From assembly GCA_021324535.1 (NCBI GenBank), contig JAJPIU010000203.1, positions 5,366-69,365 on the forward strand: a stretch of 64,000 nt of DNA, written 5' to 3'. The DNA is from Pseudomonadota bacterium (lineage in GTDB: Bacteria; Chloroflexota; Ktedonobacteria; Ktedonobacterales; JADMIN01). Made by a program: the position numbers and the translations under genes. The stretch's first letter is position 1; each line of letters begins with the position of its first letter. This document shows, piece by piece, positions 1 through 64,000 of this stretch. The notes beneath the pieces are model-generated. The model did not search any database and was not told where the DNA came from. It saw nothing but the letters and a program-made list of their open reading frames with translations.

Positions 1-493
1 GTTCCAGTGGGAAGCCGCCCGCCACCTGCACGCTGATATGAGTCAACTGACGCAACAAGACCCGCAGGTAGATCGGGCCACCTAGAGCTTCAACAGGGAA
101 GAGCTTGACCATCTCGGCGCCTGCCTTCTGCGCAGCGATGATCTCGGTGGGGGTGAGCGCGCCTAACACACAGGCTACATTGGCGTCGCGGCAGGGCGCG
201 ATGATCTCAGGATTGAAGATGGGTGATGCGATGAAGCGCGCCCCACTGGAGATCGCCTCGCTGGCCTGCCGCTCATCCAGCACAGAACCGGCGCCCACCG
301 TCACATCCTGGCGGGTCGCCAGATGGCTGAGAATCTCGGAGGCGCCGGGGATGGTCAGCGATACCTCGACGCTGGTGATACCGCCCGCCGCCAACGCATC
401 CACCACGCTGAGCGCTTGGCGCGCCGTGTCGGTGCGCACCTCGGCCACCAGCCGCTTGCGCGTCATCTGTGCGATCATTTCGGGTGGGATCAT
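1..493 (-). CDS. eda: KDPG / 4-hydroxy-2-oxoglutarate aldolase, truncated by window edge
   Basis: Absent from the ORF track because it has no stop inside the window. Reverse translation from the ATG at 493 gives MIPPEMIAQMTRKRLVAEVRTDTARQALSVVDALAAGGITSVEVSL...VGAGSVL...GARFIASP...EMVKLFPVEALGG. This fits the Eda-type class I aldolase pattern, including the K-[LF]-FP Schiff-base lysine region. The + strand ORFs 105..599 and 323..1141 are antisense shadows. Confidence 0.75.
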   Translation of the reverse strand, partial: MIPPEMIAQMTRKRLVAEVRTDTARQALSVVDALAAGGITSVEVSLTIPGASEILSHLATRQDVTVGAGSVLDERQASEAISSGARFIASPIFNPEIIAPCRDANVACVLGALTPTEIIAAQKAGAEMVKLFPVEALGGPIYLRVLLRQLTHISVQVAGGFPLE

Positions 494-523
494 CCGTCTG
501 CTCTCATTCTGCCCGCCTGGGCC

Positions 524-547
524 ATTGGGCGATTGGGCGATTGGGCG
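524..547. repeat. 3 x 8-bp perfect tandem repeat ATTGGGCG
   Basis: attgggcg occurs three times head to tail in the short spacer between the M16 peptidase stop (611) and the eda start (493). Confidence 0.9.
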
Positions 548-610
548 CCTCGCGCTCTCTTTTCAGAGTATAGCAGGAACGCACGTGCGGGCCAACTGAG
601 CGCGACTTAT

Positions 611-1909
611 TTATTCGGCCTCAACGCCAAGCGCCTTCGCGTCGAGCGGGCCATACGCCAGCAGTGTTTGATCCGCGTTCACGGGGAAGCGGTCGAGCGC
701 GCGGCGCACGTCATCGAGCGTGACAGCCTCGATGCGCGCCATCTCGTCTTCAATGCTGCGTACCCGCTTTTCCGCTACCCAGGTGTAGGCGAGGTCTTGC
801 ATCCGACTGAAGGCGGAGTCGCCATCCAGCACGGTGCGGCTGATCAGCTTGTCTTTGGCGCGGCGCAGTTCATCCTCCTGGACACCATCGGTCTGCAAGC
901 CGTTGAGTTCCGCGCGCACAAGCTCCAGCACGGCGGGCGCATGGTCAGGCGCAGTGCTGATGAACGTGAGCAGCATACCAGTGTTATCGAAGGGCGAGAG
1001 CGAGGCCGAGACCGATTCTGCCAACCCCTTTTGATAGATATTCCAGAAGAGGCGCGAGCCGGCCCCATCGCCAAGCGCCATCGCGGCCAGATGCGCGGCG
1101 TAGAGGTCTGGGTCTTGGACGCTCACCGACGGGCTGGCTAACAAGATCATTTGCTGCTTTTGCTGCGGCTTCACGATGACCTTTGCCTGAGCATGGGACG
1201 GCGCGAAGGGTGGAGCGTCGCGCCCTTCCTCGCCGCTTGTCCACGCGCCGCAGTGCTTCTCGGCAAGCTCCACCACCTGCTCCCACTCGAAGTTGCCCGC
1301 GATGGCGAGAATCATATTGTTCGCGCCGTAGCGTTGCGCATGGTAGGCGCGCATCTGCTCAACGGACATCTCGCGGATGCTCTCCTTTGTGCCCAACACG
1401 TCGTGCCCCAACTCGAACCCCGCGAAGTAGGTCTGCATCAGGCGGCGATACGCCTGGCCGGAGGGAGAATCCTCCGAGCGGGCGATCTCTTCGAGAATGA
1501 CGTTGCGCTCCATCGCGAAGTCTTCGGCGTCCAGGCGGGGACGCATCATATCGCTGAGCAAGTCCATCGCGTTTGGCAGATACTCCCGCAGCACACGCGC
1601 ATAAAAGACTGTCTGCTCCACCGAGGTAAAGGCGTTGAACTCCGCGCCCATCAGATTGAAATCGAGCGTGATGCGTTCGGTGTCGCGGCGCTCGGTGCCT
1701 TTGAAGACCATATGCTCCAGAAAGTGCGAGACGCCGAACAGCTCCGGGTCGTGTTCGTCGCGCGCGCCCGTACGGACGTGGAAGCAGAGCGAGATGGATT
1801 CCAGATCGGGCATGCGCTGTCCAAGCATCTGCAAGCCATTGGGCAGACGATGTATGTAAAAGCGGTCGGAGTCGTTGGTGGAAACAGGGGCGGTCTGCGC
1901 TGTTGTCAT
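611..1909 (-). CDS. M16 family (pitrilysin/insulinase-like) zinc peptidase
   Basis: 432-aa ORF with the inverted zinc motif HFLEHMVFKGT (HxxEH) near the N-terminus and the typical two-domain length. Confidence 0.9.
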   Translation of the reverse strand: MTTAQTAPVSTNDSDRFYIHRLPNGLQMLGQRMPDLESISLCFHVRTGARDEHDPELFGVSHFLEHMVFKGTERRDTERITLDFNLMGAEFNAFTSVEQTVFYARVLREYLPNAMDLLSDMMRPRLDAEDFAMERNVILEEIARSEDSPSGQAYRRLMQTYFAGFELGHDVLGTKESIREMSVEQMRAYHAQRYGANNMILAIAGNFEWEQVVELAEKHCGAWTSGEEGRDAPPFAPSHAQAKVIVKPQQKQQMILLASPSVSVQDPDLYAAHLAAMALGDGAGSRLFWNIYQKGLAESVSASLSPFDNTGMLLTFISTAPDHAPAVLELVRAELNGLQTDGVQEDELRRAKDKLISRTVLDGDSAFSRMQDLAYTWVAEKRVRSIEDEMARIEAVTLDDVRRALDRFPVNADQTLLAYGPLDAKALGVEAE

Positions 1910-2264
1910 GGGTTATCCTTTGTCGTTCTCTACTCTCAAAGCGCGCCGAACCCTCCTTTCGATACGGAAAGAAGTCGTGCGGCGTGAGAGATTGGCCTGC
2001 GAATCGGGTTCAGGCCAGATGATAGCCGTTTGACATATCATAGATCAAACTGGGCAGGCGAGCTGATTTCTTGTTGCGTCGCGCTGCGTCGCGCCTGGGT
2101 GATTGTTGCTATTGGTACGTTTGTTTCGCCCGATTGCCAGCAACGACAGGTGATGTTAGACTCGAAACAATCTTTATGGACACTCGTCAGGTACCCCACG
2201 GCTGAAGCCGGGGGCTTGTGAGGGAATGAAGATTGCTCAATCGCACAGCAGACGACATCGAATA

Positions 2265-2290
2265 GATTTTTAACCTGTAGGTTAAAAATC
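2265..2290. promoter_or_regulatory. Perfect 12-bp inverted repeat GATTTTTAACCT-gt-AGGTTAAAAATC, candidate operator
   Basis: Read directly from the sequence. It is an AT-rich dyad in a GC-rich genome and lies in the divergent intergenic region between the M16 peptidase (start 1909) and comEC (start 2371/2401). Confidence 0.4.
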
Positions 2291-2370
2291 CCGGAACGTT
2301 CGGTTGCAAATCAGTATAGTATTTCATGCTTATTTCGGCGCTGAATCTGACTCGCTGGCGTTAATTCAAC

Positions 2371-5106
2371 GTGCTCGTCACGAAAGCGAGAGAGAATCCA
2401 ATGACCACAGGCCCCACATCGCGCATATCGCGTCTATCGCGTCTATCCGCGCCTGGCGCAACACCTTCTATGTCTGTGACACCAGCGCCAGCCGTGGGCG
2501 GCGCGCCATCGGGTGTTGCGTTTGGTGGCTATGCGCTCGTCGCCTTTGTTCTTGCCTGGCTTGCCGGAATCGCGTTCTATGGCGCTGTCTCCGCCGTTGC
2601 GTTGGTTGATCCGTGGGTGTGGATAGGCGTTGCGTTGGCATGTGGCGCGCTGGCGCTGGGCGCATGGCTGCTCACGCGGCGCTACTCCTCTATATCTACA
2701 TCTACCGCGCCAGCGCATATGCTCAACTGGCGGCCCATCCTGAGCGCAGCTCCATTGGTTGCTTTGTTGGGAATATGGCTGGCGCTGGGTATGGCGCGCG
2801 CCGCATGGAGCGATCCTGCACGCGATCCGCTCTCCATCGGACGCTATGCCACAGGCGCATCGTACCAGATCAAGGGCGATATCGTTGAGGAGCCGGATAT
2901 TCGCGATGGCTACCGCTATCTGACCGTGCAGGTCAGCGCGATCAGCAGCGACAGCGGGCAGACCTGGACGGCGGTGGATGGGCGTATCGAGGCGACGGTC
3001 TACGGCCCCGACGATTGGTTCGCGCCCGCCTATGGCGATACGGTCACGCTGACGGGCAAGCTCAAATCAACCGCTGGGGCGTATGCGCCGCCAGGAGTGG
3101 CAGGGCGCATGTCCTCGGCGCGGGTAACGATCTATGCGCGCGGAGGGGGAAACCCACTGCTGGCGTGGCTATTTGGGCTGCGGGTCGCGCTGGCGCAGGC
3201 CATCCAGCGGTCACTGCCGGAGCCTGAGGCGTCGCTGCTGATCGGCATTCTGCTGGGGCTGAAGTCACCAACGCTGCGCACACGTCAGGCGCTCTTCGTG
3301 GCGACCGGTACGATCCATCTGGTGGTTCCTGCCGGTCTGAAGGTAGCCATCGTGGCAGAGGTGGCCGGGCGCACGTTGCGGCCATTGGGGCGCTGGCCGG
3401 GAGCCATTGGGGCGCTGCTGGCGATTGGCGTCTACGCGGCGATAGGGGGAGGAGGCGCAGCCGCCGAGCGCGCGGCGATCATGGGCGCGCTGTTGGCGAT
3501 GGCTCCGGCGTTGGGGCGCGGCTATAACGTCTTCACCTCGCTGGCGCTGGCCGTCCTGCTGATGACGTTGTTCGAACCGCTGCTGATCTACGACGCAGGC
3601 TTCCAACTGACGGCGCTGGCAACGGCCGGCCTGCCGCTCTTCGCGACACCAATCCAGCGGCGTCTGCTGGCGTTGCTTGGGCCGGTGGGGCGCGCCTCAG
3701 GCGTGGCGACTGTTACGGAGTTGGTTGCCGTCACGCTGGCGGCGCAGATCGCCACGGCGCCAGTGCTTGCCTTCACCTTCAACGTTGTCTCGTTGATCGC
3801 TCCGCTTGCCAACCTGCTGACTGTTCCGCTGCTCACGCCACTGCTGTTGCTTGGTGGACTGCTGGCAATGTTGGTGGCGCTTGGCGGGCCAATCGCGGGA
3901 ACCCTCGCGTTGGCGCTGAGCTGGATCGTCTGGCCGTTGCTCTGGTTCGTGGACGCCGTGATCAATTTCTGTGCCGGGCTGCCCTTCGCGGCGCTGAATA
4001 TCACCCCTGGCAAAGCGACCACCACAGGGCAGGCGCTTACGCCAGTCATGCTCTCGGCGCTCTACTACGCCACGCTTGGGCTGACCTTCCTCAATCTCCG
4101 CTGGCTCACGCGCAACCTGCGCTGGCCGGTGGACAATCCGCCACACCACCCTACCTCTTCCAGCCATACATCCAGGCATACCCAGGCAGCGCATGCCGCG
4201 CTTGGACGCGGGCTGCTGGTTGGTGTGTTGGTGGTGGCGCTGCTGGGGGCAACCGGCGCGGCGCTGCCTGCGCTGGCGGCGGGACGCGCAGGCCAGCTCA
4301 CGTTCCTCGATGTTGGCGCTGGCGGCGAGGCGATCCTGTTACAAATGCCTTCGGGCGTGACGGCGCTGCTCGATGGTGGCCCATCCGGCCCTGCGCTTGA
4401 AACGGCGCTCAGTGGGCGACTACCCTTCTGGCGGCATACGCTCGATCTGGTGGCGCTGACCGACGCACGGGCAGGCAATGCGCGCGGCCTGGAAGACGCG
4501 GCCAGTCACTTCACCGTCCTGCACGCGCTCGACGCAGGTATGCTGCACCCCAATACAGAATATCTGGCCTACCGCGACGCCATGCAGCACGCAGGGGCCA
4601 GCCGCACGCAGATGCGCGCAGACGACATCGCCCGCCTCGACGCAACCACCACCCTCCGTGCGCTGGCTCCCCCACAGGAATTGTATCCTTCAGGGGAGGG
4701 CGACACGAACGAGAGCGAAGACCTGATCCTGCGGCTCGATACCCCCGGCCTGCGTGTGTTGTTCCTGGGCGACGCCGACGCCTACGCGCTGGATGCGTTG
4801 GCGGGATCGGGCGAGCCGCTGGCAGCGGATGTGGTGGCGCTGGCGCTGCCGGCCGGGGCGCCGCTCGATCTTTCCGGCCCGCTTGGCGACGTGCTGGCGC
4901 TGGCGCATCCTCAACTGGTTGTGATCTGCCAGGCGCCCGCCGCGCGCAAGTCAAAGACGCACCCCCAGGTACTTCTGAGCGCACCCGACCTCTATACGGC
5001 GGACGCCGATGCCGGGCGGCGGCTTGGCGCGCTGATCTATCGTATAAGCCTGGCGGGAACGATCTCGCTGCGCGGCGGCGCAAACGGTTGGGCAGTAGGT
5101 GAATAG
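2371..5106 (+). CDS. comEC: ComEC/Rec2 DNA internalisation channel with C-terminal metallo-beta-lactamase-like domain
   Basis: 911-aa polytopic membrane ORF. The N-terminal OB-like region and multi-TM core are followed by LTFLDVGAGGEAILLQMPSGVTALLDGGPS, an MBL-fold signature of ComEC C-termini. The start may be the ATG at 2401. Confidence 0.85.
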   Translation: MLVTKARENPMTTGPTSRISRLSRLSAPGATPSMSVTPAPAVGGAPSGVAFGGYALVAFVLAWLAGIAFYGAVSAVALVDPWVWIGVALACGALALGAWLLTRRYSSISTSTAPAHMLNWRPILSAAPLVALLGIWLALGMARAAWSDPARDPLSIGRYATGASYQIKGDIVEEPDIRDGYRYLTVQVSAISSDSGQTWTAVDGRIEATVYGPDDWFAPAYGDTVTLTGKLKSTAGAYAPPGVAGRMSSARVTIYARGGGNPLLAWLFGLRVALAQAIQRSLPEPEASLLIGILLGLKSPTLRTRQALFVATGTIHLVVPAGLKVAIVAEVAGRTLRPLGRWPGAIGALLAIGVYAAIGGGGAAAERAAIMGALLAMAPALGRGYNVFTSLALAVLLMTLFEPLLIYDAGFQLTALATAGLPLFATPIQRRLLALLGPVGRASGVATVTELVAVTLAAQIATAPVLAFTFNVVSLIAPLANLLTVPLLTPLLLLGGLLAMLVALGGPIAGTLALALSWIVWPLLWFVDAVINFCAGLPFAALNITPGKATTTGQALTPVMLSALYYATLGLTFLNLRWLTRNLRWPVDNPPHHPTSSSHTSRHTQAAHAALGRGLLVGVLVVALLGATGAALPALAAGRAGQLTFLDVGAGGEAILLQMPSGVTALLDGGPSGPALETALSGRLPFWRHTLDLVALTDARAGNARGLEDAASHFTVLHALDAGMLHPNTEYLAYRDAMQHAGASRTQMRADDIARLDATTTLRALAPPQELYPSGEGDTNESEDLILRLDTPGLRVLFLGDADAYALDALAGSGEPLAADVVALALPAGAPLDLSGPLGDVLALAHPQLVVICQAPAARKSKTHPQVLLSAPDLYTADADAGRRLGALIYRISLAGTISLRGGANGWAVGE

Positions 5107-5216
5107 TGAGAGTTGGCGCCATATCTGCATTGTGCTTTTCGTCCGCCTCTTGTTTCTTGCTGTACATGCTTCCAGCGCCGTGAGGATGGACTCCTGGAAG
5201 CTAGAAAGAACCATGT

Positions 5217-5804
5217 ATGACCTCTCTATCACGCGCGTCTCGCCGCTTCCTCTCCTCATCCTGGTTGCTGCGCTCAATTCTACTGCTAGCCGGTTCACTC
5301 CTTGGCGCTACGGTTGTGTATGCGCTCTATCGTCGCTGGGGGCAAGCCGGTGAGGCCAACGAGGCCAATAAGCGCCCGGCTGTGCGTCTGAGAGCGTCGG
5401 GCCGCTCTCGCGCTTCATCGCTAGCGGAGCCGCTGTCGGCGGTTGACGCCACCCGCCAGACAGTCGCCTCTGTCATCTCACAGCGCCCCCTGCCTGCCAC
5501 AGCCGTCGGGGAAGCCTTTGCTCAGGCCATTGCCGCCAGCCAGGCGGAGCAGGTGAGTGTAGAAGCAAATGGCGCCTCGCCACACAACACGCCAGCTTCC
5601 ACAGGCGCCGTCGAGGTTCCACAGGCGGCTTCGGCTGAAGAAGCGACTGAAACGCAAACATCGGGCGCGTTTGTCGGCAATGTGCACACGCTGGTCTACC
5701 ATTCCGCAACGAGCGAACACCTGCCCATCGAAGAGCATCGCCGCTATTTTGCCAGCGAAGAAGACGCTCTCGCGGCGGGCTACCATCGCGCGGCGGCTGA
5801 TTAG
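5217..5804 (+). CDS. Hypothetical single-pass membrane protein with a small conserved C-terminal module
   Basis: It has an N-terminal TM segment (LLRSILLLAGSLLGATVVYALY) and an A/S/E-rich linker. The C-terminus VYHSATSEHLPIEEHRRYFASEEDALAAGYHRA resembles the Cys-less Ada-metal-binding-like / sunset type motif (YH...F.S..eA..AGY). The start is uncertain. Confidence 0.55.
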   Translation: MTSLSRASRRFLSSSWLLRSILLLAGSLLGATVVYALYRRWGQAGEANEANKRPAVRLRASGRSRASSLAEPLSAVDATRQTVASVISQRPLPATAVGEAFAQAIAASQAEQVSVEANGASPHNTPASTGAVEVPQAASAEEATETQTSGAFVGNVHTLVYHSATSEHLPIEEHRRYFASEEDALAAGYHRAAAD

Positions 5805-5825
5805 AGGGCAGAACCTACTACTCGA

Positions 5826-6647
5826 TCAATCCGTCTCAGGGACAGGCTCGGAGGGAATAGTCGCGTCAGCAGGCGGTATGGGAACAAACGTCTCCTCAGC
5901 TTTAGGCGCCTCTGAATCAACCTCTCTGGTTGTGGGCGCCGATGTGACTGCGCTGGGAACTGCTGTGCTAGTGGCAGCGCGACGCGCAAGCCAGAGGCGC
6001 ACGGCCATGTCGAACAGCAGCACAAACGCGACACAGCCTGCCTCTACGGCAAGGGAATAGCGATTGAGGGGCACATATCGGTTGACCAGTGGATCGCTCA
6101 GCGCGAGGGTAGCGGCGGTGTAGGCGATCACCAGCGCGGCGAGGTCGAGCAGAAGAGGGATACGCTCAATCAATTGGGCAATCAGCGCGCTGGCGATGAA
6201 GAGCAAGACCATACTGATCAGCAAGCCAATGATGACCAGCAAAATATTGCCATGGGCAAGCGCGCCTATCGCCAGGATGTTGTCAATGCTCATCGTGGCG
6301 TCAGCGATCAGGATAGTCACAATTGCTGGAACGATGCTTTCGGAGGCGCGCTTGGCGACATCAGTCGAGGAACTGTCGGGGAGGAGCATATGACAGGCAA
6401 TGAACATCAGCGCCACCGCGCCGATGCTTTGGAGGAGGGGAATACGTAGCACCTCGGTTGCGCCAATTGTTAGCAAGATGCGAAACACAATAGCAGCGAT
6501 TCCGCCCCAGACGATGGCCAGCATGCGACGGCCTGGTGAAAGACGACTGGCGGCGGCTCCGATCACCAGCGCGTTGTCACCGCTCAGCACGATGTCAATC
6601 AAGGCAATACCGGCGACCGATAGGATGAATGTCACAAAGGGATTCAT
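5826..6647 (-). CDS. TerC/YjbE family integral membrane protein
   Basis: The N-terminus MNPFVTFILSVAGIALIDIVLSGDNALVIGAAA and a second DNILAIGALA repeat are the TerC-family paired DN motifs. GAGGGGGG sits 7 nt upstream of the ATG. Confidence 0.85.
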   Translation of the reverse strand: MNPFVTFILSVAGIALIDIVLSGDNALVIGAAASRLSPGRRMLAIVWGGIAAIVFRILLTIGATEVLRIPLLQSIGAVALMFIACHMLLPDSSSTDVAKRASESIVPAIVTILIADATMSIDNILAIGALAHGNILLVIIGLLISMVLLFIASALIAQLIERIPLLLDLAALVIAYTAATLALSDPLVNRYVPLNRYSLAVEAGCVAFVLLFDMAVRLWLARRAATSTAVPSAVTSAPTTREVDSEAPKAEETFVPIPPADATIPSEPVPETD

Positions 6648-6814
6648 TGGCGCGCCCCCCTCTATCTCTTCGTTGAGACGGATGGCTTCCCAGGTTCTTC
6701 ACTACTCTACGCGCTTTTGCCGACGCCGGTAGAACAGACCTCACCCCCTGGCCCCCTTCCCCATACGGGAAGGCAGAATTATTCTCTATGGGAGAATGAT
6801 ACATGCTTCATCCT

Positions 6815-6848
6815 AAAAAAACACCCCTCCCCATAGCTGGGGAGGGGT
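6815..6848 (-). terminator. Rho-independent terminator of secF
   Basis: On the minus strand a 10-bp perfect stem (CCCCTCCCCA/TGGGGAGGGG, 4-nt loop) is followed by a T7 run, starting 13 nt after the secF stop. Confidence 0.8.
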
Positions 6849-6860
6849 TGGGGGAGAGGT

Positions 6861-8303
6861 CTATCCACGCGCCCCGCCCAACACTCGGTTGCGCTGGCCG
6901 CCACGCAGATACTGCGTCTCGGCTGGCTTGCGACCAAACAAGCGGCCAAGCCAATCGAACCAGCGTTTGTATTCGCCTGTCTCCCAGACCACCAGGATCA
7001 TACTGGCGTTGAAGATTGAGGAGTACGTCCCCGACGCGATGCCGATCAGCAGGGCCAGCGTAAACTGCTGGATGCTTGCGCCGCCGAAGAGCGTCAACGC
7101 CGACAGGGTGAACAACACAGTGAGCGAGGTGTTCAGTGAACGCGACATCGTCTGGATCAGGCTGGTGTTCACCACCGTCTCAAACGACTCTGAGGTGCGG
7201 CGCGCCAGATTCTCGCGGATGCGGTCGAACACCACAATGGTATCATGGACGGAGAAGCCGATCACCGTCAGCACAGCGGTCAGGAACAGCGAGTCCACCT
7301 TGAAGTTGAAGAAGTGGCCGAAGATCGCCCACAGGCCCACCACCACCAGTACGTCGTGCAGCAGCGCGATGATGGCGCTGGAGCCAAAGCGGACGGCGCG
7401 CCATGCACTCCCGACTTTGTGGAAGGCAATAGCGATGTAGGCCAGAATGGCGGCTGAAGCCAGCAACACAGCGAAGAAAGCATTGATAGTCGTCTGCGAG
7501 GCAATGGCTGGGCCAACGTTGTTTTGATCCTGCACGAACGCCGGGCCGTAGGTGTGGCTCAACTGGAAGACGATGGCATCGAGCTGGGCGCCTTGCAAGA
7601 AGGTCTGGGTATTCACCTCATAGATCGTCTCGTTCTGCCCCTGCGCGACGTTCGTCACCTTCACCGGGAAGGTCTGGCCGCTCGTTGTGGGCGTGGCTGT
7701 CGCGGCGGGCGTAGCAGCGCTGGCAGCCGTCGTCGCGGTCGCGGCGGGCGTAGTCGTCTTTGTCGCCGTTCCCTTCGCTGTGGCGGTCGCCTTCACCGTT
7801 GGCGTAGGCGTCACCTGGACGGGTGGCGCGTCGGTCGGTGGCAGCTTCTTCAACGCCGCCTCCACCTTCGCCACCGTCGTATCGGAGTTGAAGTGAACCA
7901 CCATCAGCGCCGTTTGTGTCTTGGAGCCAGGTGTTGTGACAGTGTAGTAGACACGATCAATGTTGTTCTCGCCGATGCCAAGCAATTGGCGGACGTTTTC
8001 TACCTCGTTCGCGCCGATGGGGCGGCTGAACGTGATGTAGAAATAGCGTTTCGCCGGAATCGCCCCATTTTGGGCGTTCGTCGAGGCGTACACCTGCACG
8101 TCCTGCGCGCCTGCGTTCTTGAATGCCTGGGCGACCTCCGTCGTGGTGACGTTGTTGTGGGCAAAACGCAGGTCAATCGTGGCGCCATTGGTGAAGTCAA
8201 TGCCAAGATTGAGGTGCCAGAAGATCAACGCCAACAGGCCAGGAATGATGATCAGGCCGGAGATGGCGAAGAACCAGTATTTATAACGGGTCAAATGGTA
8301 CAC
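6861..8303 (-). CDS. secF: Protein translocase subunit SecF, with enlarged periplasmic region
   Basis: The 480-aa ORF has a C-terminal 6-TM SecF core (...FHKVGSAWRAVRFGSSAIIALLHDVLVVVGLWAIFG...DTIVVFDRIREN...). It also carries a T/A/P-rich insert (TPTPTVKATATAKGTATKTTTPAATATTAASAATPAATATPTTSG). GTG start with AAGAGGA upstream. Confidence 0.9.
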   Translation of the reverse strand: MYHLTRYKYWFFAISGLIIIPGLLALIFWHLNLGIDFTNGATIDLRFAHNNVTTTEVAQAFKNAGAQDVQVYASTNAQNGAIPAKRYFYITFSRPIGANEVENVRQLLGIGENNIDRVYYTVTTPGSKTQTALMVVHFNSDTTVAKVEAALKKLPPTDAPPVQVTPTPTVKATATAKGTATKTTTPAATATTAASAATPAATATPTTSGQTFPVKVTNVAQGQNETIYEVNTQTFLQGAQLDAIVFQLSHTYGPAFVQDQNNVGPAIASQTTINAFFAVLLASAAILAYIAIAFHKVGSAWRAVRFGSSAIIALLHDVLVVVGLWAIFGHFFNFKVDSLFLTAVLTVIGFSVHDTIVVFDRIRENLARRTSESFETVVNTSLIQTMSRSLNTSLTVLFTLSALTLFGGASIQQFTLALLIGIASGTYSSIFNASMILVVWETGEYKRWFDWLGRLFGRKPAETQYLRGGQRNRVLGGARG

Positions 8304-8325
8304 GGATTCGTCCTCTTATTCTTCG

Positions 8326-10059
8326 TTATTCCTCAGCCTCGCTGGCTTCGTCGGTCGTCTCGGCGGATGGCGTCGGTTGTGACGCCCCACGTCCCTTCTT
8401 GCGCAGGCTACCGGTCGTCCCTCGCGAGACGCTACGTGCGCCGTTGCGCGCCACGCCATTGAGCGTGCCCGCGCTGACGGGTTTGCCTACAGCGGCCAAC
8501 TCGCCTGAATCGGTCGCCTCATCTGCGCTTTCCTCGTCAGTTTGCGCCCCTGCTGAATCGAGCGGCAGAGCGTCCTCATCCTCCTCGGCAGAGGACAGCG
8601 CGCCCTCGTTTTCTTCCTCTTCGTCCGCCTCATCCTCAACAGCTACCGGCTGTGTGGCAATCACCACAGGCTGGCGCGCACGTGCGCTCACAGGGGCAAT
8701 GCGCTGGCCGGGGCGATTATAGCGCGCTACATTCACCGCGCTAACCGGCAAGCCGTACAGCTCTGGATGCGTGGCAATGCCGGAGAAGAGCAACAACGTC
8801 AGGAAGTTGCGCGTGACCACGACGGCGGTGAAGAGGCTGATCAACACGCCGATGGCGAGGTTCGTCGCGAAGCCAACGATGATCTCAGCGCCGAAGTTAT
8901 TGCCAAACCAGTACAGAATGACAGAGGTGATCAGCGTCGAAGCGTTGGAGTCGCGGATGGAGGGCCAGGCGCGCTTGAAGCCAACATCCACCGCCGAGGC
9001 CATTGTGCGCCCGGCGCGTAACTCCTCTTTCACACGCTCGAATATCAGGATGTTGGCGTCTACCGCCATACCAATCGTCAGGATCAACGCCGCGATGCCG
9101 GGCAGCGAGAGCGTGACGCCCACCAGCTTGATCACCGCGAACAGGAAGAGCGCATAGAGGACAAGCGCCATGTCGGCCAGCAATCCGGGCAGGCGGTAGA
9201 AGATCAGCATGAAGAGCACCACCAACCCCAGGCCGATCAGCGCGGCGCGGGCGCTGTAGTAGATCGCCTGCTGACCAAGCGTCGCCGCCAACTGCTGCTC
9301 GCCGACAAACTTCAACGGCAACGGCAGTGCGCCATATTTGAGTGTCGTGGCGAGGTCTTGCGCCTGGGTCAGCGTGCCTATGCCAGTGATCTGCCCCTGG
9401 CCGTCGATCTCGCTCTGAATCGTCGCAGACTCAATCACCTTATTATCAAGTGTGATTGTCAGATACTTGCCAACATTGTTGCGCGTGTAGGTGGCAAACT
9501 TGGACTTGGCCGCGCCCTGGAAGGTGAAGACCACCACCGGCTGGTTCGTCTGGCTGTCGATCTGGGCGCTGATGGAGTTGGGATCAAGATCGGAGCCTTG
9601 CAACACGACAGGGTATTGTCCCTCAGTAACAGTTGAGCCAATGGTGAGAGGTTGGCCACTGGTGTCAATGATTTCCATATGGCCGGTCTGGCCAAGCAAC
9701 GCGCGCGCCTGGGTATCATCGCGGATGCCGGGCAACTGAATGAGAATCTCATCGGTCTGCGCCTGACGCACCACTGCGTCGTTCACGCCCAGGCCGCCGC
9801 TCACACGCTTCTGAATCGCAGTGATCACCGCAGGCATCGCGCCCGCTTTATCGCAGTTGGGCTTGTTGGCGGGGCACTGCGCCTGAAGGATGAACTGAAG
9901 CCCCCCGGTCAGGTCAAGCCCCTGGCGGACTTGTAGCGAGTTGTTATAGCCTCCGATGTGGATGCCCGGCGTATTGGGCAGGTCAACATAGACAGCGCCT
10001 GCTGTCAGCAGCAGGATGAAGATCAAAAAGAAGATCGAGCGACTGATATTCGCGCGCAT
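8326..10059 (-). CDS. secD: Protein translocase subunit SecD, with acidic disordered C-terminal tail
   Basis: The 577-aa ORF has a SecD core (...LDLTGGLQFILQA...GIAALILTIGMAVDANILIFERVKEELRAG...). About 140 aa of D/E/S/A-rich tail follow. It lies immediately upstream of secF on the same strand. Confidence 0.9.
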   Translation of the reverse strand: MRANISRSIFFLIFILLLTAGAVYVDLPNTPGIHIGGYNNSLQVRQGLDLTGGLQFILQAQCPANKPNCDKAGAMPAVITAIQKRVSGGLGVNDAVVRQAQTDEILIQLPGIRDDTQARALLGQTGHMEIIDTSGQPLTIGSTVTEGQYPVVLQGSDLDPNSISAQIDSQTNQPVVVFTFQGAAKSKFATYTRNNVGKYLTITLDNKVIESATIQSEIDGQGQITGIGTLTQAQDLATTLKYGALPLPLKFVGEQQLAATLGQQAIYYSARAALIGLGLVVLFMLIFYRLPGLLADMALVLYALFLFAVIKLVGVTLSLPGIAALILTIGMAVDANILIFERVKEELRAGRTMASAVDVGFKRAWPSIRDSNASTLITSVILYWFGNNFGAEIIVGFATNLAIGVLISLFTAVVVTRNFLTLLLFSGIATHPELYGLPVSAVNVARYNRPGQRIAPVSARARQPVVIATQPVAVEDEADEEEENEGALSSAEEDEDALPLDSAGAQTDEESADEATDSGELAAVGKPVSAGTLNGVARNGARSVSRGTTGSLRKKGRGASQPTPSAETTDEASEAEE

Positions 10060-10414
10060 GCGGGTGAAGCCTCCTCGCCAGTGTCTCTGGCGCGTTCCTG
10101 GCGTATCCTGGCGATGTCCTGGGCGCGGGCGTTTGCTTAAACAGACACACTACAGCCCAGGGCGCGACCATCCCTGTCCGGCTCAGAACATCCAACGCGA
10201 TGCAGAGCAAACGTCGGTGGGGGTCAGCGGCGACCATGAAATAGACCATATTCCCCAAAAGTATAGCGGAGCGGTGGGAAGGCGTCAACAACGAGACGCC
10301 GAGAGTCCCGCATCGCAGGCTTCCGCTATACCGGGGAACATGCTACAATGGCCGTAGGTTTAGACGACCGGCCACGCCACAAAGCTACACGAGCAAAAAC
10401 AACGGAGGTTCTTC

Positions 10415-11305
10415 ATGAGCCAGGAATACCCTCTGCGCCCGGCTGAAACGGCGGGCGATGTGACCATTCCAGGCCTTTCTATCCACTATGCCGTGTGGGG
10501 CGCCGAGCATCCACCGGAACGCACGGCGCTGATGATTCACGGCATCACCAGCAATTGCCAGGCGTGGACGATCATCGGCCCCGCGCTGGCTGCCCAGGGC
10601 TATCGCGTGATCGCGCCCGATCTGCGCGGGCGTGGCCTGAGCGCCAAGCCACCGCATGGCTACGGCATTCCCTATCATGTTGACGATCTACTGGGGGTCT
10701 GCGATGCGCTGGGGCTGAAGCAGGTTGCCTTTATTGGCCACTCGCTTGGCGCGCAGATCGGCCTGATGTTCGCGGCGGTTCATCCGCAGCGCGTGGACAG
10801 GCTTGTTCTGATGGACGCAGGTGCGGCGATCCCCGCCGATTGGCGGGCGACCATTGCGCCATCGTTGAAGCGGCTTGGCGTGTCATATCCCTCGTTGGAG
10901 GCGTATCTTGCCATGTTGCGGCAATCCCCGGCCTATCAGTGGAACGCCTTTTGGGATACATATTTCACCTACGACGCCGAACAGCAGCCGGATGGCTCGG
11001 TGATCTCGCGCGTACCCGTACACGCCATCGAAGAGGAGGCGGCGGTAAACAGCCTCCAACGGCTTGATGGTTGCTATGAGGCGATTCACGCGCCGACGCT
11101 GATCGTTCGCGCGGGCTATGGCACGCTTGGCCCCGATACCGGCTTCATCCTCGAACCCGCAGAAGCTGGGCGCATGCGCCAGCGCATTGCAGACGCGCGC
11201 CTTGTCGAGATTCCCGCCGTCAATCACTACACAATGCTTACCTCTGGCGCGATGAGCGAGGCGATTCTGGCGTTCCTGGCAGAAACGCCCCAGAGCGCCG
11301 GGTAA
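10415..11305 (+). CDS. Alpha/beta-fold hydrolase
   Basis: 296 aa with an HGITSN oxyanion-type motif, the nucleophile elbow GHSLGA, and a C-terminal H in VNHYTML. ACGGAGG SD 6 nt upstream. Confidence 0.85.
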   Translation: MSQEYPLRPAETAGDVTIPGLSIHYAVWGAEHPPERTALMIHGITSNCQAWTIIGPALAAQGYRVIAPDLRGRGLSAKPPHGYGIPYHVDDLLGVCDALGLKQVAFIGHSLGAQIGLMFAAVHPQRVDRLVLMDAGAAIPADWRATIAPSLKRLGVSYPSLEAYLAMLRQSPAYQWNAFWDTYFTYDAEQQPDGSVISRVPVHAIEEEAAVNSLQRLDGCYEAIHAPTLIVRAGYGTLGPDTGFILEPAEAGRMRQRIADARLVEIPAVNHYTMLTSGAMSEAILAFLAETPQSAG

Positions 11306-11310
11306 GCAGC

Positions 11311-12174
11311 ATGGGAAGCGACACCAAGAAAGCGCACAACGAGCACACAATGGCTTCGCGTCAACCTCAGGCCGCTGCTGAGCCTGCGGGGTCTGCCACC
11401 GGAAGCGCGCCTGTAGAGGCTTCCGGTGGTGTTGACCCACGGGTAGCGCGCATCTATCAAAGATTGGTGGAGACCTATGGCGAACCACGGTGGGAGCCGG
11501 ACGGCGACGCGCTTGGCGGGCTGATTGCCACGGTGCTCTCGCAGCACACCTCCGACGTGAACTCTGCACGCGCCTATGCGACGCTCATCGAGCGATTCCC
11601 CACCTGGGAGGCCGTGCGCGACGCGCCAACCAATGAGATAGCCGACGCAATCCGCGTGGGCGGGCTGGCGCAGATCAAGGCCGAACGCATTCAACGCATC
11701 TTGCGTGAACTCACAGAGCGGCTACGCGCCGAACAGGCCGCGCGGGGCGTCCAAGACAAGGCTGACGAGGCTGACGAGGCTGACGAGGCATGTGAACCAC
11801 GGCTAACGCTGGATGTGTTACGCGGGCTACCTCTCGCGCAGGCGCAGGAATATTTACTCGGCTTTTCGGGCGTTGGCCCCAAGACGGCGGCATGCGTTCT
11901 GCTATTCTCATTGGGCAAGCCTGCCTTTCCGGTGGATACGCATGTGTGGCGGGTGACAAAGCGGCTGGGATTGATTGGCCAGCGGGTGAGCGCCGACGCC
12001 GCGCATACCATCCTGTTGGGCCTGATCCCTCCCGAATGGCGGCATACCATGCACGTCGATCTGATTCAGCATGGGCGGCGCATCTGCCATGCGCAACGCC
12101 CGGTCTGCCAGCGATGCCCGCTCCGCGCGGACTGCCAGTATTACTGGACAACACTGGCCCAGGCGTCCCGTTGA
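11311..12174 (+). CDS. nth: Endonuclease III-like HhH-GPD base-excision DNA glycosylase with 4Fe-4S cluster loop
   Basis: HhH-GPD motif LLGFSGVGPKTAACVLLFSLGKPAFPVDTHVWRVTKRLGLI and the C-terminal cluster CHAQRPVCQRCPLRADC. It contains an ADEADEADEA insert encoded by a 3 x 9-bp repeat. Confidence 0.85.
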   Translation: MGSDTKKAHNEHTMASRQPQAAAEPAGSATGSAPVEASGGVDPRVARIYQRLVETYGEPRWEPDGDALGGLIATVLSQHTSDVNSARAYATLIERFPTWEAVRDAPTNEIADAIRVGGLAQIKAERIQRILRELTERLRAEQAARGVQDKADEADEADEACEPRLTLDVLRGLPLAQAQEYLLGFSGVGPKTAACVLLFSLGKPAFPVDTHVWRVTKRLGLIGQRVSADAAHTILLGLIPPEWRHTMHVDLIQHGRRICHAQRPVCQRCPLRADCQYYWTTLAQASR

Positions 12175-12275
12175 GCGTGAGAAGATCGTTGACAAGAGTG
12201 TGTGAGATACTGGGTTTTTCCGAAAGAGGGCAATGACGCCTGTTTGCACATCAAGAGAGGCAACACGCTATTCCC

Positions 12276-12680
12276 ATGAAGCAGCAGCGCCAACACCATC
12301 AATCTATTCATCTTCGGCCATTGCAGCAGATACACCAAACTCACCGCGATCAATCAGCGCGCGACAGGCGCCGCTGGCAGCCGATCATCATGGGGTCGCT
12401 CACGCTTGGCGCATTGGTGGTGACGGTGGCGACACACCCAACCGTGCGCTACTGGTTAACAGAAGGCGCTTCGATCTTCTTTGTGTTTGGCGGGGTAGTC
12501 GCTGCGCCGCTCATGTCTGTGGTGGCGTGGATAGGATTGACGCTGCCCCATAACGTCGGCCTCCACCAGATCGCGCCCACCCTCTTCATTGCCGCGCTGG
12601 TGTGGTTCTGCCTTGCGCTTGGCGGCGCTCACGCCCACAGTGTGCGCCAGAGGCTAGATAATCCCTACGAGTCAGTTTAG
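12276..12680 (+). CDS. Hypothetical small membrane protein (about 3 TM)
   Basis: Hydrophobic segments begin at MGSLTLGALVVTVA. There is no clear SD and the N-terminal 38 aa look non-genuine, so the start may be near 12390. Confidence 0.4.
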   Translation: MKQQRQHHQSIHLRPLQQIHQTHRDQSARDRRRWQPIIMGSLTLGALVVTVATHPTVRYWLTEGASIFFVFGGVVAAPLMSVVAWIGLTLPHNVGLHQIAPTLFIAALVWFCLALGGAHAHSVRQRLDNPYESV

Positions 12681-13757
12681 TGTGGCGGCCTGCAAGGCAA
12701 TGTAGCCATCGCTGACGTAGCTGGTCTGCATGCTGAACATGATGGTCAACTGCTGGTTGGCGCTGGCAGCCTGGTAGGTGATCGTATAGGTTGCGTCAAT
12801 CTCGCCAGTGGTGGCGCCCAGCGAAGAGTCGGTATATTGGCTGGCGCTGTCGTCGCTGAGTGACGCGGTAAACACCGCCTGCGCACGATAGGCGCCCACA
12901 TAGACGGTCAGCGTGCGCGTCGTGGTGTCCGCTGGGAGGGTGAGCGAGAAGCCATTGCCAGCCCCCCGCACATAGATACCACACGTCACATTGCTGACGC
13001 TTGCGGTTGGCTGACCATCGCTCCAACTATAGGCGACGTTTGCCGCATCATAGCGCCCGACTTGCGCGCCGCCAATAAGCGTATAGGTACTGATCTGGCT
13101 ATTGCCGGTGGCGCGATGATTGAAATCGGTAGGGCTGGTAAGGCCCCAATGCGCCCAATCGCTAGAGTTTGTATTGGCGAGCGTCGTCAGGTTGGCCTGG
13201 CTGGGCGAGGGAGCCAGCGCGCCCGAAAGATACCCACCGCCCGGCGCGATTGCCGGAGTGCGCGTTGTGGCTGGCAGCGTCGGCAGGGTGATGGTACTGA
13301 CGCCTGGGGCGGCTGTGGCCGGAGCGAGGGCGCCACCCACCAGCGAAGAGATGGTGGAAGCCAGCAGAATCGCCCCGACAACGCCAACGATGGCCGCAAG
13401 CGCAAACACCACAAAGATCACTCGCCGCTGACCAATACGCTTCTTGCTCGCCTCATTGGCGAATGAGGATTGCGCCAGCCGCGCTTGCCCTCCTTTGCGC
13501 TGACCCAATGAGCCATACGAATAGGCGGGCGGGCGCTTGTGCGCAAAGCGGCTCATGGGAGGCCGCCGCCACGGCGTCAGACGCAGCTCTTCGCCGGGCG
13601 TCGGCAGATATGGCTCGGTTTCTTTCTCAAAAGAAGACGTTGATGGCGTTGGCGCCTGGTCGCCTGAGGGTGGCGCGGCAAGGGGAGCCAGCGATGTTGC
13701 GGTTGGCTCCTCATCGGTCGGAGCGCGCCAGGGGGTAGGAAGGTTCGAGCCGTCCAA
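12672..13757 (-). CDS. Hypothetical single-pass membrane protein with extracytoplasmic beta-rich domain
   Basis: 361 aa: a Pro-rich cytoplasmic N-terminus, a TM segment (VIFVVFALAAIVGVVGAILLAS), then an S/T/G/A/Y-rich C-terminal domain. TTG start with AAGGA upstream. No family recognised. Confidence 0.6.
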   Translation of the reverse strand: MDGSNLPTPWRAPTDEEPTATSLAPLAAPPSGDQAPTPSTSSFEKETEPYLPTPGEELRLTPWRRPPMSRFAHKRPPAYSYGSLGQRKGGQARLAQSSFANEASKKRIGQRRVIFVVFALAAIVGVVGAILLASTISSLVGGALAPATAAPGVSTITLPTLPATTRTPAIAPGGGYLSGALAPSPSQANLTTLANTNSSDWAHWGLTSPTDFNHRATGNSQISTYTLIGGAQVGRYDAANVAYSWSDGQPTASVSNVTCGIYVRGAGNGFSLTLPADTTTRTLTVYVGAYRAQAVFTASLSDDSASQYTDSSLGATTGEIDATYTITYQAASANQQLTIMFSMQTSYVSDGYIALQAATLN

Positions 13758-13912
13758 GACTACACATCCTTTCAGAGCAAATGAGTTCCGTACCAGTGTA
13801 CGCCTTCCCAGCGTCGTTGTCTATCGTGTGTTCCCCCATAGGTCTACAAAATATCCCTCTCCAAAAGAGAGGGATCATCTCCTGCCCAACTGCCTATGCT
13901 ACTGTGAAATGT

Positions 13913-15793
13913 CTAAGAGATGAGGGCGTCGAAGCGGGAGATGTCGGCGCGCACCAGATCGAGACTGCTTCGCCAGAAGTCGGGCGTGCGCAAATCAAAT
14001 CCAAAGCGCGCAGCCAGTGTCGCGGCGTCGGCCTGGCCGGTGGAGGCCAGCAGGTCATCATAGCTGGCGGTAAAGGCTTCGGGGTCGCGCTGGTAGCGCG
14101 CATACAGGCCCAGACCAAAGAGCAACCCAAACATATACGGGAAGTTATAAAATGAGCGCCCGGCGCTGTAGTAATGGGACTTCACCGCCCACATATACGG
14201 GTGGAGCGATGTTCCATCAAGCCCATCGCCATAGGTGGCGCGTTGCGCGTCCAGCATCAGCTCGCACAATTCATCAATTGACAACTCGCGCTGGCGGCGA
14301 CGCTCGAAGGCCGCCTGCTCAAACAGAAAGCGACTGGTGACGTCTACCACCACCTGACAGGCGCTTTGTAGATACGCCTCGAGGATTTCAAGTTGATCCT
14401 CCAGGTGGCCCGCGCGCAAAGCGGCATGACGCACGATGGTCTCACAGAAGATGCTCGCCGTTTCGGCCAGCGTCATCGGCGTCTCACGCTGCAACATGGT
14501 CAAAGGGGCCAGCCGCAGGTTATGATACGCATGGCCAAGCTCGTGCGCCAGCGTGCTCACCCCACCAAATCCTGGCTTGAAGTTCGACATCACGCGCGAT
14601 TCTTCGCCGCGCACAGGCATACAAAACGCGCCGTCCTCTTTGCCAGGGCGCGGCTCGGCGTCAATCCAGTGGTCGCGAAAAGCGCGGGCAGCGAGGTCGC
14701 GTAACGCGGGTGAGTAGGTCGCAAACTGGGTGAGGATAAACTCCTCGGCCTGCTCGAACGTCCAGGCGCGCCCGGCGGAGCCGACCGGCGCGCTGATGTC
14801 GTACCAGGCCAGCCGTTTCAATCCCAGCGCCCGCGCCTTCGCATGCAAATAGCGCCGAAAGTCGGGGAACGATTCGCGCGCGGCGGTGAGCATGGCGTCG
14901 AGGGTGGCGCGATCAATACGCGCGTCGAAGAGGGCAGCGTCGAGCGCGCTAGGCCAACCACGCCGATGTGTCAGGGTATTGACCTGCCCCTTTATGCCGT
15001 TGAGCGCGGCTGCCAACGGGGCGGCGTTGCGCTCCCAGCAAGCCAGTTCAGCCTCATAGGCGCGACGGCGTGTCGCGCGGTCGGGCGAGTATGCCAGGTT
15101 GCGCGCCATGCTCATTGTGATTGGCTCACTTGCCGTGCGGTCTGTATGCTTTACACATTCATCTGCCGAAAGGATCAGCGTCAACTGCGAGGTGATCACG
15201 CCATGCAGCTTGCCCCAGGCAGCGCCGCCGGTGACGTTCAACTCTGCGGCCAGCGCCTCTTCGGCGGGCGACATCTGATGGCGCGCCAGCGTCTGCGCCT
15301 CGCGCAGGGTAAAGGCATGCGCCCGCGCGACCGGCGATTGTGCAATTATCGCCTCGACATCCAGCGTCCCCACCCAGGCAATGAAGCGCGAACGCAACTG
15401 CGCCAGCCGCACGCCCTGCCGCTGGAGTTCGCTCTGGCGCGCCTGGGCAAGCGTATCGCGTGAGTTGGTGGCCACAAAGCTATAGATGTAGGAACTGACG
15501 GTACGGTACTCAGCAGTAACAGTGTTGAGTCGCTCGATCACACGCTCCACATCAGCAACGAGCGCACCGTCCTTAGCGTCCTTTGATTGCCCCCCGCCTC
15601 GTGTGCGCCGCACGCCCCGCTTTGCTCCCGCTGAACCTTCACCCACATGCGCCTCATCAAACACGGTGGTTAGGTCATCCAGCATCCGCTCGACTGCGGC
15701 GAACGCCTGCATAAACTCCGGCGATTCAAGACTGGGATAGATCGTCGTCATATCCCAGTGGGGCAATGTGGGCGACGCGCTGATCGTGGTCAC
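13913..15793 (-). CDS. pepF: M3 family oligoendopeptidase (PepF-like)
   Basis: HELGHAYH (HExxH) zinc motif and a typical PepF N-terminus (LPHWDMTTIYPSLESPEF). The track ORF extends to 15994, but a GTG at 15793 preceded by AGGAG fits the family length (about 626 aa) better. Confidence 0.85.
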   Translation of the reverse strand: MTTISASPTLPHWDMTTIYPSLESPEFMQAFAAVERMLDDLTTVFDEAHVGEGSAGAKRGVRRTRGGGQSKDAKDGALVADVERVIERLNTVTAEYRTVSSYIYSFVATNSRDTLAQARQSELQRQGVRLAQLRSRFIAWVGTLDVEAIIAQSPVARAHAFTLREAQTLARHQMSPAEEALAAELNVTGGAAWGKLHGVITSQLTLILSADECVKHTDRTASEPITMSMARNLAYSPDRATRRRAYEAELACWERNAAPLAAALNGIKGQVNTLTHRRGWPSALDAALFDARIDRATLDAMLTAARESFPDFRRYLHAKARALGLKRLAWYDISAPVGSAGRAWTFEQAEEFILTQFATYSPALRDLAARAFRDHWIDAEPRPGKEDGAFCMPVRGEESRVMSNFKPGFGGVSTLAHELGHAYHNLRLAPLTMLQRETPMTLAETASIFCETIVRHAALRAGHLEDQLEILEAYLQSACQVVVDVTSRFLFEQAAFERRRQRELSIDELCELMLDAQRATYGDGLDGTSLHPYMWAVKSHYYSAGRSFYNFPYMFGLLFGLGLYARYQRDPEAFTASYDDLLASTGQADAATLAARFGFDLRTPDFWRSSLDLVRADISRFDALIS

Positions 15794-15979
15794 TCCGCTT
15801 ACGCTCCTCTTGGTATTGGATAGAGAGGTTGATACAGCGCCTATGATGTTGGCGCTCCCATCGCCAGAAGAAGCATCTCTTGGCCCTGGCGTATAAACAA
15901 CACTATACATGATGGTAGGGGTAGATGGGAATAGTGTGGTTCTCATGAGAGAAGGGAAGACTGACATTGAACAACAACG

Positions 15980-16618
15980 ATGACATACAGACAAATGAAC
16001 AAGTCATCAAGGCGTGGTCTGACGCCGCAGCCGCCCATGCAAACGATTACGACGATGAGGGCGACATCCCCAAAAACTCCTGATGTAACGCAGGAGCCAC
16101 ACCCCTGGCTCTGGCCGTTGGCCAGCCTGCTGGCTGGCGCAGACGCCACCACACCTGGTGAGACGCTGAATCGCTTGGAGGCAGAGCCACTACTGCAAGA
16201 TGAACGGCATGAACTGGAACAGACAACTATCTTGTTGGCGACTTTGCGTTTCCCGTGGGAAACCATCATGCGTAGTCTGAGGAGGTCTCTCATGTTAGAC
16301 AAGATTTTGGCCGAGTCGTCTCTGCTTCCCTATTTACAACAACAAGCCAGGTTACAAGGTGAAGCGGAAGGTGAGGCGCGTGGTGAGGCGCGTGGGTTAT
16401 ACAAAGGTGAACTGCAAGGTTTACGTGAGGCCGTGCAGACAGCATGAGCCACCCGTTTTGGCGTGCTTAACGCCTCGATGGAGGCGGCGATTGCCAATGC
16501 CAGCCGTGAGGCATGCCTCGATGCGTTGGCGCACTTCATGAACGAGACGCTTGAGCAGATTCAGGCGCGATTAACCGCTGCGCCAGCGACAGACGAGGAT
16601 GCGCCTTCTGACGTCTGA
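15980..16618 (+). pseudogene. Decayed Rpn-family / DUF4351-like C-terminal remnant interrupted by an in-frame TGA
   Basis: A single frame runs 15980..16618 with one internal TGA at 16445-16447. The two halves read ...ETIMRSL...QQQARLQGEAEGEARGEARG...LREAVQTA and ATRFGVLNASMEAAIANASREACLDALAHFMNETLEQIQARL. Together they resemble the E-G-x-x-x-G repeat plus RFG-x-L module of DUF4351/Rpn putative transposases. No PD-(D/E)xK nuclease N-terminal half is present. Confidence 0.5.
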
Positions 16619-16928
16619 CAAGCCAGGAGAGAGAATCGGCGCTCTTCCATGTATGTAGAGTATACTGAAACAAAACGCTGATGGGCCGCGAGAGGGCACG
16701 ACCCACCAGCCGACGCAGACGGAGGGCGCCTACGCCGCTCCACACGCGAGGATACGTGTAGCGCGAGGTCAATGCGAACGAGTCCGTGCGCGCGTATGGT
16801 TCCCCAGCCATCGCCGCCGGGAGTGGACGCCCCGTTCGACTTATGCGCTTAGTATAGAACATTTGTTCATGTTTGTGCAAGTGCGATACTTTGGCTATGT
16901 GTTATGTCATCTGAAGGAAAGTGCTGTA

Positions 16929-17543
16929 ATGATTCAGGCCATATGCTTTGACCTCGATGGCGTGCTTCGCCTATGGGATGGTCGTCTTGTCGCACAGATC
17001 GAACAAGAGTCGGGCCTTCCAAGGGGGACAATCCACACCATTGCGTTCGAGCCAACGCTGTTGGAGCAGGCCATCACAGGGCGGATAAGCGATGATGTGT
17101 GGCGTGACGCTATTGCCGAACGCCTTTACCAGCAGTTTCCCGCGCTTACCGCAGCGCATGCGCAGACGCTCATCCGGCGTTGGTCATCGCCGGTAGGCGC
17201 AGTTGATGAGGATGTGCTTGCCATTGTCCGTGAGTGCCGTCGGCGGGTCAGGGTGTTGCTTGTGACCAACGCCACATTGCGCCTGTCATCCGATCTTGCC
17301 TGCTTGGGAGTTGATAGCGAGTTCGACGCTATTATCAACTCTGCTGAACTTGGCTGGCGCAAACCACAGCGAGAGCTATTTCACGCGGTGATCGATCAGG
17401 CAGGAGTCGAAGCGTCGCATATTCTGTTTGTAGACGATACGCCTGAAAACGTGAAAGCGGCTGAAGAGGCAGGGCTGGTCGGCCATCTGTATCGGGATGC
17501 GCTGGAGCTACATGACATAGTGCAGCGTTATGGCGTGCTTTGA
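16929..17543 (+). CDS. HAD-superfamily hydrolase
   Basis: Motif I FDLDGVL follows directly after MIQAIC, motif II is LLVTNAT, and motif IV is FVDDTPENV. A GAAGGAAAG SD sits upstream of the ATG at 16929; the track ORF starts earlier at 16863. Confidence 0.85.
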   Translation: MIQAICFDLDGVLRLWDGRLVAQIEQESGLPRGTIHTIAFEPTLLEQAITGRISDDVWRDAIAERLYQQFPALTAAHAQTLIRRWSSPVGAVDEDVLAIVRECRRRVRVLLVTNATLRLSSDLACLGVDSEFDAIINSAELGWRKPQRELFHAVIDQAGVEASHILFVDDTPENVKAAEEAGLVGHLYRDALELHDIVQRYGVL

Positions 17544-17633
17544 TCCACCTTGCCATACATGCCCCTGGTGGTATCATTCAAATGTGCTGACATCCCTTTC
17601 CAGAGACAATATGCGACAAGAAAGAGCATTCTC

Positions 17634-18461
17634 ATGGCGCAAGACTACATGCAAGACTACGCAGCGAACGCGACATCCTTTGACGATAAGACTGAGCTAC
17701 GCGGGCAGGTGGCCCTGGTGACGGGCGCCAGCAGCGGGATCGGCGCGGCGGTGGCCGAGGCGCTGGTACGGCGAGGTGTCTCCGTGGCGATGGCGGCCCG
17801 CCGGACAGATCGCCTACAGGAGATGGCCGCGCGGCTGGCCGACGAAGCGCGCGAACGCAACGCCAATGACGGCGCCTACGGCGAGACGCTCGCGCTGGCC
17901 TGCGACGTGCGCGACGCAGGGCAGACTGAGGCCGCCGTGCGGCAGACGCTCGACCGCTGGCGGCGGCTTGACATCGTGGTGGCAAACGCTGGCATCGGCA
18001 TACGCCGCCCACTCGTCGAAGCGGATCCCCAACGCTGGAAGGAGATGCTCGACACCAACGTCTACGGCCTGCTACTGACCCTGAAGTACGCAGTCGCGCC
18101 GATGCTCGAACGCAAGCGTGGCCATGTGATCGTCATGTCGTCGGTGGCGGGGCGTGTACCGACAGGAGGCGGCAGCGCCTATTGCGGCGCGAAGGCGGCG
18201 GCCACCGCCATCGCCGAATCGCTGCGTATCGAAGTTAGCGCGCAGGGAGTGCGTGTCACCACAATTGAGCCGGGCGTGGTGATCTCCGAGTTCCAGCAGG
18301 TGGCGGAATACGCGCCGGAGATCGTGCCCAATATGCTCAAAGGCGCGACTCCGCTCTACCCCGCCGACATCGCGCGCACCATCATCTTCGCGCTCGAACA
18401 ACCCGCATCGGTGGGCCTCCACGAGATTTTGATACGTCCAGCCGGGCAGGTGTATCCGTAG
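17634..18461 (+). CDS. SDR family oxidoreductase (short-chain dehydrogenase)
   Basis: TGASSGIG cofactor motif, NAG motif, and catalytic S...YCGAKAA (YxxxK). The likely start is the ATG at 17634. Confidence 0.85.
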   Translation: MAQDYMQDYAANATSFDDKTELRGQVALVTGASSGIGAAVAEALVRRGVSVAMAARRTDRLQEMAARLADEARERNANDGAYGETLALACDVRDAGQTEAAVRQTLDRWRRLDIVVANAGIGIRRPLVEADPQRWKEMLDTNVYGLLLTLKYAVAPMLERKRGHVIVMSSVAGRVPTGGGSAYCGAKAAATAIAESLRIEVSAQGVRVTTIEPGVVISEFQQVAEYAPEIVPNMLKGATPLYPADIARTIIFALEQPASVGLHEILIRPAGQVYP

Positions 18462-18553
18462 CGCACGTAGCGGCGGCTCCTGCCTCGCTGGGAAGCGAAA
18501 TGGGGGGACAAATGGCGCGACGACCCCCTTTTGGGTAGTTCGCGCTCCCCTTG

Positions 18554-18581
18554 TTGACCCCTGGCAGAAACGTGGTATACT
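18554..18581 (+). promoter_or_regulatory. Sigma-70-like promoter (TTGACC - 16 nt - TATACT)
   Basis: Read directly. It lies at the start of the ~1 kb non-coding region that precedes rho and points towards rho. Confidence 0.5.
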
Positions 18582-19510
18582 CTCTAGTGAAGAGACCACT
18601 CTCGGCGCGCTACACCGCCTAACGTTGCGCCACTGCTTCACCACACTGCTGAACATGGGTCTCTTTAAAACAAAAAGCGGGCGCCAATCGTCCGCCTGCC
18701 ATCTGCCAACGCAACGCGCTAATTGGTCATCTACTTGCGCGTATACATCGTCAAGCGCGCAGGAGCATAAGCGCCTGCCAGTTTGGCACTCTCAAGTTTT
18801 TGCATCATTGTCAGACACACTGCGCGGTACAGTTTCTTCACGCCGTCTCAGCGAACAGCGTTGCTGGGAATCTCCTGTAGAGGGGTGAGGAAAAAGGGAG
18901 GACAAAAGGAACTATTGTGCGCTTCAGGCGCTGCGCTTCGTTTAGGCATAGAGCACTCACTATACGCCGTGCCCGACAAGCTCTCGACACAGTAAATTGT
19001 CGCTTCTGCGCCTGCATATCCTCAGTCGCCCCTGGCATCATGCTCAACCGCCACTTGGCCGGACAAGTAGCGCCGAGCCAGCGAAATCGTCAGCGGGCCT
19101 ACCTGCGGCGCCGGTATGTTTCTTCACTAATTTGCGCATGGTGTGTTCTGTAGTCACTTGACTTGGATGGGTGAAATGGGTGTTTGGGGCGCCATGCCTA
19201 ATTTTGCGCGCACACCATGGGGAGTTGCGCTGTTTCGCCATCACGCCGCCATCCGGCGCCAGCTCCGGCTGCGTGAGGAAAAGTGAACGTCGTCTAGTGA
19301 AAGACACTCGCAGCCTGGCGCCGTCAGGGAGCTTTTCATGCGGTTCGCTATTTCCTCCGCTGGATCATCTGGTGGCCTCTCTGTAGCCAACTGAATTATC
19401 AATCAAATCGCCAACCAAATATGTTCAAACCCAATCCGGCCACAGCAGACGCCACGGAAATTATGTGGTTCAGGCTGTTTGACCACCGGTTAGAGTTCCA
19501 GGAGGCCCAT

Positions 19511-22405
19511 GTGCCAACAGATCAGGAAAACGAGCTTTCACCACGCCGACGGGGACGAAAGGCATCCAGCACGTCGAGCACGTCGAGCACGTCGAACATG
19601 TCCGCTGACGGTTTTGGAGGCGATATGAACGCATATGACGCGCCTCGCATGGAGAATCAGATGGAAAGCCAGACAATGGACGCGCTGACGCTGAGCGCGG
19701 TTACAATACCCCCTGCGCGGCGACGCGCAACACGTAGCGCCCCTGCGGTAATTGCAGGCGAACCGGTTCCGTCAGCCGAGGAACCGGCGGCGAAGGCTCC
19801 GCGCGCAAAGGCAGCCAGAACAACAAAAGCGACAAAGGCAAGCATGAGCCAGATGAGCGATTCAGCGGATGATTCGACCACGACGCTTGCAGCGCCCAGT
19901 GATACGCCTGACATTGCCACCCATGAGCGCCAACAGGCGGCTGAGACGTCCGGTGAGCACGCTACGCCGCGCCGCGCAACACGCGCCGTTCGCGCCCGCG
20001 CACAAACGGCTTCTTCGGATGCGCCACCCAGCGGTGAGGTCGCACGGCAAGCGCGCGCGCCGCGCCGACGCGCAACAACGGACGCCTCCGATGTGCAGGC
20101 GGCTACCACCACAGCGCCAACCGATTCGACCGATTCGGCTGGCGCCAATGCAAGCGATGCGAGCGACGAGGCTGCTGGAAGCGCCAAGACTGAAACGGGG
20201 AGCGCGCCGACGCCACGACGACGCTTCGATCATCGTGGACGCAACGCCTACGGGCAAACGATTGTGCTGGGCACGGCGCAGCCGGACGGTTCGGGCGAAC
20301 CGACAGCGCCTGATGCAAGCCGACAGGCCAGCCCTGAACGCGCCGAGTCTTATCAGGCGCCACAGGCTCCACAAACGCCACAAACACAGCGCCCCAACGC
20401 CCGGCAGCAAGGGCAGCAGGGACAACATGGCCAGAACGGCCACGCCCCTCGGTCGGGAAACGCTGGTGGGCAACGTATTAGCGTTCCCTACAATCCAGGA
20501 ACAGGGACGCGCACGAATGTTTCACGTCCGGGTGGTCAGCCCAACCAACCGGCGCAGGGCCAACCAGGAAGGCAACCCAACCAGCCGCACCAGGGGCGCC
20601 AGGGCGGGCGAGGAAACCAGCAGAACCAACAGAATCAGCAAGTCCCTGGGTATGCGCAGGGTGGCTACGCGCCGTACCCACCCTATGGGCCTGGCTATCC
20701 ACCTGCGCCAGGGGCGCCCTATGCGCCGTATCCCCCGTATGGGCAGGGAAACCCTGGCGAGTATGCGCCGTACCCACCCTATGGCTCTGGCTATCCGCCT
20801 GCGCAACAAGACGGCGGCCAGGGGTATCCTCCGAATTATGGGCAGGGGTACGGCCAGCAGTGGGGCCAGCCCGGCCAGCCGGCGCCCTATCCCTATGGGC
20901 GACGCGACGAGCGCGACGCCTATGGCGCACAGCGGCAAGCGCCTGATTACCAGCCGACCCGAACAGATCGCAACGCGCGTGGACGTGGCTATGGGACGAA
21001 CTATCCTGAGCAGCCGGGGCGTGGGTATCCCGACCAGCGCAACGGTTCAACGCGGCCTGCGCCGTATGGCGACCAGCGCGATCAACGGAACGTGCCGTCG
21101 CGCGGCGCGGCGCCACAGCGCGGACGAACGCAACGCGAGGGACAGGCCGCCATGCCATCCGCCGGTTCGCTCTATACCAACGTGCCACCCACACAGCCTG
21201 TGCCCAGCCCTGATGGGCGTTACGCCTATCCTCCCGCGCCCACACAGACGCGGCAGCCCGCCGCCTACACGCGCGCAGCCACCATTGAGATGAGCGGGAT
21301 TGTCTGGCAGAATCCAGGGCATCCCAACGCGCCGGCCGATGTGCTCGATGCGCGCACGCTCCTGCCGATTGCGCGGATCACCGCCGACGAGATGCGGCGG
21401 ATGCTGTTGCGGCCAGGCGATCTGATCGAGGCGCAGGCGGAGGAGCGCGGAGGCCGACGCACTATCGTCGCGCTGAACAACGTGAACGGCGACGCGCCGG
21501 AACGGCTGCGTGAACGGCCTGTCTTCGAACAACTGACGGCGCTTTTCCCTGACCGGCGTATCCGGCTGGAGCATGGGCCGCGCCCCATCTCCGCACGCAT
21601 CATAGATCTCTTCGCGCCGCTGGGCTTTGGCTCGCGCGCGTTGATCGTCGCGCCGCCCAAGACTGGTAAGACGACATTCATCCGCGAGGCGGCGGAATCC
21701 GTCTTGCATGGCTACCCTGAAGCCGTGGTGATGGCCGTGCTGGTGGGTGAGCGCCCCGAAGAGGTGACCGACCTGCGATTGCGATTGGAGCCAAGTGGTG
21801 GGCATGTCTACGCCGCCAGCTTCGATGAAAGCACCGAGCGGCACGCCTGGCTTGTGCAGGTGGCGGTGGAGCGCGCCAAGCGCGTAGCGGAATCTGGCCG
21901 CGACGCATTCATGGTGCTCGATTCGCTCACCCGGTTGGCGCGCGCCGAGAACCTTTCGACACGCGGCAATGGGCGCACACTCAGTGGCGGTATTGACGCC
22001 CAGGCGCTCGATACCGGGCGGCGCGCCTTTGGGGCCGCGCGCAATCTCGAAGAGGGCGGCAGCATCACTATTCTGGCCACCTGTTTGGTGGACACCGGCA
22101 GCCGCCAGGATGACGTGGTGTACGAAGAGTTCAAGGGCACAGGCAACATGGAGATTCACCTCTCGCGTGAGCTTGCTCAGCGTCGTCTTTTCCCGGCGGT
22201 GGATGCTGTGAAATCGGGCACACGCCGCGAAGAGATGTTGCTGACGCCCGAAGAGTTGCGTGGCGCGACGGCCCTACGCCGCCGCATGGCGGGCCTGCCT
22301 ACCACCGAGGCGACGCAGCAGTTGCTCTCGGTGATGGAGCGCACACCCTCCAACGCCGCGCTGTTGCAGGCCATCGAGCAGAGCAACGTGAGCGGCGTGC
22401 GCTAG
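19511..22405 (+). CDS. rho: Transcription termination factor Rho with a very long N-terminal low-complexity extension
   Basis: The C-terminal ~370 aa are canonical Rho: RFG-like RNA-binding part, Walker A APPKTGKT, VLVGERPEEVTD, LDSLTRLARA, and the C-terminal KSGTRREE. The ORF is open from ATG 19421, but GTG 19511 has AGGAGG 5 nt upstream. Confidence 0.9.
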   Translation: MPTDQENELSPRRRGRKASSTSSTSSTSNMSADGFGGDMNAYDAPRMENQMESQTMDALTLSAVTIPPARRRATRSAPAVIAGEPVPSAEEPAAKAPRAKAARTTKATKASMSQMSDSADDSTTTLAAPSDTPDIATHERQQAAETSGEHATPRRATRAVRARAQTASSDAPPSGEVARQARAPRRRATTDASDVQAATTTAPTDSTDSAGANASDASDEAAGSAKTETGSAPTPRRRFDHRGRNAYGQTIVLGTAQPDGSGEPTAPDASRQASPERAESYQAPQAPQTPQTQRPNARQQGQQGQHGQNGHAPRSGNAGGQRISVPYNPGTGTRTNVSRPGGQPNQPAQGQPGRQPNQPHQGRQGGRGNQQNQQNQQVPGYAQGGYAPYPPYGPGYPPAPGAPYAPYPPYGQGNPGEYAPYPPYGSGYPPAQQDGGQGYPPNYGQGYGQQWGQPGQPAPYPYGRRDERDAYGAQRQAPDYQPTRTDRNARGRGYGTNYPEQPGRGYPDQRNGSTRPAPYGDQRDQRNVPSRGAAPQRGRTQREGQAAMPSAGSLYTNVPPTQPVPSPDGRYAYPPAPTQTRQPAAYTRAATIEMSGIVWQNPGHPNAPADVLDARTLLPIARITADEMRRMLLRPGDLIEAQAEERGGRRTIVALNNVNGDAPERLRERPVFEQLTALFPDRRIRLEHGPRPISARIIDLFAPLGFGSRALIVAPPKTGKTTFIREAAESVLHGYPEAVVMAVLVGERPEEVTDLRLRLEPSGGHVYAASFDESTERHAWLVQVAVERAKRVAESGRDAFMVLDSLTRLARAENLSTRGNGRTLSGGIDAQALDTGRRAFGAARNLEEGGSITILATCLVDTGSRQDDVVYEEFKGTGNMEIHLSRELAQRRLFPAVDAVKSGTRREEMLLTPEELRGATALRRRMAGLPTTEATQQLLSVMERTPSNAALLQAIEQSNVSGVR

Positions 22406-22468
22406 ATTGATTATCTTTGGTAGGCCGCTGGCCGCCAGTCATACTCACAGTGGGATATGGCCAGGGGC

Positions 22469-22497
22469 TTGCCTGATGGGCGCAATAGGTGTATACT
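22469..22497 (+). promoter_or_regulatory. Sigma-70-like promoter of rplI (TTGCCT - 17 nt - TATACT)
   Basis: Read directly, about 50 nt upstream of the rplI start. Confidence 0.5.
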
Positions 22498-22548
22498 CGG
22501 TAAGTATGCCTGTTGCGCCTGACTGTGTTTTCAAGGAGTTCCTTTCCC

Positions 22549-23181
22549 GTGAAAGTGATTTTGCTACAAGACGTGCCGGGGCTGGGCAAGCCCGGCGACC
22601 TGAAAGAGGTAGCCCCTGGCTATGCGCGCAACTATCTGTTGCCACGCCAGTTGGTGACGCCAGCCAGCGGCTCTGAGATGGCCAACCTGCGTGAGCGGCT
22701 GGCTGCCACCCGCAAACGTGTGGAAAAGCAGCAGGCCGAGCATGCCTCGCTGTCCCAGAAGCTGGCGGGCGTGACGCTCACCTTCGCCGTGCGTGCGGGC
22801 CAGAACAATCGCCTGTATGGCTCGGTCACAGCGCAAGACATCGCCGATGCGTTGCTCGAACAAGAGGGTTTGACCGTCGAACGGCGCACCATTGTTTTGC
22901 ATGAGCCGCTACGCCAGTTGGGAACCTTTGAGGTGCCTGTGCGCGTCGCGCCGAAGGTTGAGCCAAAGATTACCGTCAAGGTGATCTCCTCAGAGGAAGC
23001 GTCCGCCCAGGCAAACGCCGCAGCCTCAGCAGAAGCGGCTGAATCGCCCGAAGCATCCGTAGCATCTGCGGCATCCGCGGCATCCGCAGCGTCCACTGAA
23101 GATGAGGAAGACGCCGAAGAAGAGGATACTGAAGGTACCGAGGACACGGAGGACACGGAGGACACGGAGGACGAAGCGTAA
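22549..23181 (+). CDS. rplI: 50S ribosomal protein L9 with acidic repeat tail
   Basis: VKVILLQDVPGLGKPGDLKEVAPGYARNYLLPRQLV is the L9 N-terminal signature. GTG start after AAGGAG. The C-terminus is extended by A/S-rich and TEDTEDTEDTEDE sequence. Confidence 0.9.
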   Translation: MKVILLQDVPGLGKPGDLKEVAPGYARNYLLPRQLVTPASGSEMANLRERLAATRKRVEKQQAEHASLSQKLAGVTLTFAVRAGQNNRLYGSVTAQDIADALLEQEGLTVERRTIVLHEPLRQLGTFEVPVRVAPKVEPKITVKVISSEEASAQANAAASAEAAESPEASVASAASAASAASTEDEEDAEEEDTEGTEDTEDTEDTEDEA

Positions 23182-23217
23182 TCCTCTCTGTTCCGCGCCG
23201 CAATTTTGCTACTGATA

Positions 23218-23263
23218 CCCCAGCGTCAGGGTTACATGCTCCCGGCATGCCGTGACGCTGGGG
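23218..23263 (+). terminator. Stem-loop downstream of rplI (possible terminator)
   Basis: 11-bp perfect stem CCCCAGCGTCA/TGACGCTGGGG enclosing a nested CATGC/GCATG hairpin. The downstream U-tract is weak. Confidence 0.45.
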
Positions 23264-23381
23264 ATCGCTGTCTCTTTGGGATTTAGGGTGTAGGGTGTGT
23301 TGCCAGATCTTTCCTTGTCCCATGATGATATGATGCAGGCAAAGTGGCGCATTCGCATGGCAAGGCGCCAGATACGACGAG

Positions 23382-23957
23382 ATGAAGATAACGCATGAGA
23401 GAGCAGTCAAGGCAAGGGATAAGAACGTGGAACGGGCGACACAGGAGCCAGCTGAAAAAACAGTAGACGAGTCGCGCACAGTAATGGCGCGCGCCATGCA
23501 GCCGCCCGACGCCAACGTGTGGGGCAACGTGCACGGCGGAGCTATCATGCGGATGGTTGACGAGGCGGGCGGGGCAGCCGCCATTCGCCATTCGCGCTGC
23601 CGGTGTGTCACCGTCGCAATGGACTCTATGACCTTTAAGCAACCCGTCTATATCGGCGATCTGCTCACCGTCACCGCTTTTCTGACGCATGTTGGCCGCT
23701 CCTCGATGGAGGCGCAGGCAATCATCGAGGCCGAGAATCTGCGCAGCGGACTGAGGCGCCATGTCGGCGTCAGCTACCTTGTCTATGTGGCAATTGATGA
23801 TCAGGGGCGGCCAACCCCCGTGCCCAGGCTCAAGCTGCGCACCGACGAAGAGCGCGCCCGCTGGCAGGCCGCCGAGCGCCGAGGCGCGCGCCGCCGCCAG
23901 GAGGCGGCCCTTCAGCAGGCGGAGACACAACAGGCAGAGCAGGAGGGCAAGCTATGA
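23382..23957 (+). CDS. Acyl-CoA thioesterase (hotdog fold, YciA/BFIT-like)
   Basis: PPDANVWGNVHGGAIMRMVDEAGGAAA...VTVAMDSMTFKQPVYIGDLL matches the acyl-CoA thioester hydrolase hotdog pattern. Confidence 0.85.
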   Translation: MKITHERAVKARDKNVERATQEPAEKTVDESRTVMARAMQPPDANVWGNVHGGAIMRMVDEAGGAAAIRHSRCRCVTVAMDSMTFKQPVYIGDLLTVTAFLTHVGRSSMEAQAIIEAENLRSGLRRHVGVSYLVYVAIDDQGRPTPVPRLKLRTDEERARWQAAERRGARRRQEAALQQAETQQAEQEGKL

Positions 23958-25378
23958 GTCAGCCCGACGCGCCCTCCTCTCCACCCAGGCCACCCACAAC
24001 ACCCACCGGCGTGTGCGATCACGCGGCGAGCGGGCGGCTGTTGGAACGCGCCGAAACCGCAGGGGTGCGTTTCATCAATCTGGAGTTTACCGATGTGGTG
24101 GGGCTGGCCAAATGCGTGACCATCCCCATCGAGCAGTTCGCCGATTGCCTTGCTGGCGGGAAGTGGTTCGATGGTTCTGCAATCGAGGGGCTGGCCCGCG
24201 TCGCCGAGACGGATATGTACCTGCGTCCCGACCCCAATACGTTCGCAGTGATCCCCTGGCGCGCCGAAGACGCCAATGGCGACACAGGTGAAGGGGTGGC
24301 CCGCGTGATCTGCGATGTGCTGATGCCCAACGGCGAGAGCTTCGAGGGCGATCCGCGCGCCGTCCTGCGCGCGGCGCTGGCGGTGGCCGAGGCGCAGGGC
24401 TACCGCTATGAAGTGGCGCCGGAGTTGGAGTTTTTCCTCCTGCGCGAGGAGCCGGGCCGCATTGGGACGCCACTGCCGCATGATCGCGGCGGCTACTTTG
24501 ACCTTTCCACCGACCTGGCAGCCGATGTGCGCCGCGAGATCGTGTGGGAACTTGGTCAGATGGGGGTCGCCGTCGAGAGCAGCCACCACGAGGCGGCAGC
24601 CGGGCAGCACGAGATTGACTTTGCGCCAGCCGACGCCCTGACTATTGCCGATGGGGTGGTCACAGCGCGCTATGCTATCAAGGCGATTGCTCAGCGGCAT
24701 GGGCTGCTGGCGACCTTTCTGCCCAAACCGTTCTACGGCGTCAACGGCTCCGGCATGCACGTTCACCAGCGATTGCTCCGCCTGAGCGATGGCTCCAACG
24801 CCTTCGCCAATCCCGCCGACACAGCGTATGGCCTCTCGGCGATCGGGCGCCAGTTCATCGCGGGGCAGATCGCTCATGCGGCGGGCATGTGCGCGATCAT
24901 TGCGCCGCTTGTCAACTCCTATAAGCGGCTGGTTCCCGGCTACGAGGCGCCCGTCATGATCAACTGGGGGCGTGTCAATCGCGAGGCGTTATTACGTGCG
25001 CCGCGCGTAGCCCCTGGCGCACACGAAGACGCCCGTATCGAACTGCGTTCCCCCGACTCGTCGTGCAATCCCTATCTGGCGTTTGCAGTGATGTTGCGCG
25101 CCGGGCTGGATGGCGTCGCCAGGGGAATGACGCCGCCGGAGCCAATCGAAGAAGCCTTTCACACGCTCGATGAGCAGGCGCGGCTCCGGCGGGGCATCGC
25201 CGTATTGCCCGCGACGCTTGGCGAGGCGCTGGCGGCGTTGCAGGACGATCCGCTGGCGCAGGAGGCGCTTGGCCAGCAGATCGCCGGGTGGTTCGCCGAC
25301 GCCAAAGCCAGCGAATGGGAAACCTATCGTCAGCAGGTGCATCGCTGGGAGCTTGACCGCTATTTGCCGCTCTTTTGA
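23954..25378 (+). CDS. glnA: Glutamine synthetase (type I-like)
   Basis: 474 aa with the N-terminal beta-grasp VRFINLEFTDVVGLAKCVTIP and the catalytic-domain motifs HHEAAAGQHEIDF and NGSGMHVHQ. Its start overlaps the stop of the thioesterase gene. Confidence 0.85.
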   Translation: MSQPDAPSSPPRPPTTPTGVCDHAASGRLLERAETAGVRFINLEFTDVVGLAKCVTIPIEQFADCLAGGKWFDGSAIEGLARVAETDMYLRPDPNTFAVIPWRAEDANGDTGEGVARVICDVLMPNGESFEGDPRAVLRAALAVAEAQGYRYEVAPELEFFLLREEPGRIGTPLPHDRGGYFDLSTDLAADVRREIVWELGQMGVAVESSHHEAAAGQHEIDFAPADALTIADGVVTARYAIKAIAQRHGLLATFLPKPFYGVNGSGMHVHQRLLRLSDGSNAFANPADTAYGLSAIGRQFIAGQIAHAAGMCAIIAPLVNSYKRLVPGYEAPVMINWGRVNREALLRAPRVAPGAHEDARIELRSPDSSCNPYLAFAVMLRAGLDGVARGMTPPEPIEEAFHTLDEQARLRRGIAVLPATLGEALAALQDDPLAQEALGQQIAGWFADAKASEWETYRQQVHRWELDRYLPLF

Positions 25379-25436
25379 GCGCTTGCGACGCTTGCGACGC
25401 TTGAGAGAACCATGAAGTTTGAGAAGGGAGACGCCA

Positions 25437-25670
25437 GTGAGCAGACTGGTTCGCATTGCGGGCAATCATCGCATGGCTGTCGCGCCGGTGCGCGAGGGAC
25501 GCCATATGGGACGCTACTTCCTGGCGTTCGAGTTCTTTGGCAAGTGGCGCATCATCACCGACGAAGATACGCGCGAACTGTTGACCTGGAAGACGCCGGA
25601 AGAAGCCTGGGCCGCAGCAGAGTCGTGGCGCGCCATGTGGGACGAGATCAAGCACCCCGATCTTCCCTGA
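25437..25670 (+). CDS. Hypothetical small protein (about 77 aa)
   Basis: GTG start with AAGGGAG 6 nt upstream. The sequence is non-repetitive and W/E-rich (...FLAFEFFGKWRIITDEDTRELLTWKTPEEAWAAAESWRAMWDEIKH). No family recognised. Confidence 0.45.
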   Translation: MSRLVRIAGNHRMAVAPVREGRHMGRYFLAFEFFGKWRIITDEDTRELLTWKTPEEAWAAAESWRAMWDEIKHPDLP

Positions 25671-25928
25671 TGACTATCCTTCCTAACAGATTTTTGTCAC
25701 GCCTGTTACGTTTGGCGCCCCTCGCTAGTGTCAAGAGCGATACCTGCCCAGAGCGGGTTGTATCCAGGGGAGCGAGGGAGTATGCAGATGGCGATAGCGC
25801 GCTGGCCAGCCCATCCCAGATCACCGCTTTCCATCGCGTCAGGCGTCCTCAGGTGGATGGCGCAGTCGCGTCTGTGGCAAAGACCATATGCCCTTCCTAT
25901 CTCGCAGCCTACGCCAACAAATGCGCCG

Positions 25929-26525
25929 ATGGGTGAAGACACGAACACAACCGTTGGCAAACTTTCCGGCGCGTCCGACCTTCACGGCGACGCTACGCGC
26001 CAGCCGAACAATGGCAATACCATCCTCTCCGCTGAGTGCGAGGCGTTTATCCGCCAGCACGAACGCGACATCCTCAACTACCTCTGGCGCATGCTTGGCG
26101 ATGAGCAATCGGCGTATGACCTCACGCAGGAGGTCTTCCTGCGGGCGTGGCAGCATTTCGACACGATTCGCGCGTATGACCATCCGCGTAGCTGGCTCTT
26201 TCGTGTCGCCACCAACCTCGCCCTCACACAGCTTCAGCGCCGTCGGGCGCCTGTTGGCGCGCCTGAGACGCTCGATGAGACCAACGCGCCGTCGAGCAGC
26301 GATCCCACCTGGCGGCTGGCTGAACGCGATCTCGTCCGCGAGACACTGCGCCAGCTTGCGCCAAAACGCCGCGCCGCGTTGGTGCTACGCGAGGTCTACG
26401 GCCTGAGCGCCGACGAGATCGGCAAGGCGCTAGGCATGCGGGCGACTGCGGTGCGCATGACGATTTTCCGTGCCCGCGAACAGTTCCGCGCCATCTATCT
26501 GCGCGAGGGAGGGCAGGAGCCATGA
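25929..26525 (+). CDS. ECF (sigma-70 group 4) RNA polymerase sigma factor
   Basis: Region 2 (DLTQEVFLRAWQHFDTIRAYDHPRSWLFRVATNLALTQLQRR) and region 4 (RAALVLREVYGLSADEIGKALGMRATAVRMTIFRAREQF). The start is uncertain; the track ORF begins at 25728. Confidence 0.85.
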   Translation: MGEDTNTTVGKLSGASDLHGDATRQPNNGNTILSAECEAFIRQHERDILNYLWRMLGDEQSAYDLTQEVFLRAWQHFDTIRAYDHPRSWLFRVATNLALTQLQRRRAPVGAPETLDETNAPSSSDPTWRLAERDLVRETLRQLAPKRRAALVLREVYGLSADEIGKALGMRATAVRMTIFRAREQFRAIYLREGGQEP

Positions 26526-28222
26526 CGCCACCCGACAAGACCAGCCTCAACCTCAATCACCACCAGCCTGGCTGCCCTCTTGCCATCCGCGACGAAACAC
26601 TCTCCTCCCTGCGCGACAATACGCTGAGCGCCCGTGCGACTACACGCCTGCGCACACATATCGCCGAATGCGCGGCCTGCCAGCGTCGCCTGGCGCAGTT
26701 CGACGCCACCACAGACCTCTTGCGCGGCCAGCGTGAGCTTGAGCCAGGGAACCGCATCCTAGCGGGGGTGCGCGCCCGCGCAGAGCAACTTGCCGCACAA
26801 CCACAACAAAGCCATCGAAGCCATCGAAGCCATCGAAGCCATCGGCTGGCGCGACAGGAGAACACACGAAAGAACACCCAAGAGGCCACAAGCAGGAGGT
26901 CAGGCATGTCTGTGACGAGCGATGAGACGACAAGACTTGTCCCCCATCTACAACTCAAGCCCCCAACGCACAGAGGGCGCATCTGGGGCAGCCTGGGCGC
27001 GGTAGCTGCTATTGCGGCCATCGTGTTGCTGTTTGTGGTCATCTTTCATGGGCTAGGCGGGCAAGTTTCAGGCAAAAGTTCTGCAACCCATAGCAAGACA
27101 GCGACAGCGACCACCTTCCCGACAGAGACGCCTGTGGCGACAGAGACACCACCAACCGCTTGGGGAACCGGCGCTATTGTCGCGACAGTGGATACACGAA
27201 TAGACAGCAGACATGTCTTCGAGGCAATTACTGTCACCGCCGACGGAACCGGACTACTAGGATACATGCTCACGTTAAAAGCTGATGGCGTTTCTCCATC
27301 TGATAAGGCGCCGGTAGGCATCCTCACCATCGCCACCCGCCAGTTTACACCAATTGGATTGAGCAACTATGTCAACTACCCGCCCATCTGTTGCAGCGAT
27401 GATGGGCGCTTCCTGACGGCCGTGGACAACGCGGCCCCAGGGGAAACATGCGGCATTTGCAATACGCAGGTGTGGGTGTATGACCGCGAGACGAAGAAGA
27501 TTCACCTGCTCTTCACAGGAGGAGGCATCATCGGCAATCCAGACTTTGAGCCGACAAATGATGGTGGCTACATTGCCGTGGCGCACAGGGGATTTATGCT
27601 TGCCAATCTGGCTACCGATAGCCTGACATCGCCTATTACCTTTCCGGCAGGCTATGACTACGATCCCATGTCCTATAGCTGGCCGTATCTGGCGTATGCA
27701 AAAGTCAATAGCGCATCAACGACTGTTTATGTACACAATCTGGCGACCGGACAGGAGACAGCATCTTCTGCGCTCACACAGCTCTATACCGTCTCGCAGA
27801 TCAACCCTTCGCATCCCACGCTCTCTTTTGGAGAACTGGCTATCGTAGGGACGACAGCATATGCTACGGTTTTGAATACACAGGATGGTGTACTTACCCT
27901 CTATGAGGCTGACAACTTCACCAATAGCGCATCGCAGGCGCGTGTGATTGCGAAACTTAGCGCTGTGACCCAGATGATCGGCGCAAACGACCGTGTCGTG
28001 GCCTTCGCTGAGGGGGTGTGGGATTTGGCGCAGCATCGCTTCATTCGTGGGCCGGTTCCAGGAAGCGGAGGGAATGTTTCGCATGGTGGACAGGTCAATC
28101 CAATTGGCCTCACAGGAAAATACCTCATCTTTATTCAACCCACGGGCGCCATCCCTTCCAACGACGTCCCTAATTATTATGAGCATGTGACCGTTTACGA
28201 TACCTCACGCCTGCCTGTGTGA
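26522..28222 (+). CDS. Anti-sigma factor (zf-HC2) with TM segment and large extracytoplasmic domain
   Basis: ATGA overlap with the sigma gene, the HIAECAACQRRL zinc-finger anti-sigma motif, one TM segment (WGSLGAVAAIAAIVLLFVVIF), and a ~370-aa external domain. Contains SHRSHRSHRSHR from a 4 x 9-bp repeat. Confidence 0.75.
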   Translation: MTPPDKTSLNLNHHQPGCPLAIRDETLSSLRDNTLSARATTRLRTHIAECAACQRRLAQFDATTDLLRGQRELEPGNRILAGVRARAEQLAAQPQQSHRSHRSHRSHRLARQENTRKNTQEATSRRSGMSVTSDETTRLVPHLQLKPPTHRGRIWGSLGAVAAIAAIVLLFVVIFHGLGGQVSGKSSATHSKTATATTFPTETPVATETPPTAWGTGAIVATVDTRIDSRHVFEAITVTADGTGLLGYMLTLKADGVSPSDKAPVGILTIATRQFTPIGLSNYVNYPPICCSDDGRFLTAVDNAAPGETCGICNTQVWVYDRETKKIHLLFTGGGIIGNPDFEPTNDGGYIAVAHRGFMLANLATDSLTSPITFPAGYDYDPMSYSWPYLAYAKVNSASTTVYVHNLATGQETASSALTQLYTVSQINPSHPTLSFGELAIVGTTAYATVLNTQDGVLTLYEADNFTNSASQARVIAKLSAVTQMIGANDRVVAFAEGVWDLAQHRFIRGPVPGSGGNVSHGGQVNPIGLTGKYLIFIQPTGAIPSNDVPNYYEHVTVYDTSRLPV

Positions 28223-28333
28223 CGAGAGGGATAAATACAGGGAGGCACATGAGCGAGTGGGCGCATTCATGCGCCCACACAATATGGCATAATATGCTGG
28301 AAACCGCCCTCTATCACGAAAGGCGTCCAAGCA

Positions 28334-29680
28334 ATGCCTATACTGCAACAATTTGGTTCCCTAACGCGTCGCAGGCTCTACTACTCCGTCGCGGAAGATG
28401 GGCCACTGGCTCCTCCGGCTGAAGCGGAAAAAGACGCAGCGACTACAACGGCTGCGCCATCCGAAACCGATCCCCAGGCACAGGCGCAATCGCCGCAAGT
28501 GGCCACCGCGCCAGCCGAGGTGGACGAGGCACGCCAGGAGCTTGCCCGCCACTATGCGCGCCAACGCCAGATGCTTAGCCTGATCAACCTGGGGATCAGC
28601 GCCGTCGTGATCGTCGTGCTGCTCTTCACAGGACTCAACTTCGCGCTGCGTGATGCGCTGGGCGGCGTCTCGGCGTGGTCGCCGGTGTGGGGCTGGCAGC
28701 CGCTCAAGATCACGGCGTACTTTGGCGTGCTCTTTGCGGTCTCGTTTGTGCTGGGGCTGCCACTTGGCTTCTACGGCGGCTATACGTTGCCGCGCCGCTA
28801 CGGCCTTTCTACACAATCGCTGCACGGCTGGCTGATCGATCAGGTCAAAGAGCTGGCGCTCTCGCTCGCCTTCGAAGTGGTGGCCGTCGAGGCGCTCTAC
28901 GCCCTGCTGGCCGCCGCACCGCTGACGTGGTGGCTGTGGGCGGGCGGACTGGCGCTGTTAGTGACGGTTGTGCTGGCGAACCTGGCGCCTATCCTCATCT
29001 TGCCTCTGTTCTATAAGCTGACGCCGCTGCCGGAGGGCGACGTGCGTGAGCGGTTGCTTGCGCTGGCGCACCAGGCGCGTACCCGCGTGCGTGGCGCCTA
29101 CTCGATGAACATGAGCGCGCGCACTACGGCGGCAAACGCAATGGTGATGGGCCTCGGTAATACGCGCCGCATTGTACTTGGCGATACGCTGTTGGATCGC
29201 TACACGCCCGACGAGATCGAGGTGGTGGTGGCGCACGAGCTAGGCCATCAGGTTCACCGTGACATCCCCAAACTGATCGCTGTGCAAACCATTGTCATGC
29301 TGGGCGGCCTGTATGTGGTGAACGTGGCGCTGCATACGGTGGTGAGCAGAGTTCCAGGCTATCATGGCTTGAACGACAGCGCGACGATGCCACTGATCGC
29401 CGCCGCGCTTGGCGTATTCGGATTAGTCACATTGCCACTGGTCAATGGCTTCAGCCGGTGGGTGGAGCATCAGGCGGATGTCTATGCGCTGGAATCCACC
29501 GGCAAAGCCGATGCCTTCATCGGCGCGATGACACGGCTGGCCAACCAGAACCTCAGCGAACTGAACCCCTCGTCCATCGTCGAGTTTTTGCTCTACAATC
29601 ACCCGTCCATCGGCAAGCGGCTCGCCTATGCGCGCAGGTACGCGAAAGCGCATCATCAGGAGGACGCACAACAACTATGA
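28334..29680 (+). CDS. M48 family (Ste24/HtpX-like) membrane zinc metalloprotease
   Basis: VVAHELGHQVHRD (HExxH), several TM segments, and a length and N-terminal domain typical of Ste24-like M48A enzymes. Confidence 0.85.
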   Translation: MPILQQFGSLTRRRLYYSVAEDGPLAPPAEAEKDAATTTAAPSETDPQAQAQSPQVATAPAEVDEARQELARHYARQRQMLSLINLGISAVVIVVLLFTGLNFALRDALGGVSAWSPVWGWQPLKITAYFGVLFAVSFVLGLPLGFYGGYTLPRRYGLSTQSLHGWLIDQVKELALSLAFEVVAVEALYALLAAAPLTWWLWAGGLALLVTVVLANLAPILILPLFYKLTPLPEGDVRERLLALAHQARTRVRGAYSMNMSARTTAANAMVMGLGNTRRIVLGDTLLDRYTPDEIEVVVAHELGHQVHRDIPKLIAVQTIVMLGGLYVVNVALHTVVSRVPGYHGLNDSATMPLIAAALGVFGLVTLPLVNGFSRWVEHQADVYALESTGKADAFIGAMTRLANQNLSELNPSSIVEFLLYNHPSIGKRLAYARRYAKAHHQEDAQQL

Positions 29681-30363
29681 CAGATATGATAGTGACACAA
29701 TGGACAAACCTGCCTCTGGAACAGCCCTGTGCCGACGAGGTTCCCGGCCTTGTGCAGCGTTACGGTGAGCCACTGGCTATCCGCGCCAATGGCTGCGATG
29801 AGTTCCTGCGCACAGTGAATATGAGCGACCGCCCCGCCGAGGTTTGTATGGTGGTGCGCCGCCCCAACGGAAAATTGATCACCTCGACCAAGGCGTTTTA
29901 TCCGTCGGAGACCTATCGCTTGCCCACTGGCGGCATTCACCCCGGCGAATCCCTCTACGATGGGCTACTGCGCGAGACGCATGAGGAGACCAGCCTGACG
30001 GTCGCCGTGCGCCGCTTCCTGGGCATTGTGCGCTATGGCGCCGCCGATGCTCCCCCTGATCCGGCGGTGGGACACGCCAGCCTGCAACACGACGGGCTGT
30101 ATGTCTTCACCACCTATGCCTTCCTGCTGGATGAACTTGGCGGCGACCTGCATATGACCGATCCCAATGAGATGGTAACAGGCTATCGCGAGGTCACTCT
30201 CTCCGAATTACCGGCCCTGGCCGAGCATCTCGAGACGCTGGGTGATCAAGTCGCACGGAACACTACAGAACCTGCTGATGTCGTGGCGACCTGGCGCGTC
30301 TGGGGCGCCTTCCGCGCAGTGGCGCACCGGATTGTCTACAATGCGCTAACACAGACGGGTTAG
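29677..30363 (+). CDS. NUDIX hydrolase
   Basis: Nudix box GGIHPGESLYDGLLRETHEETSL. The ATG at 29677 overlaps the M48 stop (ATGA). The track ORF 29458.. is an upstream extension in the same frame. Confidence 0.8.
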   Translation: MTDMIVTQWTNLPLEQPCADEVPGLVQRYGEPLAIRANGCDEFLRTVNMSDRPAEVCMVVRRPNGKLITSTKAFYPSETYRLPTGGIHPGESLYDGLLRETHEETSLTVAVRRFLGIVRYGAADAPPDPAVGHASLQHDGLYVFTTYAFLLDELGGDLHMTDPNEMVTGYREVTLSELPALAEHLETLGDQVARNTTEPADVVATWRVWGAFRAVAHRIVYNALTQTG

Positions 30364-30370
30364 TTAGTGA

Positions 30371-31465
30371 TCATAGCTGCTCCCAGGCGCTCGTGCGCCA
30401 GGCGTCCACCTCATCCTCCGCAGGCAGCCACGGCGGCAGGGGCATCAGCAGGCGGTGCGAGAGCGCATGCACATATGGCTCATAGAGCGCCCGCATCTCT
30501 CTGAGATGTTTTTCGGCGGCTGGCCCCTCGCGCAGTGGCGCGCCCACCTCGGCGAGCGCCTGAGCGAGCTTTGCAAAATCCTCGGAGGAGAGCCGCTCGT
30601 GGCAATGTTTGCTCGGCGGCGTGTTAGCGATCTGACTGAGGTCAACAGCAGCGTGCCGGGCCATCGCAAACGCCAGTTGCGCCGCCTTGGGCGATACACC
30701 CTCTATCCCCACCTTGACCAGCGCGCTGGCATCGAGGATGGTGGTCAACGCGGCCAGCCACGACTGATTCTCGTGCTGCGACCGAAAATAGCCAAGCGAC
30801 GGATACGACAGGTGCGACTCCATCAGTTCGGCGGCCCATTGCTCCCAGGCGCCCAGCAGCTTCACCAGTTCATCGCTGCCATAGTCTCGCATATGCCTGC
30901 GAATCAGTTCGACGGCGCTTGGCGGCGAGCCAGCGCGCGCATCGAGCAGAGAGATATTCACCTCGCGGCGAGAAAACGCCTGATAGAGGACGGGCAGGTA
31001 GCCAATCACCACGGCCAGCGTGCCAAAGCCGATGCCCGCCTCAACGACGGTCAGGATACGCGCAGGCATGGAAAGAGGAATCACGTCGCCCAGGCCCAGG
31101 GTGAAAAATGTCGTGCCGCTCATGTACAAGTCAAGGCCAAATGACGGCGCATGGCCGTTTGGTGTAGCTAGCGCCGAGCCAAACGCCCACTGCAACAGAG
31201 CGAACCCGATGATGAGGCCCGTCGCCCAGATAAACAACAGGAAGAACAACGCAAGCGGCCCGTAAAAACTCAGAAACGTTTCACGCCGTCCATTGTGATG
31301 AAGCCGCCGCCCAACAGCAGACCACGGAGTCCAGGTGAGGCGGTATACCCAGTTGGTCAGGCGATAGCGCCTAGCCACACGGCGTGGTAACACGGTTGTT
31401 TCAAAAGCATCGCGCAGGATCGCCAGGATCAAAACACTTGCCAGCGCTCCACCGATTATTGACAT
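30371..31465 (-). CDS. Potassium-channel family protein (2-TM pore domain plus cytoplasmic domain)
   Basis: Pore-helix/selectivity-filter-like sequence SGTTFFTLGLGDVIP between two TM helices. The start at 31465 is preferred because GGAGGAGG lies 8 nt upstream; the ORF is open to 31519. Confidence 0.7.
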   Translation of the reverse strand: MSIIGGALASVLILAILRDAFETTVLPRRVARRYRLTNWVYRLTWTPWSAVGRRLHHNGRRETFLSFYGPLALFFLLFIWATGLIIGFALLQWAFGSALATPNGHAPSFGLDLYMSGTTFFTLGLGDVIPLSMPARILTVVEAGIGFGTLAVVIGYLPVLYQAFSRREVNISLLDARAGSPPSAVELIRRHMRDYGSDELVKLLGAWEQWAAELMESHLSYPSLGYFRSQHENQSWLAALTTILDASALVKVGIEGVSPKAAQLAFAMARHAAVDLSQIANTPPSKHCHERLSSEDFAKLAQALAEVGAPLREGPAAEKHLREMRALYEPYVHALSHRLLMPLPPWLPAEDEVDAWRTSAWEQL

Positions 31466-31502
31466 GACGGCGCCCTCCTCCACTCCGCTGTTCTGTGCGC
31501 CT

Positions 31503-32066
31503 TCATGCTGATTTGACACGATGCGCCCAGGCGACCAGCGACTCGACGATCAGCTTCACCCGCTCGCGGAGCGCCTGATCAGTCAGATTACCCTGCGCGT
31601 CAAAATATAGCTCGTTACGCAAGACCATCAGCTCAGGCTTGCCCATCACATAGGACTCAGTGAAGACGAATATCTGCCGCCAGTTCAACTGGGCGCGCAC
31701 CGTGCCAAATTGCCCCCCTGCGCCCATAAGGGCAATCGGCATGTACCGTAAGGGTGAATCGGCGACGGGGCGCGACACCCAGTCAATGGCGTTCTTCAGG
31801 ACACCCGTCACCGAGTAGTTGTATTCGGGTGTGGCCAGCAGAAGCGCGTCAGCCGTGCGGAGATGGTTCTTAAACGCGCGCACCGGCTCTGGCCCACCAT
31901 CAATGTTGTCATCCTCATTATACAACGGCAGTCGCGATATATCCGCAATCTCGATACTGACGCCCGGCGGAGCGACCTCCTGGGCAGCGCGTAGCAATCC
32001 GGTATTCGTCGAACCCCTGCGCAGGCTGCCCGAAATTCCAACGATGCGAAACGGCGTATCGCTCAT
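31503..32066 (-). CDS. NADPH-dependent FMN reductase
   Basis: MSDTPFRIVGISGSLRRGSTNTGLLRAA ... LLLATPEYNYSVTGVLKNAIDWVSR is the flavodoxin-like FMN_red signature. CAGGAGA SD upstream of the ATG at 32066. Confidence 0.85.
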   Translation of the reverse strand: MSDTPFRIVGISGSLRRGSTNTGLLRAAQEVAPPGVSIEIADISRLPLYNEDDNIDGGPEPVRAFKNHLRTADALLLATPEYNYSVTGVLKNAIDWVSRPVADSPLRYMPIALMGAGGQFGTVRAQLNWRQIFVFTESYVMGKPELMVLRNELYFDAQGNLTDQALRERVKLIVESLVAWAHRVKSA

Positions 32067-32273
32067 GTGTGTCTCCTGTATGTTTGTGTTTTCCCGTTGT
32101 TTAGCCCACAGCCCTGCCTCTGAAGGGCGAAAGCCGGTATGATCTTGACGCTCCCAGCCAACATGCGCTATGACTGCATGTGTGCTACTATAAAATCTAA
32201 AGTATTGTGGCAAGAGCCTCCGGAGGCGCATGGCTTGTCACTTATCGCATCAGAGAAAGGGAAGGAAGCGGCA

Positions 32274-32750
32274 ATGAACGAACAGGCAAAGAAAGAGGCG
32301 CTCCGTCTCTTCACTTATGGATTATATGCGATTTCCAGTGGAGATGAAGCAGAGAAAAATGCGTTTACAGCAAACTGGCTGAGTCAAGTCAGTTTTGATC
32401 CGCCACTCGTGGCGCTTTCCATCGAGCGTACATCAGCCTCGTTGCCCATTATTCGCCGGACGAAACGCTTTGTCATCAATGTGTTTGGAGAAGAGCAGCG
32501 CCAGCTTGCCGGACAGTTGGGAAAGTCATTGGTCAAGCATCCCGATAAGCTGGAAGGTGTCGCCTTTGGCGCTACGCCGGACGGGTCTCCGATTCTTCCA
32601 GAAACCCTTGCCTGGGTAGCATGTGAGGTAGAGAGTGAAACATCGGCGGGCGATAGCATCCTTCTGCTTGCGCGTGTCGTGGATGCGGGCGTGCTTCGAC
32701 AAGGTGAATCCCTGACGATGAGGGCAGCAGGATTCAAACATGCGGGCTAG
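32274..32750 (+). CDS. Flavin reductase-like (FMN-binding split-barrel) protein
   Basis: FTYGLYAISSGDEAEKNAFTANWLSQVSFDPPLVALSIE matches the flavin reductase domain pattern. GGAAGGAAG SD upstream. Confidence 0.85.
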   Translation: MNEQAKKEALRLFTYGLYAISSGDEAEKNAFTANWLSQVSFDPPLVALSIERTSASLPIIRRTKRFVINVFGEEQRQLAGQLGKSLVKHPDKLEGVAFGATPDGSPILPETLAWVACEVESETSAGDSILLLARVVDAGVLRQGESLTMRAAGFKHAG

Positions 32751-32814
32751 CGTAACGACATTTTAGGAGAAACAAACTAAAGAAAGCGCAGCGGAAGCAC
32801 ATTTTTATCTGCGC

Positions 32815-32928
32815 ATGAGCTATGATCTGTGCATTAAAATGTACGGCGCCCGCCCCAAATGCGCTTGTTCGGAAGAATTGGACAAGTGTAGCACATGCAA
32901 AATACGCCAGATATGCAAAAATTGTTGA
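32815..32928 (+). CDS. Candidate Cys-rich micro-ORF (37 aa), unverified
   Basis: My own translation: MSYDLCIKMYGARPKCACSEELDKCSTCKIRQICKNC, with 7 Cys including CxC and two CxxC. It is below the 60-aa track cutoff. There is no adjacent SD, and it is AT-rich relative to the genome. Confidence 0.25.
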   Translation: MSYDLCIKMYGARPKCACSEELDKCSTCKIRQICKNC

Positions 32929-33210
32929 AGTTCACTCTGTTCTTGGTCGCATAGGGCAGTAGGCGTCAGCAGAGAGTTTCCTCCCACGCGCTTTACCTTT
33001 GCGTAAGGGGAACACTTACGCAAAAAGCACAAGGCTGCTATACCATTTCTTAGAGGAGCGCAGGTAGCAGGTGGTCATCATAGAAGCAGTAACCTGTGAT
33101 GTGATTGAAGGTGATTGTGGCAGCTATTGGCTATTGGTACCCCTGTCAAGTGGTAAGACATCAAGAGAATGCCGGTTTCATGATAATCATGAATAATTAG
33201 AACTCGCCTC

Positions 33211-33239
33211 TTGACGATTGGTAAAGTATCATCTACAAT
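33211..33239 (+). promoter_or_regulatory. Near-consensus sigma-70 promoter (TTGACG - 17 nt - TACAAT)
   Basis: Read directly. It lies about 210 nt upstream of the XRE-TPR gene start and directly upstream of the structured element 33271..33398. Confidence 0.6.
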
Positions 33240-33270
33240 AGAATAGTCGTTTGAAGGTTGTCTAAAGAAT

Positions 33271-33398
33271 AGGAACATCCATTGCATCTCACCAGTGTTC
33301 AGTTTGGCGCAACAACGGTGAGAAAGACGCATGCGATAACCCCTCCCCGGTGGGAGGGGTTAGTCGTCGCGCATGCTATTTCAATGGAATGTGTTCCT
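33271..33398 (+). ncRNA. Candidate structured leader / cis-regulatory RNA (closing helix plus two hairpins)
   Basis: Closing helix: 33271-33284 (AGGAACATCCATTG) pairs with 33382-33398 (CAATGGA-atg-TGTTCCT), 14 bp with a 3-nt bulge. Hairpin 1: TCTCACC/GGTGAGA (33287-33293 / 33317-33323). Hairpin 2: GCATGCG/CGCATGC (33329-33335 / 33370-33376) extended by a perfect 11-bp TAACCCCTCCC/GGGAGGGGTTA stem with a CGGT loop. Confidence 0.45.
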
Positions 33399-33447
33399 TA
33401 ATTAGTTGAAACGTGAAAGTCGACAACTTTCTATTGGGAGGGCAAAA

Positions 33448-34935
33448 GTGACGAATAGAGTCGCTGACGGTGGGGAGAAGGCCTCCACCGAAACCAGAGA
33501 GCAAGCAGGCGCAGAAGCAGCAAATGTGGACACTGCGTCTGAGGCGCCTCAAACAACTGAGATCCGCAATGCAATTTCCGAACAGATGACGCCAGCTCAG
33601 CGTCTTGGCATGCGGTTGCGTCAGGCGCGATTGAGACGCAACATGACTCAATCTGAAGTCGCGCAAAAACAATTCTCAGTGTCCTACATCTCAGCAGTAG
33701 AAAGAGGACAGATTCGCCCCTCGCTTGGCGCCCTCGAGCGCCTGGCCGAGCGTTTGGAAGTTCCTCTTGCTGAGCTTATGCAGGATCGAGAATCAAGCTC
33801 ATTTGGCTTTGTCGAGCGGAGTGGTCGTGAAGGGTATGGCTACGGGGATCGCGCGCGTGAGGATGTAGAGGGCAAGCTGAGGGAAGCCATGCTGATGATC
33901 TACACCCGCCGCTTCTCTGACGCCATTGCGCTTCTCACCAGTCTGACGAACCGGACGCTTGCGTTACACGATCAGGTGTTGCTCCGCTGGCGGCTTGCCA
34001 TTTGCTACACTGAGATCGAGCAAGGGGACGACGCACGACGTGAGGCGCAGGAAGGGCTTGTCCTGGCGGAGCGCGTGGGCGATGTGGAACTGCGTGAGCA
34101 TCTGCGTAATGCGCTCGGCAACGCGCTCTTTGTCATGCGCAAATATCAGGCTGCGCTCGACCAATGGCGCTCCTGCCAGGACGCCATCGAGCAGGGGTTG
34201 ATCAAAGACCCCATTTTTGCCCTGAACGTTCTGTTCAATATTGGTTCAGTCTACTGGGCATTGGGCGATACCGGCTCAGCGATGAACTACCTGGTCAAGG
34301 CGACCGAGAGCGCCGAGGAGGCGACGCATCCTGAGCGGCTTGCCGAGAAGTATCGTGTCCTGAGCGAGACCGCCGCCAGCCAGAATGATACCGCTCACGC
34401 GCGGTTCTATGGCCAGCGCAGCATTGCCGCCTACGAGGAGGCTGCCACGCTCAAACTCTCAGGTCGCATCTACAATCTGAGAGGGCGCGCGTATGCGGAA
34501 GAAGGCAAGACTGCGGAAGCGTTGAACTACCTGCGCTCCGCGCTTCAGCTTGCCGAGGAGCAACAGGACGTGCGCGGCGCTATCGAGGCGCAACGCGGCC
34601 TGGCTTCGATCTCGATTGGACATGGCAAGATTGAGGATGCGATTCGGGCCATCAACGATGCCCTGAGCCGCGCCGACACCATTGGCGATCCTGTCCAAAA
34701 GGCAGAGTCCTTGCTTGTGCTGGCGCAGACACAGGAAGCGCGCAAAGAGTATGGCGAAGCCGAGCGCAGCTTCGATCAGGCTATCCAGTTGCTCAGCGCT
34801 GAACAGGCGTCGCAGCGGCTGAGCGACGCCTATGCACAGTTCTCGTCCTTCCTCGAGCGGCGTGGCCAGAGCAAACGCGCTCTGGAACTGCTCAAGCAGG
34901 CGTGGAAGCTGCGCGACGGCATCGCAGTGAGCTAA
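33448..34935 (+). CDS. XRE-family HTH transcriptional regulator with C-terminal TPR domain
   Basis: HTH_XRE: LGMRLRQARLRRNMTQSEVAQKQFSVSYISAVERGQIRPSLGALERLAERLEVPLAELM. About 380 aa of TPR-like repeats follow. GTG start with GGGAGGG 5 nt upstream; the track ORF starts at 33406. Confidence 0.85.
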   Translation: MTNRVADGGEKASTETREQAGAEAANVDTASEAPQTTEIRNAISEQMTPAQRLGMRLRQARLRRNMTQSEVAQKQFSVSYISAVERGQIRPSLGALERLAERLEVPLAELMQDRESSSFGFVERSGREGYGYGDRAREDVEGKLREAMLMIYTRRFSDAIALLTSLTNRTLALHDQVLLRWRLAICYTEIEQGDDARREAQEGLVLAERVGDVELREHLRNALGNALFVMRKYQAALDQWRSCQDAIEQGLIKDPIFALNVLFNIGSVYWALGDTGSAMNYLVKATESAEEATHPERLAEKYRVLSETAASQNDTAHARFYGQRSIAAYEEAATLKLSGRIYNLRGRAYAEEGKTAEALNYLRSALQLAEEQQDVRGAIEAQRGLASISIGHGKIEDAIRAINDALSRADTIGDPVQKAESLLVLAQTQEARKEYGEAERSFDQAIQLLSAEQASQRLSDAYAQFSSFLERRGQSKRALELLKQAWKLRDGIAVS

Positions 34936-35257
34936 CCATACCAAACAGACCAGGACAACCTTCGCTGCGTTTTCTGCCAAAGGCAGGAGAAGCAGTAGAG
35001 CGCGAAAGGCGAAAAAACACGCCTTCACTTTCCTCCCAGTCAGACAACTATCAAATGCTGGCGCAATAACTGAGGGAACGACGACCTCTCGGAGATGCGC
35101 CAGCTGTTGTGCGTTTTCCACTACTATGTATGTGTGAAACTCCGGTTGGGGCAGAGATATGGCGTGTTTGTGTTGTCCGCCAGCGCCTTGAGCAAGCCTG
35201 ACGAACTTCACATCCCAAGCGCGCAAAGGACGCGACAAATGCAACTGCGCTGTTGTG

Positions 35258-35293
35258 GGCGCATGCGTACATCAACGCATGCGCCTGTTTTTT
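35258..35293 (+). terminator. Strong rho-independent terminator
   Basis: 11-bp perfect stem GGCGCATGCGT/ACGCATGCGCC with a 6-nt loop, followed by TGTTTTTT. It lies about 320 nt after the XRE-TPR stop with no convincing ORF in between. Confidence 0.8.
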
Positions 35294-35327
35294 GCTATCC
35301 AACGTTCTTTCCTGCTCTTCGCACCGC

Positions 35328-35349
35328 CACGTTATAATCACGTTATAAT
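35328..35349 (+). repeat. 2 x 11-bp perfect tandem duplication CACGTTATAAT, giving two consensus -10 boxes
   Basis: cacgttataatcacgttataat read directly, just upstream of the GT39-like gene region. Confidence 0.85.
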
Positions 35350-35412
35350 CAGGTGAGGTTAAGATGGTTGAAAAGCCGATGAATCAGGAGATCAGAGGGA
35401 GAATCTGTCGCA

Positions 35413-37809
35413 TTGAGTGTGGAGACGATGCCAACCGGCGAACCAGATCGGCGGCGCGCCAGGCGCCACAACTGGCGTGCGAAACCGCCAGCAACGCCAT
35501 CTTCAGGCGTCGATCTATCTCCGCCGCCGGATAGGCGCGGCTACCTCATACAGACGCCAATGAGACTCTGGCGGCGCCTGCCACCCTGGGTGACACGCTG
35601 GGACTTCGCGCTGGTTGTGGCGCTTGGCGCGCTCATGCGCCTGTTCTGGCTCGATACCACCTCGTTTCTTGGCGATCAGGCCGAACTTCTGGCGCTTGCG
35701 CGGTCGGCCCTGACACGTCATACGCTGCTGGCGACCGGTATTCGTTCCTCGATTGGCGCGCTCAACCCGCCTGCCTCGGTCTATGCGCTGTTACCCTTCG
35801 CACTGAGCGATCCTTATGTTGCGACGTTTGCCACGGCCCTCGCCAATCTCCTTGCCGTCGCGCTGCTGTATGGCTTGGCCGATAGCTACTTTGGGCGTCG
35901 CGTCGCCTTCACGGCGGCGTTGCTCTATGCCGTTAGCTCCGGCCCTGTCAGCTACTCTCGTTTTATCTGGCAGCAAAATCTGTTGGCGCCGGTCGTGATC
36001 CTCTTTTTCTGGACGCTGTTGGCTGGTGTCTTTCATCATCGCAGGGGCTGGCTTGGCTGGAATGCCCTGCTCTGGGGAATCGCCGTTCAGTTGCACCCCA
36101 CCGCCGCCCCGCTGATCGCGCTGACGCTGATTGGAGCCTACCTGGAACGAAAACGGCTGCGTCCACGCGATCTCATATTTCCCATGCTGGCGTTGCTCGT
36201 GCTGTTCGCGCCCACGCTGCTCTGGGAGGCCGCCACACATATCAGCGACGCGCAGGCCGCGCTTGGCTATACCGGACGCCAGGCAGTCGTTGACGAGTCC
36301 GCCGAATTCTTCCTGCTCGATCTCACGCTGCCGGTCAGCTCATTCGCCACAGGCTCCGCCGCCGCGCATTCCATCACCGTCGCCTGGATGAGCTGGCTTG
36401 GCTGGCTGATGCTTGTGATCTTCGCCACTGCGCAGGTGTGGCTGGCGTTTACCCTTGTGTGGCCGGTCTATCGCACGCTTCGCTTTGGCGCGGCGGCTGC
36501 TCCTGCTGACCGCCCCGATGTTCCTACCGACGCGGCGCCCCGCTCGCCACCACATACACCGAATAAGCAGAGCGAACGCGCCATCCGCTGGCAAGCGGTC
36601 TATTATCTGACGCTGGCCGAGCCGCGCTGGCTGGCGCTGGCGTTGCTGGCGGCCTGGCAAGACTTGCCTCTGCTGGTGATGCTGCGCCACTCCTCAACAG
36701 TGCATCCCCACTATTTGCTGGTCGTCCTTCCGGCGACGTATATCATCATCGGCCTCTTCCTGGTACGCTCCATCGAGCGGCTGATTGGCTGGCTGGCGAC
36801 ACAGCATAGCACCGCACGGCGCATGGAGCGGCTGGGGCTATCAAACGCGACACGGCGCATGCGGGCGACGCTTGCGGTTGTGGTCATCACGTTGGCGGGC
36901 GGGCAGGGGATCGTCACGCTGGCGCAGATCAACGCCGTGCAAAATGGCGCGGTCGCCGCCACGAGCTATGGGATGTCGCTTGGCGACCAGCGGCTTGCCA
37001 TCCAGGCGCTCGACGCGACGGCGCGCCAATACCACGCGCAGGCATATCTGGCGGCCACCCCACTCTTGCAAGAGTCGTTGGGCTATCTCGCGGCGACCGA
37101 GGCGCCGCAGACCTCCGTCTACAACGGCGCAAACTGCCTCGTGACGGCGGACAGCCAGCCGGTCGTCACGCTGATCATATCTCCATCGGCGGCGTCTACC
37201 CTGGCGCCCATGCTGGCGGACGAGCGGCTCGTGCGCAGTGTCAGACTGAGCGATGGCGCGTCACTGCCGATCTACCTGCTGGAGCCGGGAGGCAAGCTAA
37301 GGGATGAACAGGCGATTACCTACACTGAGAAGCAACCGCCCTTCCACGATCTTTTCCCGCTCGGTTATGCTGTACAGACGATGGAGAGAGCGCATACGAC
37401 AATGATCGTTCACTGGTCAGGAACGCCTGCGCTGACTGAGAACGGCCAGCAGCCGGAAACAGGGGTAGATGCGCGGGCAGCCTATTGGTTCGGCGCGTCG
37501 CCGGATGGGCAGGCGCCCGTGGTAGCGAACTATGACTTCTTTGTGCAGCCGTTCGACGCCAACGGACATGCGTTGGGCGCGCCGCAAACAGGCTTCTGCG
37601 GCGCACTGGGGTGGGCCAAGGGGATCGATGTCTATAGCGCGATCACGCTGCCAGCGGCGGTCGCTGCCGGGCAGGCTGCACACTGGCGCGTATGGGCGAT
37701 GGCGGCGCCGCTGGTGGTCAGTCGCCCAACGCTGGGGCCGCTAACACTCGAATCGGGCGATGCGCGCTTCACAGAGGCGGTAGCTGTTTCGGGCGTCAGC
37801 GAGATCTAA
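35413..37809 (+). CDS. GT39/ArnT-like polytopic membrane glycosyltransferase with large C-terminal domain
   Basis: 798 aa. There are about 12 TM segments in the first ~480 aa, with the early loop pattern FWLDTTSFLGDQAE typical of PMT/ArnT-type (GT-C) enzymes, then a soluble C-terminal domain. The start is uncertain (TTG at 35413, or ATG near 35560). Confidence 0.7.
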   Translation: MSVETMPTGEPDRRRARRHNWRAKPPATPSSGVDLSPPPDRRGYLIQTPMRLWRRLPPWVTRWDFALVVALGALMRLFWLDTTSFLGDQAELLALARSALTRHTLLATGIRSSIGALNPPASVYALLPFALSDPYVATFATALANLLAVALLYGLADSYFGRRVAFTAALLYAVSSGPVSYSRFIWQQNLLAPVVILFFWTLLAGVFHHRRGWLGWNALLWGIAVQLHPTAAPLIALTLIGAYLERKRLRPRDLIFPMLALLVLFAPTLLWEAATHISDAQAALGYTGRQAVVDESAEFFLLDLTLPVSSFATGSAAAHSITVAWMSWLGWLMLVIFATAQVWLAFTLVWPVYRTLRFGAAAAPADRPDVPTDAAPRSPPHTPNKQSERAIRWQAVYYLTLAEPRWLALALLAAWQDLPLLVMLRHSSTVHPHYLLVVLPATYIIIGLFLVRSIERLIGWLATQHSTARRMERLGLSNATRRMRATLAVVVITLAGGQGIVTLAQINAVQNGAVAATSYGMSLGDQRLAIQALDATARQYHAQAYLAATPLLQESLGYLAATEAPQTSVYNGANCLVTADSQPVVTLIISPSAASTLAPMLADERLVRSVRLSDGASLPIYLLEPGGKLRDEQAITYTEKQPPFHDLFPLGYAVQTMERAHTTMIVHWSGTPALTENGQQPETGVDARAAYWFGASPDGQAPVVANYDFFVQPFDANGHALGAPQTGFCGALGWAKGIDVYSAITLPAAVAAGQAAHWRVWAMAAPLVVSRPTLGPLTLESGDARFTEAVAVSGVSEI

Positions 37810-37917
37810 ACTTTTGGGAAGTAGGAATCGCGCACCCGTCAAGGCGCAACATCCAGGCGACCACACTCGCCGCCAGGGGCGGCGCCACTCGATCCCATGC
37901 CACCTGATGTAGCTCGT

Positions 37918-37950
37918 CCCATGCCAAACAGGGTTGCTGTTCGGCATGGG
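37918..37950. terminator. Long hairpin between convergent genes (possible bidirectional terminator)
   Basis: CCCATGCCAAACAG-ggttg-CTGTTCGGCATGGG, 13 of 14 bp paired, with no U-tract on either strand. It lies between the GT39-like stop and the HNH stop. Confidence 0.35.
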
Positions 37951-38057
37951 GCAGCCCGCGCAGGCAAGCTCCGTGGTTGTAAGCCCTTGGGCGTGGCTTC
38001 AGTCGCCCACCTGCTATGCCCCCATCCCATTGATGGGAAGGGGATGGGGAGTTAGGC

Positions 38058-38621
38058 TTACCTCGCGACGGCCAGCGAGATCATTTGGGATGATGGCGAA
38101 TGGGCCGAGTTCAGGAACTGCTCATACGCCTCGCGCAGACGCGGGTAGCGCAGCAGGAAGAAGCCAGCGTACTCGTTCTGGAGCGGACGCGGCTGCTTGA
38201 GCAGGGTCATCCCCACCTCTTTGAGCAAGCGGTTTCCCTTGCGGCCATTGCAGGCGCGGCAGCACGCGACGAGGTTCTCCCAGGTGCTTTGCCCGCCACG
38301 CGAACGCGGAATCACATGGTCGAGCGTTAGCTCGCGCATATGCTTCCCGCAATACTGGCAGGTCTCTTCGTCGCGCAGGAGGATGTTGGCGCGCGTCGGG
38401 CGCAGCGCCATACGGGGAACGCGTACATTGGCAAGCAACTGCACGATCACCGGCTCATCCGCCGAGATACGACGAGTCTGGATTCCCTCTTCGATCACGC
38501 GGCGCACGTTCTCGTCTACAAAGGCGACCTTCTGCTTGGAGAGCAGCACGACGAGACGGCGCTCCGGGATAACTGAGAGCGGCTGAAGTGACGCATTGAG
38601 CACCAGTACCGGCATCGGCAA
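38058..38621 (-). CDS. HNH endonuclease
   Basis: CQYCGKHMRELTLDHVIPRSRGGQSTWENLVACCRACNGRKGNR is a complete HNH/zinc-ribbon motif. 187 aa, with a good SD (AAAGGGGG). Confidence 0.9.
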   Translation of the reverse strand: MPMPVLVLNASLQPLSVIPERRLVVLLSKQKVAFVDENVRRVIEEGIQTRRISADEPVIVQLLANVRVPRMALRPTRANILLRDEETCQYCGKHMRELTLDHVIPRSRGGQSTWENLVACCRACNGRKGNRLLKEVGMTLLKQPRPLQNEYAGFFLLRYPRLREAYEQFLNSAHSPSSQMISLAVAR

Positions 38622-39256
38622 CCCCCTTTCTTGCTCATACCGCGTCGTCTGGCCTGGAATCGGACGGTGGAGGGCAGATGAAAGGGAAGGCGCGCGATCC
38701 GGGTGGTCATCACAGGGGTGAGGAACTCCGGTTCGGCGCGTTCACGCTCTCTGCCGTCTATACCGACCGCAAAAGCGTTCGCAACCTCGCCCAAACATTC
38801 GGCGATAGGAATACCATCGCGGAAGACAATCCAACAAAAACTGTAGAGACCAGGATGGATACCACAAAAGGTCAGGCAGCGGCGCCACACCTGACGGCCT
38901 TGCTGACCGGCTGGGTGTGGATGTCATGGCGTGTTTGGGCGCTACACGCATCGCATGGGGCGATCCGCTGACGACCATCGCTGACATAACCTGCTCCCTT
39001 GATCATGGTACCCTGGCGAGGTGGACGAAGATGGCGCACGAGAACGTCAGCGTCCATCGCGAACGGGAAACGACAAACAAACAATCAGTGCGCACGCATC
39101 TTGCGTGGCTGTGAGGCTGATCCTTCACGCGCCGCTGACCATCTGGTGTGTGTGGCTTGCTCGATACACCTGGTGTAACTTGCGCGTACCGCGAACATGC
39201 CCTCTAGCCCGATGAACGCCTCGCCAGTGAGGATTCATTGGTCTACAGAGCAATCT

Positions 39257-39333
39257 TGGTCGGGGTGAGAGGACTTGAACCTCCGACCTCAGCGTCCCGA
39301 ACGCTGCGCGCTAGCCACCTGCGCTACACCCCG
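39257..39333 (-). tRNA. tRNA-Pro (anticodon CGG), CCA encoded
   Basis: Reverse complement: CGGGGTGTAGCGCAGGTGGCTAGCGCGCAGCGTTCGGGACGCTGAGGTCGGAGGTTCAAGTCCTCTCACCCCGACCA. It folds into a cloverleaf with acceptor CGGGGTG/CACCCCG, anticodon loop TTCGGGA, and T-loop GGTTCAAGTCC. Confidence 0.95.
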
Positions 39334-39469
39334 AAAGACAGCCTGCTGTGGAAGCATGGCGCCGACCCTCTTTGAGAAGTATCTGCGCTTGTCTTTCCAC
39401 AGCGAAGTATAGCATATGGCGAAGCGAACTGCAAGGGCAGATCGATCCATATTTTCGATTGGGGCAAGT

Positions 39470-39832
39470 TTACCCTTCGGCTCCGCTCTCCTGTCCCTCC
39501 TGAATGACGCCAAGCGCATTGCCAAAAGGATCGGTGACGCTGGCCAGCCGTGTGCCGCCCCCCACGTCAATGATCGGCGTGCGCTCCTGCGCACCGAGCG
39601 CAACCAGCCGCGCCATCGCCGCCTCGATGTCGTCAACTTCCCAGTAGGCGACGGACTGCTCCTGTCCCTTTGGCGCGTCGGGGTCAAGCCCAAGCTCAAA
39701 GCCATTCACCGAGAAGCCAACATAGTGAGGATCATCAAAATAGGGCGCGAACCCCAACACTTCGCTATACCAGGCTTTCGCCCGCTCGATGTCATCCACG
39801 GCATAGATGACGGATCGCACACGCTTTAGCAT
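39470..39832 (-). CDS. VOC family protein (glyoxalase / bleomycin-resistance fold)
   Basis: 120 aa. VRSVIYAVDDIERAKAWYSEVLGF ... ASVTDPFGNALGVIQ is the typical paired beta-alpha-beta-beta-beta VOC pattern. Confidence 0.85.
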   Translation of the reverse strand: MLKRVRSVIYAVDDIERAKAWYSEVLGFAPYFDDPHYVGFSVNGFELGLDPDAPKGQEQSVAYWEVDDIEAAMARLVALGAQERTPIIDVGGGTRLASVTDPFGNALGVIQEGQESGAEG

Positions 39833-39933
39833 ACCTACCTCCTCCCATCAGTGGGAAGGGAAGAATAGCGCCTGCCATGACAGGCAGACGTCTCGCTCTT
39901 CAAGAGCGGTTCACTTTATTCGTCGTTGGCCTG

Positions 39934-40827
39934 TCAGAGGTAGCAGACGCCCTTCTGGCCTGGAATCGCTATGCGCCGCGCCTGTCCCTGCTCGGCCAGC
40001 CGCTCCAGTCCGGCGCGTAGCTCGGCTTCGGGCAGATGCAGGTGGCGCGCGAGCGGGATCGGCTGCGCGTAGACCGCAGCAGGTAGATACGCCCGTAACA
40101 GCGCCTCGAGCGCCTCGGCGCGCGTCAGGCGATCCGCCGCAGCCACATGATCGGGGTAGCGCACGGCCACCAGCGCATGGCGCATCTCCTGGTCATCCTC
40201 GGAGAAGACCTTCGCCAGCAACAGTTTGGCGTCAAGCTCCTCCACCGCTTTGAGATAGGCTGTGCGCTGGCCGGTGGGAAAACCAGCCGCCGCACGCAGT
40301 TCGCCGGTGGTTAGCGTCGCCTCTGGCGCGTCGGCCAGCGCCTGCGCCACCTGATACGCGCCTTTCGAGAACGCGCCTGCGTCATATGCTTCATCCAGCG
40401 CGCGTAGCTCACCCCAGAGCCGCAGCACGGCAGGCAAGAGCGTCCAGCTGACCAGCGTGGGGCGCTTGCGAATCAGCGACGTATAAAACGCCGCCTGACG
40501 TCGCCCCAATATCCAGCGCCAGGTATAGATGTCACCCGATACGCTTTCCCAGTCGGAGGTCGGCTGCGTGGTAGGGTCGCCAGTGTAGGCGTGCAGCAGG
40601 TTGGGCAGTTCGGGTGAGGTGGGATAGAGCGTCGCAATACCGACGCGCTCGATCAACGCGGTGGCGGCTATGGGATCGGATGTGCGTGTGGCTAGGGTTT
40701 GTCCCCAGTTGGTTAGCCGTCGCGCGGCAAGCTGCTCTGCCTGTCGCTGCGTCAGTTGTTCCGGCTGTGCAACCGCTTCCTCTGTTGTTTGTGGTTCAGC
40801 CGTGCGTGTCATCGTTTTCATCGTCAT
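39934..40827 (-). CDS. Hypothetical protein (about 297 aa, helical, possibly winged-helix repeats)
   Basis: Good coding appearance. The ATG at 40827 overlaps the stop of the upstream SH3-like gene (ATGA), implying translational coupling. The ORF is open to 40860. No family confidently recognised. Confidence 0.65.
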   Translation of the reverse strand: MTMKTMTRTAEPQTTEEAVAQPEQLTQRQAEQLAARRLTNWGQTLATRTSDPIAATALIERVGIATLYPTSPELPNLLHAYTGDPTTQPTSDWESVSGDIYTWRWILGRRQAAFYTSLIRKRPTLVSWTLLPAVLRLWGELRALDEAYDAGAFSKGAYQVAQALADAPEATLTTGELRAAAGFPTGQRTAYLKAVEELDAKLLLAKVFSEDDQEMRHALVAVRYPDHVAAADRLTRAEALEALLRAYLPAAVYAQPIPLARHLHLPEAELRAGLERLAEQGQARRIAIPGQKGVCYL

Positions 40828-41183
40828 CCATTCATCTCCAAAGAACTGAGGGGTACCCATCCCTCCTGGCCATCATCTGCGCGACACCATGCCCAGCCGC
40901 TCTCGGTGGTCAGCGCCTGCACGCGCTGTCCCTCGCGCACGCTCAGTTCGCGGGCGGAATAGTCCACACGCAAGCTGCGCTGGCTCCCTTCGCCATCCAG
41001 ATAGGCCAGCGGGGTATAGCCTTCTTTGCCACGCGCATCGCGGCGCCATATCCAGACCCACTCCGTATGCCCTTCCCATTGGCTGATTTGATCGGTGAGT
41101 GTCACCACCTCGCCCGCCAGGGCAGCCAGTGGATAGGGAAACTCCACTACGTATTCGTGGCTTACTCGATAGGATGGAGACAT
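40824..41183 (-). CDS. Tandem SH3-like domain protein (about 119 aa)
   Basis: Two SH3-like segments: ...GEVVTLTDQISQWEGHTEWVWIWRRDARGKEGYTPLAYL and ELSVREGQRVQALTTESGWAWCRADDGQEGWVPLSSL. The ATG at 41183 has GGGAGGG 8 nt upstream. Confidence 0.6.
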   Translation of the reverse strand: MSPSYRVSHEYVVEFPYPLAALAGEVVTLTDQISQWEGHTEWVWIWRRDARGKEGYTPLAYLDGEGSQRSLRVDYSARELSVREGQRVQALTTESGWAWCRADDGQEGWVPLSSLEMNG

Positions 41184-41316
41184 AGCGATAACCCTCCCAC
41201 AGGTCTTCAAGGTCTTCGCATCATCTCTTTCAGTGTACCCGCGAATGTGGTTAAATACAGTCCACAATCTGAAGCAACATGACGCAATGTGATCCAATCT
41301 GGCAGGAGAAACGCAT

Positions 41317-42318
41317 ATGACCTACTCGCCAGCCGGGCGACTGTTGACGCTGCTCGATGTGTTGCAGTCGCGCTCTCGAGTTTCTGCGGCGGAGCTTGCG
41401 GATCGGTTGCAGGTGGAGACGCGCAGCGTGCGGCGCTATATGCTGCTGCTGCAAGATATGGGGATTCCGGTGGAAGCGCGGCGTGGGCGCTACGGCGGCT
41501 ATCGCCTGCGGCCTGGCTACAAACTGCCACCATTGATGCTGACAGATGAAGAGGCGCTGGCGCTGACGCTGGGCCTGCTGACGACGCGGCGCCTGGGGTT
41601 CTTTGGCCTGGCCGACGCAGCGCCTGCCGTGGAAAGCGCGCTGGCGAAGATTGAGCGCGTGCTGCCGGTGGGGCTACGTGAACGCGCCCAGGCGGTGCAG
41701 GCGGCGGTTGCGCTCGACCCCGCAACGCTGGTCATGCCGGAGGCCATGCCACCGGAGTATACGCCAAAAGCGCCTGCGCGGCTGGTGCTGGCGCTCAGCG
41801 CGGCGGCCCGCCAGGGGCAGCGACTCATCCTGCGCTATATTGCTAGCGATGGAGCTGAGACGGTGCGCGGCTTCGATTGCTATGGTCTGGTCTATCACGA
41901 TGGCCGCTGGTATGCTGTGGGGTATTGTCATCTGCGCCAGGCCATCCGCACCTTCCGACTGGATCGCATCCACAGCGCCAAAGAAGACGACGCCAGCTTC
42001 ACACGCCCGGTCGGCTTCGACTGCCTCGCCTACGCGATTCAAGCCTTCGCCGCCTGGCCCGATGCCTGGCGCATCGAGGCACTGATCAAGGCGCCGCTGA
42101 CCACCGTTTATCAGCGTGCGCCAACTGCCTTCGCCAGCCTGGAAGAAGCGACCGATGGCGTAATACTCCGCGCGTATGAGAACGACCTCGATCACGCGGC
42201 GCGCTTTCTGGTTGGCTTGGGGTTGCCCTTCATCGTTCGCCAGCCACCTGAGCTACACGATGCGCTCCAGCAGATCGCCGACGAGATTGCCGCCACGCTG
42301 GCGCGTTCAGCGGGGTAG
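41317..42318 (+). CDS. YafY-family transcriptional regulator (HTH + WYL + WCX domains)
   Basis: N-terminal HTH RLLTLLDVLQSRSRVSAAELADRLQVETRSVRRYMLLLQDMGIPV, then the WYL domain YGLVYHDGRWYAVGYCHLRQAIRTFRLDRI. AGGAGA SD. Confidence 0.9.
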   Translation: MTYSPAGRLLTLLDVLQSRSRVSAAELADRLQVETRSVRRYMLLLQDMGIPVEARRGRYGGYRLRPGYKLPPLMLTDEEALALTLGLLTTRRLGFFGLADAAPAVESALAKIERVLPVGLRERAQAVQAAVALDPATLVMPEAMPPEYTPKAPARLVLALSAAARQGQRLILRYIASDGAETVRGFDCYGLVYHDGRWYAVGYCHLRQAIRTFRLDRIHSAKEDDASFTRPVGFDCLAYAIQAFAAWPDAWRIEALIKAPLTTVYQRAPTAFASLEEATDGVILRAYENDLDHAARFLVGLGLPFIVRQPPELHDALQQIADEIAATLARSAG

Positions 42319-42324
42319 GAAGAC

Positions 42325-43002
42325 TTACCCTGGCGGCTGCTGAAGGATCTCCAGCGCGTCATTCAGGCGATCCATTGTGATACTTAGGGGATCGAGCGCA
42401 ACCTGTGCGATACCCAGCCGCTCAGCGTGCGTGCGCAGGGTACGCGCATATTGTGTCATGGCAGGAAGCGCCCCGGCTGCCATGCGCAGGAGGGTGATCG
42501 CCTGCTCGCGTTGCGCGCCAAGCCAGCGCGGATTGCTCATGTGCTCAAGTATTTCGTCAGTGGCCTCTGCGGATGGTTCGTTGACCTCAGGAAGCGCCTG
42601 TCGGCGATGGCAGTAGTCCACCAGAAACCCCTCGAGTTCGCCGCGCGCCACTGCCAGCAGACTGGAAATCTCCGCAAGCAGATGCGCCTCGTTGAGCGAC
42701 TTGCCCAGCAGCCACCACTCCTGCGTGGTGAGCGCCCGCTCGACATCGGCGATCCGCTGCAATAACGGAACTGCGCGATTAGCTAGTTCGTCAAACCCCG
42801 CTTGCTCGGCAATGGGGTCAGCCTGCCCTGGGTAGGCGCCTGGATGGACGCCAGATGGGCCGAGCGCGCCGGATGGCGCTCCAAGTGGCCCACTATATCC
42901 GCCAGCGCCATAGGGCGATTGCGGTGACGTATTTGGTTCGGCGGTTGATGGCCCGGCCTGGCGCCCTTCCTTCGAGAACCACGGCGGTTGCATGGGCTGC
43001 AT
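42325..43002 (-). CDS. Hypothetical protein with P/G-rich N-terminus and helical C-terminal domain
   Basis: The ATG at 43002 is preceded by GAGGAG at 8 nt; the track ORF extends to 43155. No family recognised. Confidence 0.6.
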   Translation of the reverse strand: MQPMQPPWFSKEGRQAGPSTAEPNTSPQSPYGAGGYSGPLGAPSGALGPSGVHPGAYPGQADPIAEQAGFDELANRAVPLLQRIADVERALTTQEWWLLGKSLNEAHLLAEISSLLAVARGELEGFLVDYCHRRQALPEVNEPSAEATDEILEHMSNPRWLGAQREQAITLLRMAAGALPAMTQYARTLRTHAERLGIAQVALDPLSITMDRLNDALEILQQPPG

Positions 43003-43280
43003 AGTACGGCTCCTCTCAGCGTGTGTTTTCTCTCTTAAAAAACAGAAATACGCAACGACAAGAACGACAGGACAGATGCGAATACGGAAAGGTGAGACGT
43101 CTTTGGCTCTAGATTGGTTGGGCCTGTTGCATTTGGCTTGTGTGCGATCCTTCACTACTCTACGCGCTGGCGCATGGGCGCGTCAAGCCCCCATTCTGTG
43201 CGAAAATGTGCATGAGAGCATATACAAAAATATGTAGAGGGATGGAGAGAGGTCTCCCTTGTCGAGAAGAGAACTACCCG

Positions 43281-44009
43281 ATGCGCTTTGATATTTTTAC
43301 GCTCTTCCCGGAGATGATGCGTGGCCCGCTCGATGCAAGCATCATTGCCCGCGCGCGGGAACGCGGCCAGGTGGAGATCGCGCTGCACAATCCGCGCGAT
43401 GCGACGACCGACCGCCATCATATCGTTGACGATTATCCCTATGGCGGTGGCGCGGGGATGGTGATGAAGCCCGAGCCGCTCTTTGCAGCCGTCGAGGCGG
43501 TCTATCAGGGTGGCCCAATCATCCTGATGAGTCCGCAGGGGCGCGTGTTTACGCAGGCCATCGCGCGCGAGTTGGCGCGTGAGCCACGTATGACGCTGCT
43601 CTGCGGTCACTATGAAGGGGTGGATGAGCGTGTGCGTGAACATCTGGCTACCGATGAACTCTCGATTGGCGACTTTGTGCTGACGGGCGGCGAGCTGGCG
43701 GCGCTGGTGATCGTAGACGCTGTGGCGCGCCTGCTGCCAGGTGTGCTAGCGCCTGGGTCAACCGAGGAGGAATCGCACACGGCCGGTCTGCTGGAATACC
43801 CACAGTATACGCGGCCTGTGGAGTTTCGTGGCTGGCGCGTGCCCGATATTCTACTGAGCGGCAATCACGCGGCCATCGCGCGCTGGCGTCGCCGCGAGGC
43901 CCTTCGCCGCACCCGCGACCGCCGCCCCGATCTGCTGGCGCGCGCCGACCTTTCGCCGCTGGATCGCCAATTGCTGGCCGAACTTGAAGGCGAATCCGAA
44001 GGTGCGTGA
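43281..44009 (+). CDS. trmD: tRNA (guanine37-N1)-methyltransferase
   Basis: [29 protein letters not shown]...[17 protein letters not shown]...[23 protein letters not shown] is the canonical TrmD sequence. The track ORF 43140.. is an N-terminal over-extension. Confidence 0.9.
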
Positions 44010-44041
44010 AAAGCTGGCGATCAGCAGAGAGTGGGCAAAGG

Positions 44042-44560
44042 CTAGAGGCGCTGGTACATGATATGCAGGCCAACCAGGCCGTAGCGCGGATGGTTGAATG
44101 CCTCGGGAACCGTGGCAAGAATCTTGAAGCCGAGCGACTGCCAGAGTTGTACCGCTGCGGTATTCGTCTCTACCACCGCGTTGAACTGCATGCTGTGGTA
44201 GCCTGCCTCGCGCGCCCAGTTGATGACGTACTCACCCAATGCGCGTCCGATACCTCTCCCCTGCTGAGTAGGATCGACCATAAAGCTTGCCGTCGCTACA
44301 TGCGCGCCGCGCCCTGGACGATTGGGGCCAACCTTGGCCGAACCAAGGACAGTATCATCTTCAACCGCCACGACTGTTTGCCCTGGCGGCTCTTCCATCC
44401 AGAGGGAGCGGGCAACCTCTTTATCAGGCGGTTCAGGATAGGCGTAGGTCTCGCCTGCGGAAACAATCTGCGCATAAAACGGCCAGATGCGCCGCCAGTC
44501 GTCGCTCAGCGCGGGCCTGATAAGTAGGGGAGACCGGTCGGAACCTGTGGTATCGTTCAT
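44042..44560 (-). CDS. GNAT family N-acetyltransferase
   Basis: The acetyl-CoA binding motif QQGRGIGRALGEYVINWAREAGYHSMQFNAV and the overall 172-aa size fit PAT-like GNATs. Confidence 0.85.
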   Translation of the reverse strand: MNDTTGSDRSPLLIRPALSDDWRRIWPFYAQIVSAGETYAYPEPPDKEVARSLWMEEPPGQTVVAVEDDTVLGSAKVGPNRPGRGAHVATASFMVDPTQQGRGIGRALGEYVINWAREAGYHSMQFNAVVETNTAAVQLWQSLGFKILATVPEAFNHPRYGLVGLHIMYQRL

Positions 44561-44593
44561 AAAAACCTCCTGTCCATCTCGTTCTGTCAGGTG

Positions 44594-47473
44594 TTATACC
44601 AGTGGATTGGCGTCACTGAAGGTCGCTGGTATACGGCGCGAGAGAACAAGATCGGCGGCGCAGCCGATCAGCGGAGCGCCTGACTGTGGCGCATCTGGCG
44701 AACCCAGCGCGGGAGCCGCCGAGTCGAGTGCGGCCAGCCAATCGGCGATCTCCTGGGAGTACGTGCGATTCTCTACGTTCAGGTGCGACCGGCAGATCGC
44801 GGCGTAGCGTTGCGCCTCCGCGAACTTCCCCTGCGCGGCAGCGATACGCGCCAATTTATACGTCGCGTTCACTGCGAGCTTATGGCCGCCGATGATCTCG
44901 CCGATCTCTCGCGCTTCCTCCAGGCAAGCGCGTGCTTCGGCAAACAATGGAGCCAGCCGCTGCAGCGCCTGTGGGTTGTCGTACCATGCCGCGCGCGCCT
45001 GCTTGAGTCGCAGCGCCCCCATAGCGCATAGACTATCGCCTATCAAAAACGGCTGGTCTATCTCACGCGCCAGGCGCAGACATTCCCGCGCGTAGTCGCT
45101 GGCGCAGGCGAACTCGGCCTGTTCACCCATCAGTTCGGTAAGGTTTTCCAGCGCGAGGATCATTCGCGTCGGGTGGCCAATCGCGCGGGCAAGTTCCAGG
45201 CTTTCGAGAAAGAGGCGTTCCGCGTCGTCCATTCGCCCCTGACTCATCGCCGAGGCTCCCAGGTTATTGAGCAGCGCGCTCATCCGCTGGCGCAGCCCAT
45301 GTGCGCGCGCCAACGCCAATCCCTCGTGGAGCAACGCCTCGCCAGCCGCATATTCGCCCCGCATGATAGCCTTGCCTCCCATGTTTTGCAAGAGCATACA
45401 GATCGTTTCGCTATCATGCGCGCGATGCGCCCAGGTCAGACCCAGCCGATAGAGCGCGTCGCCCTGAGGGTAGCGCCCCATGCTATCGGACACCTCGCCC
45501 AGCAGGCGGTAAATCTCGCCCAGGCGGCGGGCGTCGCGGTGAGCATGCGCCAGCGCCAGCTTCAACGATTCCTCGGCGAGTGTATGGTCGCCCGCGCTCA
45601 TCGCCGCCTCGCCCTGGCAGACATAGAACGAGCTGATCAGCGATTCACGCCGACGTGCGCGCTCATCATTCGCTTCTTCACTCAACTCAAGATGATCGAA
45701 CTGCTCGATATGCGCCAGACCACGCTGGCAGGCGGCGGTGGCGGCGGTGTGGCGGCCATAGCGCAAGGCGAGGCGCGCTAACCCCAGTTCGGCCCGCGCA
45801 TGCAGCATCGCTATCTCAAACGAATCGCTTGTGTTCTCATCTTGCTCAGAAATGCTCGTGAGTGAGCGCAACGCAGCATTTAGCGAATCCTCAGCAACGG
45901 CATAGCGCCCGCGCGCTTCGAGATACCCGGCGAAGGCAATGCCTCCGCGCGCTGCCGCAAGCGCCATTCCCTGCCGACGCGCGCTCTGAATCGCCAACGC
46001 GATGTTGTCGGCCTCCGGTTCGAGCAACGCATACTCGTGTTCGTGCGCCTCCGTATAGGCCACATAATAGAGTGCCGCGCGCCTGGCAACAGCGGCGGAG
46101 ACTGACGCCACATCGGTGGACGTTTCATCCTCGCCAACCACCTGCGCGTAGTCATGCGCCGTCTGGTGGAGGGTATATCGCCCCGCGCCGACGCTTTCGA
46201 GCAGACCGGCGTCAACCAATTCGTCGAGCGTCTCGTGCGTGGCCGCGCTGAGCGCCAATGCGGCCTCTTCGGTAAAGCTGTTTGGCTTGGCTGGCAGATA
46301 CGCCAGCGCAGAGAGCGCCCGCCGCGCCGCCGGAGTGAGGGCCGCCGCGCTCATGGCGAGCGCCACCTGTAACGATTGCGCGGCGCCAACCGCCATGCCG
46401 GGTGGCGTTTCCACTGGCGCATATGGGCGCGCCAGACGGAGACGTTTCTCGGCCTGGCGGAGCGAGGCCAGCGCGGCGCTCAGGCGGCGTGGCTGCCCGC
46501 TCTGCGCCTGGATATGCAGATAGGCGCCCATCAATGTCAGCGCCAGCGGCAGGCCACCCACCGCCCGCGCCAGCTCACGTGCCTCGGCCTCGCCCGCGTC
46601 ATTGCAGGTGATGGCGTTTGGGGCAAGCGTGCGCAGCAACGTAGCGCCAGCGTCTTCGTCGAGTTCGCGCACCTGGTATGCGCCATAGGGAGCGAACTGC
46701 CAGCCAAGCGCCGGAAAGCGTGACGTGACAAGGTGCGCGCAGTGTGGGCCACCAATCACCAGCGTCAGCGCGTCTTCGAGCCGCCAGGCGTCGTCAATCA
46801 CCAACAGCAGCCGACGCGCGCCAATCGTCGCACGGATCGCGCGACCCAACGCCTCGATGGTGGTAGCGCGCGCCAGCGTGTCGGCGCTCATACCCAATGC
46901 GGCCCCCCACGCGCCAAGCAGGCTGAGCGTGTCTGGCGTTGGCCCTAGACCGGCCCAGAGCACACCGTCGGGGAAAAGCGCGCGTATCTCAGCGTCGTGC
47001 GCCAGCGCCGTCGCCAGGGTTGTTTTGCCGACGCCGGGCAAGCCGGTCAGCGCAAGCGAGGTGGGAAAGGTCGCCTGCGCAAGCAGTCGTTTCACTTGTC
47101 GAAGATCGTCAGCGCGCCCGATCAAACCACAGACCGGCGCAGCCGCCACAGGCGCCCCAAAGAAAAGTGGCTCCCGACTGCCAGACACAAGGAAATCACT
47201 GCCCAAAGTGGCGATTTGCGCTGACTGTGATACAGGCTGAGGAGCCTCCGCCAACCCCAACGCTTCGGCGCTTTGCTGGAATGTGTCGCAGAGCAACCGC
47301 CGAAAATAGACGCCAGGGTGAGCTTCCCCGCGCTCCCAGCGACCAACCGTCAGCACGCTGACGCCAACTCGTTCGGCCAGCTCTTCTTGCGTCCAGCCGC
47401 ATTGTTCGCGCGCCTGCCTGAGCCACACGTTGGGGCGGCGCGCCGTCTCCTGTTTTTTCTTTGCCACACCCAT
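44594..47473 (-). CDS. XRE-HTH + NB-ARC/STAND P-loop NTPase + TPR regulator
   Basis: N-terminal HTH WLRQAREQCGWTQEELAERVGVSVLTVGRWERG, Walker A GLPGVGKTTLA, Walker B LLVIDDAW, and about 550 aa of TPR-like repeats. The start at 47473 (GGAAGG SD) is preferred over 47572. Confidence 0.85.
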   Translation of the reverse strand: MGVAKKKQETARRPNVWLRQAREQCGWTQEELAERVGVSVLTVGRWERGEAHPGVYFRRLLCDTFQQSAEALGLAEAPQPVSQSAQIATLGSDFLVSGSREPLFFGAPVAAAPVCGLIGRADDLRQVKRLLAQATFPTSLALTGLPGVGKTTLATALAHDAEIRALFPDGVLWAGLGPTPDTLSLLGAWGAALGMSADTLARATTIEALGRAIRATIGARRLLLVIDDAWRLEDALTLVIGGPHCAHLVTSRFPALGWQFAPYGAYQVRELDEDAGATLLRTLAPNAITCNDAGEAEARELARAVGGLPLALTLMGAYLHIQAQSGQPRRLSAALASLRQAEKRLRLARPYAPVETPPGMAVGAAQSLQVALAMSAAALTPAARRALSALAYLPAKPNSFTEEAALALSAATHETLDELVDAGLLESVGAGRYTLHQTAHDYAQVVGEDETSTDVASVSAAVARRAALYYVAYTEAHEHEYALLEPEADNIALAIQSARRQGMALAAARGGIAFAGYLEARGRYAVAEDSLNAALRSLTSISEQDENTSDSFEIAMLHARAELGLARLALRYGRHTAATAACQRGLAHIEQFDHLELSEEANDERARRRESLISSFYVCQGEAAMSAGDHTLAEESLKLALAHAHRDARRLGEIYRLLGEVSDSMGRYPQGDALYRLGLTWAHRAHDSETICMLLQNMGGKAIMRGEYAAGEALLHEGLALARAHGLRQRMSALLNNLGASAMSQGRMDDAERLFLESLELARAIGHPTRMILALENLTELMGEQAEFACASDYARECLRLAREIDQPFLIGDSLCAMGALRLKQARAAWYDNPQALQRLAPLFAEARACLEEAREIGEIIGGHKLAVNATYKLARIAAAQGKFAEAQRYAAICRSHLNVENRTYSQEIADWLAALDSAAPALGSPDAPQSGAPLIGCAADLVLSRRIPATFSDANPLV

Positions 47474-47631
47474 ACCTTCCCATCCATCCAGACATTCGCT
47501 GTTAGACCGTGAGGCTACACGCCCTTGGCTTCTTTGTTTGTCCAGACGGCTCCCCTCTGCTAGAGTTAACACACGCCAGAGGGCGGTCAGGCGACATTAT
47601 TCTACCATACGTTGTCCAGGTGGGCTATCAC

Positions 47632-48576
47632 TCATTTTGAGCAATCGGGTGGGAGGAAGAACGAGAGGCTGGCAGCCGGACGCATGCCAGGCGCGCACAG
47701 CGAATAGAGTCCGACCAGAAGGTCTTCGATGTCGAACGGCTTGGGCAGATACGCGGCGCCAAGACGCGCCAGGGGGGCGCTGACCTGTCGCAGGTGATAA
47801 GGCGCCATCCCGCTCACCACCAGCCGTCCTCGCGGCAGAAGCCTCTCGGCGCCCAGCAAGCCATCGAGCAATCGCCGTGCGCCCGCTTCGCGCAGGAGCG
47901 CCACGTCTGTTGATGAGCCATTCTGGCGCGCGGCATGGCTCTGGAGATCGCGTACGCTGAGATCCATGATCAGCGCGTCAAAGGGGGCATGTTCACGTTG
48001 GGCGGCTTCGAGCGCCCCCAGGCATTCATCGAGCGTAGAGACCACCCGTGCCTCATAGCGCGCGGCGTAGCTCGGCTCATGCGTCGCCTCGGCCAGCGCC
48101 AGCCGGTAGATGTCAATAATATCAGAGTCGTTCTCAAGGATGAGCACGCGATAGGACGCCAGCTTGTGAAGTCGGGCAGCCGTGCCCCCTCTCGGCGCTG
48201 GCTTTCGCATGATTGGCTGCGCTGACGATGGCGTGGGCGGGCGCGCCTGCGTCGCTGCTTCTGGGGCGCCACGCTCTTCCAGCGTCTCGAGCGCATTCAG
48301 CCAGACCAGGAGGCGCATGCGCAGCCGTGCGGCCACGCGCGTTGTCATCCCTGAAGCGGGCGCCGATCCGGCGATTTTCAGTGCGCGTGTGATGGTCGCC
48401 CTACTTACACCAAAGAGGCTGGCCAGCGCCTTCACGGTATAGCCATGCCGGAGACGACGGGCAGTCAGAGTCTCCGCCAGGGCGCGGAGCGCGGCAAGAT
48501 TATCTTCGTCGGCCTCTGCGGCGTATGCGGCTTGGGGCACGCCGACTGTGTGTCGTCGGCGCTGCCGCAGCTCCAT
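47632..48576 (-). CDS. Atypical response-regulator-like protein (N-terminal HTH, C-terminal receiver domain)
   Basis: HTH: YTVKALASLFGVSRATITRALKIAG. Receiver-like C-terminus: RVLILENDSD...DALIMDLSVRD...LVVSGMA...YLPKPF. Same strand as the STAND gene and immediately upstream of it. Confidence 0.65.
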   Translation of the reverse strand: MELRQRRRHTVGVPQAAYAAEADEDNLAALRALAETLTARRLRHGYTVKALASLFGVSRATITRALKIAGSAPASGMTTRVAARLRMRLLVWLNALETLEERGAPEAATQARPPTPSSAQPIMRKPAPRGGTAARLHKLASYRVLILENDSDIIDIYRLALAEATHEPSYAARYEARVVSTLDECLGALEAAQREHAPFDALIMDLSVRDLQSHAARQNGSSTDVALLREAGARRLLDGLLGAERLLPRGRLVVSGMAPYHLRQVSAPLARLGAAYLPKPFDIEDLLVGLYSLCAPGMRPAASLSFFLPPDCSK

Positions 48577-48803
48577 CACAGCAGTCTGCGTGTTGGCGGC
48601 TTCCTCAGCATAGCGCCCACCACCCACTGCAAGGGTCGCCCGCGCCGTAGGGTTTCTTCGTCCGCATGCCCCCATCCTGCGCCATCCTCTCCCCAATCAT
48701 CATCCCACGATCCTACGACGTCTATGTGCTTGCAGCAAATGTCGCAAATGTAGCCCTGCATACCCTGCGCCATGCGGCAGGCGAAAAGGGCGTGCGCAAA
48801 TAG

Positions 48804-48838
48804 TATACCATAGTATTTTATAATATACCATGGTATTT
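48804..48838. promoter_or_regulatory. Two copies of TATACCAT(A/G)GTATTT spaced 20 bp apart, candidate operators
   Basis: Read directly. The second copy contains the perfect 12-bp palindrome ATACCATGGTAT. They lie in the AT-rich divergent region between the HTH-REC gene and padR. Confidence 0.5.
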
Positions 48839-48871
48839 AGCATGTCATTGGACTTTTTGTCCGACGAAGGG

Positions 48872-48901
48872 TTGACATTGGCGACATACGCATGTTACTA
48901 T
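48872..48901 (+). promoter_or_regulatory. Sigma-70-like promoter upstream of padR (TTGACA - 17/18 nt - TACTAT)
   Basis: Read directly. The spacer contains an ACAT-N4-ATGT dyad. Confidence 0.5.
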
Positions 48902-48962
48902 ATAGCTATACTTAGTAAGTATTACAATATATCGTGTGACTACTGAGCAAAGGAAAAGGTGT

Positions 48963-49280
48963 ATGCCATCCGAGTTCAATGACCTGGGGCGCTTCACCGA
49001 TGTCGCCTTGCTTATCCTGTTGAGCCTGGCGGGCGGCGAGAAGCATGGGTACGCCATGATGGAAGACATCGCCCAGTTCAGCGGCGTGACCTTCGAGGCT
49101 GGCACGCTGTATGGCGCGTTGCTGCGGCTGGAACGCAAAGGCTGGATTACCGCGCTGCCCGCCGAGGATCGGCGACACCCCTACCGACTGACCGCCGAGG
49201 GCGCCATCGTGCTGCGCCAGCGATTGGCCACGCTCCGCCAGATCGTCGCGACGGGCGACGCGCGCCAGGCGTTGGCCTGA
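48963..49280 (+). CDS. PadR family transcriptional regulator
   Basis: LLILLSLAGGEKHGYAMMEDIAQFSGVTFEAGTLYGALLRLERKGWI is the PadR winged-helix signature. The track ORF starts at 48936. Confidence 0.9.
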   Translation: MPSEFNDLGRFTDVALLILLSLAGGEKHGYAMMEDIAQFSGVTFEAGTLYGALLRLERKGWITALPAEDRRHPYRLTAEGAIVLRQRLATLRQIVATGDARQALA

Positions 49281-49303
49281 ACTGACACATAAGGACAGCA
49301 TTT

Positions 49304-50266
49304 ATGAACAACATCTCGAACGCCTCACAGAGCGCATCCCAGCAGGCGCAACCAGACAAGCCGGACGGGTTGGCGCTGCGGCTGGCGCGCGGCGCGTTGC
49401 GGCTCTATCCCGCAGCCTGGCGCGCCCGCTACGCCGAAGAGGTGACGCTGGTCTTGCGTGCAAGCCATGTGACTGGCTGGACGCTTATTGATCTTGCCCT
49501 GGGCGCGCTCGACGCCCACTTTCACCGCGAACTCTTGCCAGGGAGGCTCCTTTCAATGGCCCATCGTCTTCGCACCAGCGACATCGTGATCTTTTGTGGC
49601 TATATGCTCTATGCGCTCGCCTGGGCGGCAATGACTTTCGTGCGCGATCCACTACCCGAGTGGGAACGCGCGACGGCGGCGCATCCCACTTTGCTCTTGG
49701 CATATGACACGATGGATCTCGCAGGTCTCGTGGCGACACTGGCGTTTCTGGCCGGTGGCCTGCCCATCCTGTGGAGCGTGATAGCCCAGACGTTGCGCAG
49801 ACGCCAGCCGAGGGTGATCTTTGCGCTGCTGGCGCCAGTCGCGCTGGTGGTCATCTTCGTCGTGTTTGCCCTGCTCACTGTCCAATACTCCACTACGACC
49901 GTGCCACACACACAGAACGGCCAACTGACGCCGCTAGCCTTCGCGCTACAAATGGCGTTGCTGCTGCTCTTCCTGCTGACATTCGTCGGGGGCATTGCCG
50001 CCATGTCCTATGCTGTGGCGCATAGTGAGGTAAGCGAACGCCTGTTGCGCTACACGCTAATTCCTGGCGCAGTCGTCACGCTGGCGCTGATCTTCGGGCT
50101 GCTGACGACGGTGGCGCTCAGTGTGGTGATCGCTACCGAGGCGCCTGAGGTGGCGTCGTCGTTTGGCCAGCCAATCGTCATCATCATGATGCTGGCGGGT
50201 GTGGCGCTGGCTGTCAGCGCGCTCTGGCGTGGGCTACGCGCGGCGCGCGGAGGGGCGGGCGCGTGA
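49304..50266 (+). CDS. Hypothetical polytopic membrane protein co-transcribed with PadR
   Basis: 320 aa with about 6 predicted TM helices, located 23 nt after padR. A PadR gene followed by a membrane-protein gene is a common arrangement. Confidence 0.65.
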   Translation: MNNISNASQSASQQAQPDKPDGLALRLARGALRLYPAAWRARYAEEVTLVLRASHVTGWTLIDLALGALDAHFHRELLPGRLLSMAHRLRTSDIVIFCGYMLYALAWAAMTFVRDPLPEWERATAAHPTLLLAYDTMDLAGLVATLAFLAGGLPILWSVIAQTLRRRQPRVIFALLAPVALVVIFVVFALLTVQYSTTTVPHTQNGQLTPLAFALQMALLLLFLLTFVGGIAAMSYAVAHSEVSERLLRYTLIPGAVVTLALIFGLLTTVALSVVIATEAPEVASSFGQPIVIIMMLAGVALAVSALWRGLRAARGGAGA

Positions 50267-50442
50267 ACGCGCCTCGGGGCTTGCAGCCACAAAGACCGCC
50301 TACGCAGCCTCACCTCATGCAAACCAGGATCGCTGGCGATGCGCGCATCTGACTCACCAACGAGGGCGTTCTGCTGTAGCGCCGCCAGGGATGGCGGCGC
50401 GTGTGGCGTGGACGCAAGCGCCTATCAGGCCGCCCCTACTCC

Positions 50443-51546
50443 CTACGTTGGCAACACATCGCGCCATTGCTTACCGGCGTTTGTTGTCATCGCGACGCCC
50501 AGCGGATACGAGAAGGCGACATAGACAATGGCGGCACTCGACGGGTCAACGGTGAGCGCGCCGGGGTGCTGGCTGGTCGCGGCGGCAGGCGCCCAACTGT
50601 GGCCGCCGTTGGTAGTCGTGTAGATGGTTGTTCCCCCCAGCGCATAGGCGTTTTGCGGAGATTGGTCACTGGCGATGACCGCCGTAAATGTATCGAGCTG
50701 ATCCACCAGCTTGAAGGTCGCGCCATCGTCGTTCGAGACGAACAGCCCCTGGTCGCCTGGCGCATAGATGGTCTGCCCGGCGCGCGAAACAGTGTAAACG
50801 GCCCCCTGAACGCCAGGCGCAGGCGACCAGCTTTGCCCGTTGTTCTGGCTTTCATAGAGGCCGGTCGAGCGGCTCCATAAGAGCAAGTGGCCGGGGTGCG
50901 CCGGATCATCGAGGATGCCGCTAGGGAGGCTGGTGGGTAGCGTTGGCGCGACCTGCCAGTGTGCGCCCGCATCTTGCGAAATATACAAACCATGCGTGCC
51001 CTGCGTCGAATCAATCGCGAAGACCTCACCCGGCCCGCCCGCGCCGACGCCAAAGGAGAAGACCGCGCTATTGGGGAAGTCTGTCAGCGGCGCAGCCAGT
51101 CGCCAGTGCGCGCCCGCGTCATCGCTGAGATAGAGGCCCGGCGTAGCAGGAGCCGAGGCGCTACGGGGGATCGCCAGCACATAAACCCGTTGCGGTTTGA
51201 CCAGACTCTGCGCCAGTTTATAGAGCATCAAGCCGTCAATTGGCTGGTCTACGCCACCCGCGACCTCAGTCCATGTCTGCCCGGCGTTCGTCGTGCGATA
51301 GAGGCCAAAGTGAGTCGCCAGCAGAACAGTATTGGCGACGCCTCGCAACGCCAGGATGTCATGCGTATGATTGAGCGAGCCGCCGTATGCGCTTGATGAA
51401 GTCGAGGAGCCGCCGGTGGTAGAGGCGCACCCTGCCAGCGCCATCGCAAACAGCGCAAGGGCAATAGCGACGCACAGCCAACAGCGTTGCTGGCGTTTCT
51501 GATCGCCTGGCTTCTTCGCCTCATATCGTATGGGAATAGAGTTCAC
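50443..51546 (-). CDS. BNR/Asp-box repeat beta-propeller lipoprotein (Ycf48/sialidase-like fold)
   Basis: Lipobox LALAGC, plus seven SxDxGxTW-type Asp-boxes (TTNAGQTW, SDDAGAHW, SQDAGAHW, SQNNGQSW, SNDDGATF, TTNGGHSW, TTNAGKQW). Confidence 0.85.
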   Translation of the reverse strand: MNSIPIRYEAKKPGDQKRQQRCWLCVAIALALFAMALAGCASTTGGSSTSSSAYGGSLNHTHDILALRGVANTVLLATHFGLYRTTNAGQTWTEVAGGVDQPIDGLMLYKLAQSLVKPQRVYVLAIPRSASAPATPGLYLSDDAGAHWRLAAPLTDFPNSAVFSFGVGAGGPGEVFAIDSTQGTHGLYISQDAGAHWQVAPTLPTSLPSGILDDPAHPGHLLLWSRSTGLYESQNNGQSWSPAPGVQGAVYTVSRAGQTIYAPGDQGLFVSNDDGATFKLVDQLDTFTAVIASDQSPQNAYALGGTTIYTTTNGGHSWAPAAATSQHPGALTVDPSSAAIVYVAFSYPLGVAMTTNAGKQWRDVLPT

Positions 51547-52850
51547 GATGGAGCGCCTTTCCCGGCATCCGACACTGCATGCGCCTGTCTGGAGCGCGCC
51601 TCTTCCACCTTGCGACGCTGTTGTGCGGCGGCCCTCACCAGCGAGAAAATAGACGCGATCATGATCAGCACAATCACCCCAATGACCACCACATCCACCA
51701 GCGCCGTCGTCTGGCTGCTCAACAGCGGGGGATAGGCGCCCGTCACCAGCGCCGAGGGCGCGCCGCCAACTGCGACCACCCCCAACACATGATGCGTGGT
51801 TGCATCGAAGATCGCCACCTGGCCCACGCCACGCTCGGCCACGAAGCCATATGATCCCTCAAACGTGATAGCAACCGCCGCTGGCTCGCCACTGAAAGGC
51901 AGCAAACGCGCCGGTTCGGTGGGCGGCGCGAAGACACCCTGGCCAGGGTCGGCTACCGGCGTCAGCAAAGCCACCTGCCCCGTCGTCTCGTCAGGAACAT
52001 AGACTTGCCCGGTCGCGGCGTCGTAATCCATCACACCTAACCGGTCGCCGGGCGTCTGCCAGATCGTTCCCAGCAGGCGATGCGCGCTCAGGCTGATTGC
52101 CAGCACTGAGCCGACATCAGTCGTCACATAGGCAATGCCACCCGTCGCGGGAATCGTGACAGCTAGCGGCTCGGCAGGTGTGGGGATGGTTGCGAGAACA
52201 CGCCGCTCGTTGACGCCGATCACTGAGACGCTTTTGCTTCCACTGTTGGCGACATAGACCTCCTCATCGGAGGTATTCTGAATGCCGCTATTGGCGGCGG
52301 CCACCGCGACGCCCGTCGGGTGGCCGCCCACTGGAATCGTCTTCGCCACACGCCGCGCATTCGTATCCACGATGGCAAGCGCATTTGAGCCGCTCTCCAC
52401 TATATAGAGGCTGCTCTGGCTGGGATCAATCGCCAGAGCAGTGGGCGCCTTGCCAAGCGGAATCCTCGCGCTGACCTGCCTGGATTGCGCAGTGACGATG
52501 TCAAGCTGATTAGCCGCCTGCTCTGTCACATAGGCGAAGCGGCTATCCAGGCTGAGCACAACGCCTGCGGGCGAGCCGCCAAGCGTAATGTAACCCGTCT
52601 CGCGCTGCTTTGCTATATCTACGATGGCCAGGTCTTGTCCGTTCGCCCCCGCGCCTGCCACATAGACCAGATTGGGCGCTCCACCGTCGGCCAGCGCGTC
52701 GCCAGGGGAAAGCATACAGGCCAGGGTTAGTAGGGGTAGCAACACAACAAAGAGGACAGCAAGACAGACCCCAGAGATGGATGGCAGCCAGCATGTTTGA
52801 GGATGCGCTTGAGGATAGGTATGTCCGGTCGTTGGCCTCTCCGCGCGCAT
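51543..52850 (-). CDS. YVTN-family beta-propeller repeat protein with N- and C-terminal TM anchors
   Basis: Repeated units of the type AYVTEQAANQLDIV, LYIVESGSNALAIVDT, VYVANSGSKSVSVI and AYVTTDVGSVLAI. Its stop overlaps the start of the BNR gene by 4 nt. Confidence 0.85.
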   Translation of the reverse strand: MRAERPTTGHTYPQAHPQTCWLPSISGVCLAVLFVVLLPLLTLACMLSPGDALADGGAPNLVYVAGAGANGQDLAIVDIAKQRETGYITLGGSPAGVVLSLDSRFAYVTEQAANQLDIVTAQSRQVSARIPLGKAPTALAIDPSQSSLYIVESGSNALAIVDTNARRVAKTIPVGGHPTGVAVAAANSGIQNTSDEEVYVANSGSKSVSVIGVNERRVLATIPTPAEPLAVTIPATGGIAYVTTDVGSVLAISLSAHRLLGTIWQTPGDRLGVMDYDAATGQVYVPDETTGQVALLTPVADPGQGVFAPPTEPARLLPFSGEPAAVAITFEGSYGFVAERGVGQVAIFDATTHHVLGVVAVGGAPSALVTGAYPPLLSSQTTALVDVVVIGVIVLIMIASIFSLVRAAAQQRRKVEEARSRQAHAVSDAGKGAPS

Positions 52851-52855
52851 GAATA

Positions 52856-54028
52856 CTACTCCCAGATCAACTCTTGCTCGGCAGGATAAACCGCTGGCTG
52901 TTCAGCGAATATGTCATCAGCCGCCTCTTCGACATACTCGCCCGCCGCCCATCGTTCGGCGCGATCCAACGCGCTGACCCAGCGGAAGAACAACGCACTC
53001 AGCACAATGATCAGCGGGATGTCCATCACCAGCCACATGGTCAGCCCGGCCAGTTGTTGGTCGCCCAGTCGGGTGAAGCCCCACAGCAGCGGCGCGTTGT
53101 CATAGGTATGATAGAGAGGCTGCGCCGCGAAGGTGAGAATGGCGCCCAGCGCCATCATGGGCTGCGTGCTGATGAACATATACAGCATACCAAAAAGCGG
53201 TGAGATGCGCTTGGCCACCTCGTTGGCCGGGCTAAGGATCGGCGCCCAATAGAGCAGCGCCGTACCGATGAAGAGCAGATTCATCAGGACATGCAACGGA
53301 TTGTGCGTGCGCGCCAGGGTCGCCAGCGGGGTCAGCGCAGTCACATCCAGCGCGCCCCAGGCAGCCAGCCCAATTACTACAATAATCCCAGCCAGCAAGA
53401 AGAGCGTCTGCGGCCAGCCTGAGGCGCCGTCCTGCAATCTCCTATCTTTGCGCCCTGTGAACAGCATTCCCAATCTGGGCGCGAACATCAGCGCGCCTAG
53501 CAGCAGAACGCCTCCCACCGCCAGATTCTCGATGATCCAGGTCGCCTCGACAACCGGTTGCGGTGGCGTGGCGTCGAACACCGCCGGAATGTGCCAGAGC
53601 CACATATTGGCGTTATACAGCCCAAACGCGACAACCGGATGCGTCAGCCGACGTGTCACATGCCGCGCGGTCTCGCCCCGCACAAGCGAGGTGAGCATCC
53701 AGCCAGGCGTGGCCAGCAGTAGCAGCGGCGGACACACCACAGAGAAAAGCAAATGCTGCATCATGTGCATGGTCAGCGAATAGGTCATGCCCAACGTTTC
53801 GAGCGGCGAGAAGAGGCCAAGCGCCAGCAACGCCATCACACCGAAAAAGAGCGGCGGCTGCCAGCTATGCACAGGCGCGTCAGCTCCCAATCCTCCCAAT
53901 CGTCGGCGCAATGGGCCAAGCGCATAGAGATAGGCTCCCAGGACACCAAGAACGATAACCAGGGTAAGCGGCTCGAAGTTCCAGCTTGCCCATAGGGGAA
54001 TCGGTGTCGCGTTCGCCGCAGGGTTCAT
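52856..54028 (-). CDS. ctaG: Cytochrome c oxidase assembly factor CtaG-like membrane protein (caa3_CtaG family)
   Basis: Polytopic membrane protein with the family-typical MHMMQHLLFSVVCPPLLLLATP motif. It ends 5 nt upstream of the YVTN gene. Confidence 0.75.
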   Translation of the reverse strand: MNPAANATPIPLWASWNFEPLTLVIVLGVLGAYLYALGPLRRRLGGLGADAPVHSWQPPLFFGVMALLALGLFSPLETLGMTYSLTMHMMQHLLFSVVCPPLLLLATPGWMLTSLVRGETARHVTRRLTHPVVAFGLYNANMWLWHIPAVFDATPPQPVVEATWIIENLAVGGVLLLGALMFAPRLGMLFTGRKDRRLQDGASGWPQTLFLLAGIIVVIGLAAWGALDVTALTPLATLARTHNPLHVLMNLLFIGTALLYWAPILSPANEVAKRISPLFGMLYMFISTQPMMALGAILTFAAQPLYHTYDNAPLLWGFTRLGDQQLAGLTMWLVMDIPLIIVLSALFFRWVSALDRAERWAAGEYVEEAADDIFAEQPAVYPAEQELIWE

Positions 54029-54320
54029 GAACTATTGCCTTTTCACATACGTTCGAGGTCTCCCATGAGTGTAACCTGGGAGGCGGATGACTGTCTATCG
54101 GGAAACAGCCGTATTGGACATAAAGCGCCTTCGCCATTTCTACATACTTATCCGCTCTGATACTCCATACTGATCCCGATAGGCGCCATCCCAATCGGGT
54201 ACGCTATGATCATCATGATCGGCGCATGCCACGTATTCGCCCTCTACCTTGCTTGCCTATGGAGGCCAGTATGGACTCCCTATCTTCCAGATCAATGCTC
54301 CTACCATCAAGATACCTGGC

Positions 54321-54341
54321 TGTGACACATCATGTGTCACA
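54321..54341. promoter_or_regulatory. Perfect 10-bp inverted repeat TGTGACACAT-c-ATGTGTCACA, candidate operator
   Basis: Read directly. It lies 14 nt upstream of the GTG at 54355, in the divergent region between ctaG and the three-gene two-component operon. Confidence 0.5.
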
Positions 54342-54354
54342 TAGCAGGAGAAAC

Positions 54355-54975
54355 GTGGCTCTGTCCAATGGCGCAAATCAGCGCCAACCAACTGACCAGC
54401 TAGGGCACGTGCGGAAGGGCTTCTGGGCGCTGCTGGCGCTGACCATCGTCGCGGCGTTTGCCCTGCCGATCAGCGTCTACTACACCACAACGACTACATC
54501 GCTTGTGGCGCATCTCTGCCTGTGGCCCACTGTGCCTGCTGTTGATACGCCCACGCGGCTGATCATTCTGCTTGCGCCTGGACGCGACAGCGCAGACACG
54601 CAAGGCCCCTGGGCGCAGGCAAGCGCGCAGTGGGATATGCTCTCGATGGAGATGGGACAGCAGCGTGCGGCGGTTTCGGGCGCTGACGCCAGTTACGGCA
54701 TATTCGTTCTGCCGCTCTCATTACAGATGGTTGGCTCCTGGCGCGCGACTGTGCGGCTGCAAACGCCTGGCCGTCCCCTCTGGCAGCAAAGCATCCAGTT
54801 CGACGCCCGACCACAGGCCACCCGTAGTAGCCATGCCGCGATCCCATCGCTTCAGGCACTGCTCTCCTACTGCCAATCGCGCCAGCATGCCACAGTTTCC
54901 AGCGCCCTGGCGGCAGGCGCGACGCTCTATGCCTGCGACGCCAGGGCATGGCCTGAACGTGGAGGTGGTGTATGA
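54355..54975 (+). CDS. Membrane-anchored YtkA/FixH-like domain protein, first gene of the two-component operon
   Basis: One TM segment (FWALLALTIVAAFALPISVYY), then a domain with WDMLSMEMGQQ...GIFVLPLSLQMVGSWRATVRL. That domain is paralogous to the C-termini of the CopCD fusion and SCO proteins in this window. The ORF is open from 54226, but the GTG at 54355 after AGGAGA is preferred. Its stop overlaps the kinase start. Confidence 0.6.
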   Translation: MALSNGANQRQPTDQLGHVRKGFWALLALTIVAAFALPISVYYTTTTTSLVAHLCLWPTVPAVDTPTRLIILLAPGRDSADTQGPWAQASAQWDMLSMEMGQQRAAVSGADASYGIFVLPLSLQMVGSWRATVRLQTPGRPLWQQSIQFDARPQATRSSHAAIPSLQALLSYCQSRQHATVSSALAAGATLYACDARAWPERGGGV

Positions 54976-56192
54976 GCGCGGCGCCAATGCAGGAATCCTT
55001 CCGGCCCCATCTGCTTGCCATCAAAAGATTGCTTGCCACGCTACGAAGATACAGCGAGCGTGCGTTGGCAAGGCTGCGGTTCTCCACATTTGAGAAGGCG
55101 ATTCTGGCGAACAGCGTGATCATCCTGCTGGGAACGGCGGCGGGCTGGTGGATCACACAACACAATCCCGAAGCCTATCATTATGTGATTGATACCACGT
55201 TTATCGCGCTGGTGGCGCTGGCAGGCGTCGTCGTCAACTTCGCGCTGTTGCGCGCGGCGTTTGGGCCGTTACGCGCCGTGCTGGCGACCATCCGCACGGT
55301 GGAGGAAGGCGAGATGGATGCGCGCGTGGAGAGCGTCGGCAGCGATCCCGATGCAGAAACGCTGGCACGCGCCTTCAACGATATGCTCGACCGGCTGGCG
55401 CGGGCGCGCGATGAAACAGTAGCGCGCGAACTACGCGCGCAAGAGGCGGAGCGTAGACGCCTGGCGCTGGAATTGCACGACCAGACGGGCCAAAGCCTGA
55501 CAGCGATGGCGCTCCATGCGCAAGCCATCGCACAACGATTGGCGGGCGAAACAAGCGTCGCCTCGCGGCAAGCGCGCGCGCAGGCTGAGCAATTGGCGAC
55601 GCTGGCTGAGCGTACCCTGGCCGAAACACAGGCGCTCTCGCACCAGTTGCGTCCCTCGCTGCTGGATGATCTTGGCCTGGCGGCGGCGTTGCGCTGGCTG
55701 GCAGACGACGCCAACGCACGCCTGGGCATCAAGGTGTGCGCTGAGGTAGATAAAATGGATGTTGAGGCGCTCACCAAGACGCGCCTGCCTGACGAGATCG
55801 AGACGGCGATGTTTCGCATCGCACAGGAAAGCCTGACCAACGCCGTCAAGCATGGCATGGCCCGGCATGCGACGATCATCCTGCGCCAGACACGCGATAG
55901 CCTCACACTGACCATTACTGACGACGGCCAGGGATTCGACCCCGCACGGATGGGAGCCGCTGCCTCACATGCAGTCTCTATGCAGCCACAAGGGATCGGC
56001 CTGGCGGGTATGCGCGAACGTGCGCGACTGGCGGGAGGCGCATTGATGATATGCCCGGCGCCGGAGCACGGTTGCCAGGTGCGCGTCAGCATTCCGTTGG
56101 GCATGGAACCTTCATCAGTGGAAGTGGGCCATGAGGCGGCAAGCTGTCAAAGAGCGCATAGTCCCATACATAAGCAGGAGGCGCCGGTATGA
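54972..56192 (+). CDS. Sensor histidine kinase (HisKA_3/NarL-partner type), intramembrane-sensing architecture
   Basis: Two TM helices separated by only about 11 aa (TQHNPEAYHYV), a HAMP-like linker, the H-box ELHDQTGQSLTAMALH, and a HATPase domain (N-box SLTNAVKHG, GIGLAGMRER). Confidence 0.9.
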   Translation: MSAAPMQESFRPHLLAIKRLLATLRRYSERALARLRFSTFEKAILANSVIILLGTAAGWWITQHNPEAYHYVIDTTFIALVALAGVVVNFALLRAAFGPLRAVLATIRTVEEGEMDARVESVGSDPDAETLARAFNDMLDRLARARDETVARELRAQEAERRRLALELHDQTGQSLTAMALHAQAIAQRLAGETSVASRQARAQAEQLATLAERTLAETQALSHQLRPSLLDDLGLAAALRWLADDANARLGIKVCAEVDKMDVEALTKTRLPDEIETAMFRIAQESLTNAVKHGMARHATIILRQTRDSLTLTITDDGQGFDPARMGAAASHAVSMQPQGIGLAGMRERARLAGGALMICPAPEHGCQVRVSIPLGMEPSSVEVGHEAASCQRAHSPIHKQEAPV

Positions 56193-56956
56193 CGACGGAC
56201 GCACAATCAAGCGGTGGGATCATCCGGGTGCTGCTAGCCGATGATCACGACATACTGCGCGACGGTTTGCGGGCGCTGCTCGACCTTGCCGACGACATCG
56301 AGGTGGTAGGCGAGGCGCGCACCGGCGGCGAGGCGGTCGCTGAGGCGGCGCGTCTGCGCCCGCATGTCGCGTTGGTGGATATCAGCATGCCGGAGATGGA
56401 TGGCGTGGAGGCGTGTCGGCGTATCCGACAGCAGGCGCCGGAAACGCGCGTGCTCTTTCTCACCATGCACGAGGCCGAGGAATATTTCTTCCAGGCACTA
56501 TGCGCGGGGGCCGCTGGCTATATCATCAAGCGCACTGCCTCGGCGGAGTTGCTGGCGGCGATACGCGCGGTGGCGCGCGGCGAGTCGTTCCTTTCGCCAG
56601 GAATGACGCAGGCGCTTGTCAACGCCTATATAGATCGCCGGTCGCCGCATCAGCGCGCCGAGGCGGCTCAAACAATCGGCGGCAAGGGCCAGAGCGCCCA
56701 AGACACCCACATGGGAAACGCACAACAGCCGGTCAATCAGTTCGACCGCTATGCGACCCTGACTCCGCGTGAACGCGAGGTGTTGCAACTGGTGGGCGAA
56801 GGCTACACCAACCAGGAGATCGCCGACCGGCTAGGATTGAGCGTGAAAACGGTGCAGACACACCGCGCCGCCGTGATGGAAAAGCTCGGACTGCGCGACG
56901 TGACACATCTTGTGCGCTACGCCGTGCGGCGTGGTCTGGTTGACCCTGAACGCTGA
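56189..56956 (+). CDS. NarL/LuxR-family response regulator
   Basis: Receiver domain (RVLLADDHD...VALVDISMPEMDG...), a long linker, and the LuxR HTH (LTPREREVLQLVGEGYTNQEIADRLGLSVKTVQTHRAAVMEKLG). 4-nt overlap with the kinase gene. Confidence 0.9.
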   Translation: MTTDAQSSGGIIRVLLADDHDILRDGLRALLDLADDIEVVGEARTGGEAVAEAARLRPHVALVDISMPEMDGVEACRRIRQQAPETRVLFLTMHEAEEYFFQALCAGAAGYIIKRTASAELLAAIRAVARGESFLSPGMTQALVNAYIDRRSPHQRAEAAQTIGGKGQSAQDTHMGNAQQPVNQFDRYATLTPREREVLQLVGEGYTNQEIADRLGLSVKTVQTHRAAVMEKLGLRDVTHLVRYAVRRGLVDPER

Positions 56957-57077
56957 AAGATGGCGCCTCCATACATACATGCTCGTAATTGGGTAGTCTT
57001 CCCCGTGGAAAAATCGGGAAGTAGCCCGATACCAACACGCCAACGAAACGCCTATGCTACCAATGCGCAGCGCGTGT

Positions 57078-57101
57078 ATATCCACATATCCACATATCCA
57101 T
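57078..57101. repeat. 3 x 8-bp tandem repeat ATATCCAC (third copy ATATCCAT) upstream of copC
   Basis: Read directly, flanked by GTGTA...TACAC, about 70 nt upstream of the copC start. Confidence 0.85.
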
Positions 57102-57170
57102 ACACGAAGCGCATGGCTCCCAAAGGGGAGCGCGTTCCATCGTTGATAATCCCAGGAGGACAGTACCCGT

Positions 57171-57839
57171 ATGCTTCGTCTGCTTCATTATTTTATCCTA
57201 CGCGCACAGCGGATGGGATTGAAGGCGCTGGCCGGAGCAGGTCTGGCGCTGCTGGCAGCATTACTGATCTCGCCAGCCATCATTCAAGCTGCCCCGGCGC
57301 AGAACGTCAGCCCCAAGGTGGCTTTTCACGCCTACTATACCGGCTCGGTTCCCAAAGCCAACGCGATCCTCAAGACGGCTCCGACGCAGGTGATCGTTCA
57401 TTTTGCAGAGAATGTCAATCCTCAGGGGAGTGACGTGATTGTCTACGGCTCCAAGGGCGATCAGGTCAGCACGGCTCCTGCCCAGGTTGACCGCGCCGAC
57501 CTGAAGACAATGACTGTCCCAATGAAGGGCGACGGATCGGAAATCTACTTTGTTGTGTGGCATACTGTCTCCGCTGACGACGGCGACCCCGACATCGGTG
57601 GCTTCAACTTCCTGGTCAACGCCGATGCAAGCTCTGTGCAAGCAGTGCAATCGGCCAATGGCACAGGAAGCAACACCACCGCGACGAACACATCTTCTTC
57701 GTCAGGGACACCGATCTGGCTGACGATCCTGATCGCCATTGCGGCGCTGCTCGTGGGGGCTGGCGCGCTCTACTTCGCGCAACGTTCAGGCTGGGCGCCG
57801 ACGCCTGGAGGCGGACCGGCGACAGCGAAGGCAAAATGA
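57171..57839 (+). CDS. copC: CopC-domain copper-binding protein with C-terminal TM anchor
   Basis: Signal peptide, then HAYYTGSVPKANAILKTAPTQVIVHFAENVNP...VVWHTVSADDGDPDIGGFNFLV (CopC/YobA pattern with N-terminal His), an S/T-rich linker and a TM segment. Confidence 0.8.
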   Translation: MLRLLHYFILRAQRMGLKALAGAGLALLAALLISPAIIQAAPAQNVSPKVAFHAYYTGSVPKANAILKTAPTQVIVHFAENVNPQGSDVIVYGSKGDQVSTAPAQVDRADLKTMTVPMKGDGSEIYFVVWHTVSADDGDPDIGGFNFLVNADASSVQAVQSANGTGSNTTATNTSSSSGTPIWLTILIAIAALLVGAGALYFAQRSGWAPTPGGGPATAKAK

Positions 57840-57902
57840 GAACCACTGAACCTGCCTGCGCTACAATACAATACGAATTGTAACTGTGGGGGTACTCTTT
57901 AC

Positions 57903-60350
57903 ATGGAAGGCGAACCAACAAGGGAGGATAGCGTGAGCAGGAGGAGAGAGCGGCAAACGGGATGCGACGCGACGCATACATTAGGGAAGCGCCCATACCG
58001 CCTGTGGCGCTCTGCGCTCATGCCGCTCACTGTCCTGTTGGCTGCTCTCATGCTGGGCGCCGGTTTGCTTCCTGGCACAACGCCAATCGCGCTGGCTGCT
58101 CCTCTGACAACCAACGTGCCACAGCATCCAACCACTGCGCTGCATGCGTTGCCGGTGCGCGAAGACCCGCCTGCCGACGCGATTCTTCAGGCGCCACCCT
58201 CGCAGGTGCGGATGTGGTTTAGCGAAGACCTCAACCCACTGACCTCGAAGATTGTCGTGGTCTCTACGACGAACCACGAGGTTGACCTGGGCGACAGCCA
58301 TGTGGTGGCTGACAACCCACGCGAGATGATCGTCTCGCTGCCGCTGCTGAGCGCAGGAACCTATGTGGTCGTCTGGCGCACGCAATCCGCTGAAGATGGC
58401 CATATCGTCAGCGGCTCGTATATCTTCCGCATCGCCCGGCCAGATGGCAGCGTGCCACCCATCCCGAAGGTGCTGCCCACCTCGCATATCATCGGTGGTG
58501 GGCAGGCGCTCGCCACTGGCACACTGGATGGCCCTACCACCGTCCAGGCGATTATGACGTGGCTGGCGCTGCTCTTCATGGTCTTCTGGGTGGGCGGCGT
58601 CATCTGGGAGACATGGATACTTGCCCCCAGGCTGCAAACCGATCCCGATCTTCGGGCGGCGGCTCAGGCGGCTGTCGCGCGCTTCCGCACTTTGGCCCCC
58701 TATGTGCTGGCCGCGTTGCTTGTCGCGGACGTGGGGATCATCCTGGCGGAGGCCGCCGAGCTGGCTGGCGACTGGTCGGGCGCGTTCTCGCCAATATTGC
58801 TGCGGGCGATCATCTTTGGCAGCCGCTACGGCCTCTTCTGGTGGATGCGCCAGCTTGTGGCGCTCGCTGCGCTTGCCGCCACGCTGCTGATTCGCCCTCC
58901 CGTCGAGACAACAGGCGCTGAAGCGGACGAGGAACAGGCAAGTGAAATGCCATCCCATCCCATCTTCAGCGCCGGAGACGAGACCGCGACCCAGGCGATC
59001 CCTGACTGGCGGCGCGAACTGGTGAAAACGCTTCGCGACATACCACAACTTCCCCGGCAGCTCTGGCGCGGGTTGCGGGCGCGCTCTGGCGAGGGAGTTT
59101 TGTCACTGCTGTTGGGCGCCGCGCTGATCGCCGCCTTTGCGCTCTCTGGCCATGCCGCCGCCGTCAGCGCCTCTGAACTTGGCTACGCGCTCAGCGTGGA
59201 TATATTCCATCTGATCGCCACCACCGCCTGGCTGGGCGGACTGCTCTATATCGCGGTTGTGCTACTGCCGGCATTGCGTGGGCTGACCTCATATCAGCGG
59301 GCGCGTGTGGTGGCGCTTGGCCTGCCACAGTTTGGCGCGCTGGCGCTGGTCTGCGCGGTTCTGCTTGCGGCCACCGGCTCGCTCAACACGGCGATCCACC
59401 TGACCTCCATCGAGCAATTCTTCACAACGACCTATGGCCGCACACTGGCCGTCAAGATCGAACTCTTCCTGATCATGGCGGCAATCAGCGCCTACCATGC
59501 GTTCTTCCTGCGGCCACGGCTGGCGCACGTCCTGACAGAGGAAACTTCCTCGCCCGGCAAACCTGATGCAGGTTCACAACGCAAGCGGTATAATGAGCCT
59601 CAGGGGGAAACGCCGAGGCAGCGACGCAGCCCAGCGAGCGGTGAGCGGGCAAAGCGAAATGTAGCGCCGACCAGCGGCAAAAACGCGCTTGCCATTGCAG
59701 GAGCCACCGGTTCAGGCTCATACGGCCTGCGCATGGGACGAATGGGACGAATGGGCACGACAAGTTCCATAAACGCTGCCCACCAGGCAAACGGTCATGC
59801 GCGCCAGAACGATTCCCAGGCAGAGCCAACTTCGTCCAATGACGACGCCAGCCAGGGGTCATCTTCGGCGCAACGGTTGACGCATGCGATAGAAGATTGG
59901 CTGCGGCGTGAAGCCACCCTGGGAGTTGGCGTATTACTCTGTGTGGCGTTGTTGGGCGCCTTCGCCGGTTCACTCTATTCGCTGCCATTGGCGCCTTCCG
60001 CCCATTCGTCGGGAGCCTTCACGCAGATGAAAACGGCTGGCGGCTATCATATCTCACTGACCGTCACGCCCGACGCCTTTGGAACCAACACCTTTAACGT
60101 GACGCTGACGAACACACAGGGGCAGCCGGTCAATGGGGCGGCCGTCCTGATTCAGACGAACGATCTGGATATGGATATGGGCGTGCAGAGCGCACAATTG
60201 AAAGCGGTGGGAGCGTCGTCGCCAGGAGTCTACTCCGGGCAGAGTGATCTGACGATGGCGGGCCACTGGCAGATCACCGTGAAGGTGTTGCCGCCCGGCA
60301 GTCAACAATTCGTCATCACATCATTTAAGCTGACGGCGACGTATTCTTGA
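57903..60350 (+). CDS. CopC-CopD fusion copper transport/resistance protein with C-terminal YtkA-like domain (YcnJ-like)
   Basis: N-terminal CopC (HALPVREDPPADAILQAPPSQVRMWFSE...VVWRTQSAEDGHIVSGSYIFRI), an 8-10 TM CopD core, a disordered linker, and a C-terminal domain (LDMDMGVQ...GVYSGQSDLTMAGHWQITVKV). The start is uncertain (57903, GTG 57933 or ATG 58020). Confidence 0.85.
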   Translation: MEGEPTREDSVSRRRERQTGCDATHTLGKRPYRLWRSALMPLTVLLAALMLGAGLLPGTTPIALAAPLTTNVPQHPTTALHALPVREDPPADAILQAPPSQVRMWFSEDLNPLTSKIVVVSTTNHEVDLGDSHVVADNPREMIVSLPLLSAGTYVVVWRTQSAEDGHIVSGSYIFRIARPDGSVPPIPKVLPTSHIIGGGQALATGTLDGPTTVQAIMTWLALLFMVFWVGGVIWETWILAPRLQTDPDLRAAAQAAVARFRTLAPYVLAALLVADVGIILAEAAELAGDWSGAFSPILLRAIIFGSRYGLFWWMRQLVALAALAATLLIRPPVETTGAEADEEQASEMPSHPIFSAGDETATQAIPDWRRELVKTLRDIPQLPRQLWRGLRARSGEGVLSLLLGAALIAAFALSGHAAAVSASELGYALSVDIFHLIATTAWLGGLLYIAVVLLPALRGLTSYQRARVVALGLPQFGALALVCAVLLAATGSLNTAIHLTSIEQFFTTTYGRTLAVKIELFLIMAAISAYHAFFLRPRLAHVLTEETSSPGKPDAGSQRKRYNEPQGETPRQRRSPASGERAKRNVAPTSGKNALAIAGATGSGSYGLRMGRMGRMGTTSSINAAHQANGHARQNDSQAEPTSSNDDASQGSSSAQRLTHAIEDWLRREATLGVGVLLCVALLGAFAGSLYSLPLAPSAHSSGAFTQMKTAGGYHISLTVTPDAFGTNTFNVTLTNTQGQPVNGAAVLIQTNDLDMDMGVQSAQLKAVGASSPGVYSGQSDLTMAGHWQITVKVLPPGSQQFVITSFKLTATYS

Positions 60351-60379
60351 GGCATTTCGCAGCATAGGGGAGAAAAACA

Positions 60380-61729
60380 ATGAGTCGGCCAGCAGCGTCT
60401 ACCAAAGCGCGTCCTCAGAGCGCCAGGGTTTCCGGCGTCCGACGCCAGCCGCCGACAGGAGCGACAGGAGCAACCGGAGCAACCGGGCAGGCGAGCAAGA
60501 AGAGCAGCGCGTCGTCGGCTGGTTCGGTGAAGGAGCGCTCATCTGCGGTTGTTTCGCAGGCCATGCGAACAGCGCCGTCCGGCGCAGCGGCTGAACAGGG
60601 GAAGCGTGAGACCGTCACGCCAAAGGCCAACACGGCCAAAGCAGCGTCGCGTCCTCCCACGAAGACAAGCAGTAAACCACCGAAGAAAGGCAATTCAGGC
60701 GAACTGCTTGCGGCATTGGCGAAGCTACCAATACGCTGGCTGGCGTTTGGCGCCGTGCTGGTTGCGCTCATTGCCGGTTCGTTCGCGCTCTATCGCGCCT
60801 TTGGCCCCAATGCGGGAAGCGGCTCTACAAGCGGCGGGTCTTCATCCATCTCCGCGCTGCAAGGCGATGACCTCGGCGGGACGCCAGCGCCAAACTTCAC
60901 GCTGACCGATCAAAACGGCAATCCAGTCACGCTCAGTTCGTTGCGTGGCCACCTGATCGCGCTGACCTTCTTCGATTCGCTCTGCCCACATACCGACTGT
61001 TCGTTGATGGCGCAGTATGTGATGGCGAGCGCCAATCTGATGACGCCACAGGAGCGCGCACAGGTGACATGGCTGGCGATCAGCCTAAATCCCTGGCACG
61101 ACACCCCCGCCACGGCCAAAACGTTTTTGTCGTCACACAATGTGACGATCCCCATGCGCTATCTGCTTGGCACGCTGGGGCAGGTCGCTCCCGTCTGGAG
61201 CGACTATCACATGGAATCAATTCTGCAATCCAACGGCATTGTCATCCATACCACCGGCCTCTATATCATCGATCAGCAGGGACTTGAGCGCGTCTTCCTC
61301 GAAGAGGGATTCGATCCCCATATGCTGGCGGACGACCTGCATCTACTGCTGACGAAGCATATTCCTATCAGCGCCAGGGCCACAGCGCAAAGCGATAACT
61401 CCGTCTCGCTGACGCAATCTACAAACACCGGAACGCTGACCCTGCGCGCCATCCCTGGCCAGTATGGCACGTATGACTTCGAGTTATGGGTGTGGGACGC
61501 GAACCAACAACCTGTGCAAGCCGCCCAGGCGACGCTTGATCTGACGATGACCGATATGGTGATGCAGCCGGTGCATGTCGTCTTCCAGCCGGACGCAGAC
61601 CTCGGCTCAGGCGTCTATCAGGCGCACGGCGTGGTCTCGATGGCAGGCCATGCGAAGGTGGTGGTGAATGTGCAGCCGCTGAGTGGCTCGCCCATTCAGG
61701 CGACATTTTACTTCACCGCGAAGTATTGA
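60380..61729 (+). CDS. SCO1/SenC-family thioredoxin-fold copper chaperone with N-terminal disordered region and C-terminal YtkA-like domain
   Basis: FTLTDQNGNPVTLSSLRGHLIALTFFDSLCPHTDCSLM ... HTTGLYIIDQQG fits the SCO pattern, though the Cys motif is CPHTDC rather than the usual CxxxC. The C-terminal ~100 aa are paralogous to the CopCD C-terminus. Confidence 0.75.
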   Translation: MSRPAASTKARPQSARVSGVRRQPPTGATGATGATGQASKKSSASSAGSVKERSSAVVSQAMRTAPSGAAAEQGKRETVTPKANTAKAASRPPTKTSSKPPKKGNSGELLAALAKLPIRWLAFGAVLVALIAGSFALYRAFGPNAGSGSTSGGSSSISALQGDDLGGTPAPNFTLTDQNGNPVTLSSLRGHLIALTFFDSLCPHTDCSLMAQYVMASANLMTPQERAQVTWLAISLNPWHDTPATAKTFLSSHNVTIPMRYLLGTLGQVAPVWSDYHMESILQSNGIVIHTTGLYIIDQQGLERVFLEEGFDPHMLADDLHLLLTKHIPISARATAQSDNSVSLTQSTNTGTLTLRAIPGQYGTYDFELWVWDANQQPVQAAQATLDLTMTDMVMQPVHVVFQPDADLGSGVYQAHGVVSMAGHAKVVVNVQPLSGSPIQATFYFTAKY

Positions 61730-61750
61730 GTTTTAAGAAGGGACAACGAT

Positions 61751-62425
61751 GTGGCAAACGACCGAGAACAGGCCCGCGCGTTCATAGACCAACGGCTGGC
61801 GGAGATTTTCGCGCCCGAAGATGAGGCGTTGCGGGCGGCGCGCGAGGCGACGGCAGCCAACGATATGCCAGCCATCGAGATCTCGCCTATACAGGGACGG
61901 CTGCTTCAGGTATTGGCGCGCGCCTGCAAAGCGCGTTCGATTCTGGAGATTGGCGCGCTGGCAGGCTATAGCGGCATCTGGCTGGCGCGGGCGCTTCCCC
62001 CCGACGGACGCTTCATCTCGTTGGAGGTGAGCGAGAAGCATGCGCAGGTGGCGCGAGCCTCGCTGGCCCGCGCGAACATCGCCGCAAAGACGGAGGTGAT
62101 CGTTGGCCCGGCGACTGAATTGTTGCCTGCGCTCCTTGTTGACGCTCCATTCGATCTGATCTTCATTGACGCCGACAAGCCCAGCTATCTCACCTATCTG
62201 GATTGGGCGATCAAGCTGGCGCGTCCTGGCACAGTGATCGTGGCGGATAACTGCATACGCGGCGGCCCACCACTTAGGGATGACTACGCACAGAGCGATG
62301 ATACGGTGCGCACAGTAGGTGAATACGACCGGCGCGTGGCAAGCGATCCCCGGCTGCTCTCGGTGGCGCTGGCGATTGACGAGGATGCCACCGACGGTTT
62401 CGCCATCTCGGTCGTCGTGGGCTAG
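61751..62425 (+). CDS. Class I SAM-dependent O-methyltransferase (family 3, caffeoyl-CoA OMT-like)
   Basis: SILEIGALAGYSGIWLARAL (SAM motif I) and DLIFIDADKPSY are typical of the family. GTG start with a GAAGGGA SD. Confidence 0.9.
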   Translation: MANDREQARAFIDQRLAEIFAPEDEALRAAREATAANDMPAIEISPIQGRLLQVLARACKARSILEIGALAGYSGIWLARALPPDGRFISLEVSEKHAQVARASLARANIAAKTEVIVGPATELLPALLVDAPFDLIFIDADKPSYLTYLDWAIKLARPGTVIVADNCIRGGPPLRDDYAQSDDTVRTVGEYDRRVASDPRLLSVALAIDEDATDGFAISVVVG

Positions 62426-62522
62426 CGCCATTGCTATGGCGTAACCAGGGACATTGGCGGCGCGTAGACAAGGCGTATTCATCGCAGCGTTTTGCGCTCC
62501 GTCAGCCCTGGGAGGCCGATTC

Positions 62523-63014
62523 ATGCAACAACCCATCAATAGCCAACCGCTTGAAGACACACCCCCTCCACCGCTAGACAATCTCACTCTCCCTTCACAG
62601 CCACTTTCTGCTGGTTCCGTCTACGCGCCCTATCCGCCGTATCCCCCCTATCCTCCCAGCCAGCCCTATCAGCCCTTCGCCAACGGCGTCTATCAACTTC
62701 CTGCCCAGGCGCCGATCATCGTGCCATATCCTGTGCCAGCGACGCCAACCGAACCGGGCTACAATCAGGCGCTCACCAGCGTTATCCTGGGCGCGGTCGG
62801 GCTGGTCAACCTTCCCCTGATCTTTGGCTTTGTGGTCTGCGGCGCGCCAATTGCGCTGGCGCTCTCAACGCTTGGCGTAATCTTTGGCATCCTGGGGTTG
62901 CAGTCGCCCAGTCGCAAGCGCCTCGCGATCATCGGTCTCGCGCTTTCTGGCGTGCCTATCGCCTTGATGCTGCTGTGGATGCTCGTCAGCGCGATTATCG
63001 GCCTGTTTTCGTAG
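62523..63014 (+). CDS. Hypothetical membrane protein with P/Y-rich N-terminus
   Basis: The ATG at 62523 follows GGGAGG. The N-terminus has PYPPYPPYPPSQPYQPF, followed by 3-4 TM helices. The track ORF starts at 62454. Confidence 0.65.
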   Translation: MQQPINSQPLEDTPPPPLDNLTLPSQPLSAGSVYAPYPPYPPYPPSQPYQPFANGVYQLPAQAPIIVPYPVPATPTEPGYNQALTSVILGAVGLVNLPLIFGFVVCGAPIALALSTLGVIFGILGLQSPSRKRLAIIGLALSGVPIALMLLWMLVSAIIGLFS

Positions 63015-63135
63015 GAGGCAGAGCGTCTTGTAGCGCCAACGTCCTCGCTGGCCCGTTCGCTCTGCCAATGGCGCAGGCGAACCCACTTCGCCACCGGCTC
63101 ATTCACAGCGAGAGAAGCCGTCCGAGAGCGCGGCG

Positions 63136-64000
63136 CTACGAGGCCAGTGGGTCGTGTCCACGGTAGGCGGCGTCGAGCACGTCCATCAGATGCAGGACGG
63201 CGATGGGAGCATCCAGCTGGGCCAGTGAGGCGCGCAGTTGCAGCCAGCAGCCGGGGTTTGCAGTGACGACCGCCTGCGCGTCAGTCTCGATCACGTGGTG
63301 GGCTTTGCGTTCGCCCAGACGGTGCGCCATCTTGGGGCGTGTGAGGTTGTAGACCCCTGCGCTGCCACAGCACAGAGCCGCCTCCTCCATCTCGATCAAT
63401 TCAAGCCCTGGGATGGCGCGAAGTAGCTGGCGTGGCTGCGCAGTGATGCGCTGCGCGTGGGCTAGGTGGCAGGCGTCCTGATACGTCACCCGCAGCGAGA
63501 GTGGCGTGAAGCGCGTATTCAGTTCGCCGCGCGCCAGCAGATCGCCAAGCAATTCCGAAGCGTCGCGCACATGGCTGGCGAAGACCTGGGCGCGCTCGCG
63601 CCAGTCAGGATCATCGGCGAAGAGTTCGCCATACTCTTTCAGAGCGGAGCCACACCCTGCGGCGTTTGTCACGATATAGTCGGTCTCTGTCATGCCATCC
63701 GCGAACGTCTGCTCAAAGGCGAGGATGTTCTGGCGGGCAAGCGCACGGGCGCGCTCCATCTCGCCCGCATGGATGGTCAACGCGCCGCAGCATTCCTGGC
63801 GTGCGGGGGTGATCACCTCGAAGCCGTTGGCGTTGAGCACACGAATGGTCGCGCGGTCGGTCTCGGCGAAGACGGTTCCCATCACACAGCCCACCAGCAG
63901 GGCGACGCGCCCACGCAGGGAAACATCGGCCAGCGGCGGATAGACCTCGCCATTTGGGATGAGGAAGCTGGCGGGCAGATCAGGCAGTAGCGCCTCTTGC
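63136..64000 (-). CDS. (Fe-S)-binding oxidoreductase with two CCG cysteine-rich domains (GlcF / HdrD-like), N-terminus beyond window
   Basis: CCG motifs QECCGALTIHAG and ALCCGSAGVYN. The frame stays open upstream of the track start (63894) to the window end (...QEALLPDLPASFLIPNGEVYPPLADVSLRGRVALLVGCVMG), so the gene is partial. Confidence 0.8.
   Translation of the reverse strand, partial: QEALLPDLPASFLIPNGEVYPPLADVSLRGRVALLVGCVMGTVFAETDRATIRVLNANGFEVITPARQECCGALTIHAGEMERARALARQNILAFEQTFADGMTETDYIVTNAAGCGSALKEYGELFADDPDWRERAQVFASHVRDASELLGDLLARGELNTRFTPLSLRVTYQDACHLAHAQRITAQPRQLLRAIPGLELIEMEEAALCCGSAGVYNLTRPKMAHRLGERKAHHVIETDAQAVVTANPGCWLQLRASLAQLDAPIAVLHLMDVLDAAYRGHDPLAS

What the first reader, a model, noticed from the sequence alone, without database searches (positions are those of the whole stretch)
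19421..21290. Rho factor in which about two thirds of the protein is an N-terminal prion-like / low-complexity extension
Only the last ~370 aa of the ORF ending at 22405 are canonical Rho, running from ...IEMSGIVWQNPG through Walker A APPKTGKT to the C-terminus. The preceding ~600 aa fall into compositionally extreme blocks. (i) An S/T/A/R-rich basic block with recurring RRAT-like motifs (ARRRATRS, PRRATRAVRARAQ, RAPRRRATT). (ii) A Q/N/G/P-rich block (QQGQQGQHGQNGH, GQPNQPAQGQPGRQPNQPHQGRQGGRGNQQNQQNQQ). (iii) A Y/P/G block (YAPYPPYGPGYPPAPGAPYAPYPPYGQGNPGEYAPYPPYGSGYPP...GYPPNYGQGYGQQWGQPGQPAPYPYG). (iv) An R/D/Y/G-rich block. Established knowledge: actinobacterial Rho proteins carry R/G-rich inserts, Clostridium botulinum Rho has a prion-forming domain, and a Bacteroides Rho IDR drives condensate formation. 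This protein combines all three flavours at unusual length, and I cannot recognise the usual N-terminal helical bundle by eye.
Basis: partly seen in the sequence, partly recalled or inferred. Interest (0 to 1): 0.6.

Follow-up and report, generated by a model that had tools for sequence, protein, structure and literature searches.

The report
Rho with giant disordered N-terminus
This soil-type Chloroflexota bacterium (order Ktedonobacterales) makes a transcription terminator Rho whose first ~590 of 964 residues are a real, translated, disordered tail, while the usual helix bundle and RNA-recognition residues are gone; it is an extreme example of a kind of Rho already described.

Summary
A single gene encodes a Rho-family protein. 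Only its last ~375 residues fold (OB fold plus RecA-type ATPase; 1.7 Å rmsd to E. coli Rho). The preceding ~590 residues are low-complexity and predicted disordered (pLDDT below 50, no secondary structure).

The real start is GTG 19511 (964 aa), not ATG 19421. Eight related Ktedonobacterales loci share AGGAGG, a 5-nt spacer, GTG and the peptide MPEDQE…RRRxRR, and nothing upstream of that. Database calls of 926 aa and 371 aa for this same gene are gene-caller choices. 'Short' relatives are truncated calls or frameshifted long-read contigs.

The extension is clade-wide (389–647 aa). The part covered by the closest relative is under purifying selection (pN 0.18 vs pS 0.72). The extension matches no other protein family.

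The canonical primary RNA-binding residues (F62, F64, R66, D78, Y80, E108, Y110) are all replaced, while the motor motifs are intact.

Atypical Rho factors with disordered, condensate- or prion-like added regions are already catalogued, including a type with no recognisable N-terminal domain (Moreira 2024). This is therefore a new, extreme variant, not a new kind. 'Prion-like' remains only a compositional resemblance, and the high proline content argues against it.

The parts
19500..19505 (+). Shine-Dalgarno AGGAGG, 5 nt before the start codon
   Evidence: Read directly. AGGAGG or TGGAGG with a 5-nt spacer is conserved in 8 of 8 related loci, while the sequence further upstream is unrelated.
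19511..22405 (+). rho coding sequence from the GTG start to the stop codon (964 aa)
   Evidence: ORF. Conserved start. NCBIfam NF006886 Rho equivalog 386.4 bits against a cut-off of 315. PDB Rho chains E = 5e-94 to 1e-80.
19511..19561 (+). Conserved N-terminal peptide MPTDQENELSPRRRGRK (clade consensus MPEDQE-x3-5-RRRxRR)
   Evidence: Alignment of 8 full-length translations. Conservation is at the protein level, with synonymous codon variation. Also present in P0003, P0006, P0007, P0008, P0010 and P0152.
19511..20275 (+). Block i: A/T/S/R-rich basic-acidic tract with RRRATR, RRATR, RRRATT and PRRRFDHRGR motifs (residues 1-255)
   Evidence: Composition and motif positions. pLDDT below 50-51 and no secondary structure.
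20276..20641 (+). Block ii: Q/G/P/N-rich tract (residues 256-377), including the conserved island VPYNPG
   Evidence: Q23 G16 P14 N8 %; maximum of 30 Q+N per 80 aa at residues 299-378. The (V/P)PYxPG island is shared with relatives.
20642..20899 (+). Block iii: P/G/Y/Q-rich uncharged tract (residues 378-463), APYPPYG three times
   Evidence: P28 G23 Y20 Q12 %, 0 % K/R, and a 49-residue run with no charged residue. The APYxPYG island is conserved in relatives.
20900..21190 (+). Block iv: R/G/P/Q/D/Y-rich tract with RGRGYG and DQRDQR motifs (residues 464-560)
   Evidence: Composition. 72 % identical to the closest relative, with pN 0.18 and pS 0.72 over residues 418-589.
21191..21277 (+). P/A/T-rich linker before the fold, with conserved islands LYTN and DGRYA (residues 561-589)
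   Evidence: pLDDT rises from 51 to 74 across this stretch.
21278..21493 (+). OB fold (residues 590-661): five strands and one helix, structurally a Rho RNA-binding domain but without the canonical primary-binding-site residues
   Evidence: AlphaFold strands E590-599, E609-612, E619-623, helix H625-630, strands E638-646, E649-658; pLDDT 94-97. Superposes on E. coli Rho within a 378-column alignment, rmsd 1.7 Å. Pfam Rho_RNA_bind scores only 11.7-15.1 bits against a cut-off of 27. F62, F64, R66, D78, Y80, E108 and Y110 are all replaced.
21317..21340 (+). Degenerate RNP1-equivalent segment GHPNAPAD (E. coli QDGFGFLR)
   Evidence: Alignments. Coordinates.
21494..22402 (+). Connector and RecA-type ATPase/translocase domain (residues 662-964)
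   Evidence: PF00006 E = 5.7e-22. Motifs confirmed: Walker A APPKTGKT 21650-21673; catalytic Glu 21749-21751; Q-loop GRTLSGGID 21971-21997; R-loop TGSRQDD 22094-22114; Arg finger 22223-22225.
19421..19510 (+). In-frame codons upstream of the true start (not coding; part of the 5' leader)
   Evidence: No conservation in any relative. The in-frame 'residues' before V differ completely in 8 loci and in P0152.

Best explanation
The gene 19511-22405 encodes the Rho-type transcription terminator of a Ktedonobacterales bacterium. SHOWN: translation very probably starts at GTG 19511. The product has an intact Rho motor (Walker A/B, catalytic Glu, Arg finger, Q- and R-loops) and a structurally intact OB fold. 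It has no N-terminal helix bundle, and every canonical residue of the pyrimidine-specific primary RNA-binding pocket is replaced. In front of the OB fold lies a ~590-residue region that is net basic (+14), hydrophobic-poor, rich in Arg, Tyr, Pro, Gly, Gln and Ala, and predicted to be fully disordered. The same architecture (389-647 aa extension) is conserved across the clade. Sequence identity survives only in short islands and in the extreme N-terminal peptide. INFERRED: because the two classical RNA-loading elements are gone, the disordered region has taken over initial transcript capture. Its arginine-rich motifs (RRRATR, RGR, RRRFDHRGR; 58 Arg per chain, about 350 per hexamer) would bind RNA non-specifically and with high avidity. 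This would let the ring load onto GC-rich, structured transcripts, as shown experimentally for the disordered insertion of M. tuberculosis Rho. The 31 Tyr and 58 Arg 'stickers', separated by Gly/Pro/Gln spacers and multiplied sixfold in the hexamer, make condensate formation with RNA plausible, as shown for Bacteroides thetaiotaomicron Rho. Once RNA reaches the central channel, termination would proceed as in canonical Rho.
For: Identity and fold: NF006886 386.4 bits, above its 315 cut-off; PDB Rho chains E = 5e-94; AlphaFold core pLDDT 92-97; Foldseek against E. coli Rho E = 3.7e-41, 378 columns, rmsd 1.7 Å, TM 0.83. Motor motifs intact. Start and translation: SD plus GTG plus MPEDQE conserved in 8 of 8 loci with unrelated sequence upstream; 0 stops in 593 codons against 13.2 expected; pN 0.176 against pS 0.716 in the covered part of the extension; uninterrupted frames of 754-1016 aa in L001, L002, L003, L004, L023, L031 and L032; no conserved internal SD-preceded start. 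Disorder: residues 1-~575 have pLDDT below 50 and no DSSP element; no Pfam family at E <= 10. Loss of the helix bundle and binding-site residues. Compositional conservation (R 10-12 %, K 0-3 %, net charge +13 to +21). Precedents for function: the Mtb insertion domain is disordered and needed for Rut-site selection, 1759 sites against 47 without it (PMC13650167); insertion domains of M. luteus and Mtb Rho raise RNA affinity and allow use of structured RNA (PMC8828861); the B. thetaiotaomicron Rho disordered region drives phase separation (as summarised in PMC11347177).
Against: There is no experimental evidence for expression, RNA binding, termination or condensates in this lineage. Disorder is inferred from low pLDDT with a shallow alignment (64 rows) and from composition; no dedicated disorder, LLPS or prion predictor could be run. 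The OB fold might still bind RNA through other residues: a conserved W599 and conserved EERGGRR. In that case the 'replacement' of the binding site by the disordered region would be overstated. The binding-site residue list comes from my own knowledge of the E. coli structures, supported here only by its invariance in the canonical sequences of the alignment. I could not check whether these genomes also carry a canonical rho. Clade-invariant changes next to catalytic residues (D210 to G, Y274 to E) leave motor activity unproven.
Confidence: 0.6

Rival explanations
1. Only a short protein is made. Translation starts at an internal codon near 21290 (as in the JGI 371-aa call, P0028) or a little upstream, and the low-complexity region is untranslated leader.
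For: One public gene call starts at ATG 21290 (P0028). Many clade members are annotated at 367-460 aa. GC3 is lower in the extension (0.63) than in the core (0.78). Several subclades have a Met 20-50 residues before the OB fold.
Against: The Met at 21290 is V or I in relatives and has no SD. All checked 'short' relatives have an uninterrupted long frame, or frameshifts typical of long-read contigs. SD+GTG+MPEDQE is conserved in 8 of 8 loci. pN is far below pS in the extension. P is about 1.6e-6 for the stop-free frame. A minor internal isoform alongside the full-length protein cannot be excluded.
Confidence: 0.04
2. The extension is a true prion-forming (amyloid, self-templating) domain like that of Clostridium botulinum Rho. 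It would switch the terminator between active and inactive heritable states.
For: Block ii reaches 30 Q+N in 80 residues. Blocks ii-iii contain a 49-residue uncharged Q/N/G/Y/P run and Sup35- or FUS-like GYG and QGYGQQWGQPGQ motifs. Prion-like windows are predicted in 10-19 % of windows in Rho added regions generally (PMC11347177).
Against: Proline is 14 % in block ii and 28 % in block iii, and block ii is 13 % charged. By established knowledge both disfavour amyloid cores. There is no sequence relationship to any other prion-like Rho domain: 1 hit in 1.84e9 representatives, and that hit is a close ortholog. PLAAC and PAPA could not be run.
Confidence: 0.1
3. The protein is a neofunctionalised Rho paralog ('Rho-like'), not the cell's terminator. 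Having lost the helix bundle and the binding-site residues, it would work as a different RNA- or condensate-associated ATPase, while a canonical rho elsewhere in the genome terminates transcription.
For: It fails the TIGR00767 cut-off (378.9 against 509.45) and the Pfam Rho_RNA_bind cut-off, and has no Rho_N. Under the definition in PMC11347177 (RNA-binding plus ATPase domains detected) it would be 'Rho-like'. 116 genomes in that survey carry more than one Rho. It has clade-specific D210G and Y274E changes.
Against: It passes the NF006886 equivalog cut-off. All motor and secondary-site motifs are kept. The core is under strong purifying selection (pN 0.049). No canonical Rho labelled Ktedonobacterales appeared in three protein searches or in the genome scan, though those searches were not designed to find one. 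The nearest outgroup is from other Chloroflexota and is itself partly degenerate, which suggests orthologous drift.
Confidence: 0.15
4. Assembly or annotation artefact: a chimeric contig or a fusion of two genes.
For: The sequence comes from a metagenome-type assembly. Low-complexity DNA is error-prone. Several relatives are frameshifted.
Against: The identical 926-aa product occurs on three contigs, including a separate NCBI assembly. The same architecture occurs in at least 8 species-level relatives. There is no long tandem DNA repeat.
Confidence: 0.01

Closest known systems
Atypical Rho 'Type 2d' of Moreira et al. [quoted passage not shown]
   Same: A disordered, compositionally biased region sits directly upstream of the OB fold. 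No helix bundle is detectable. It contains APA-, QN- and RxR-type motifs, and the genome is GC-rich.
   Different: The region is about twice as long: 593 aa here, and up to 647 aa in the clade. The RNA-binding domain itself is below HMM threshold, with all primary-site residues replaced, so it would not count as 'functional Rho' under that paper's definition. It has a Tyr/Pro-rich block and a strictly conserved N-terminal peptide. The lineage (Ktedonobacterales) is not discussed in that paper's main text.
Actinobacterial Rho with N-terminal insertion domain (Micrococcus luteus, Mycobacterium tuberculosis; also the Cryobacterium proteins P0013 and P0015 recovered here)
   Same: A basic, Arg-rich disordered region in a high-GC organism. 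Even similar PRRAT/RKRAT motifs and Q/N/R/D tracts are present. Partial erosion of RNP1 is reported in this group. The expected role is capture of structured RNA.
   Different: In those proteins the region is an insertion between a retained helix bundle and an OB fold that keeps most binding-site residues. Here it is an N-terminal extension, and both elements are lost.
Bacteroides thetaiotaomicron Rho (disordered insertion of 309 aa that drives phase separation)
   Same: A long disordered region with Q/N-rich and RxR-type segments on a Rho hexamer. Sticker-spacer composition.
   Different: There the region is inserted after a retained helix bundle. There is no sequence similarity. Here the composition is Tyr/Pro/Gly- and Ala/Thr/Arg-rich. 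Phase separation is untested here.
Clostridium botulinum Rho prion-forming domain
   Same: A Q/N-enriched segment in the N-terminal part of a Rho protein.
   Different: The C. botulinum domain is a short (~70 aa) N/Q-rich insertion in an otherwise canonical Rho. Here Q/N richness is borderline, proline is abundant, and there is no homology.
[quoted passage not shown] Fusobacterium nucleatum) and NCBIfam NF041509 'Rho, short form'
   Same: The folded part (OB fold plus ATPase, ~375 aa) has the same domain content as these short Rho proteins.
   Different: Those have no long extension. The NF041509 score here is 360 bits against a cut-off of 628, so this protein is not a member.

Membership tests
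Transcription termination factor Rho | RecA-type ATPase with Walker A/B, catalytic Glu (E211), Arg valve (R212) and Arg finger (R366) | tested here: met
   APPKTGKT, GERPEEV, LDSLTRLARA and SGTRREE all align with E. coli Rho. PF00006 E = 5.7e-22. The neighbouring D210 is Gly in the whole clade.
Transcription termination factor Rho | Secondary RNA-binding site: Q-loop and R-loop | tested here: met
   GRTLSGGID and TGSRQDD. The K283R, T286S and K326R changes also occur in canonical Rho proteins in the same alignment.
Transcription termination factor Rho | Curated whole-protein HMM cut-offs | tested here: inconclusive
   NF006886 equivalog scores 386.4, above its cut-off of 315 (passes). TIGR00767 scores 378.9, below 509.45 (fails). 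Both match only model positions 81-414.
Transcription termination factor Rho | OB-fold (cold-shock-like) RNA-binding domain as a fold | tested here: met
   AlphaFold gives a five-strand barrel plus helix with pLDDT 94-97. The 378-column superposition on E. coli Rho, rmsd 1.7 Å, covers the OB fold plus ATPase.
Transcription termination factor Rho | Primary binding-site residues (RNP1 GFGF-R66, D78/Y80, E108/Y110); Pfam PF07497 above threshold | tested here: not met
   PF07497 scores 11.7 bits on the whole protein and 15.1 bits on the segment alone, against a cut-off of 27. None of the 7 residues is retained, whereas canonical Chloroflexota and Dehalococcoidia Rho keep them.
Transcription termination factor Rho | N-terminal helix bundle (Pfam PF07498 Rho_N) | tested here: not met
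   No hit even at E <= 10 on the extension alone. No helix is predicted before residue 625.
Transcription termination factor Rho | Hexameric ring; RNA-dependent ATPase; termination activity | not testable with these tools
   Needs biochemistry.
Atypical Rho Type 2d (Moreira et al. 2024) | Added region of more than 25 aa before the RNA-binding domain, with no recognisable N-terminal domain | tested here: met
   A 589-593 aa region precedes the OB fold, and there is no Rho_N.
Atypical Rho Type 2d (Moreira et al. 2024) | RNA-binding domain detected by HMM (their criterion for 'functional Rho') | tested here: not met
   Below the Pfam threshold. Their own model was not available.
Insertion-domain (NID) Rho of Actinomycetota and Bacteroidota | Insertion located between a retained helix bundle and the OB fold | tested here: not met
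   There is no helix bundle. The region is N-terminal and starts at residue 1.
Prion-forming Rho (C. botulinum type) | Q/N-rich candidate prion domain | tested here: inconclusive
   Exactly 30 Q+N in the best 80-residue window, but with 14 % Pro and charged residues. PLAAC and PAPA were not available.
Prion-forming Rho (C. botulinum type) | Sequence relationship to the known prion-like Rho domain family | tested here: not met
   Exhaustive phmmer of the extension found 1 hit at E <= 0.001 among 1.84e9 representatives, and that hit is a close ortholog fragment.
Prion-forming Rho (C. botulinum type) | Amyloid formation and heritable conformational switching | not testable with these tools
   Needs experiments.
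Condensate-forming Rho (B. thetaiotaomicron type) | Long intrinsically disordered region | tested here: met
   pLDDT below 50 and no secondary structure over residues 1-~575. 6 % hydrophobic residues.
Condensate-forming Rho (B. thetaiotaomicron type) | [quoted passage not shown] | not testable with these tools
   Needs experiments. FuzDrop was not available.
NCBIfam NF041509 'Rho, short form' paralog | Curated cut-off of 628 bits | tested here: not met
   360.2 bits.

The most novel reading that the evidence does not exclude
In this Ktedonobacterales clade, Rho has given up sequence-specific (pyrimidine-pocket) RNA recognition altogether. It would select and load onto its targets solely through a ~600-residue disordered Arg/Tyr-rich domain, probably within RNA-protein condensates. 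That would be a terminator whose substrate choice is encoded in a disordered region, with a conserved N-terminal peptide (MPEDQE…RRRxRR) acting as a docking motif for an unknown partner.
Probability: 0.3. Interest if true: 0.65.

Novelty: new variant of a known kind. Interest (0 to 1): 0.4.

Why it matters
Rho is the general transcription terminator of most bacteria, and how it chooses RNA is still only loosely defined. This lineage offers a natural experiment. The motor is kept, but both classical loading elements (the helix bundle and the pyrimidine pocket) are gone, and a very long disordered region stands in their place. If the protein still terminates transcription, a disordered domain would be shown to be sufficient for substrate capture. 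That would extend the recent M. tuberculosis and Bacteroides results to an extreme case.

There is also a practical point. Gene callers and domain-based surveys mis-handle this gene, with calls of 371, 926 or fragmented ORFs and 'Rho-like' status by HMM. Ktedonobacterales may therefore be wrongly scored as having a short Rho or no functional Rho.

Tried and rejected
- **ATG 19421 as start:** rejected. The 30 codons after it are not conserved in any relative.
- **ATG 19625 (NCBI/GEM call, 926 aa):** it has a TGGAGG 4 nt upstream, but it lies in a rapidly diverging stretch and is not conserved. It is possible as a minor start but not the conserved one.
- **ATG 21290 (JGI call, 371 aa):** rejected.
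- **'Short' relatives P0041, P0065 and P0067 as evidence for extension-free forms:** rejected after reading their DNA.
- **L006 and L009 with odd frames:** these are frameshifted long-read MAG contigs, with shifts even inside the ATPase core.
- **My first codon-usage comparison:** it used an out-of-frame core slice and was discarded, then redone.
- **Rfam scan of 17500-23500:** found nothing.
- **Alignment of 1.1 kb upstream regions:** no conserved leader element apart from the SD.
- **Pfam on the isolated extension:** nothing at E <= 10.
- **Literature searches for Ktedonobacter plus Rho, and for Chloroflexi plus primary binding site:** nothing relevant. A search for a paper listing the binding-site residues failed. 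The supplementary tables of Moreira 2024 are not held.
- **Search with the outgroup protein P0085, to find named Ktedonobacteria or a canonical paralog:** gave only uncultured Chloroflexota.
- **A home-made PLAAC score:** considered and not attempted, because I do not have the exact parameter tables.

Full report
**1. What is in the sequence**

An ORF of 994 codons runs from 19421 to 22405 on the + strand. Rho-specific HMMs match only its C-terminal third. NCBIfam NF006886 scores 386.4 bits (cut-off 315) and TIGR00767 scores 378.9 bits (below its 509.45 cut-off). Both cover ATG-numbered residues 653-986, which is model positions 81-414. Pfam finds only the generic ATPase domain PF00006 (E = 5.7e-22). 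It gives a sub-threshold trace of the Rho RNA-binding domain (11.7 bits against a cut-off of 27) and no Rho_N. Solved Rho structures match the same region, with Thermus 8hsj at E = 5e-94 and E. coli 1pv4 at E = 2.9e-90 starting at chain residue 81.

- an A/T/S/R-rich block with RRRATR, RRATR and RRRATT motifs;
- a Q/G/P/N block, with a maximum of 30 Q+N in 80 residues;
- an uncharged P/G/Y/Q block (P 28 %, G 23 %, Y 20 %) with APYPPYG three times;
- an R/G/P/Q/D/Y block.

Hydrophobic residues are 6 % of this region against 28 % of the core. The frame has no stop in 593 codons, where 13.2 are expected from its own base composition (P about 1.6e-6; 0 of 20,000 shuffles). The five other frames have 4-27 stops. 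Only 9-nt micro-repeats exist at the DNA level. The identical product is found on three contigs, including a separate NCBI assembly.

**2. Where translation starts, and whether the extension is made**

The organism is a member of the Ktedonobacterales (Chloroflexota), judging from the genome hits. I took seven related loci with enough upstream DNA (L001, L002, L003, L004, L023, L031, L032) and compared them with the window. All eight share cAGGAGGCCnnt GTG CCA GAA GAT CAG GA. That is an AGGAGG (once TGGAGG) five bases before a GTG, followed by the peptide (M)PEDQE-x3-5-RRRxRR. The sequence immediately upstream is unrelated in all of them. Codons in the conserved peptide vary synonymously, so the conservation is at the protein level.

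The exhaustive search turned up P0152, an N-terminal fragment of a closer relative. It carries the same VPTDQENELSPRRRGR after unrelated in-frame upstream residues. The start is therefore GTG 19511, giving 964 aa. ATG 19421 is not supported.

Public gene calls for this very sequence disagree: 926 aa from ATG 19625 (P0001) and 371 aa from ATG 21290 (P0028). The Met at 21290 is V or I in relatives and has no Shine-Dalgarno sequence. No internal in-frame start with a Shine-Dalgarno sequence is conserved anywhere.

Many clade members are annotated at only 367-460 aa. I read the DNA behind three of them:
- L031 has one uninterrupted frame of ~1016 aa.
- L032, from the most divergent subclade, has one of ~758 aa.
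- L033 is the L031 gene broken into three frames in a long-read contig.
- L006 and L009 are likewise frameshifted, in L009 even within the ATPase core.

Against the closest relative (L035, covering window residues 418-964), the extension part has 72 % amino-acid identity with pN 0.176 and pS 0.716. The core has 92 % identity with pN 0.049 and pS 0.485. Synonymous sites in the extension are near saturation, so the dN/dS ratio is imprecise, but non-synonymous change is clearly suppressed. The refutation criterion 'translation initiates near 21290' is not met.

**3. Structure**

AlphaFold2 on the 964-aa protein with a 64-row alignment gives pLDDT below 50 and not a single secondary-structure element for residues 1-~575 (GTG numbering). 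Confidence rises through 575-589. Then comes a very confident fold (pLDDT 92-97): strands 590-599, 609-612 and 619-623, helix 625-630, strands 638-646 and 649-658, which is an OB fold, followed by the RecA-type domain. Foldseek places it on E. coli Rho (8q3q_a, E = 3.7e-41, 378 aligned columns, rmsd 1.7 Å, TM 0.83 relative to the 419-residue target). It also places it on M. tuberculosis and Thermus Rho. The unaligned ~45 residues of the target correspond to the helix bundle. The extension alone hits no Pfam family even at E <= 10. There is no helix bundle, either next to the OB fold or at the far N-terminus.

**4.

I aligned the protein with E. coli Rho (sequence taken from NC_000913.3) and with canonical insert-bearing Rho proteins. 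The motor motifs are intact: Walker A APPKTGKT, GERPEEV with the catalytic Glu and Arg valve, Walker B, Q-loop GRTLSGGID, R-loop TGSRQDD, and Arg finger SGTRREE.

The OB segment has the normal length. However, the residues that form the pyrimidine-binding primary site in E. coli Rho are all replaced in every clade member. These are F62, F64, R66, D78, Y80, E108 and Y110. This list is from my own knowledge of the E. coli Rho-nucleic acid structures; the existence of a YC-binding pocket in the N-terminal domain is stated in PMC8828861.

Canonical Rho proteins in the same alignment keep these residues, including ones from other Chloroflexota and from Dehalococcoidia. The nearest outgroup is a small set of uncultured Chloroflexota proteins, 53-54 % identical and also without a helix bundle. 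It keeps only F64, R66 and D78. That looks like stepwise erosion. The only aromatic residue in the window's OB fold is W599, which is conserved as W, Y or F in the clade.

**5. Evolution of the extension**

True lengths in the clade are 754-1016 aa, with extensions of 389-647 aa. The window's extension (593 aa) is long but is not the longest. Composition is strikingly constant: R 10-12 %, K 0-3 %, G 11-12 %, P 13-19 %, A 11-16 %, hydrophobic 5-11 %, net charge +13 to +21. Sequence aligns only at islands: the N-terminal peptide, RRRxTR-type motifs, (V/P)PYxPG, APYxPYG, RGxG, LYT(N/H), xRY(A/G), and AR(T/V)VEVxG at the OB boundary.

An exhaustive phmmer search of the extension against 1.84 billion representatives gave one hit, and that hit is an ortholog fragment. 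The region is therefore specific to this Rho lineage and is not a mobile module. Low-hydrophobicity tails of 40-137 residues are common in other proteins of the window. Rho's 588-residue stretch is more than four times the next longest.

**6. Mechanism**

Shown: this is a Rho-type motor with an OB fold, preceded by a translated, conserved, disordered, basic region, and it lacks both classical RNA-loading elements.

Inferred: the disordered region provides initial RNA capture through its arginine-rich motifs, with 58 Arg per chain and about 350 per hexamer. This would suit GC-rich, structured transcripts. The precedent is M. tuberculosis Rho. Its disordered insertion domain is required for productive recruitment (1759 Rut sites with it, 47 without) and for engaging structured Rut sites (PMC13650167). 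The insertions of M. luteus and M. tuberculosis Rho raise RNA affinity (PMC8828861).

Also inferred: the 31 Tyr and 58 Arg spaced by Gly, Pro and Gln, multiplied sixfold in the hexamer, would favour condensates, as shown for B. thetaiotaomicron Rho (summarised in PMC11347177). A true prion or amyloid role is less likely, given 14-28 % proline in the candidate blocks.

**7. Comparison with what is known**

Moreira et al. 2024 (PMC11347177) report that 39.8 % of species have atypical Rho forms. [quoted passage not shown] They describe recurrent APA, QN and RxR motifs. They predict disorder and droplet formation widely, and prion-likeness in a minority of windows. They also note Actinomycetota and PVC-group proteins without a conserved RNP1.

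The general kind is therefore known. What differs here:
- both the helix bundle and all primary-site residues are lost, so the RNA-binding domain falls below HMM detection, and under that paper's definition the protein would be 'Rho-like';
- the size is 61 % of the protein;
- there is a Tyr/Pro-rich block;
- there is a conserved N-terminal peptide;
- the architecture is fixed across a Ktedonobacterales clade, on which I found no literature.

**8. Open points**

- I could not test whether these genomes also carry a canonical rho.
- No disorder, phase-separation or prion predictor was available.
- Clade-invariant D210G and Y274E changes next to catalytic residues are unexplained.
- The ~1-kb gene-free region upstream (18462-19510) shows no conserved element or Rfam family.

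**Verdict**

This is a real, correctly observed feature. It is a new, extreme variant of a known kind of atypical Rho, and of moderate interest.

Noticed in passing
window 22555-23181 (+): Ribosomal protein L9 (Pfam L9_N + L9_C) lies directly downstream of rho. It carries a ~60-residue acidic Ala/Ser/Thr/Glu/Asp tail ending TEDTEDTEDTEDEA. The rho-rplI adjacency is also present in the closest relative (L034/L035), but not in L031/L033.
   Followed up: partly
window 18462-19510: About 1,050 nt with no convincing gene and lower GC (0.49-0.65) lie between an SDR-family gene and the rho start. There is a promoter-like TTGACC-16-TATACT at 18554-18581 (+), no terminator-like site and no Rfam hit. 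Nothing is conserved with relatives except the SD. It could be a long rho leader.
   Followed up: partly
window 19625 and 21290; loci L031 3976-4770, L033 3221-5001: Public gene calls for this gene and its relatives are inconsistent: 926 aa and 371 aa for the same sequence, and dozens of relatives truncated to 367-460 aa. Spurious small ORFs are called across the extension in other frames. Length-based or domain-based surveys would misclassify this lineage's Rho.
   Followed up: yes
L006, L009, L033: Long-read MAG contigs carry frameshifts inside rho, in L009 even within the conserved ATPase core. These are most likely assembly indel errors, not pseudogenes.
   Followed up: partly
window 19869-21293 (+, other frame) and 20478-21245 (-): Long ORFs of 474 and 255 codons overlap the extension in other frames. 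Their Arg/Pro/Ala-rich translations are typical of out-of-frame reading of GC-rich DNA, and they are not genes.
   Followed up: partly
window 21746-21748 (residue 746) and the LARAENL motif in the ATPase domain: There are clade-invariant substitutions at positions that are invariant in all canonical Rho proteins aligned. E. coli D210 becomes Gly, right before the catalytic Glu, and Y274 becomes Glu. The effect on ATPase activity or bicyclomycin sensitivity is unknown.
   Followed up: no
window 21305-21307 (W599): This is the only aromatic residue in the OB fold. It is conserved as W, Y or F across the clade, at a position that is Glu or Asp in canonical Rho. It may be an alternative base-stacking platform.
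   Followed up: no
proteins P0085, P0086, P0090 (uncultured Chloroflexota): This is the nearest outgroup to the clade. These Rho proteins have no helix bundle and a half-degenerate binding site (F64, R66 and D78 kept; Y80 and Y110 lost). One of them (P0090, 577 aa) has its own N-terminal extension.
   Followed up: partly
window 6861-10059 (-), 12672-13757 (-), 57903-61729 (+): Several other ORFs in the window carry low-hydrophobicity stretches of 75-137 residues. This suggests a general tendency of this genome toward disordered tails and linkers. The identities of these ORFs were not checked.
   Followed up: no

Follow-up and report, generated by a model that had tools for sequence, protein, structure and literature searches.

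The structured element in front of the XRE-TPR regulator gene is best explained, tentatively and from sequence comparison, as part of the 5' leader of the regulator mRNA, in which one hairpin, called hairpin 2, would be a leader terminator (attenuator) or the descendant of one. It lies in a stretch of 64,000 nucleotides (the window), which has a GC content of ~60% and comes from a Ktedonobacterales-type Chloroflexota genome. If hairpin 2 attenuates, a regulator with a nearly invariant DNA-binding helix across the Ktedonobacterales would be under leader control, and such control, if true, would give an entry point to the switching of the XRE-TPR gene. As it stands the element is a stable, species-specific leader structure, and a striking single-sequence fold is not the same as evidence for a new class of RNA; it is probably a lineage-specific leader of the attenuator type and not a new conserved RNA class. 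The Ktedonobacterales are filamentous, spore-forming Chloroflexota on which, to our knowledge, almost no experimental genetics has been done, and a search of the literature gave no paper connecting Ktedonobacteria with such a regulator or leader.

The protein P0001 is 100% identical to the product translated from 33448, and all homologues of the regulator are found in Ktedonobacterales MAGs; neither a close named family nor a solved relative of the XRE-TPR regulator was found. The HTH segment is invariant among orthologues which are 45-76% identical overall. The element is situated in an intergenic region of 697 nt (32751-33447, 45% GC) which follows a flavin-reductase gene on the + strand ending at 32750. 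Two other features are present in this region upstream of the promoter. One is a cysteine-rich ORF of 37 amino acids, MSYDLCIKMYGARPKCACSEELDKCSTCKIRQICKNC (CxxC...CxxC), at 32815-32928 on the + strand, for which no obvious SD, no Pfam match and, by tblastn, no counterpart in the loci of the relatives was found. The other is a perfect 10-bp hairpin at 32998-33024, TTTGCGTAAG-GGGAACA-CTTACGCAAA, with a T-run on neither strand.

The first-pass annotation of this DNA had proposed a near-consensus promoter, and this promoter is indeed present (Table 1). It is the only + strand site with at least 10 of 12 matches within 25000-44000, and a strong promoter position is conserved upstream of the orthologues. 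Transcription would start near 33246. Most orthologues with upstream DNA have a sigma-70-type site (9.5-11 of 12 matches) 100-300 nt before the start, and a strong promoter is likewise found ~200-260 nt upstream in the relatives at 57-65% protein identity, whose leader sequences differ. Because the promoter position is conserved before the orthologues, the element is placed within the 5' leader of the XRE-TPR mRNA. The upstream neighbours vary from a flavin reductase in the window to an RlmA-like methyltransferase at the loci L048, L049 and L059 of relatives and a RecD2-like gene at L052. Each of these loci has an intergenic region of 550-760 nt and a promoter with 10-11 of 12 matches 230-260 nt before the start, and since the long intergenic region and the promoter are shared despite the differing neighbours, the leader is taken to belong to the XRE-TPR gene. 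The leaders predicted in the relatives are 234-256 nt long.

Table 1. Promoter, leader, structural parts and regulator gene (positions in the window).
Feature	Position	Strand	Basis or remark
Sigma-70-type promoter TTGACG-17-TACAAT	33211-33239	+	-35 at 33211-33216, -10 at 33234-33239; 10/12 matches
Predicted 202-nt 5' leader of the XRE-TPR mRNA	33246-33447	+	MFE -72.6 kcal/mol, z -4.66 for the 205-nt leader
Closing helix, 5' arm (7+7 bp)	33271-33284	+	Checked pairing, MFE; not conserved in relatives
Hairpin 1, 7-bp stem, 23-nt loop	33287-33323	+	UCUCACC 33287-33293 with GGUGAGA 33317-33323; not conserved in relatives
Hairpin 2	33329-33376	+	7-bp base helix, 1x7 internal loop, 11-bp upper stem
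UAUUUC tail, degenerate U-tract	33377-33382	+	Directly after the hairpin 2 base helix
Closing helix, 3' arm with 3-nt bulge (33389-33391)	33382-33398	+	Formable only in read-through transcripts
Small hairpin GAAAGU/ACUUUC	33415-33431	+	Pairing checked
Shine-Dalgarno GGGAGGG (33436-33442) and GTG start codon (33448-33450)	33436-33450	+	Sequence
XRE-family HTH + TPR regulator gene, 495 aa	33448-34935	+	GTG start; conserved across Ktedonobacterales

The helices listed in the first-pass annotation (the closing helix, hairpins 1 and 2 and the small hairpin) are all present, with their pairs verified base by base, and RNAfold returns the three-helix architecture described there as the MFE whether the 205-nt leader or the 128-nt element is folded. 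The closing helix pairs 33271-33277 with 33392-33398 and 33278-33284 with 33382-33388. In hairpin 2 the base helix is formed by GCAUGCG (33329-33335) and CGCAUGC (33370-33376), and the upper stem is a perfect 11 bp (33337-33347 with 33352-33362) closed by a CGGU loop. In the MFE of the full leader ACUUUC, the 3' arm of the small hairpin, is paired instead with the 5' end of the transcript (33250-33262). RNAfold gives the 128-nt element an MFE of -57.8 kcal/mol (z -5.79), and the values for the 205-nt leader in Table 1 come with 0/200 shuffles. Hairpin 2 is the best local hairpin of the window's leader (-28.0 kcal/mol, z -5.9).

Upstream DNA was fetched for every relative with it at 57-65% protein identity, plus the 45 loci of a genome-collection scan, all of which are at most 49% identical. 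The closest relative (P0002, 76% identical) is known only from contigs beginning inside the gene, and a single metagenome scan with a lineage-specific coding pattern gave only the same species and this truncated contig. The contigs L056, L057 and L058, three independent assemblies of the closest relative, have the same first base inside the invariant HTH-coding stretch; this common start is probably an assembly break from sequence shared among co-occurring species.

When the 697-nt intergenic region and the element were used in blastn and nhmmer searches of all fetched loci, same-species contigs only were found. Only L059 gave a marginal local alignment with the window's leader (z 3.6, p ~0.005 before correction for 8 comparisons), and a leave-one-out HMM of L048, L049 and L059 did not recover the window's leader. 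Clear homology among the leaders themselves is seen within L048/L049/L062 and within L052/L060. A motif that appeared by eye to be shared, CAAYGKTGA...CGCATGCG, was rejected: an HMM including the window matched its training sequences only, and the leave-one-out HMM missed the window.

Pairing was compared in a MAFFT alignment of four sequences (window, L048, L049 and L059). The closing helix is paired in 8 of 18 cells in the relatives and hairpin 1 in 19 of 36; judged from this alignment, both are at chance level and are not conserved. For the base helix of hairpin 2 the count is 16 of 21 paired cells in the three relatives, and its GCG/CGC pairs are invariant in all four aligned sequences. 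It should be noted that the favourable global pairing statistics have a base of only four sequences, one of which also supplied the structure. The closed three-helix element does not survive as a conserved unit, its covariance model matching only itself in the window and 52 related loci. Lack of conservation had been named beforehand as an outcome that would speak against a novel structured RNA, and on that measure the proposal fails for the closing helix and hairpin 1, the base helix standing at the count given above.

The evidence which carries the attenuator reading is found in the leaders of L048, L049 and L059. These contain canonical intrinsic terminators, with a GC-rich stem of 10-18 bp (18 bp in L059) followed by T5-T6. 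The consensus terminator scan omits those of L048 and L049, in which the maximal stem absorbs part of the T-run; they are seen with a separate script and directly in the sequence. Relative to the predicted start, the hairpin ends at +131 in the window and at +129, +132 and +137 in L048, L049 and L059, respectively, and the start codon lies 71-124 nt beyond the hairpin end in these four leaders. Among 16 orthologous leaders a local hairpin with z at or below -4 is found only in the window (-5.9), L048 (-4.2) and L049 (-4.9), and no leader terminators were found in the more distant orthologues. The alignment puts the window's base helix on the lower stems of the three terminators and UAUUUC on their T-tracts. 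These comparisons show hairpin 2 to be equivalent in position and alignment to the terminators of the relatives, an equivalence which, because the window's leader has no demonstrable sequence homology, rests on the position and a weak four-sequence alignment.

Hairpin 2 itself, with its 11-bp upper stem and 7-bp base helix, has the GC-rich stem-loop that is demanded of an intrinsic terminator. The sequence directly after the upper stem, GUCGUCG, is no U-run, UAUUUC after the base helix has 4 U out of 6, and no terminator is called here by the consensus scan. An attenuator had been one of the options offered in the first-pass annotation; it gains from the match to the relatives' terminators but is weakened by the degenerate U-tract and the missing call. 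No second promoter was found between the hairpin and the start codon in the window, L048 or L049, and the regulator gene therefore depends on read-through.

We propose that transcription would proceed from the promoter through the 5' untranslated leader of the XRE-HTH/TPR mRNA, the functional core of which would be hairpin 2 and its UAUUUC tail. In the relatives the leader would act as an attenuator, so that most transcripts would stop at ~+130 and the regulator would be made only on read-through. The two-tier stem and degenerate U-tract of the window would probably make a weak or conditional terminator, or a pause site; that hairpin 2 terminates or pauses transcription, or regulates at all, is our inference. 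In read-through transcripts the closing helix would lock hairpin 2 into a stable closed fold, with protection of the mRNA as a possible further effect. On this view neither the closing helix nor hairpin 1 belongs to a conserved aptamer; both would have been added in this lineage.

Rho-independent leader terminators, or transcription attenuators, are a general class with examples in the trp, pyr and bgl operons. The window resembles them in having a promoter, then an untranslated leader and a GC-rich stem-loop well upstream of the start codon, in that a stem with T5-T6 is found at the same position in sister lineages, and in that no promoter of its own lies downstream of the hairpin. It differs from them in its degenerate U-tract (UAUUUC) and in a stem which is broken by the 1x7 internal loop, and no antiterminator, leader peptide, binding-protein site or ligand pocket was found in the window. 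The element belongs to no named attenuator family.

A more far-reaching idea, which we consider distinctly unlikely, is that a subclade of the Ktedonobacterales (the window's lineage together with L048, L049, L059 and L062) has an undescribed module consisting of a consensus promoter, a ~130-nt leader RNA with a terminator at a fixed distance and, after it, an XRE-TPR master regulator that is conserved. Some signal would set the level of read-through, for instance through a new riboswitch-like sensor or through translation of a uORF across the terminator, and the window element would be a divergent member.

Small reading frames were seen in several of these leaders. A 61-codon uORF in L048 (2806-2991) and in L049 (2794-2979) begins from a conserved AAGGG-N7-9-ATG and spans the leader terminator; the uORFs stop 10-22 nt before the main start and encode peptides that do not resemble each other, and L062 does not preserve the frame. 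At the site of the L048/L049 uORF start L059 has an ATG-TGA (1357-1362). A coding explanation of the window's element was rejected: the small ORFs on both strands are without Pfam matches, and the ORF through hairpin 2 (27 codons, GTG at 33318) is no longer than expected by chance (p 0.26).

The promoter and the fixed position of the hairpin could also be read as an independent sRNA of ~130 nt, starting at the promoter and ending at hairpin 2, which was another option of the first-pass annotation and is hardly probable at all. The strong promoter of its own would suit such an sRNA, and in L048, L049 and L059 the unit from promoter to terminator (~130-137 nt) resembles a self-contained gene. 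This is at variance with the window's lack of a proper U-tract and of a canonical terminator, with the absence of sequence conservation and with the regulator gene's need for read-through; moreover, the element occurs only upstream of the XRE-TPR gene and only in this species.

The attenuator reading has further to be weighed against a neutral, lineage-specific structure without any regulatory role beyond that of a 5' UTR, low-GC intergenic DNA rich in inverted repeats being DNA that folds well. We regard this as somewhat unlikely. On a fixed 128-nt grid covering the first 45.5 kb of the window, the segment overlapping the element is number 5 of 712 (z -3.5); the element is among the top 1% of the grid segments, yet it is not unique in this genome. 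The intergenic 128-nt segments 10241-10368 and 22401-22528 have z values of -4.4 to -4.5, which favours neutrality, as does the fact that the element was singled out of the whole 64-kb window and is not conserved beyond the species. (In segment 10241-10368 a long inverted repeat, GTATAGCGGAGC...GCTTCCGCTATAC, adjoins a TACAAT box.) Variation within the species points both ways. Contigs of the same species from other samples (L046, L047 and L063) have at most 4 differences to the window over 4.4-6.7 kb, and 2 of the 4 SNPs in 6.7 kb are inside hairpin 2, namely 33349 G>A in the tetraloop and 33370 C>A in the innermost pair of the base helix. This clustering within the element counts against strong sequence constraint; but the SNPs preserve the structure, the variant keeping the same fold with -57.2 vs -57.8 kcal/mol. 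A neutral origin is also at odds with a z of -5.8 with exact borders, with 39 uninterrupted Watson-Crick pairs in five helices, and with the spacing from the promoter to the end of hairpin 2, which matches that of the terminators in the relatives.

The 39 listed pairs are without exception Watson-Crick pairs, and the reverse complement of the element folds as well as or better than the + strand (-60.4 kcal/mol, z -7.3); the fold therefore gives no information on the strand, or on RNA versus DNA. Such symmetry would also be seen in a palindromic element acting at the DNA level, be it a MITE- or REP-like insertion, an older CGCATGCG hairpin interrupted by a 26-bp perfect palindrome, or a set of inverted repeats past the promoter to which a protein binds. 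We hold this to be quite improbable. The element has in common with MITEs and REP repeats its terminal inverted repeats (14-nt ends, 14 pairs with a 3-nt bulge), its internal palindromes, its size and its strand-symmetric pairing. The CCCCTCCCC/GGGGAGGGG stem of hairpin 2 is found again at 6823-6848, L010 and L026 have it inside a shared, longer motif, the CGCATGC hairpin of L059 has a 5-nt loop where the window has a 34-nt insert, and an IS630-like element is present upstream of one orthologue. Unlike such repeats the element is a single copy in the sequence searched: the covariance model found no second copy on either strand of the 64-kb window and the 52 related loci (395 kb), and its 24-nt core has no other occurrence in the window with up to 3 mismatches. 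A clean target-site duplication is lacking too, with no direct repeat at consistent borders (flanks ...AGAAT and TAATT..., AAT/TAA at the ends), and the element sits where the relatives have a terminator. A MITE had been among the alternatives raised in the first-pass annotation. As binding sites the arms are unlike operators, being 23-97 nt apart; the CGCATGCG octamer is not enriched in the window (9 found, 7.6 expected), and k-mer enrichment for a conserved operator in 47 orthologous upstream regions gave only AT-rich words and the -35 hexamer, with no motif common to all despite the invariant HTH.

The recurring stem at 6823-6848 is that of a T7 terminator on the - strand (6823-6860), which comes right after the gene 6861-8303; the use of this stem in a terminator elsewhere in the genome speaks for the attenuator reading. 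The composite motif CCCCTCCCC-loop-GGGGAGGGG-nn-GGGGGAGAGG is found at 6823-6860, in L010 (1683-1720) and in L026 (4615-4655), in non-homologous places of three Ktedonobacterales genomes, and may be a shared palindromic element. The IS630-type transposase genes (DDE_3 + HTH) of L055 (139-1183) are directly upstream of the orthologue and replace the long leader region.

Finally, a closed multi-helix fold between a promoter and an SD calls to mind a novel riboregulator sensing a ligand or a factor, in which the three-helix junction would be an aptamer controlling read-through or translation. The location in a 5' UTR, the closed fold and the size of ~130 nt are shared with riboswitches and the cis-regulatory leaders of Rfam, and this reading is nevertheless very improbable. 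With Rfam 15 the only match in the whole window at gathering thresholds was a tRNA at 39260, and at E ≤ 10 the only one in 32000-35000 was a generic 24-nt hairpin match to rnk_pseudo (18.8 vs 55 bits); the leaders of 20 related loci gave no match. The first-pass annotation had recognized no riboswitch consensus, and the Rfam result agrees. In the orthologous leaders neither the junction nor the closing helix and hairpin 1 are conserved, no covariation was seen in the sequences compared, and no conserved unpaired nucleotides were identified. The prefix folds are in favour of a riboregulator: they suggest, within an energy model, that until the 3' arm of the hairpin 2 base helix is made its 5' arm can be bound for a time by the 5' end of the transcript (GUCGU). 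So is the complementarity between CCCUCCC in the 5' arm of hairpin 2 and the SD GGGAGGG, but this does not differ significantly from chance in the window (p 0.07) or across the family, and the fold with the SD sequestered is 12 kcal/mol worse than the MFE. With CCCUCCC held in hairpin 2, an SD-sequestering leader, an RNA thermometer and an anti-SD switch were rejected on these grounds. The mean unpaired probability of the SD is 0.41.

A conserved leader of another kind was seen in a different clade of orthologues (L020, L021, L022, L024 and L038, at ~2730-2956 in each). It is ~240 nt long and has an invariant helix of 9-10 bp, CGCCUUCUG/CAGGAGGCG, ~50 nt before the start codon, and compensatory changes are found at 12 of 68 predicted pairs.

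Some further features of the window were noted. On the + strand a canonical terminator with a 14-bp stem and T6 lies at 35255-35294, 320 nt past the stop codon of the XRE-TPR gene, and its stem has the CGCATGCG palindrome, as has the base helix of hairpin 2. Before the PMT_2 glycosyltransferase gene there is a tandem duplication, CACGTTATAAT CACGTTATAAT, at 35330-35351 (+ strand) with two -10-like boxes. Two separate genes contain repeated 43-nt units (20666-20804 and 62631-62673) that code for repeats rich in Tyr and Pro (YAPYPPYG-like).

Follow-up and report, generated by a model that had tools for sequence, protein, structure and literature searches.

Gene content of the locus

The window analysed here, a 64 kb stretch of DNA from a soil bacterium of the Ktedonobacterales, carries a group of genes encoding membrane and copper-related proteins (coordinates refer to the forward strand unless stated otherwise). 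The gene designated ytkL (54355..54975) encodes a YtkA/CrdA-like protein of 206 aa that stands alone and is anchored in the membrane; annotation also offers starts at 54226 and 54271. AGGAG lies 5' of the GTG start at 54355, and conservation within the protein family starts only from GHVRKGFW. It is followed by genes for a histidine kinase (54972..56192) and a NarL/FixJ-type response regulator (56189..56956), and the 4-nt overlaps reported for the ytkL/kinase (ATGA) and kinase/regulator junctions in the first-pass annotation were both confirmed. Further downstream are located copC (57171..57839; Pfam CopC, 49.7 bits), the product of which has a C-terminal transmembrane anchor according to hydropathy, copCD (57903..60350), a YcnJ-like CopC-CopD-YtkA fusion with Pfam matches to all three domains, and sco (60380..61729), which joins a SCO1/SenC domain (Pfam) to a C-terminal YtkA-like domain. 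Upstream of ytkL, a divergent block on the reverse strand (50443..54028), assigned through Pfam, comprises ctaG (Caa3_CtaG; 52856-54028) and the genes for a YVTN beta-propeller protein (51543-52850) and a BNR/sortilin-like lipoprotein (50443-51546).

Three homologous YtkA-like domains

That one domain is common to YtkL, CopCD and SCO had been proposed from direct comparison of the three sequences, and profile searches bore this out. A hidden Markov model built from 42 YtkL relatives and compared with every six-frame open reading frame of the window matched only YtkL (E = 6e-60) and the C-termini of CopCD (5.7e-7) and SCO (8.8e-4), the next-best match having an E-value of 0.25. BLASTP linked YtkL to the CopCD C-terminus (E = 2e-6) and CopCD to SCO (E = 9e-7). 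Pfam upheld the assignment for CopCD, in which the YtkA domain (residues 711-794, nt 60033-60284; 44.4 bits, cut-off 25.9) follows a transmembrane helix of its own, as judged by hydropathy. The SCO domain (about residues 335-449, nt 61382-61726) reached only a sub-threshold YtkA score (16.8 bits, E = 0.011), although PF13115 is present in most SCO orthologues, and the product read from 54226, namely YtkL, matched nothing in Pfam or NCBIfam. Among the 42 YtkL family members, however, 22 match Pfam YtkA at E ≤ 1, the best at 1.5e-5. Judged by these sequence comparisons, homology among the three domains is real despite the missing Pfam match of YtkL. A search of 1.84 billion proteins yields just 58 representatives of the YtkL family, which does not extend beyond this lineage.

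Consistent with its description as a stand-alone anchored protein, the YtkL reading frame contains a single transmembrane segment by hydropathy, peaking at residues 23-41, and the AF2 model (pLDDT 84.5) places a helix at residues 21-47, spanning the juxtamembrane motif and the membrane anchor (54415..54495). Conservation in this region is pronounced, with R20 found in 41, W24 in 38 and P38 in all of the 42 members. The extracytoplasmic part (residues 52-152; 54508..54810) is predicted to fold into a seven-strand Ig-like beta-sandwich, which in the model starts only about 4 residues beyond the end of the helix. It includes the motif M95-x2-M98-x-M100 (WDMLSMEM; 54637..54654), a set of putative Cu(I) ligands of which all 42 members share M95 and M98 and 41 share M100, and a second motif, M125-x-G127-x-W129 (MVGSW; 54727..54741), all three positions of which are invariant, as is W143. 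MVGSW-type motifs also occur in the YtkA domains of CopCD and SCO. The earlier label 'Met-rich' is nevertheless too strong, given that just 4 of the 103 residues of the YtkL sandwich are Met, three of them invariant and the fourth retained in 41/42.

High-ranking Foldseek matches of the YtkL model include Helicobacter pylori CrdA (9ll4, 9ll2), PmoD, FetP and CopC. CrdA, the relative of known structure nearest to YtkL, is among its best matches in both fold and sequence (E = 0.0021 with the family profile); the Met motif of YtkL aligns with the Met-rich loop through which CrdA binds Cu/Ag (PMC9182242), and CrdA belongs to a copper-responsive two-component regulon (CrdRS). Unlike YtkL, CrdA confers resistance as a soluble protein of the periplasm and is a target of CrdRS; its gene is not located beside the kinase gene, nor has CrdA been proposed as the sensor of the kinase.

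A kinase lacking a sensor domain

The kinase consists of two transmembrane helices followed by HAMP, HisKA_3 and HATPase_c domains (Pfam). Hydropathy and an alignment of 16 species place TM1 at residues 43-61, the loop TQHNPEAYHYV at 62-72 (nt 55155-55187) and TM2 at 73-93 (whole region, 55098..55250), the second hydropathy segment itself covering 75-93, so that the reported absence of a sensor domain and the 11-residue inter-helix loop were corroborated by both Pfam and hydropathy. The loop is the most conserved region of the kinase, with 86% mean pairwise identity vs 51% in the catalytic domain and 5 of 11 columns invariant. The signature E-P-x-(Y/W)-H-Y is retained even in a deep branch of the family, whereas the first loop His varies, being replaced by Q in locus L016 and missing in the deep branch. 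The conserved Glu and His could bind metal directly, which is a point against a pure sensor role for YtkL; YtkL also evolves faster than the loop (identity about 44% vs 86%), which speaks against its acting as a co-sensor. The regulator is of the NarL type, as had been stated, with REC and GerE HTH domains (Pfam), generic MctR/NarL similarity under the NCBIfam cut-offs and an HTH that is 82% identical across species.

The order of accessory membrane protein, kinase and NarL-type regulator is the same as in the LiaFSR and VraTSR systems of Firmicutes, the kinases of which likewise combine two transmembrane helices with a very short loop on the outside, HAMP and HisKA_3 (PMC3543457). The likeness of the kinase core to LiaS is only generic (89 bits against NCBIfam Strep_LiaS, cut-off 450), and the neighbourhood of the triad points to copper trafficking rather than to cell-wall stress. 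Moreover, YtkL is not a homologue of LiaF or VraT but a YtkA/CrdA-like beta-sandwich.

The triad recurs across genomes and metagenomes

Genome loci were selected by the YtkL motif alone and metagenome loci by the kinase loop alone. In the former, an orthologous kinase gene lies directly downstream of ytkL in 15 of 16 loci and is followed by the regulator gene wherever the contig or the fetched stretch reaches; in the latter, an intact ytkL is found directly upstream of the kinase gene in 10/12. The triad, the lack of which in other genomes had been named in advance as grounds for refutation, recurs in about 30 independent loci sampled via either partner, and the order ytkL, kinase, regulator is maintained even in the deep branch, the YtkL of which is only 23-26% identical to that of the window. 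About 19 of 26 loci retain the ATGA or GTGA overlap between ytkL and the kinase gene; elsewhere, the nearest in-frame kinase start lies 3-31 nt beyond the ytkL stop, except in L026, where the junction scan gave no clean ytkL/kinase junction.

Genes for CopC, CopCD, SCO, CtaG, YVTN or BNR proteins adjoin the triad in 10 of the 11 genome loci with enough flanking sequence, as well as in the majority of metagenome loci. Linkage to copC, copCD, sco and ctaG extends over about 20 loci and the deep branch, which adds a CopA-type ATPase, and ctaG, YVTN and BNR genes accompany the triad in L003, L005, L019, L026, L034 and L036. In L043, ytkL sits between copCD and the kinase gene. The two partners are separable, because ytkL occurs right behind copC-copCD with the kinase gene absent in L006 and L042, and L031 has a kinase gene with no adjacent ytkL; these three loci count against a co-sensor role of YtkL.

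A candidate operator upstream of ytkL and copC

Between the divergent promoters, upstream of ytkL, lies a direct repeat, TACTTATCC - N14 - TACTGATCC (54145..54181), with the second copy extended as ATCCCGATA, a candidate operator for the regulator. Its two copies are the only exact TACTNATCC sites in the 64 kb. Across genomes, the repeat follows the consensus TACTNWTCC then ATCCCRATR, 22-24 nt apart, 5' of ytkL or copC: the same dyad, with a spacing of 22-23 nt, precedes ytkL in L013, L004, L010 and L017 and is conserved in L036, as a footprint by comparison with the window, and about 10 loci carry ATCCCRATR at the promoter of ytkL or copC, with L006, L011, L034, L041 and L043 having it 5' of copC. 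A scan for the dyad yielded 3 perfect sites and 14 with up to 3 mismatches in total, vs 3.6 in shuffled sequences, and of the perfect TACTNWTCCC sites, 8/9 are upstream of ytkL or just 3' of the regulator gene. The box fits the NarL heptamer TACYYMT.

Within the window, the dyad 5' of copC, TAGTCTTCCCC ... GTAGCCCGATAC about 24 nt apart (56994..57033), is weak, with one 1-mismatch box at 56994 and a second half that was matched by eye to ATCCCGATA and is not significant alone. A cis element common to the ytkL and copC upstream regions fits a single regulon. That the copC box of the window is only degenerate speaks against the co-sensor role of YtkL considered below.

As for the promoters, TATGAT (54205..54210), read from the sequence, is a putative -10-like hexamer of ytkL, for which no -35 match was found; it belongs to a block, TACG(C/A)TATGATC, conserved in L036. 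On the reverse strand, a consensus scan detected the promoter-like TAGACA-18-TACACT (54068..54097) for ctaG-YVTN-BNR, and both of its hexamers fall within blocks conserved in L036.

Possible role of YtkL as a copper co-sensor

YtkL is almost always encoded head-to-tail with a sensor-less kinase, beside genes for copper uptake and oxidase assembly, and is therefore a good candidate for a copper co-sensor. We put at about even the chance that a three-component copper-responsive system made up of ytkL, kinase and regulator, in which YtkL serves as co-sensor, governs copper-acquisition and oxidase-assembly genes in the Ktedonobacterales. In such a system, a single helix would hold YtkL in the membrane and display the YtkA/CrdA-type domain directly on the outer membrane face, where a cluster of the sort that coordinates Cu(I), four conserved Met along with Trp, may bind copper, possibly received from CopC/CopCD/SCO, the trafficking proteins encoded nearby. 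The kinase, which offers only two helices and, facing the same side, the 11-residue loop, would touch YtkL and read its copper-loading state via helix-helix and domain-loop contacts, and would then set the phosphorylation of the NarL-type regulator. Binding of the regulator to the TACTNWTCC direct repeats 5' of ytkL would result in autoregulation and possibly in control of the divergent ctaG operon; by also binding related boxes 5' of copC-copCD-sco, it may control the neighbouring copper genes. Copper binding by YtkL, its contact with the kinase, the direction in which copper shifts kinase activity and the regulon are inferred. The structural claims of the first-pass annotation stand, as does the recurrence of the triad, and the sensor reading of that annotation is supported in part.

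The concept of an anchored or secreted binding protein that feeds a histidine kinase is known from HbpS-SenS-SenR, LpqB-MtrAB and ChvE-VirA (PMC3754957, PMC13068155), but the folds and ligands of HbpS, LpqB and ChvE differ from those of YtkL and none of these systems uses a YtkA-like domain. We found no YtkA-domain partner of a kinase described in the literature, as had been surmised, in agreement with PMC12362106. If the proposal is correct, YtkL represents an undescribed kind of copper co-sensor.

A possible, if rather less likely, alternative is that YtkL acts as a copper chaperone or buffer of the CtaK kind which, along with CopC/CopCD and SCO, supplies cytochrome oxidase and is merely co-transcribed with a kinase that senses alone. 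The copMRS operon of Synechocystis offers a parallel, although CopS possesses a sensor domain and CopR belongs to the OmpR type. A copper-binding extracytoplasmic protein, CopM, is encoded first in that copper-responsive two-component operon, as is YtkL in the triad, but CopM differs in fold and acts as a resistance or buffer protein rather than a demonstrated co-sensor (PMC4335983). YtkA-family proteins of known role deliver copper (PMC13344008, PMC9145763, PMC13068155), among them CtaK and the YtkA domain of YcnJ, which belong to the same domain family as YtkL by profile and Pfam links and, like it, are extracytoplasmic, membrane-tethered and linked with Sco, CtaG and CopC-CopD (PMC13344008, PMC9145763). 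That CtaK and the YcnJ domain deliver copper and are not sensors counts against a pure sensor role of YtkL. The Met motifs that YtkL has in common with the CopCD and SCO domains, the divergent neighbour ctaG, and the position of ytkL in L006, L042 and L043 are all in line with delivery. CtaK, however, is a lipoprotein in which His and Met are conserved and the tail is rich in His, whereas the YtkL family has an N-terminal helix, a Cys pair and no conserved His; furthermore, CtaK is not encoded with a kinase, and its known role is in CuA assembly, not signalling. Further points against a chaperone are the conserved start/stop overlap, the near-obligate adjacency in both sampling directions, the conserved residues in and beside the anchor helix and a kinase with no other input domain, and a third YtkA chaperone would seem redundant because two such domains are already fused to CopCD and SCO.

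It is quite unlikely that the kinase senses the metal directly, through its conserved 11-residue loop with a Glu and a His at the start of TM2, with YtkL as a modulator that hands over or shields copper, or as a LiaF-like inhibitor. Metal sensing by short loops is known for PmrB, ColS and BqsS, which use ExxE motifs. The exceptional conservation of the loop, including its signature in the deep branch, the L031 kinase and the precedent of LiaF and VraT, the genes of which precede those of LiaS and VraS in the same order (PMC3543457, 10.1101/2025.01.23.634444), would agree with direct sensing, but a single Glu and a single His in each monomer amount to a sparse metal site, the first loop His is variable, and a purely inhibitory YtkL would give no reason for its invariant Met cluster. 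Finally, a response to a non-copper signal, for instance envelope stress, redox stress or a different thiophilic metal such as silver, with the copper-gene neighbourhood reflecting only shared membrane biogenesis, is very improbable: the kinase core does resemble LiaS-type envelope-stress kinases, if only generically, and Met clusters bind Ag(I) too, CrdA having been solved with silver bound, but the copper-gene association is broad, the accessory domain shares ancestry with domains that handle copper and the candidate operator is common to copC promoters.

A copper and oxidase-assembly gene cluster

The copper and cytochrome-oxidase-assembly genes of the window, which derives from a member of the Ktedonobacterales (phylum Chloroflexota), form a cluster that spans 50.4–61.7 kb according to ORF calls and Pfam matches. 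The minus strand carries ctaG (Pfam Caa3_CtaG, 52856-54028) and, together at 50443-52850, the genes for a BNR/sortilin-like lipoprotein and for a YVTN beta-propeller protein anchored by a C-terminal transmembrane segment. On the plus strand, a small ORF, here denoted ytkL (54226/54355-54975), precedes genes for a histidine kinase with HAMP, HisKA_3 and HATPase_c domains (54972-56192) and for a REC-GerE response regulator (56189-56956); copC, a YcnJ-like CopC-CopD-YtkA fusion (CopCD, 57903-60350) and an SCO1/SenC gene (SCO, 60380-61729) follow downstream of the regulator. Both the ytkL/kinase and the kinase/regulator junctions are 4-nt overlaps, as had been read from the sequence by the first-pass annotation.

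The pair of YVTN and BNR/sortilin-like proteins also accompanies the copper/kinase cluster in six homologous loci (L003, L005, L019, L026, L034 and L036), and these proteins may take part, outside the cytoplasm and so far unnoticed, in copper handling or oxidase assembly. Elsewhere in the window are two signalling ATPase/TPR proteins, one with HTH_3, NB-ARC and TPR domains (33406-34935, plus strand) and one with HTH and TPR domains (44594-47572, minus strand), and a WYL-domain regulator (41317-42318), all three unrelated to the copper cluster.

Three proteins share a YtkA-like domain

The first-pass annotation held that YtkL and the C-termini of CopCD and SCO share one domain, to be recognised by HMM searches. 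With membership in the Pfam YtkA-like family (PF13115) defined as an HMM score that reaches the gathering threshold, the CopCD C-terminus qualifies (44.4 bits, cut-off 25.9), the SCO C-terminus falls under the cut-off (16.8 bits) and YtkL has no Pfam or NCBIfam match in direct family scans. A word-based homologue search with YtkL retrieved two clusters only, and a search with a two-sequence YtkL alignment found no relatives. When 1.84 billion representatives were searched exhaustively with HMMER, a YtkL family of 58 proteins emerged, mostly of 140-250 aa and with the same layout, restricted to one understudied lineage that is known mostly from metagenome-assembled genomes (MAGs); 22 of the 42 aligned members match Pfam YtkA at E <= 1 (best, 1.5e-5). 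When searched against all six-frame ORFs of the window, the family profile matched exactly three proteins, namely YtkL and the C-termini of CopCD (5.7e-7) and SCO (8.8e-4), with the fourth-best ORF at E 0.25. BLASTP is concordant, linking YtkL to the transmembrane helix and domain at the CopCD C-terminus (E 2e-6) and CopCD to SCO (E 9e-7). The common domain was thus borne out by the family profile in all three proteins, and by the Pfam model in CopCD alone.

The motifs M-x2-M-x-M and M-x-G-x-W are present in all three domains, and the AlphaFold2, Foldseek and profile analyses identify YtkL as YtkA-like in structure, with an Ig-like beta-sandwich carrying both Met motifs. The accessory domain of YtkL belongs to the YtkA/CtaK/CrdA family. 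Its description as Met-rich was exaggerated: the sandwich contains only four Met, three of them invariant and the fourth kept in 41 of 42 members. A His after M-x-G was considered as a marker of chaperone-type versus sensor-type YtkA domains and rejected, CopCD domains having His and SCO domains mostly Gln at this position. Two proteins of ~1250 aa each (P0049 and P0056) contain 13 short matches apiece to the YtkL profile, around its helix and first strands, which are probably repetitive or low-complexity sequence.

YtkL is membrane-anchored and resembles copper proteins in fold

The AlphaFold2 model of YtkL, built from the 42-sequence alignment (pLDDT 84.5, pTM 0.71), comprises a helix at residues 21-47 (membrane part ~23-41 by hydropathy), a seven-strand beta-sandwich at residues 52-152, starting only ~4 residues beyond the helix end, and a C-terminal helix at residues 166-186. 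Model and hydropathy agree with the earlier view of the third YtkA-like copy as a stand-alone, membrane-anchored protein. The net positive charge of its short N-terminus places the sandwich on the extracytoplasmic side. Foldseek returned generic Ig-like folds, the top matches including the copper proteins CrdA of H. pylori (apo and silver-bound), PmoD, FetP and CopC. The CrdA sequence matches the YtkL family profile (E 0.0021), and in the profile alignment M95-x2-M98-x-M100 and M125-x-G-x-W129 face the Met-rich loop and the LSMNGTW segment of CrdA, for which copper binding via the Met region has been reported (PMC9182242).

Invariant columns of the family comprise P38, M95, M98, M125, G127, W129 and W143, with R20, W24 and M100 nearly invariant; conservation within the anchor helix and right next to it is more than would be expected for a passive tether. 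Among the 42 members, 26 have both Cys of a pair formed by C55 at the start of the sandwich, just after the helix (window 54517-54519), and C173 in the C-terminal tail (54871-54873), nine have only the tail Cys, seven have neither and none has C55 only. This distribution suggests a C55-C173 disulfide that would pin the C-terminal helix to the sandwich.

The kinase has intramembrane-sensing architecture

By hydropathy, the kinase has transmembrane segments at residues 43-61 and 75-93 that flank the loop TQHNPEAYHYV, and neither Pfam nor hydropathy gave any other input domain ahead of HAMP, which upholds the reading of two helices, a loop of ~11 residues and no periplasmic sensor domain. In a comparison of 19 species, the loop has the highest mean pairwise identity of all regions of the protein (86%), followed by TM1 (76%), DHp (74%), TM2 (69%), the catalytic domain (51%) and the cytoplasmic N-terminus (21%). 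Because the loop is most conserved and there is no other input domain, the input of the kinase is clearly the membrane/loop region. Intramembrane-sensing histidine kinases, as defined by Mascher, have two transmembrane helices as their sole N-terminal input, joined by an outer linker of less than ~25 residues, and their genes are consistently associated with one for an accessory membrane protein from which the signal comes. The present kinase has this architecture, with its two helices and 11-residue loop, and the conserved genomic association, with YtkL as the accessory membrane protein and putative source of the signal. The NarL-type assignment of the regulator was confirmed by its Response_reg (99 bits) and GerE (70.8 bits) domains, typical of the NarL/FixJ type; its HTH is 82% conserved.

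Full-text literature searches found no described YtkA-domain partner of a kinase, as the first-pass annotation had supposed. Experimental work on YtkA domains had, by 2025, been confined to B. subtilis, where they were examined as copper-delivery factors (PMC12362106). LiaFSR and VraTSR are similar to the module in the order of their genes and the architecture of the kinase, but the window kinase scores far below the cut-off of the NCBIfam Strep_LiaS model (89 bits, cut-off 450) and the accessory protein is YtkA-like, unrelated to LiaF. CusRS, CopRS and PcoRS combine a kinase with a periplasmic domain and HisKA with an OmpR-type regulator, whereas the window kinase has HisKA_3 and no periplasmic domain, its regulator is of the GerE type, and the NCBIfam heavy-metal sensor kinase model gives it only 31 bits (cut-off 292). 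Given the literature result and these comparisons, we class the module, from its sequence features, as a putative accessory-protein-dependent intramembrane-sensing kinase system.

The triad recurs in other genomes

To sample homologous loci, we used hand-made degenerate DNA patterns in two directions, each pattern being blind to the partner gene. The YtkL-side pattern, consisting of the YtkL Met motifs only, was searched in species-representative genomes and recovered 16 ytkL loci, all from Ktedonobacterales or Chloroflexia MAGs. An orthologous kinase (52-61% identity) lies directly downstream in 15 of them, and the regulator (65-80% identity) comes next wherever the contig or fetched stretch is long enough. 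The kinase-side pattern, consisting of the kinase loop only, gave 13 metagenomic loci, 12 with upstream sequence, and intact ytkL is directly upstream in 10 of these 12. In locus L031 (59-1168), a kinase with the conserved loop has no adjacent ytkL and is preceded by biotin carboxylase-type genes; in L027 (139-1703), only a degraded-looking C-terminal remnant of ytkL stands by the kinase, at the contig end. In ~19 of 26 loci, the ytkL stop and the kinase start still overlap as ATGA or GTGA; in the remainder the nearest in-frame kinase start lies 3-31 nt beyond the ytkL stop, and L026 had no clean junction in the scan.

A divergent YtkL subfamily (23-26% identical to the window YtkL) has the same gene order, the genes running copC-copCD-ytkL-kinase-regulator in L043 and L044 and copC-ytkL-kinase-regulator, beside a CopA-type ATPase, in L041. 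Thus, the recurrence of the triad in other genomes, on which the first-pass annotation had made its proposal depend, was found from either partner and in the divergent subfamily. Among the 11 genome loci with enough flank, 10 have genes of the copper set (copC, copCD, sco, ctaG or the YVTN/BNR pair) adjoining the triad, and such genes also adjoin it in most metagenome loci. In L041 (686-4688), the divergent triad is flanked by the CopA-type P-type ATPase and by a protein joining PpoB2 and YtkA domains, a further link of YtkA domains to copper export.

A repeated element precedes ytkL and copC

The 64-kb window contains only two exact copies of TACTNATCC, at 54145 and 54168, that is, 23 nt apart and both in the ctaG-ytkL intergenic region. 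Loci L013, L004, L010 and L017 have the same direct repeat, spaced by 22-23 nt, ahead of ytkL, and L013 has a second perfect dyad after the regulator gene. In the 164 kb of loci, eight of nine perfect TACTNWTCCC sites are located upstream of ytkL or just past the regulator gene, on the coding strand, and dyads with <=3 mismatches number 14, versus 3.6 in shuffled sequences. Blind k-mer enrichment of the ytkL upstream regions was not significant; the motif emerged only on aligning individual matches. In the alignment with L036, the YtkL of which is 47% identical, both repeats are footprinted, and conserved blocks include a -10-like TATGAT (54205-54210) and, on the strand opposite to ytkL, the candidate ctaG promoter TAGACA-18-TACACT. 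The box fits the heptamer consensus of NarL, TACYYMT.

The second box in its extended form, ATCCCRATR, with another ATCC box 23-24 nt upstream, precedes copC in L006, L011, L034, L041 and L043. The ytkL and copC promoters thus share an operator-like element across the lineage, as expected if a single regulator controls both. A search for a perfect box upstream of copC in the window gave degenerate copies only (56994-57033), and the regulon claim is therefore weak for the window locus. A tandem ATATCCAC-ATATCCAC-ATATCCATAC at 57078-57103, ~70 nt upstream of copC, has an ATCC core like that of the ytkL-upstream repeat, but with 8-nt spacing. Just past the regulator gene, an inverted repeat, CTTCCCCGTGGAAAAATCGGGAAG (56998-57021), has no T-run; it could serve either for weak termination or as a binding site.

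A candidate three-component copper system

The reading we favour, in which our confidence is about evenly balanced, is that YtkL, the kinase and the regulator constitute a three-component copper system. YtkL would bind Cu(I) at the outer membrane face via its putative Met/Trp cluster, the kinase, devoid of a sensor domain, would read the state of YtkL by helix packing and loop contact, and the regulator would autoregulate the operon and control the copper-acquisition and oxidase-assembly genes. Since the genes nearby serve uptake and assembly (YcnJ-like importer, SCO and CtaG), not efflux, the signal may be copper sufficiency rather than toxicity.

The strongest competitor, which we consider appreciably less probable, is that YtkL is a CtaK-like chaperone, merely co-transcribed with the kinase. 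CtaK, a CuA assembly factor of B. subtilis, is said to have a lipoprotein anchor and a conserved His118 alongside Met ligands, and cytochrome caa3 activity reportedly depends on it in a manner suppressible by copper. YtkL differs in both features compared, having a transmembrane helix without a lipobox and no conserved His column in the family alignment. The chaperone reading is favoured by solo ytkL copies, located right after copC-copCD without a kinase in L006 (2873-3727) and L042 (6001-6435), the former frameshifted and in the same MAG as a full triad (L019). It also draws on what YtkA domains are known to do (PMC13344008, PMC9145763) and on the precedent of CopM in copMRS (PMC4335983).

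Metal binding by the kinase loop itself, with YtkL being only a modulator or LiaF-like, seems improbable; in the divergent branch (TRITLEPYHYV, TRLSQEPWHYL) the loop keeps its second His and the Glu, and the first His is not kept. Under both of these explanations, ytkL, the kinase and the regulator would still make up a single functional unit for copper. A signal other than copper we regard as very improbable.

A bolder version of the three-component reading, which we offer tentatively and think rather doubtful, is that YtkL is the first copper-chaperone-fold protein recruited as the input of an intramembrane-sensing kinase, and that it reports the loading of the nutritional copper pathway (from CopC/CopCD through SCO to cytochrome oxidase), not free copper. 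To our knowledge, extracytoplasmic copper sensing is performed by kinases with periplasmic domains of their own, such as CusS and CopS, and little is understood of how monoderm bacteria gauge the copper available to their respiratory oxidases. If true, the proposal would amount to 'need-based', flux-type sensing in copper acquisition, comparable to what BceAB-BceS does for antibiotics. A YtkA-type domain with a co-sensor role beside a kinase would extend this family to signalling and bring a metal-binding protein into the small set of accessory components known from three-component systems. The four conserved Met, the conserved kinase loop and the defined DNA box offer experimental handles on the module.

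SCO-YtkA fusions in the Ktedonobacterales

Most of ~100 SCO homologue clusters from Ktedonobacterales (P0063-P0161) contain PF13115, indicating that SCO is as a rule fused to YtkA in this order. The family-wide fusion supports, as independent genomic evidence, the CtaK-Sco partnership proposed in B. subtilis CuA assembly. The window SCO matches Pfam SCO1/SenC with 48.4 bits (cut-off 22.8). The canonical SCO motif is CxxxC; the window protein has C-P-H-T-D-C (Cx4C) at residues 196-201 (about 60965-60982), and all five SCO proteins examined (window, L003, L005, L008 and L036) have C-P-H-(T/G)-(D/E)-C.
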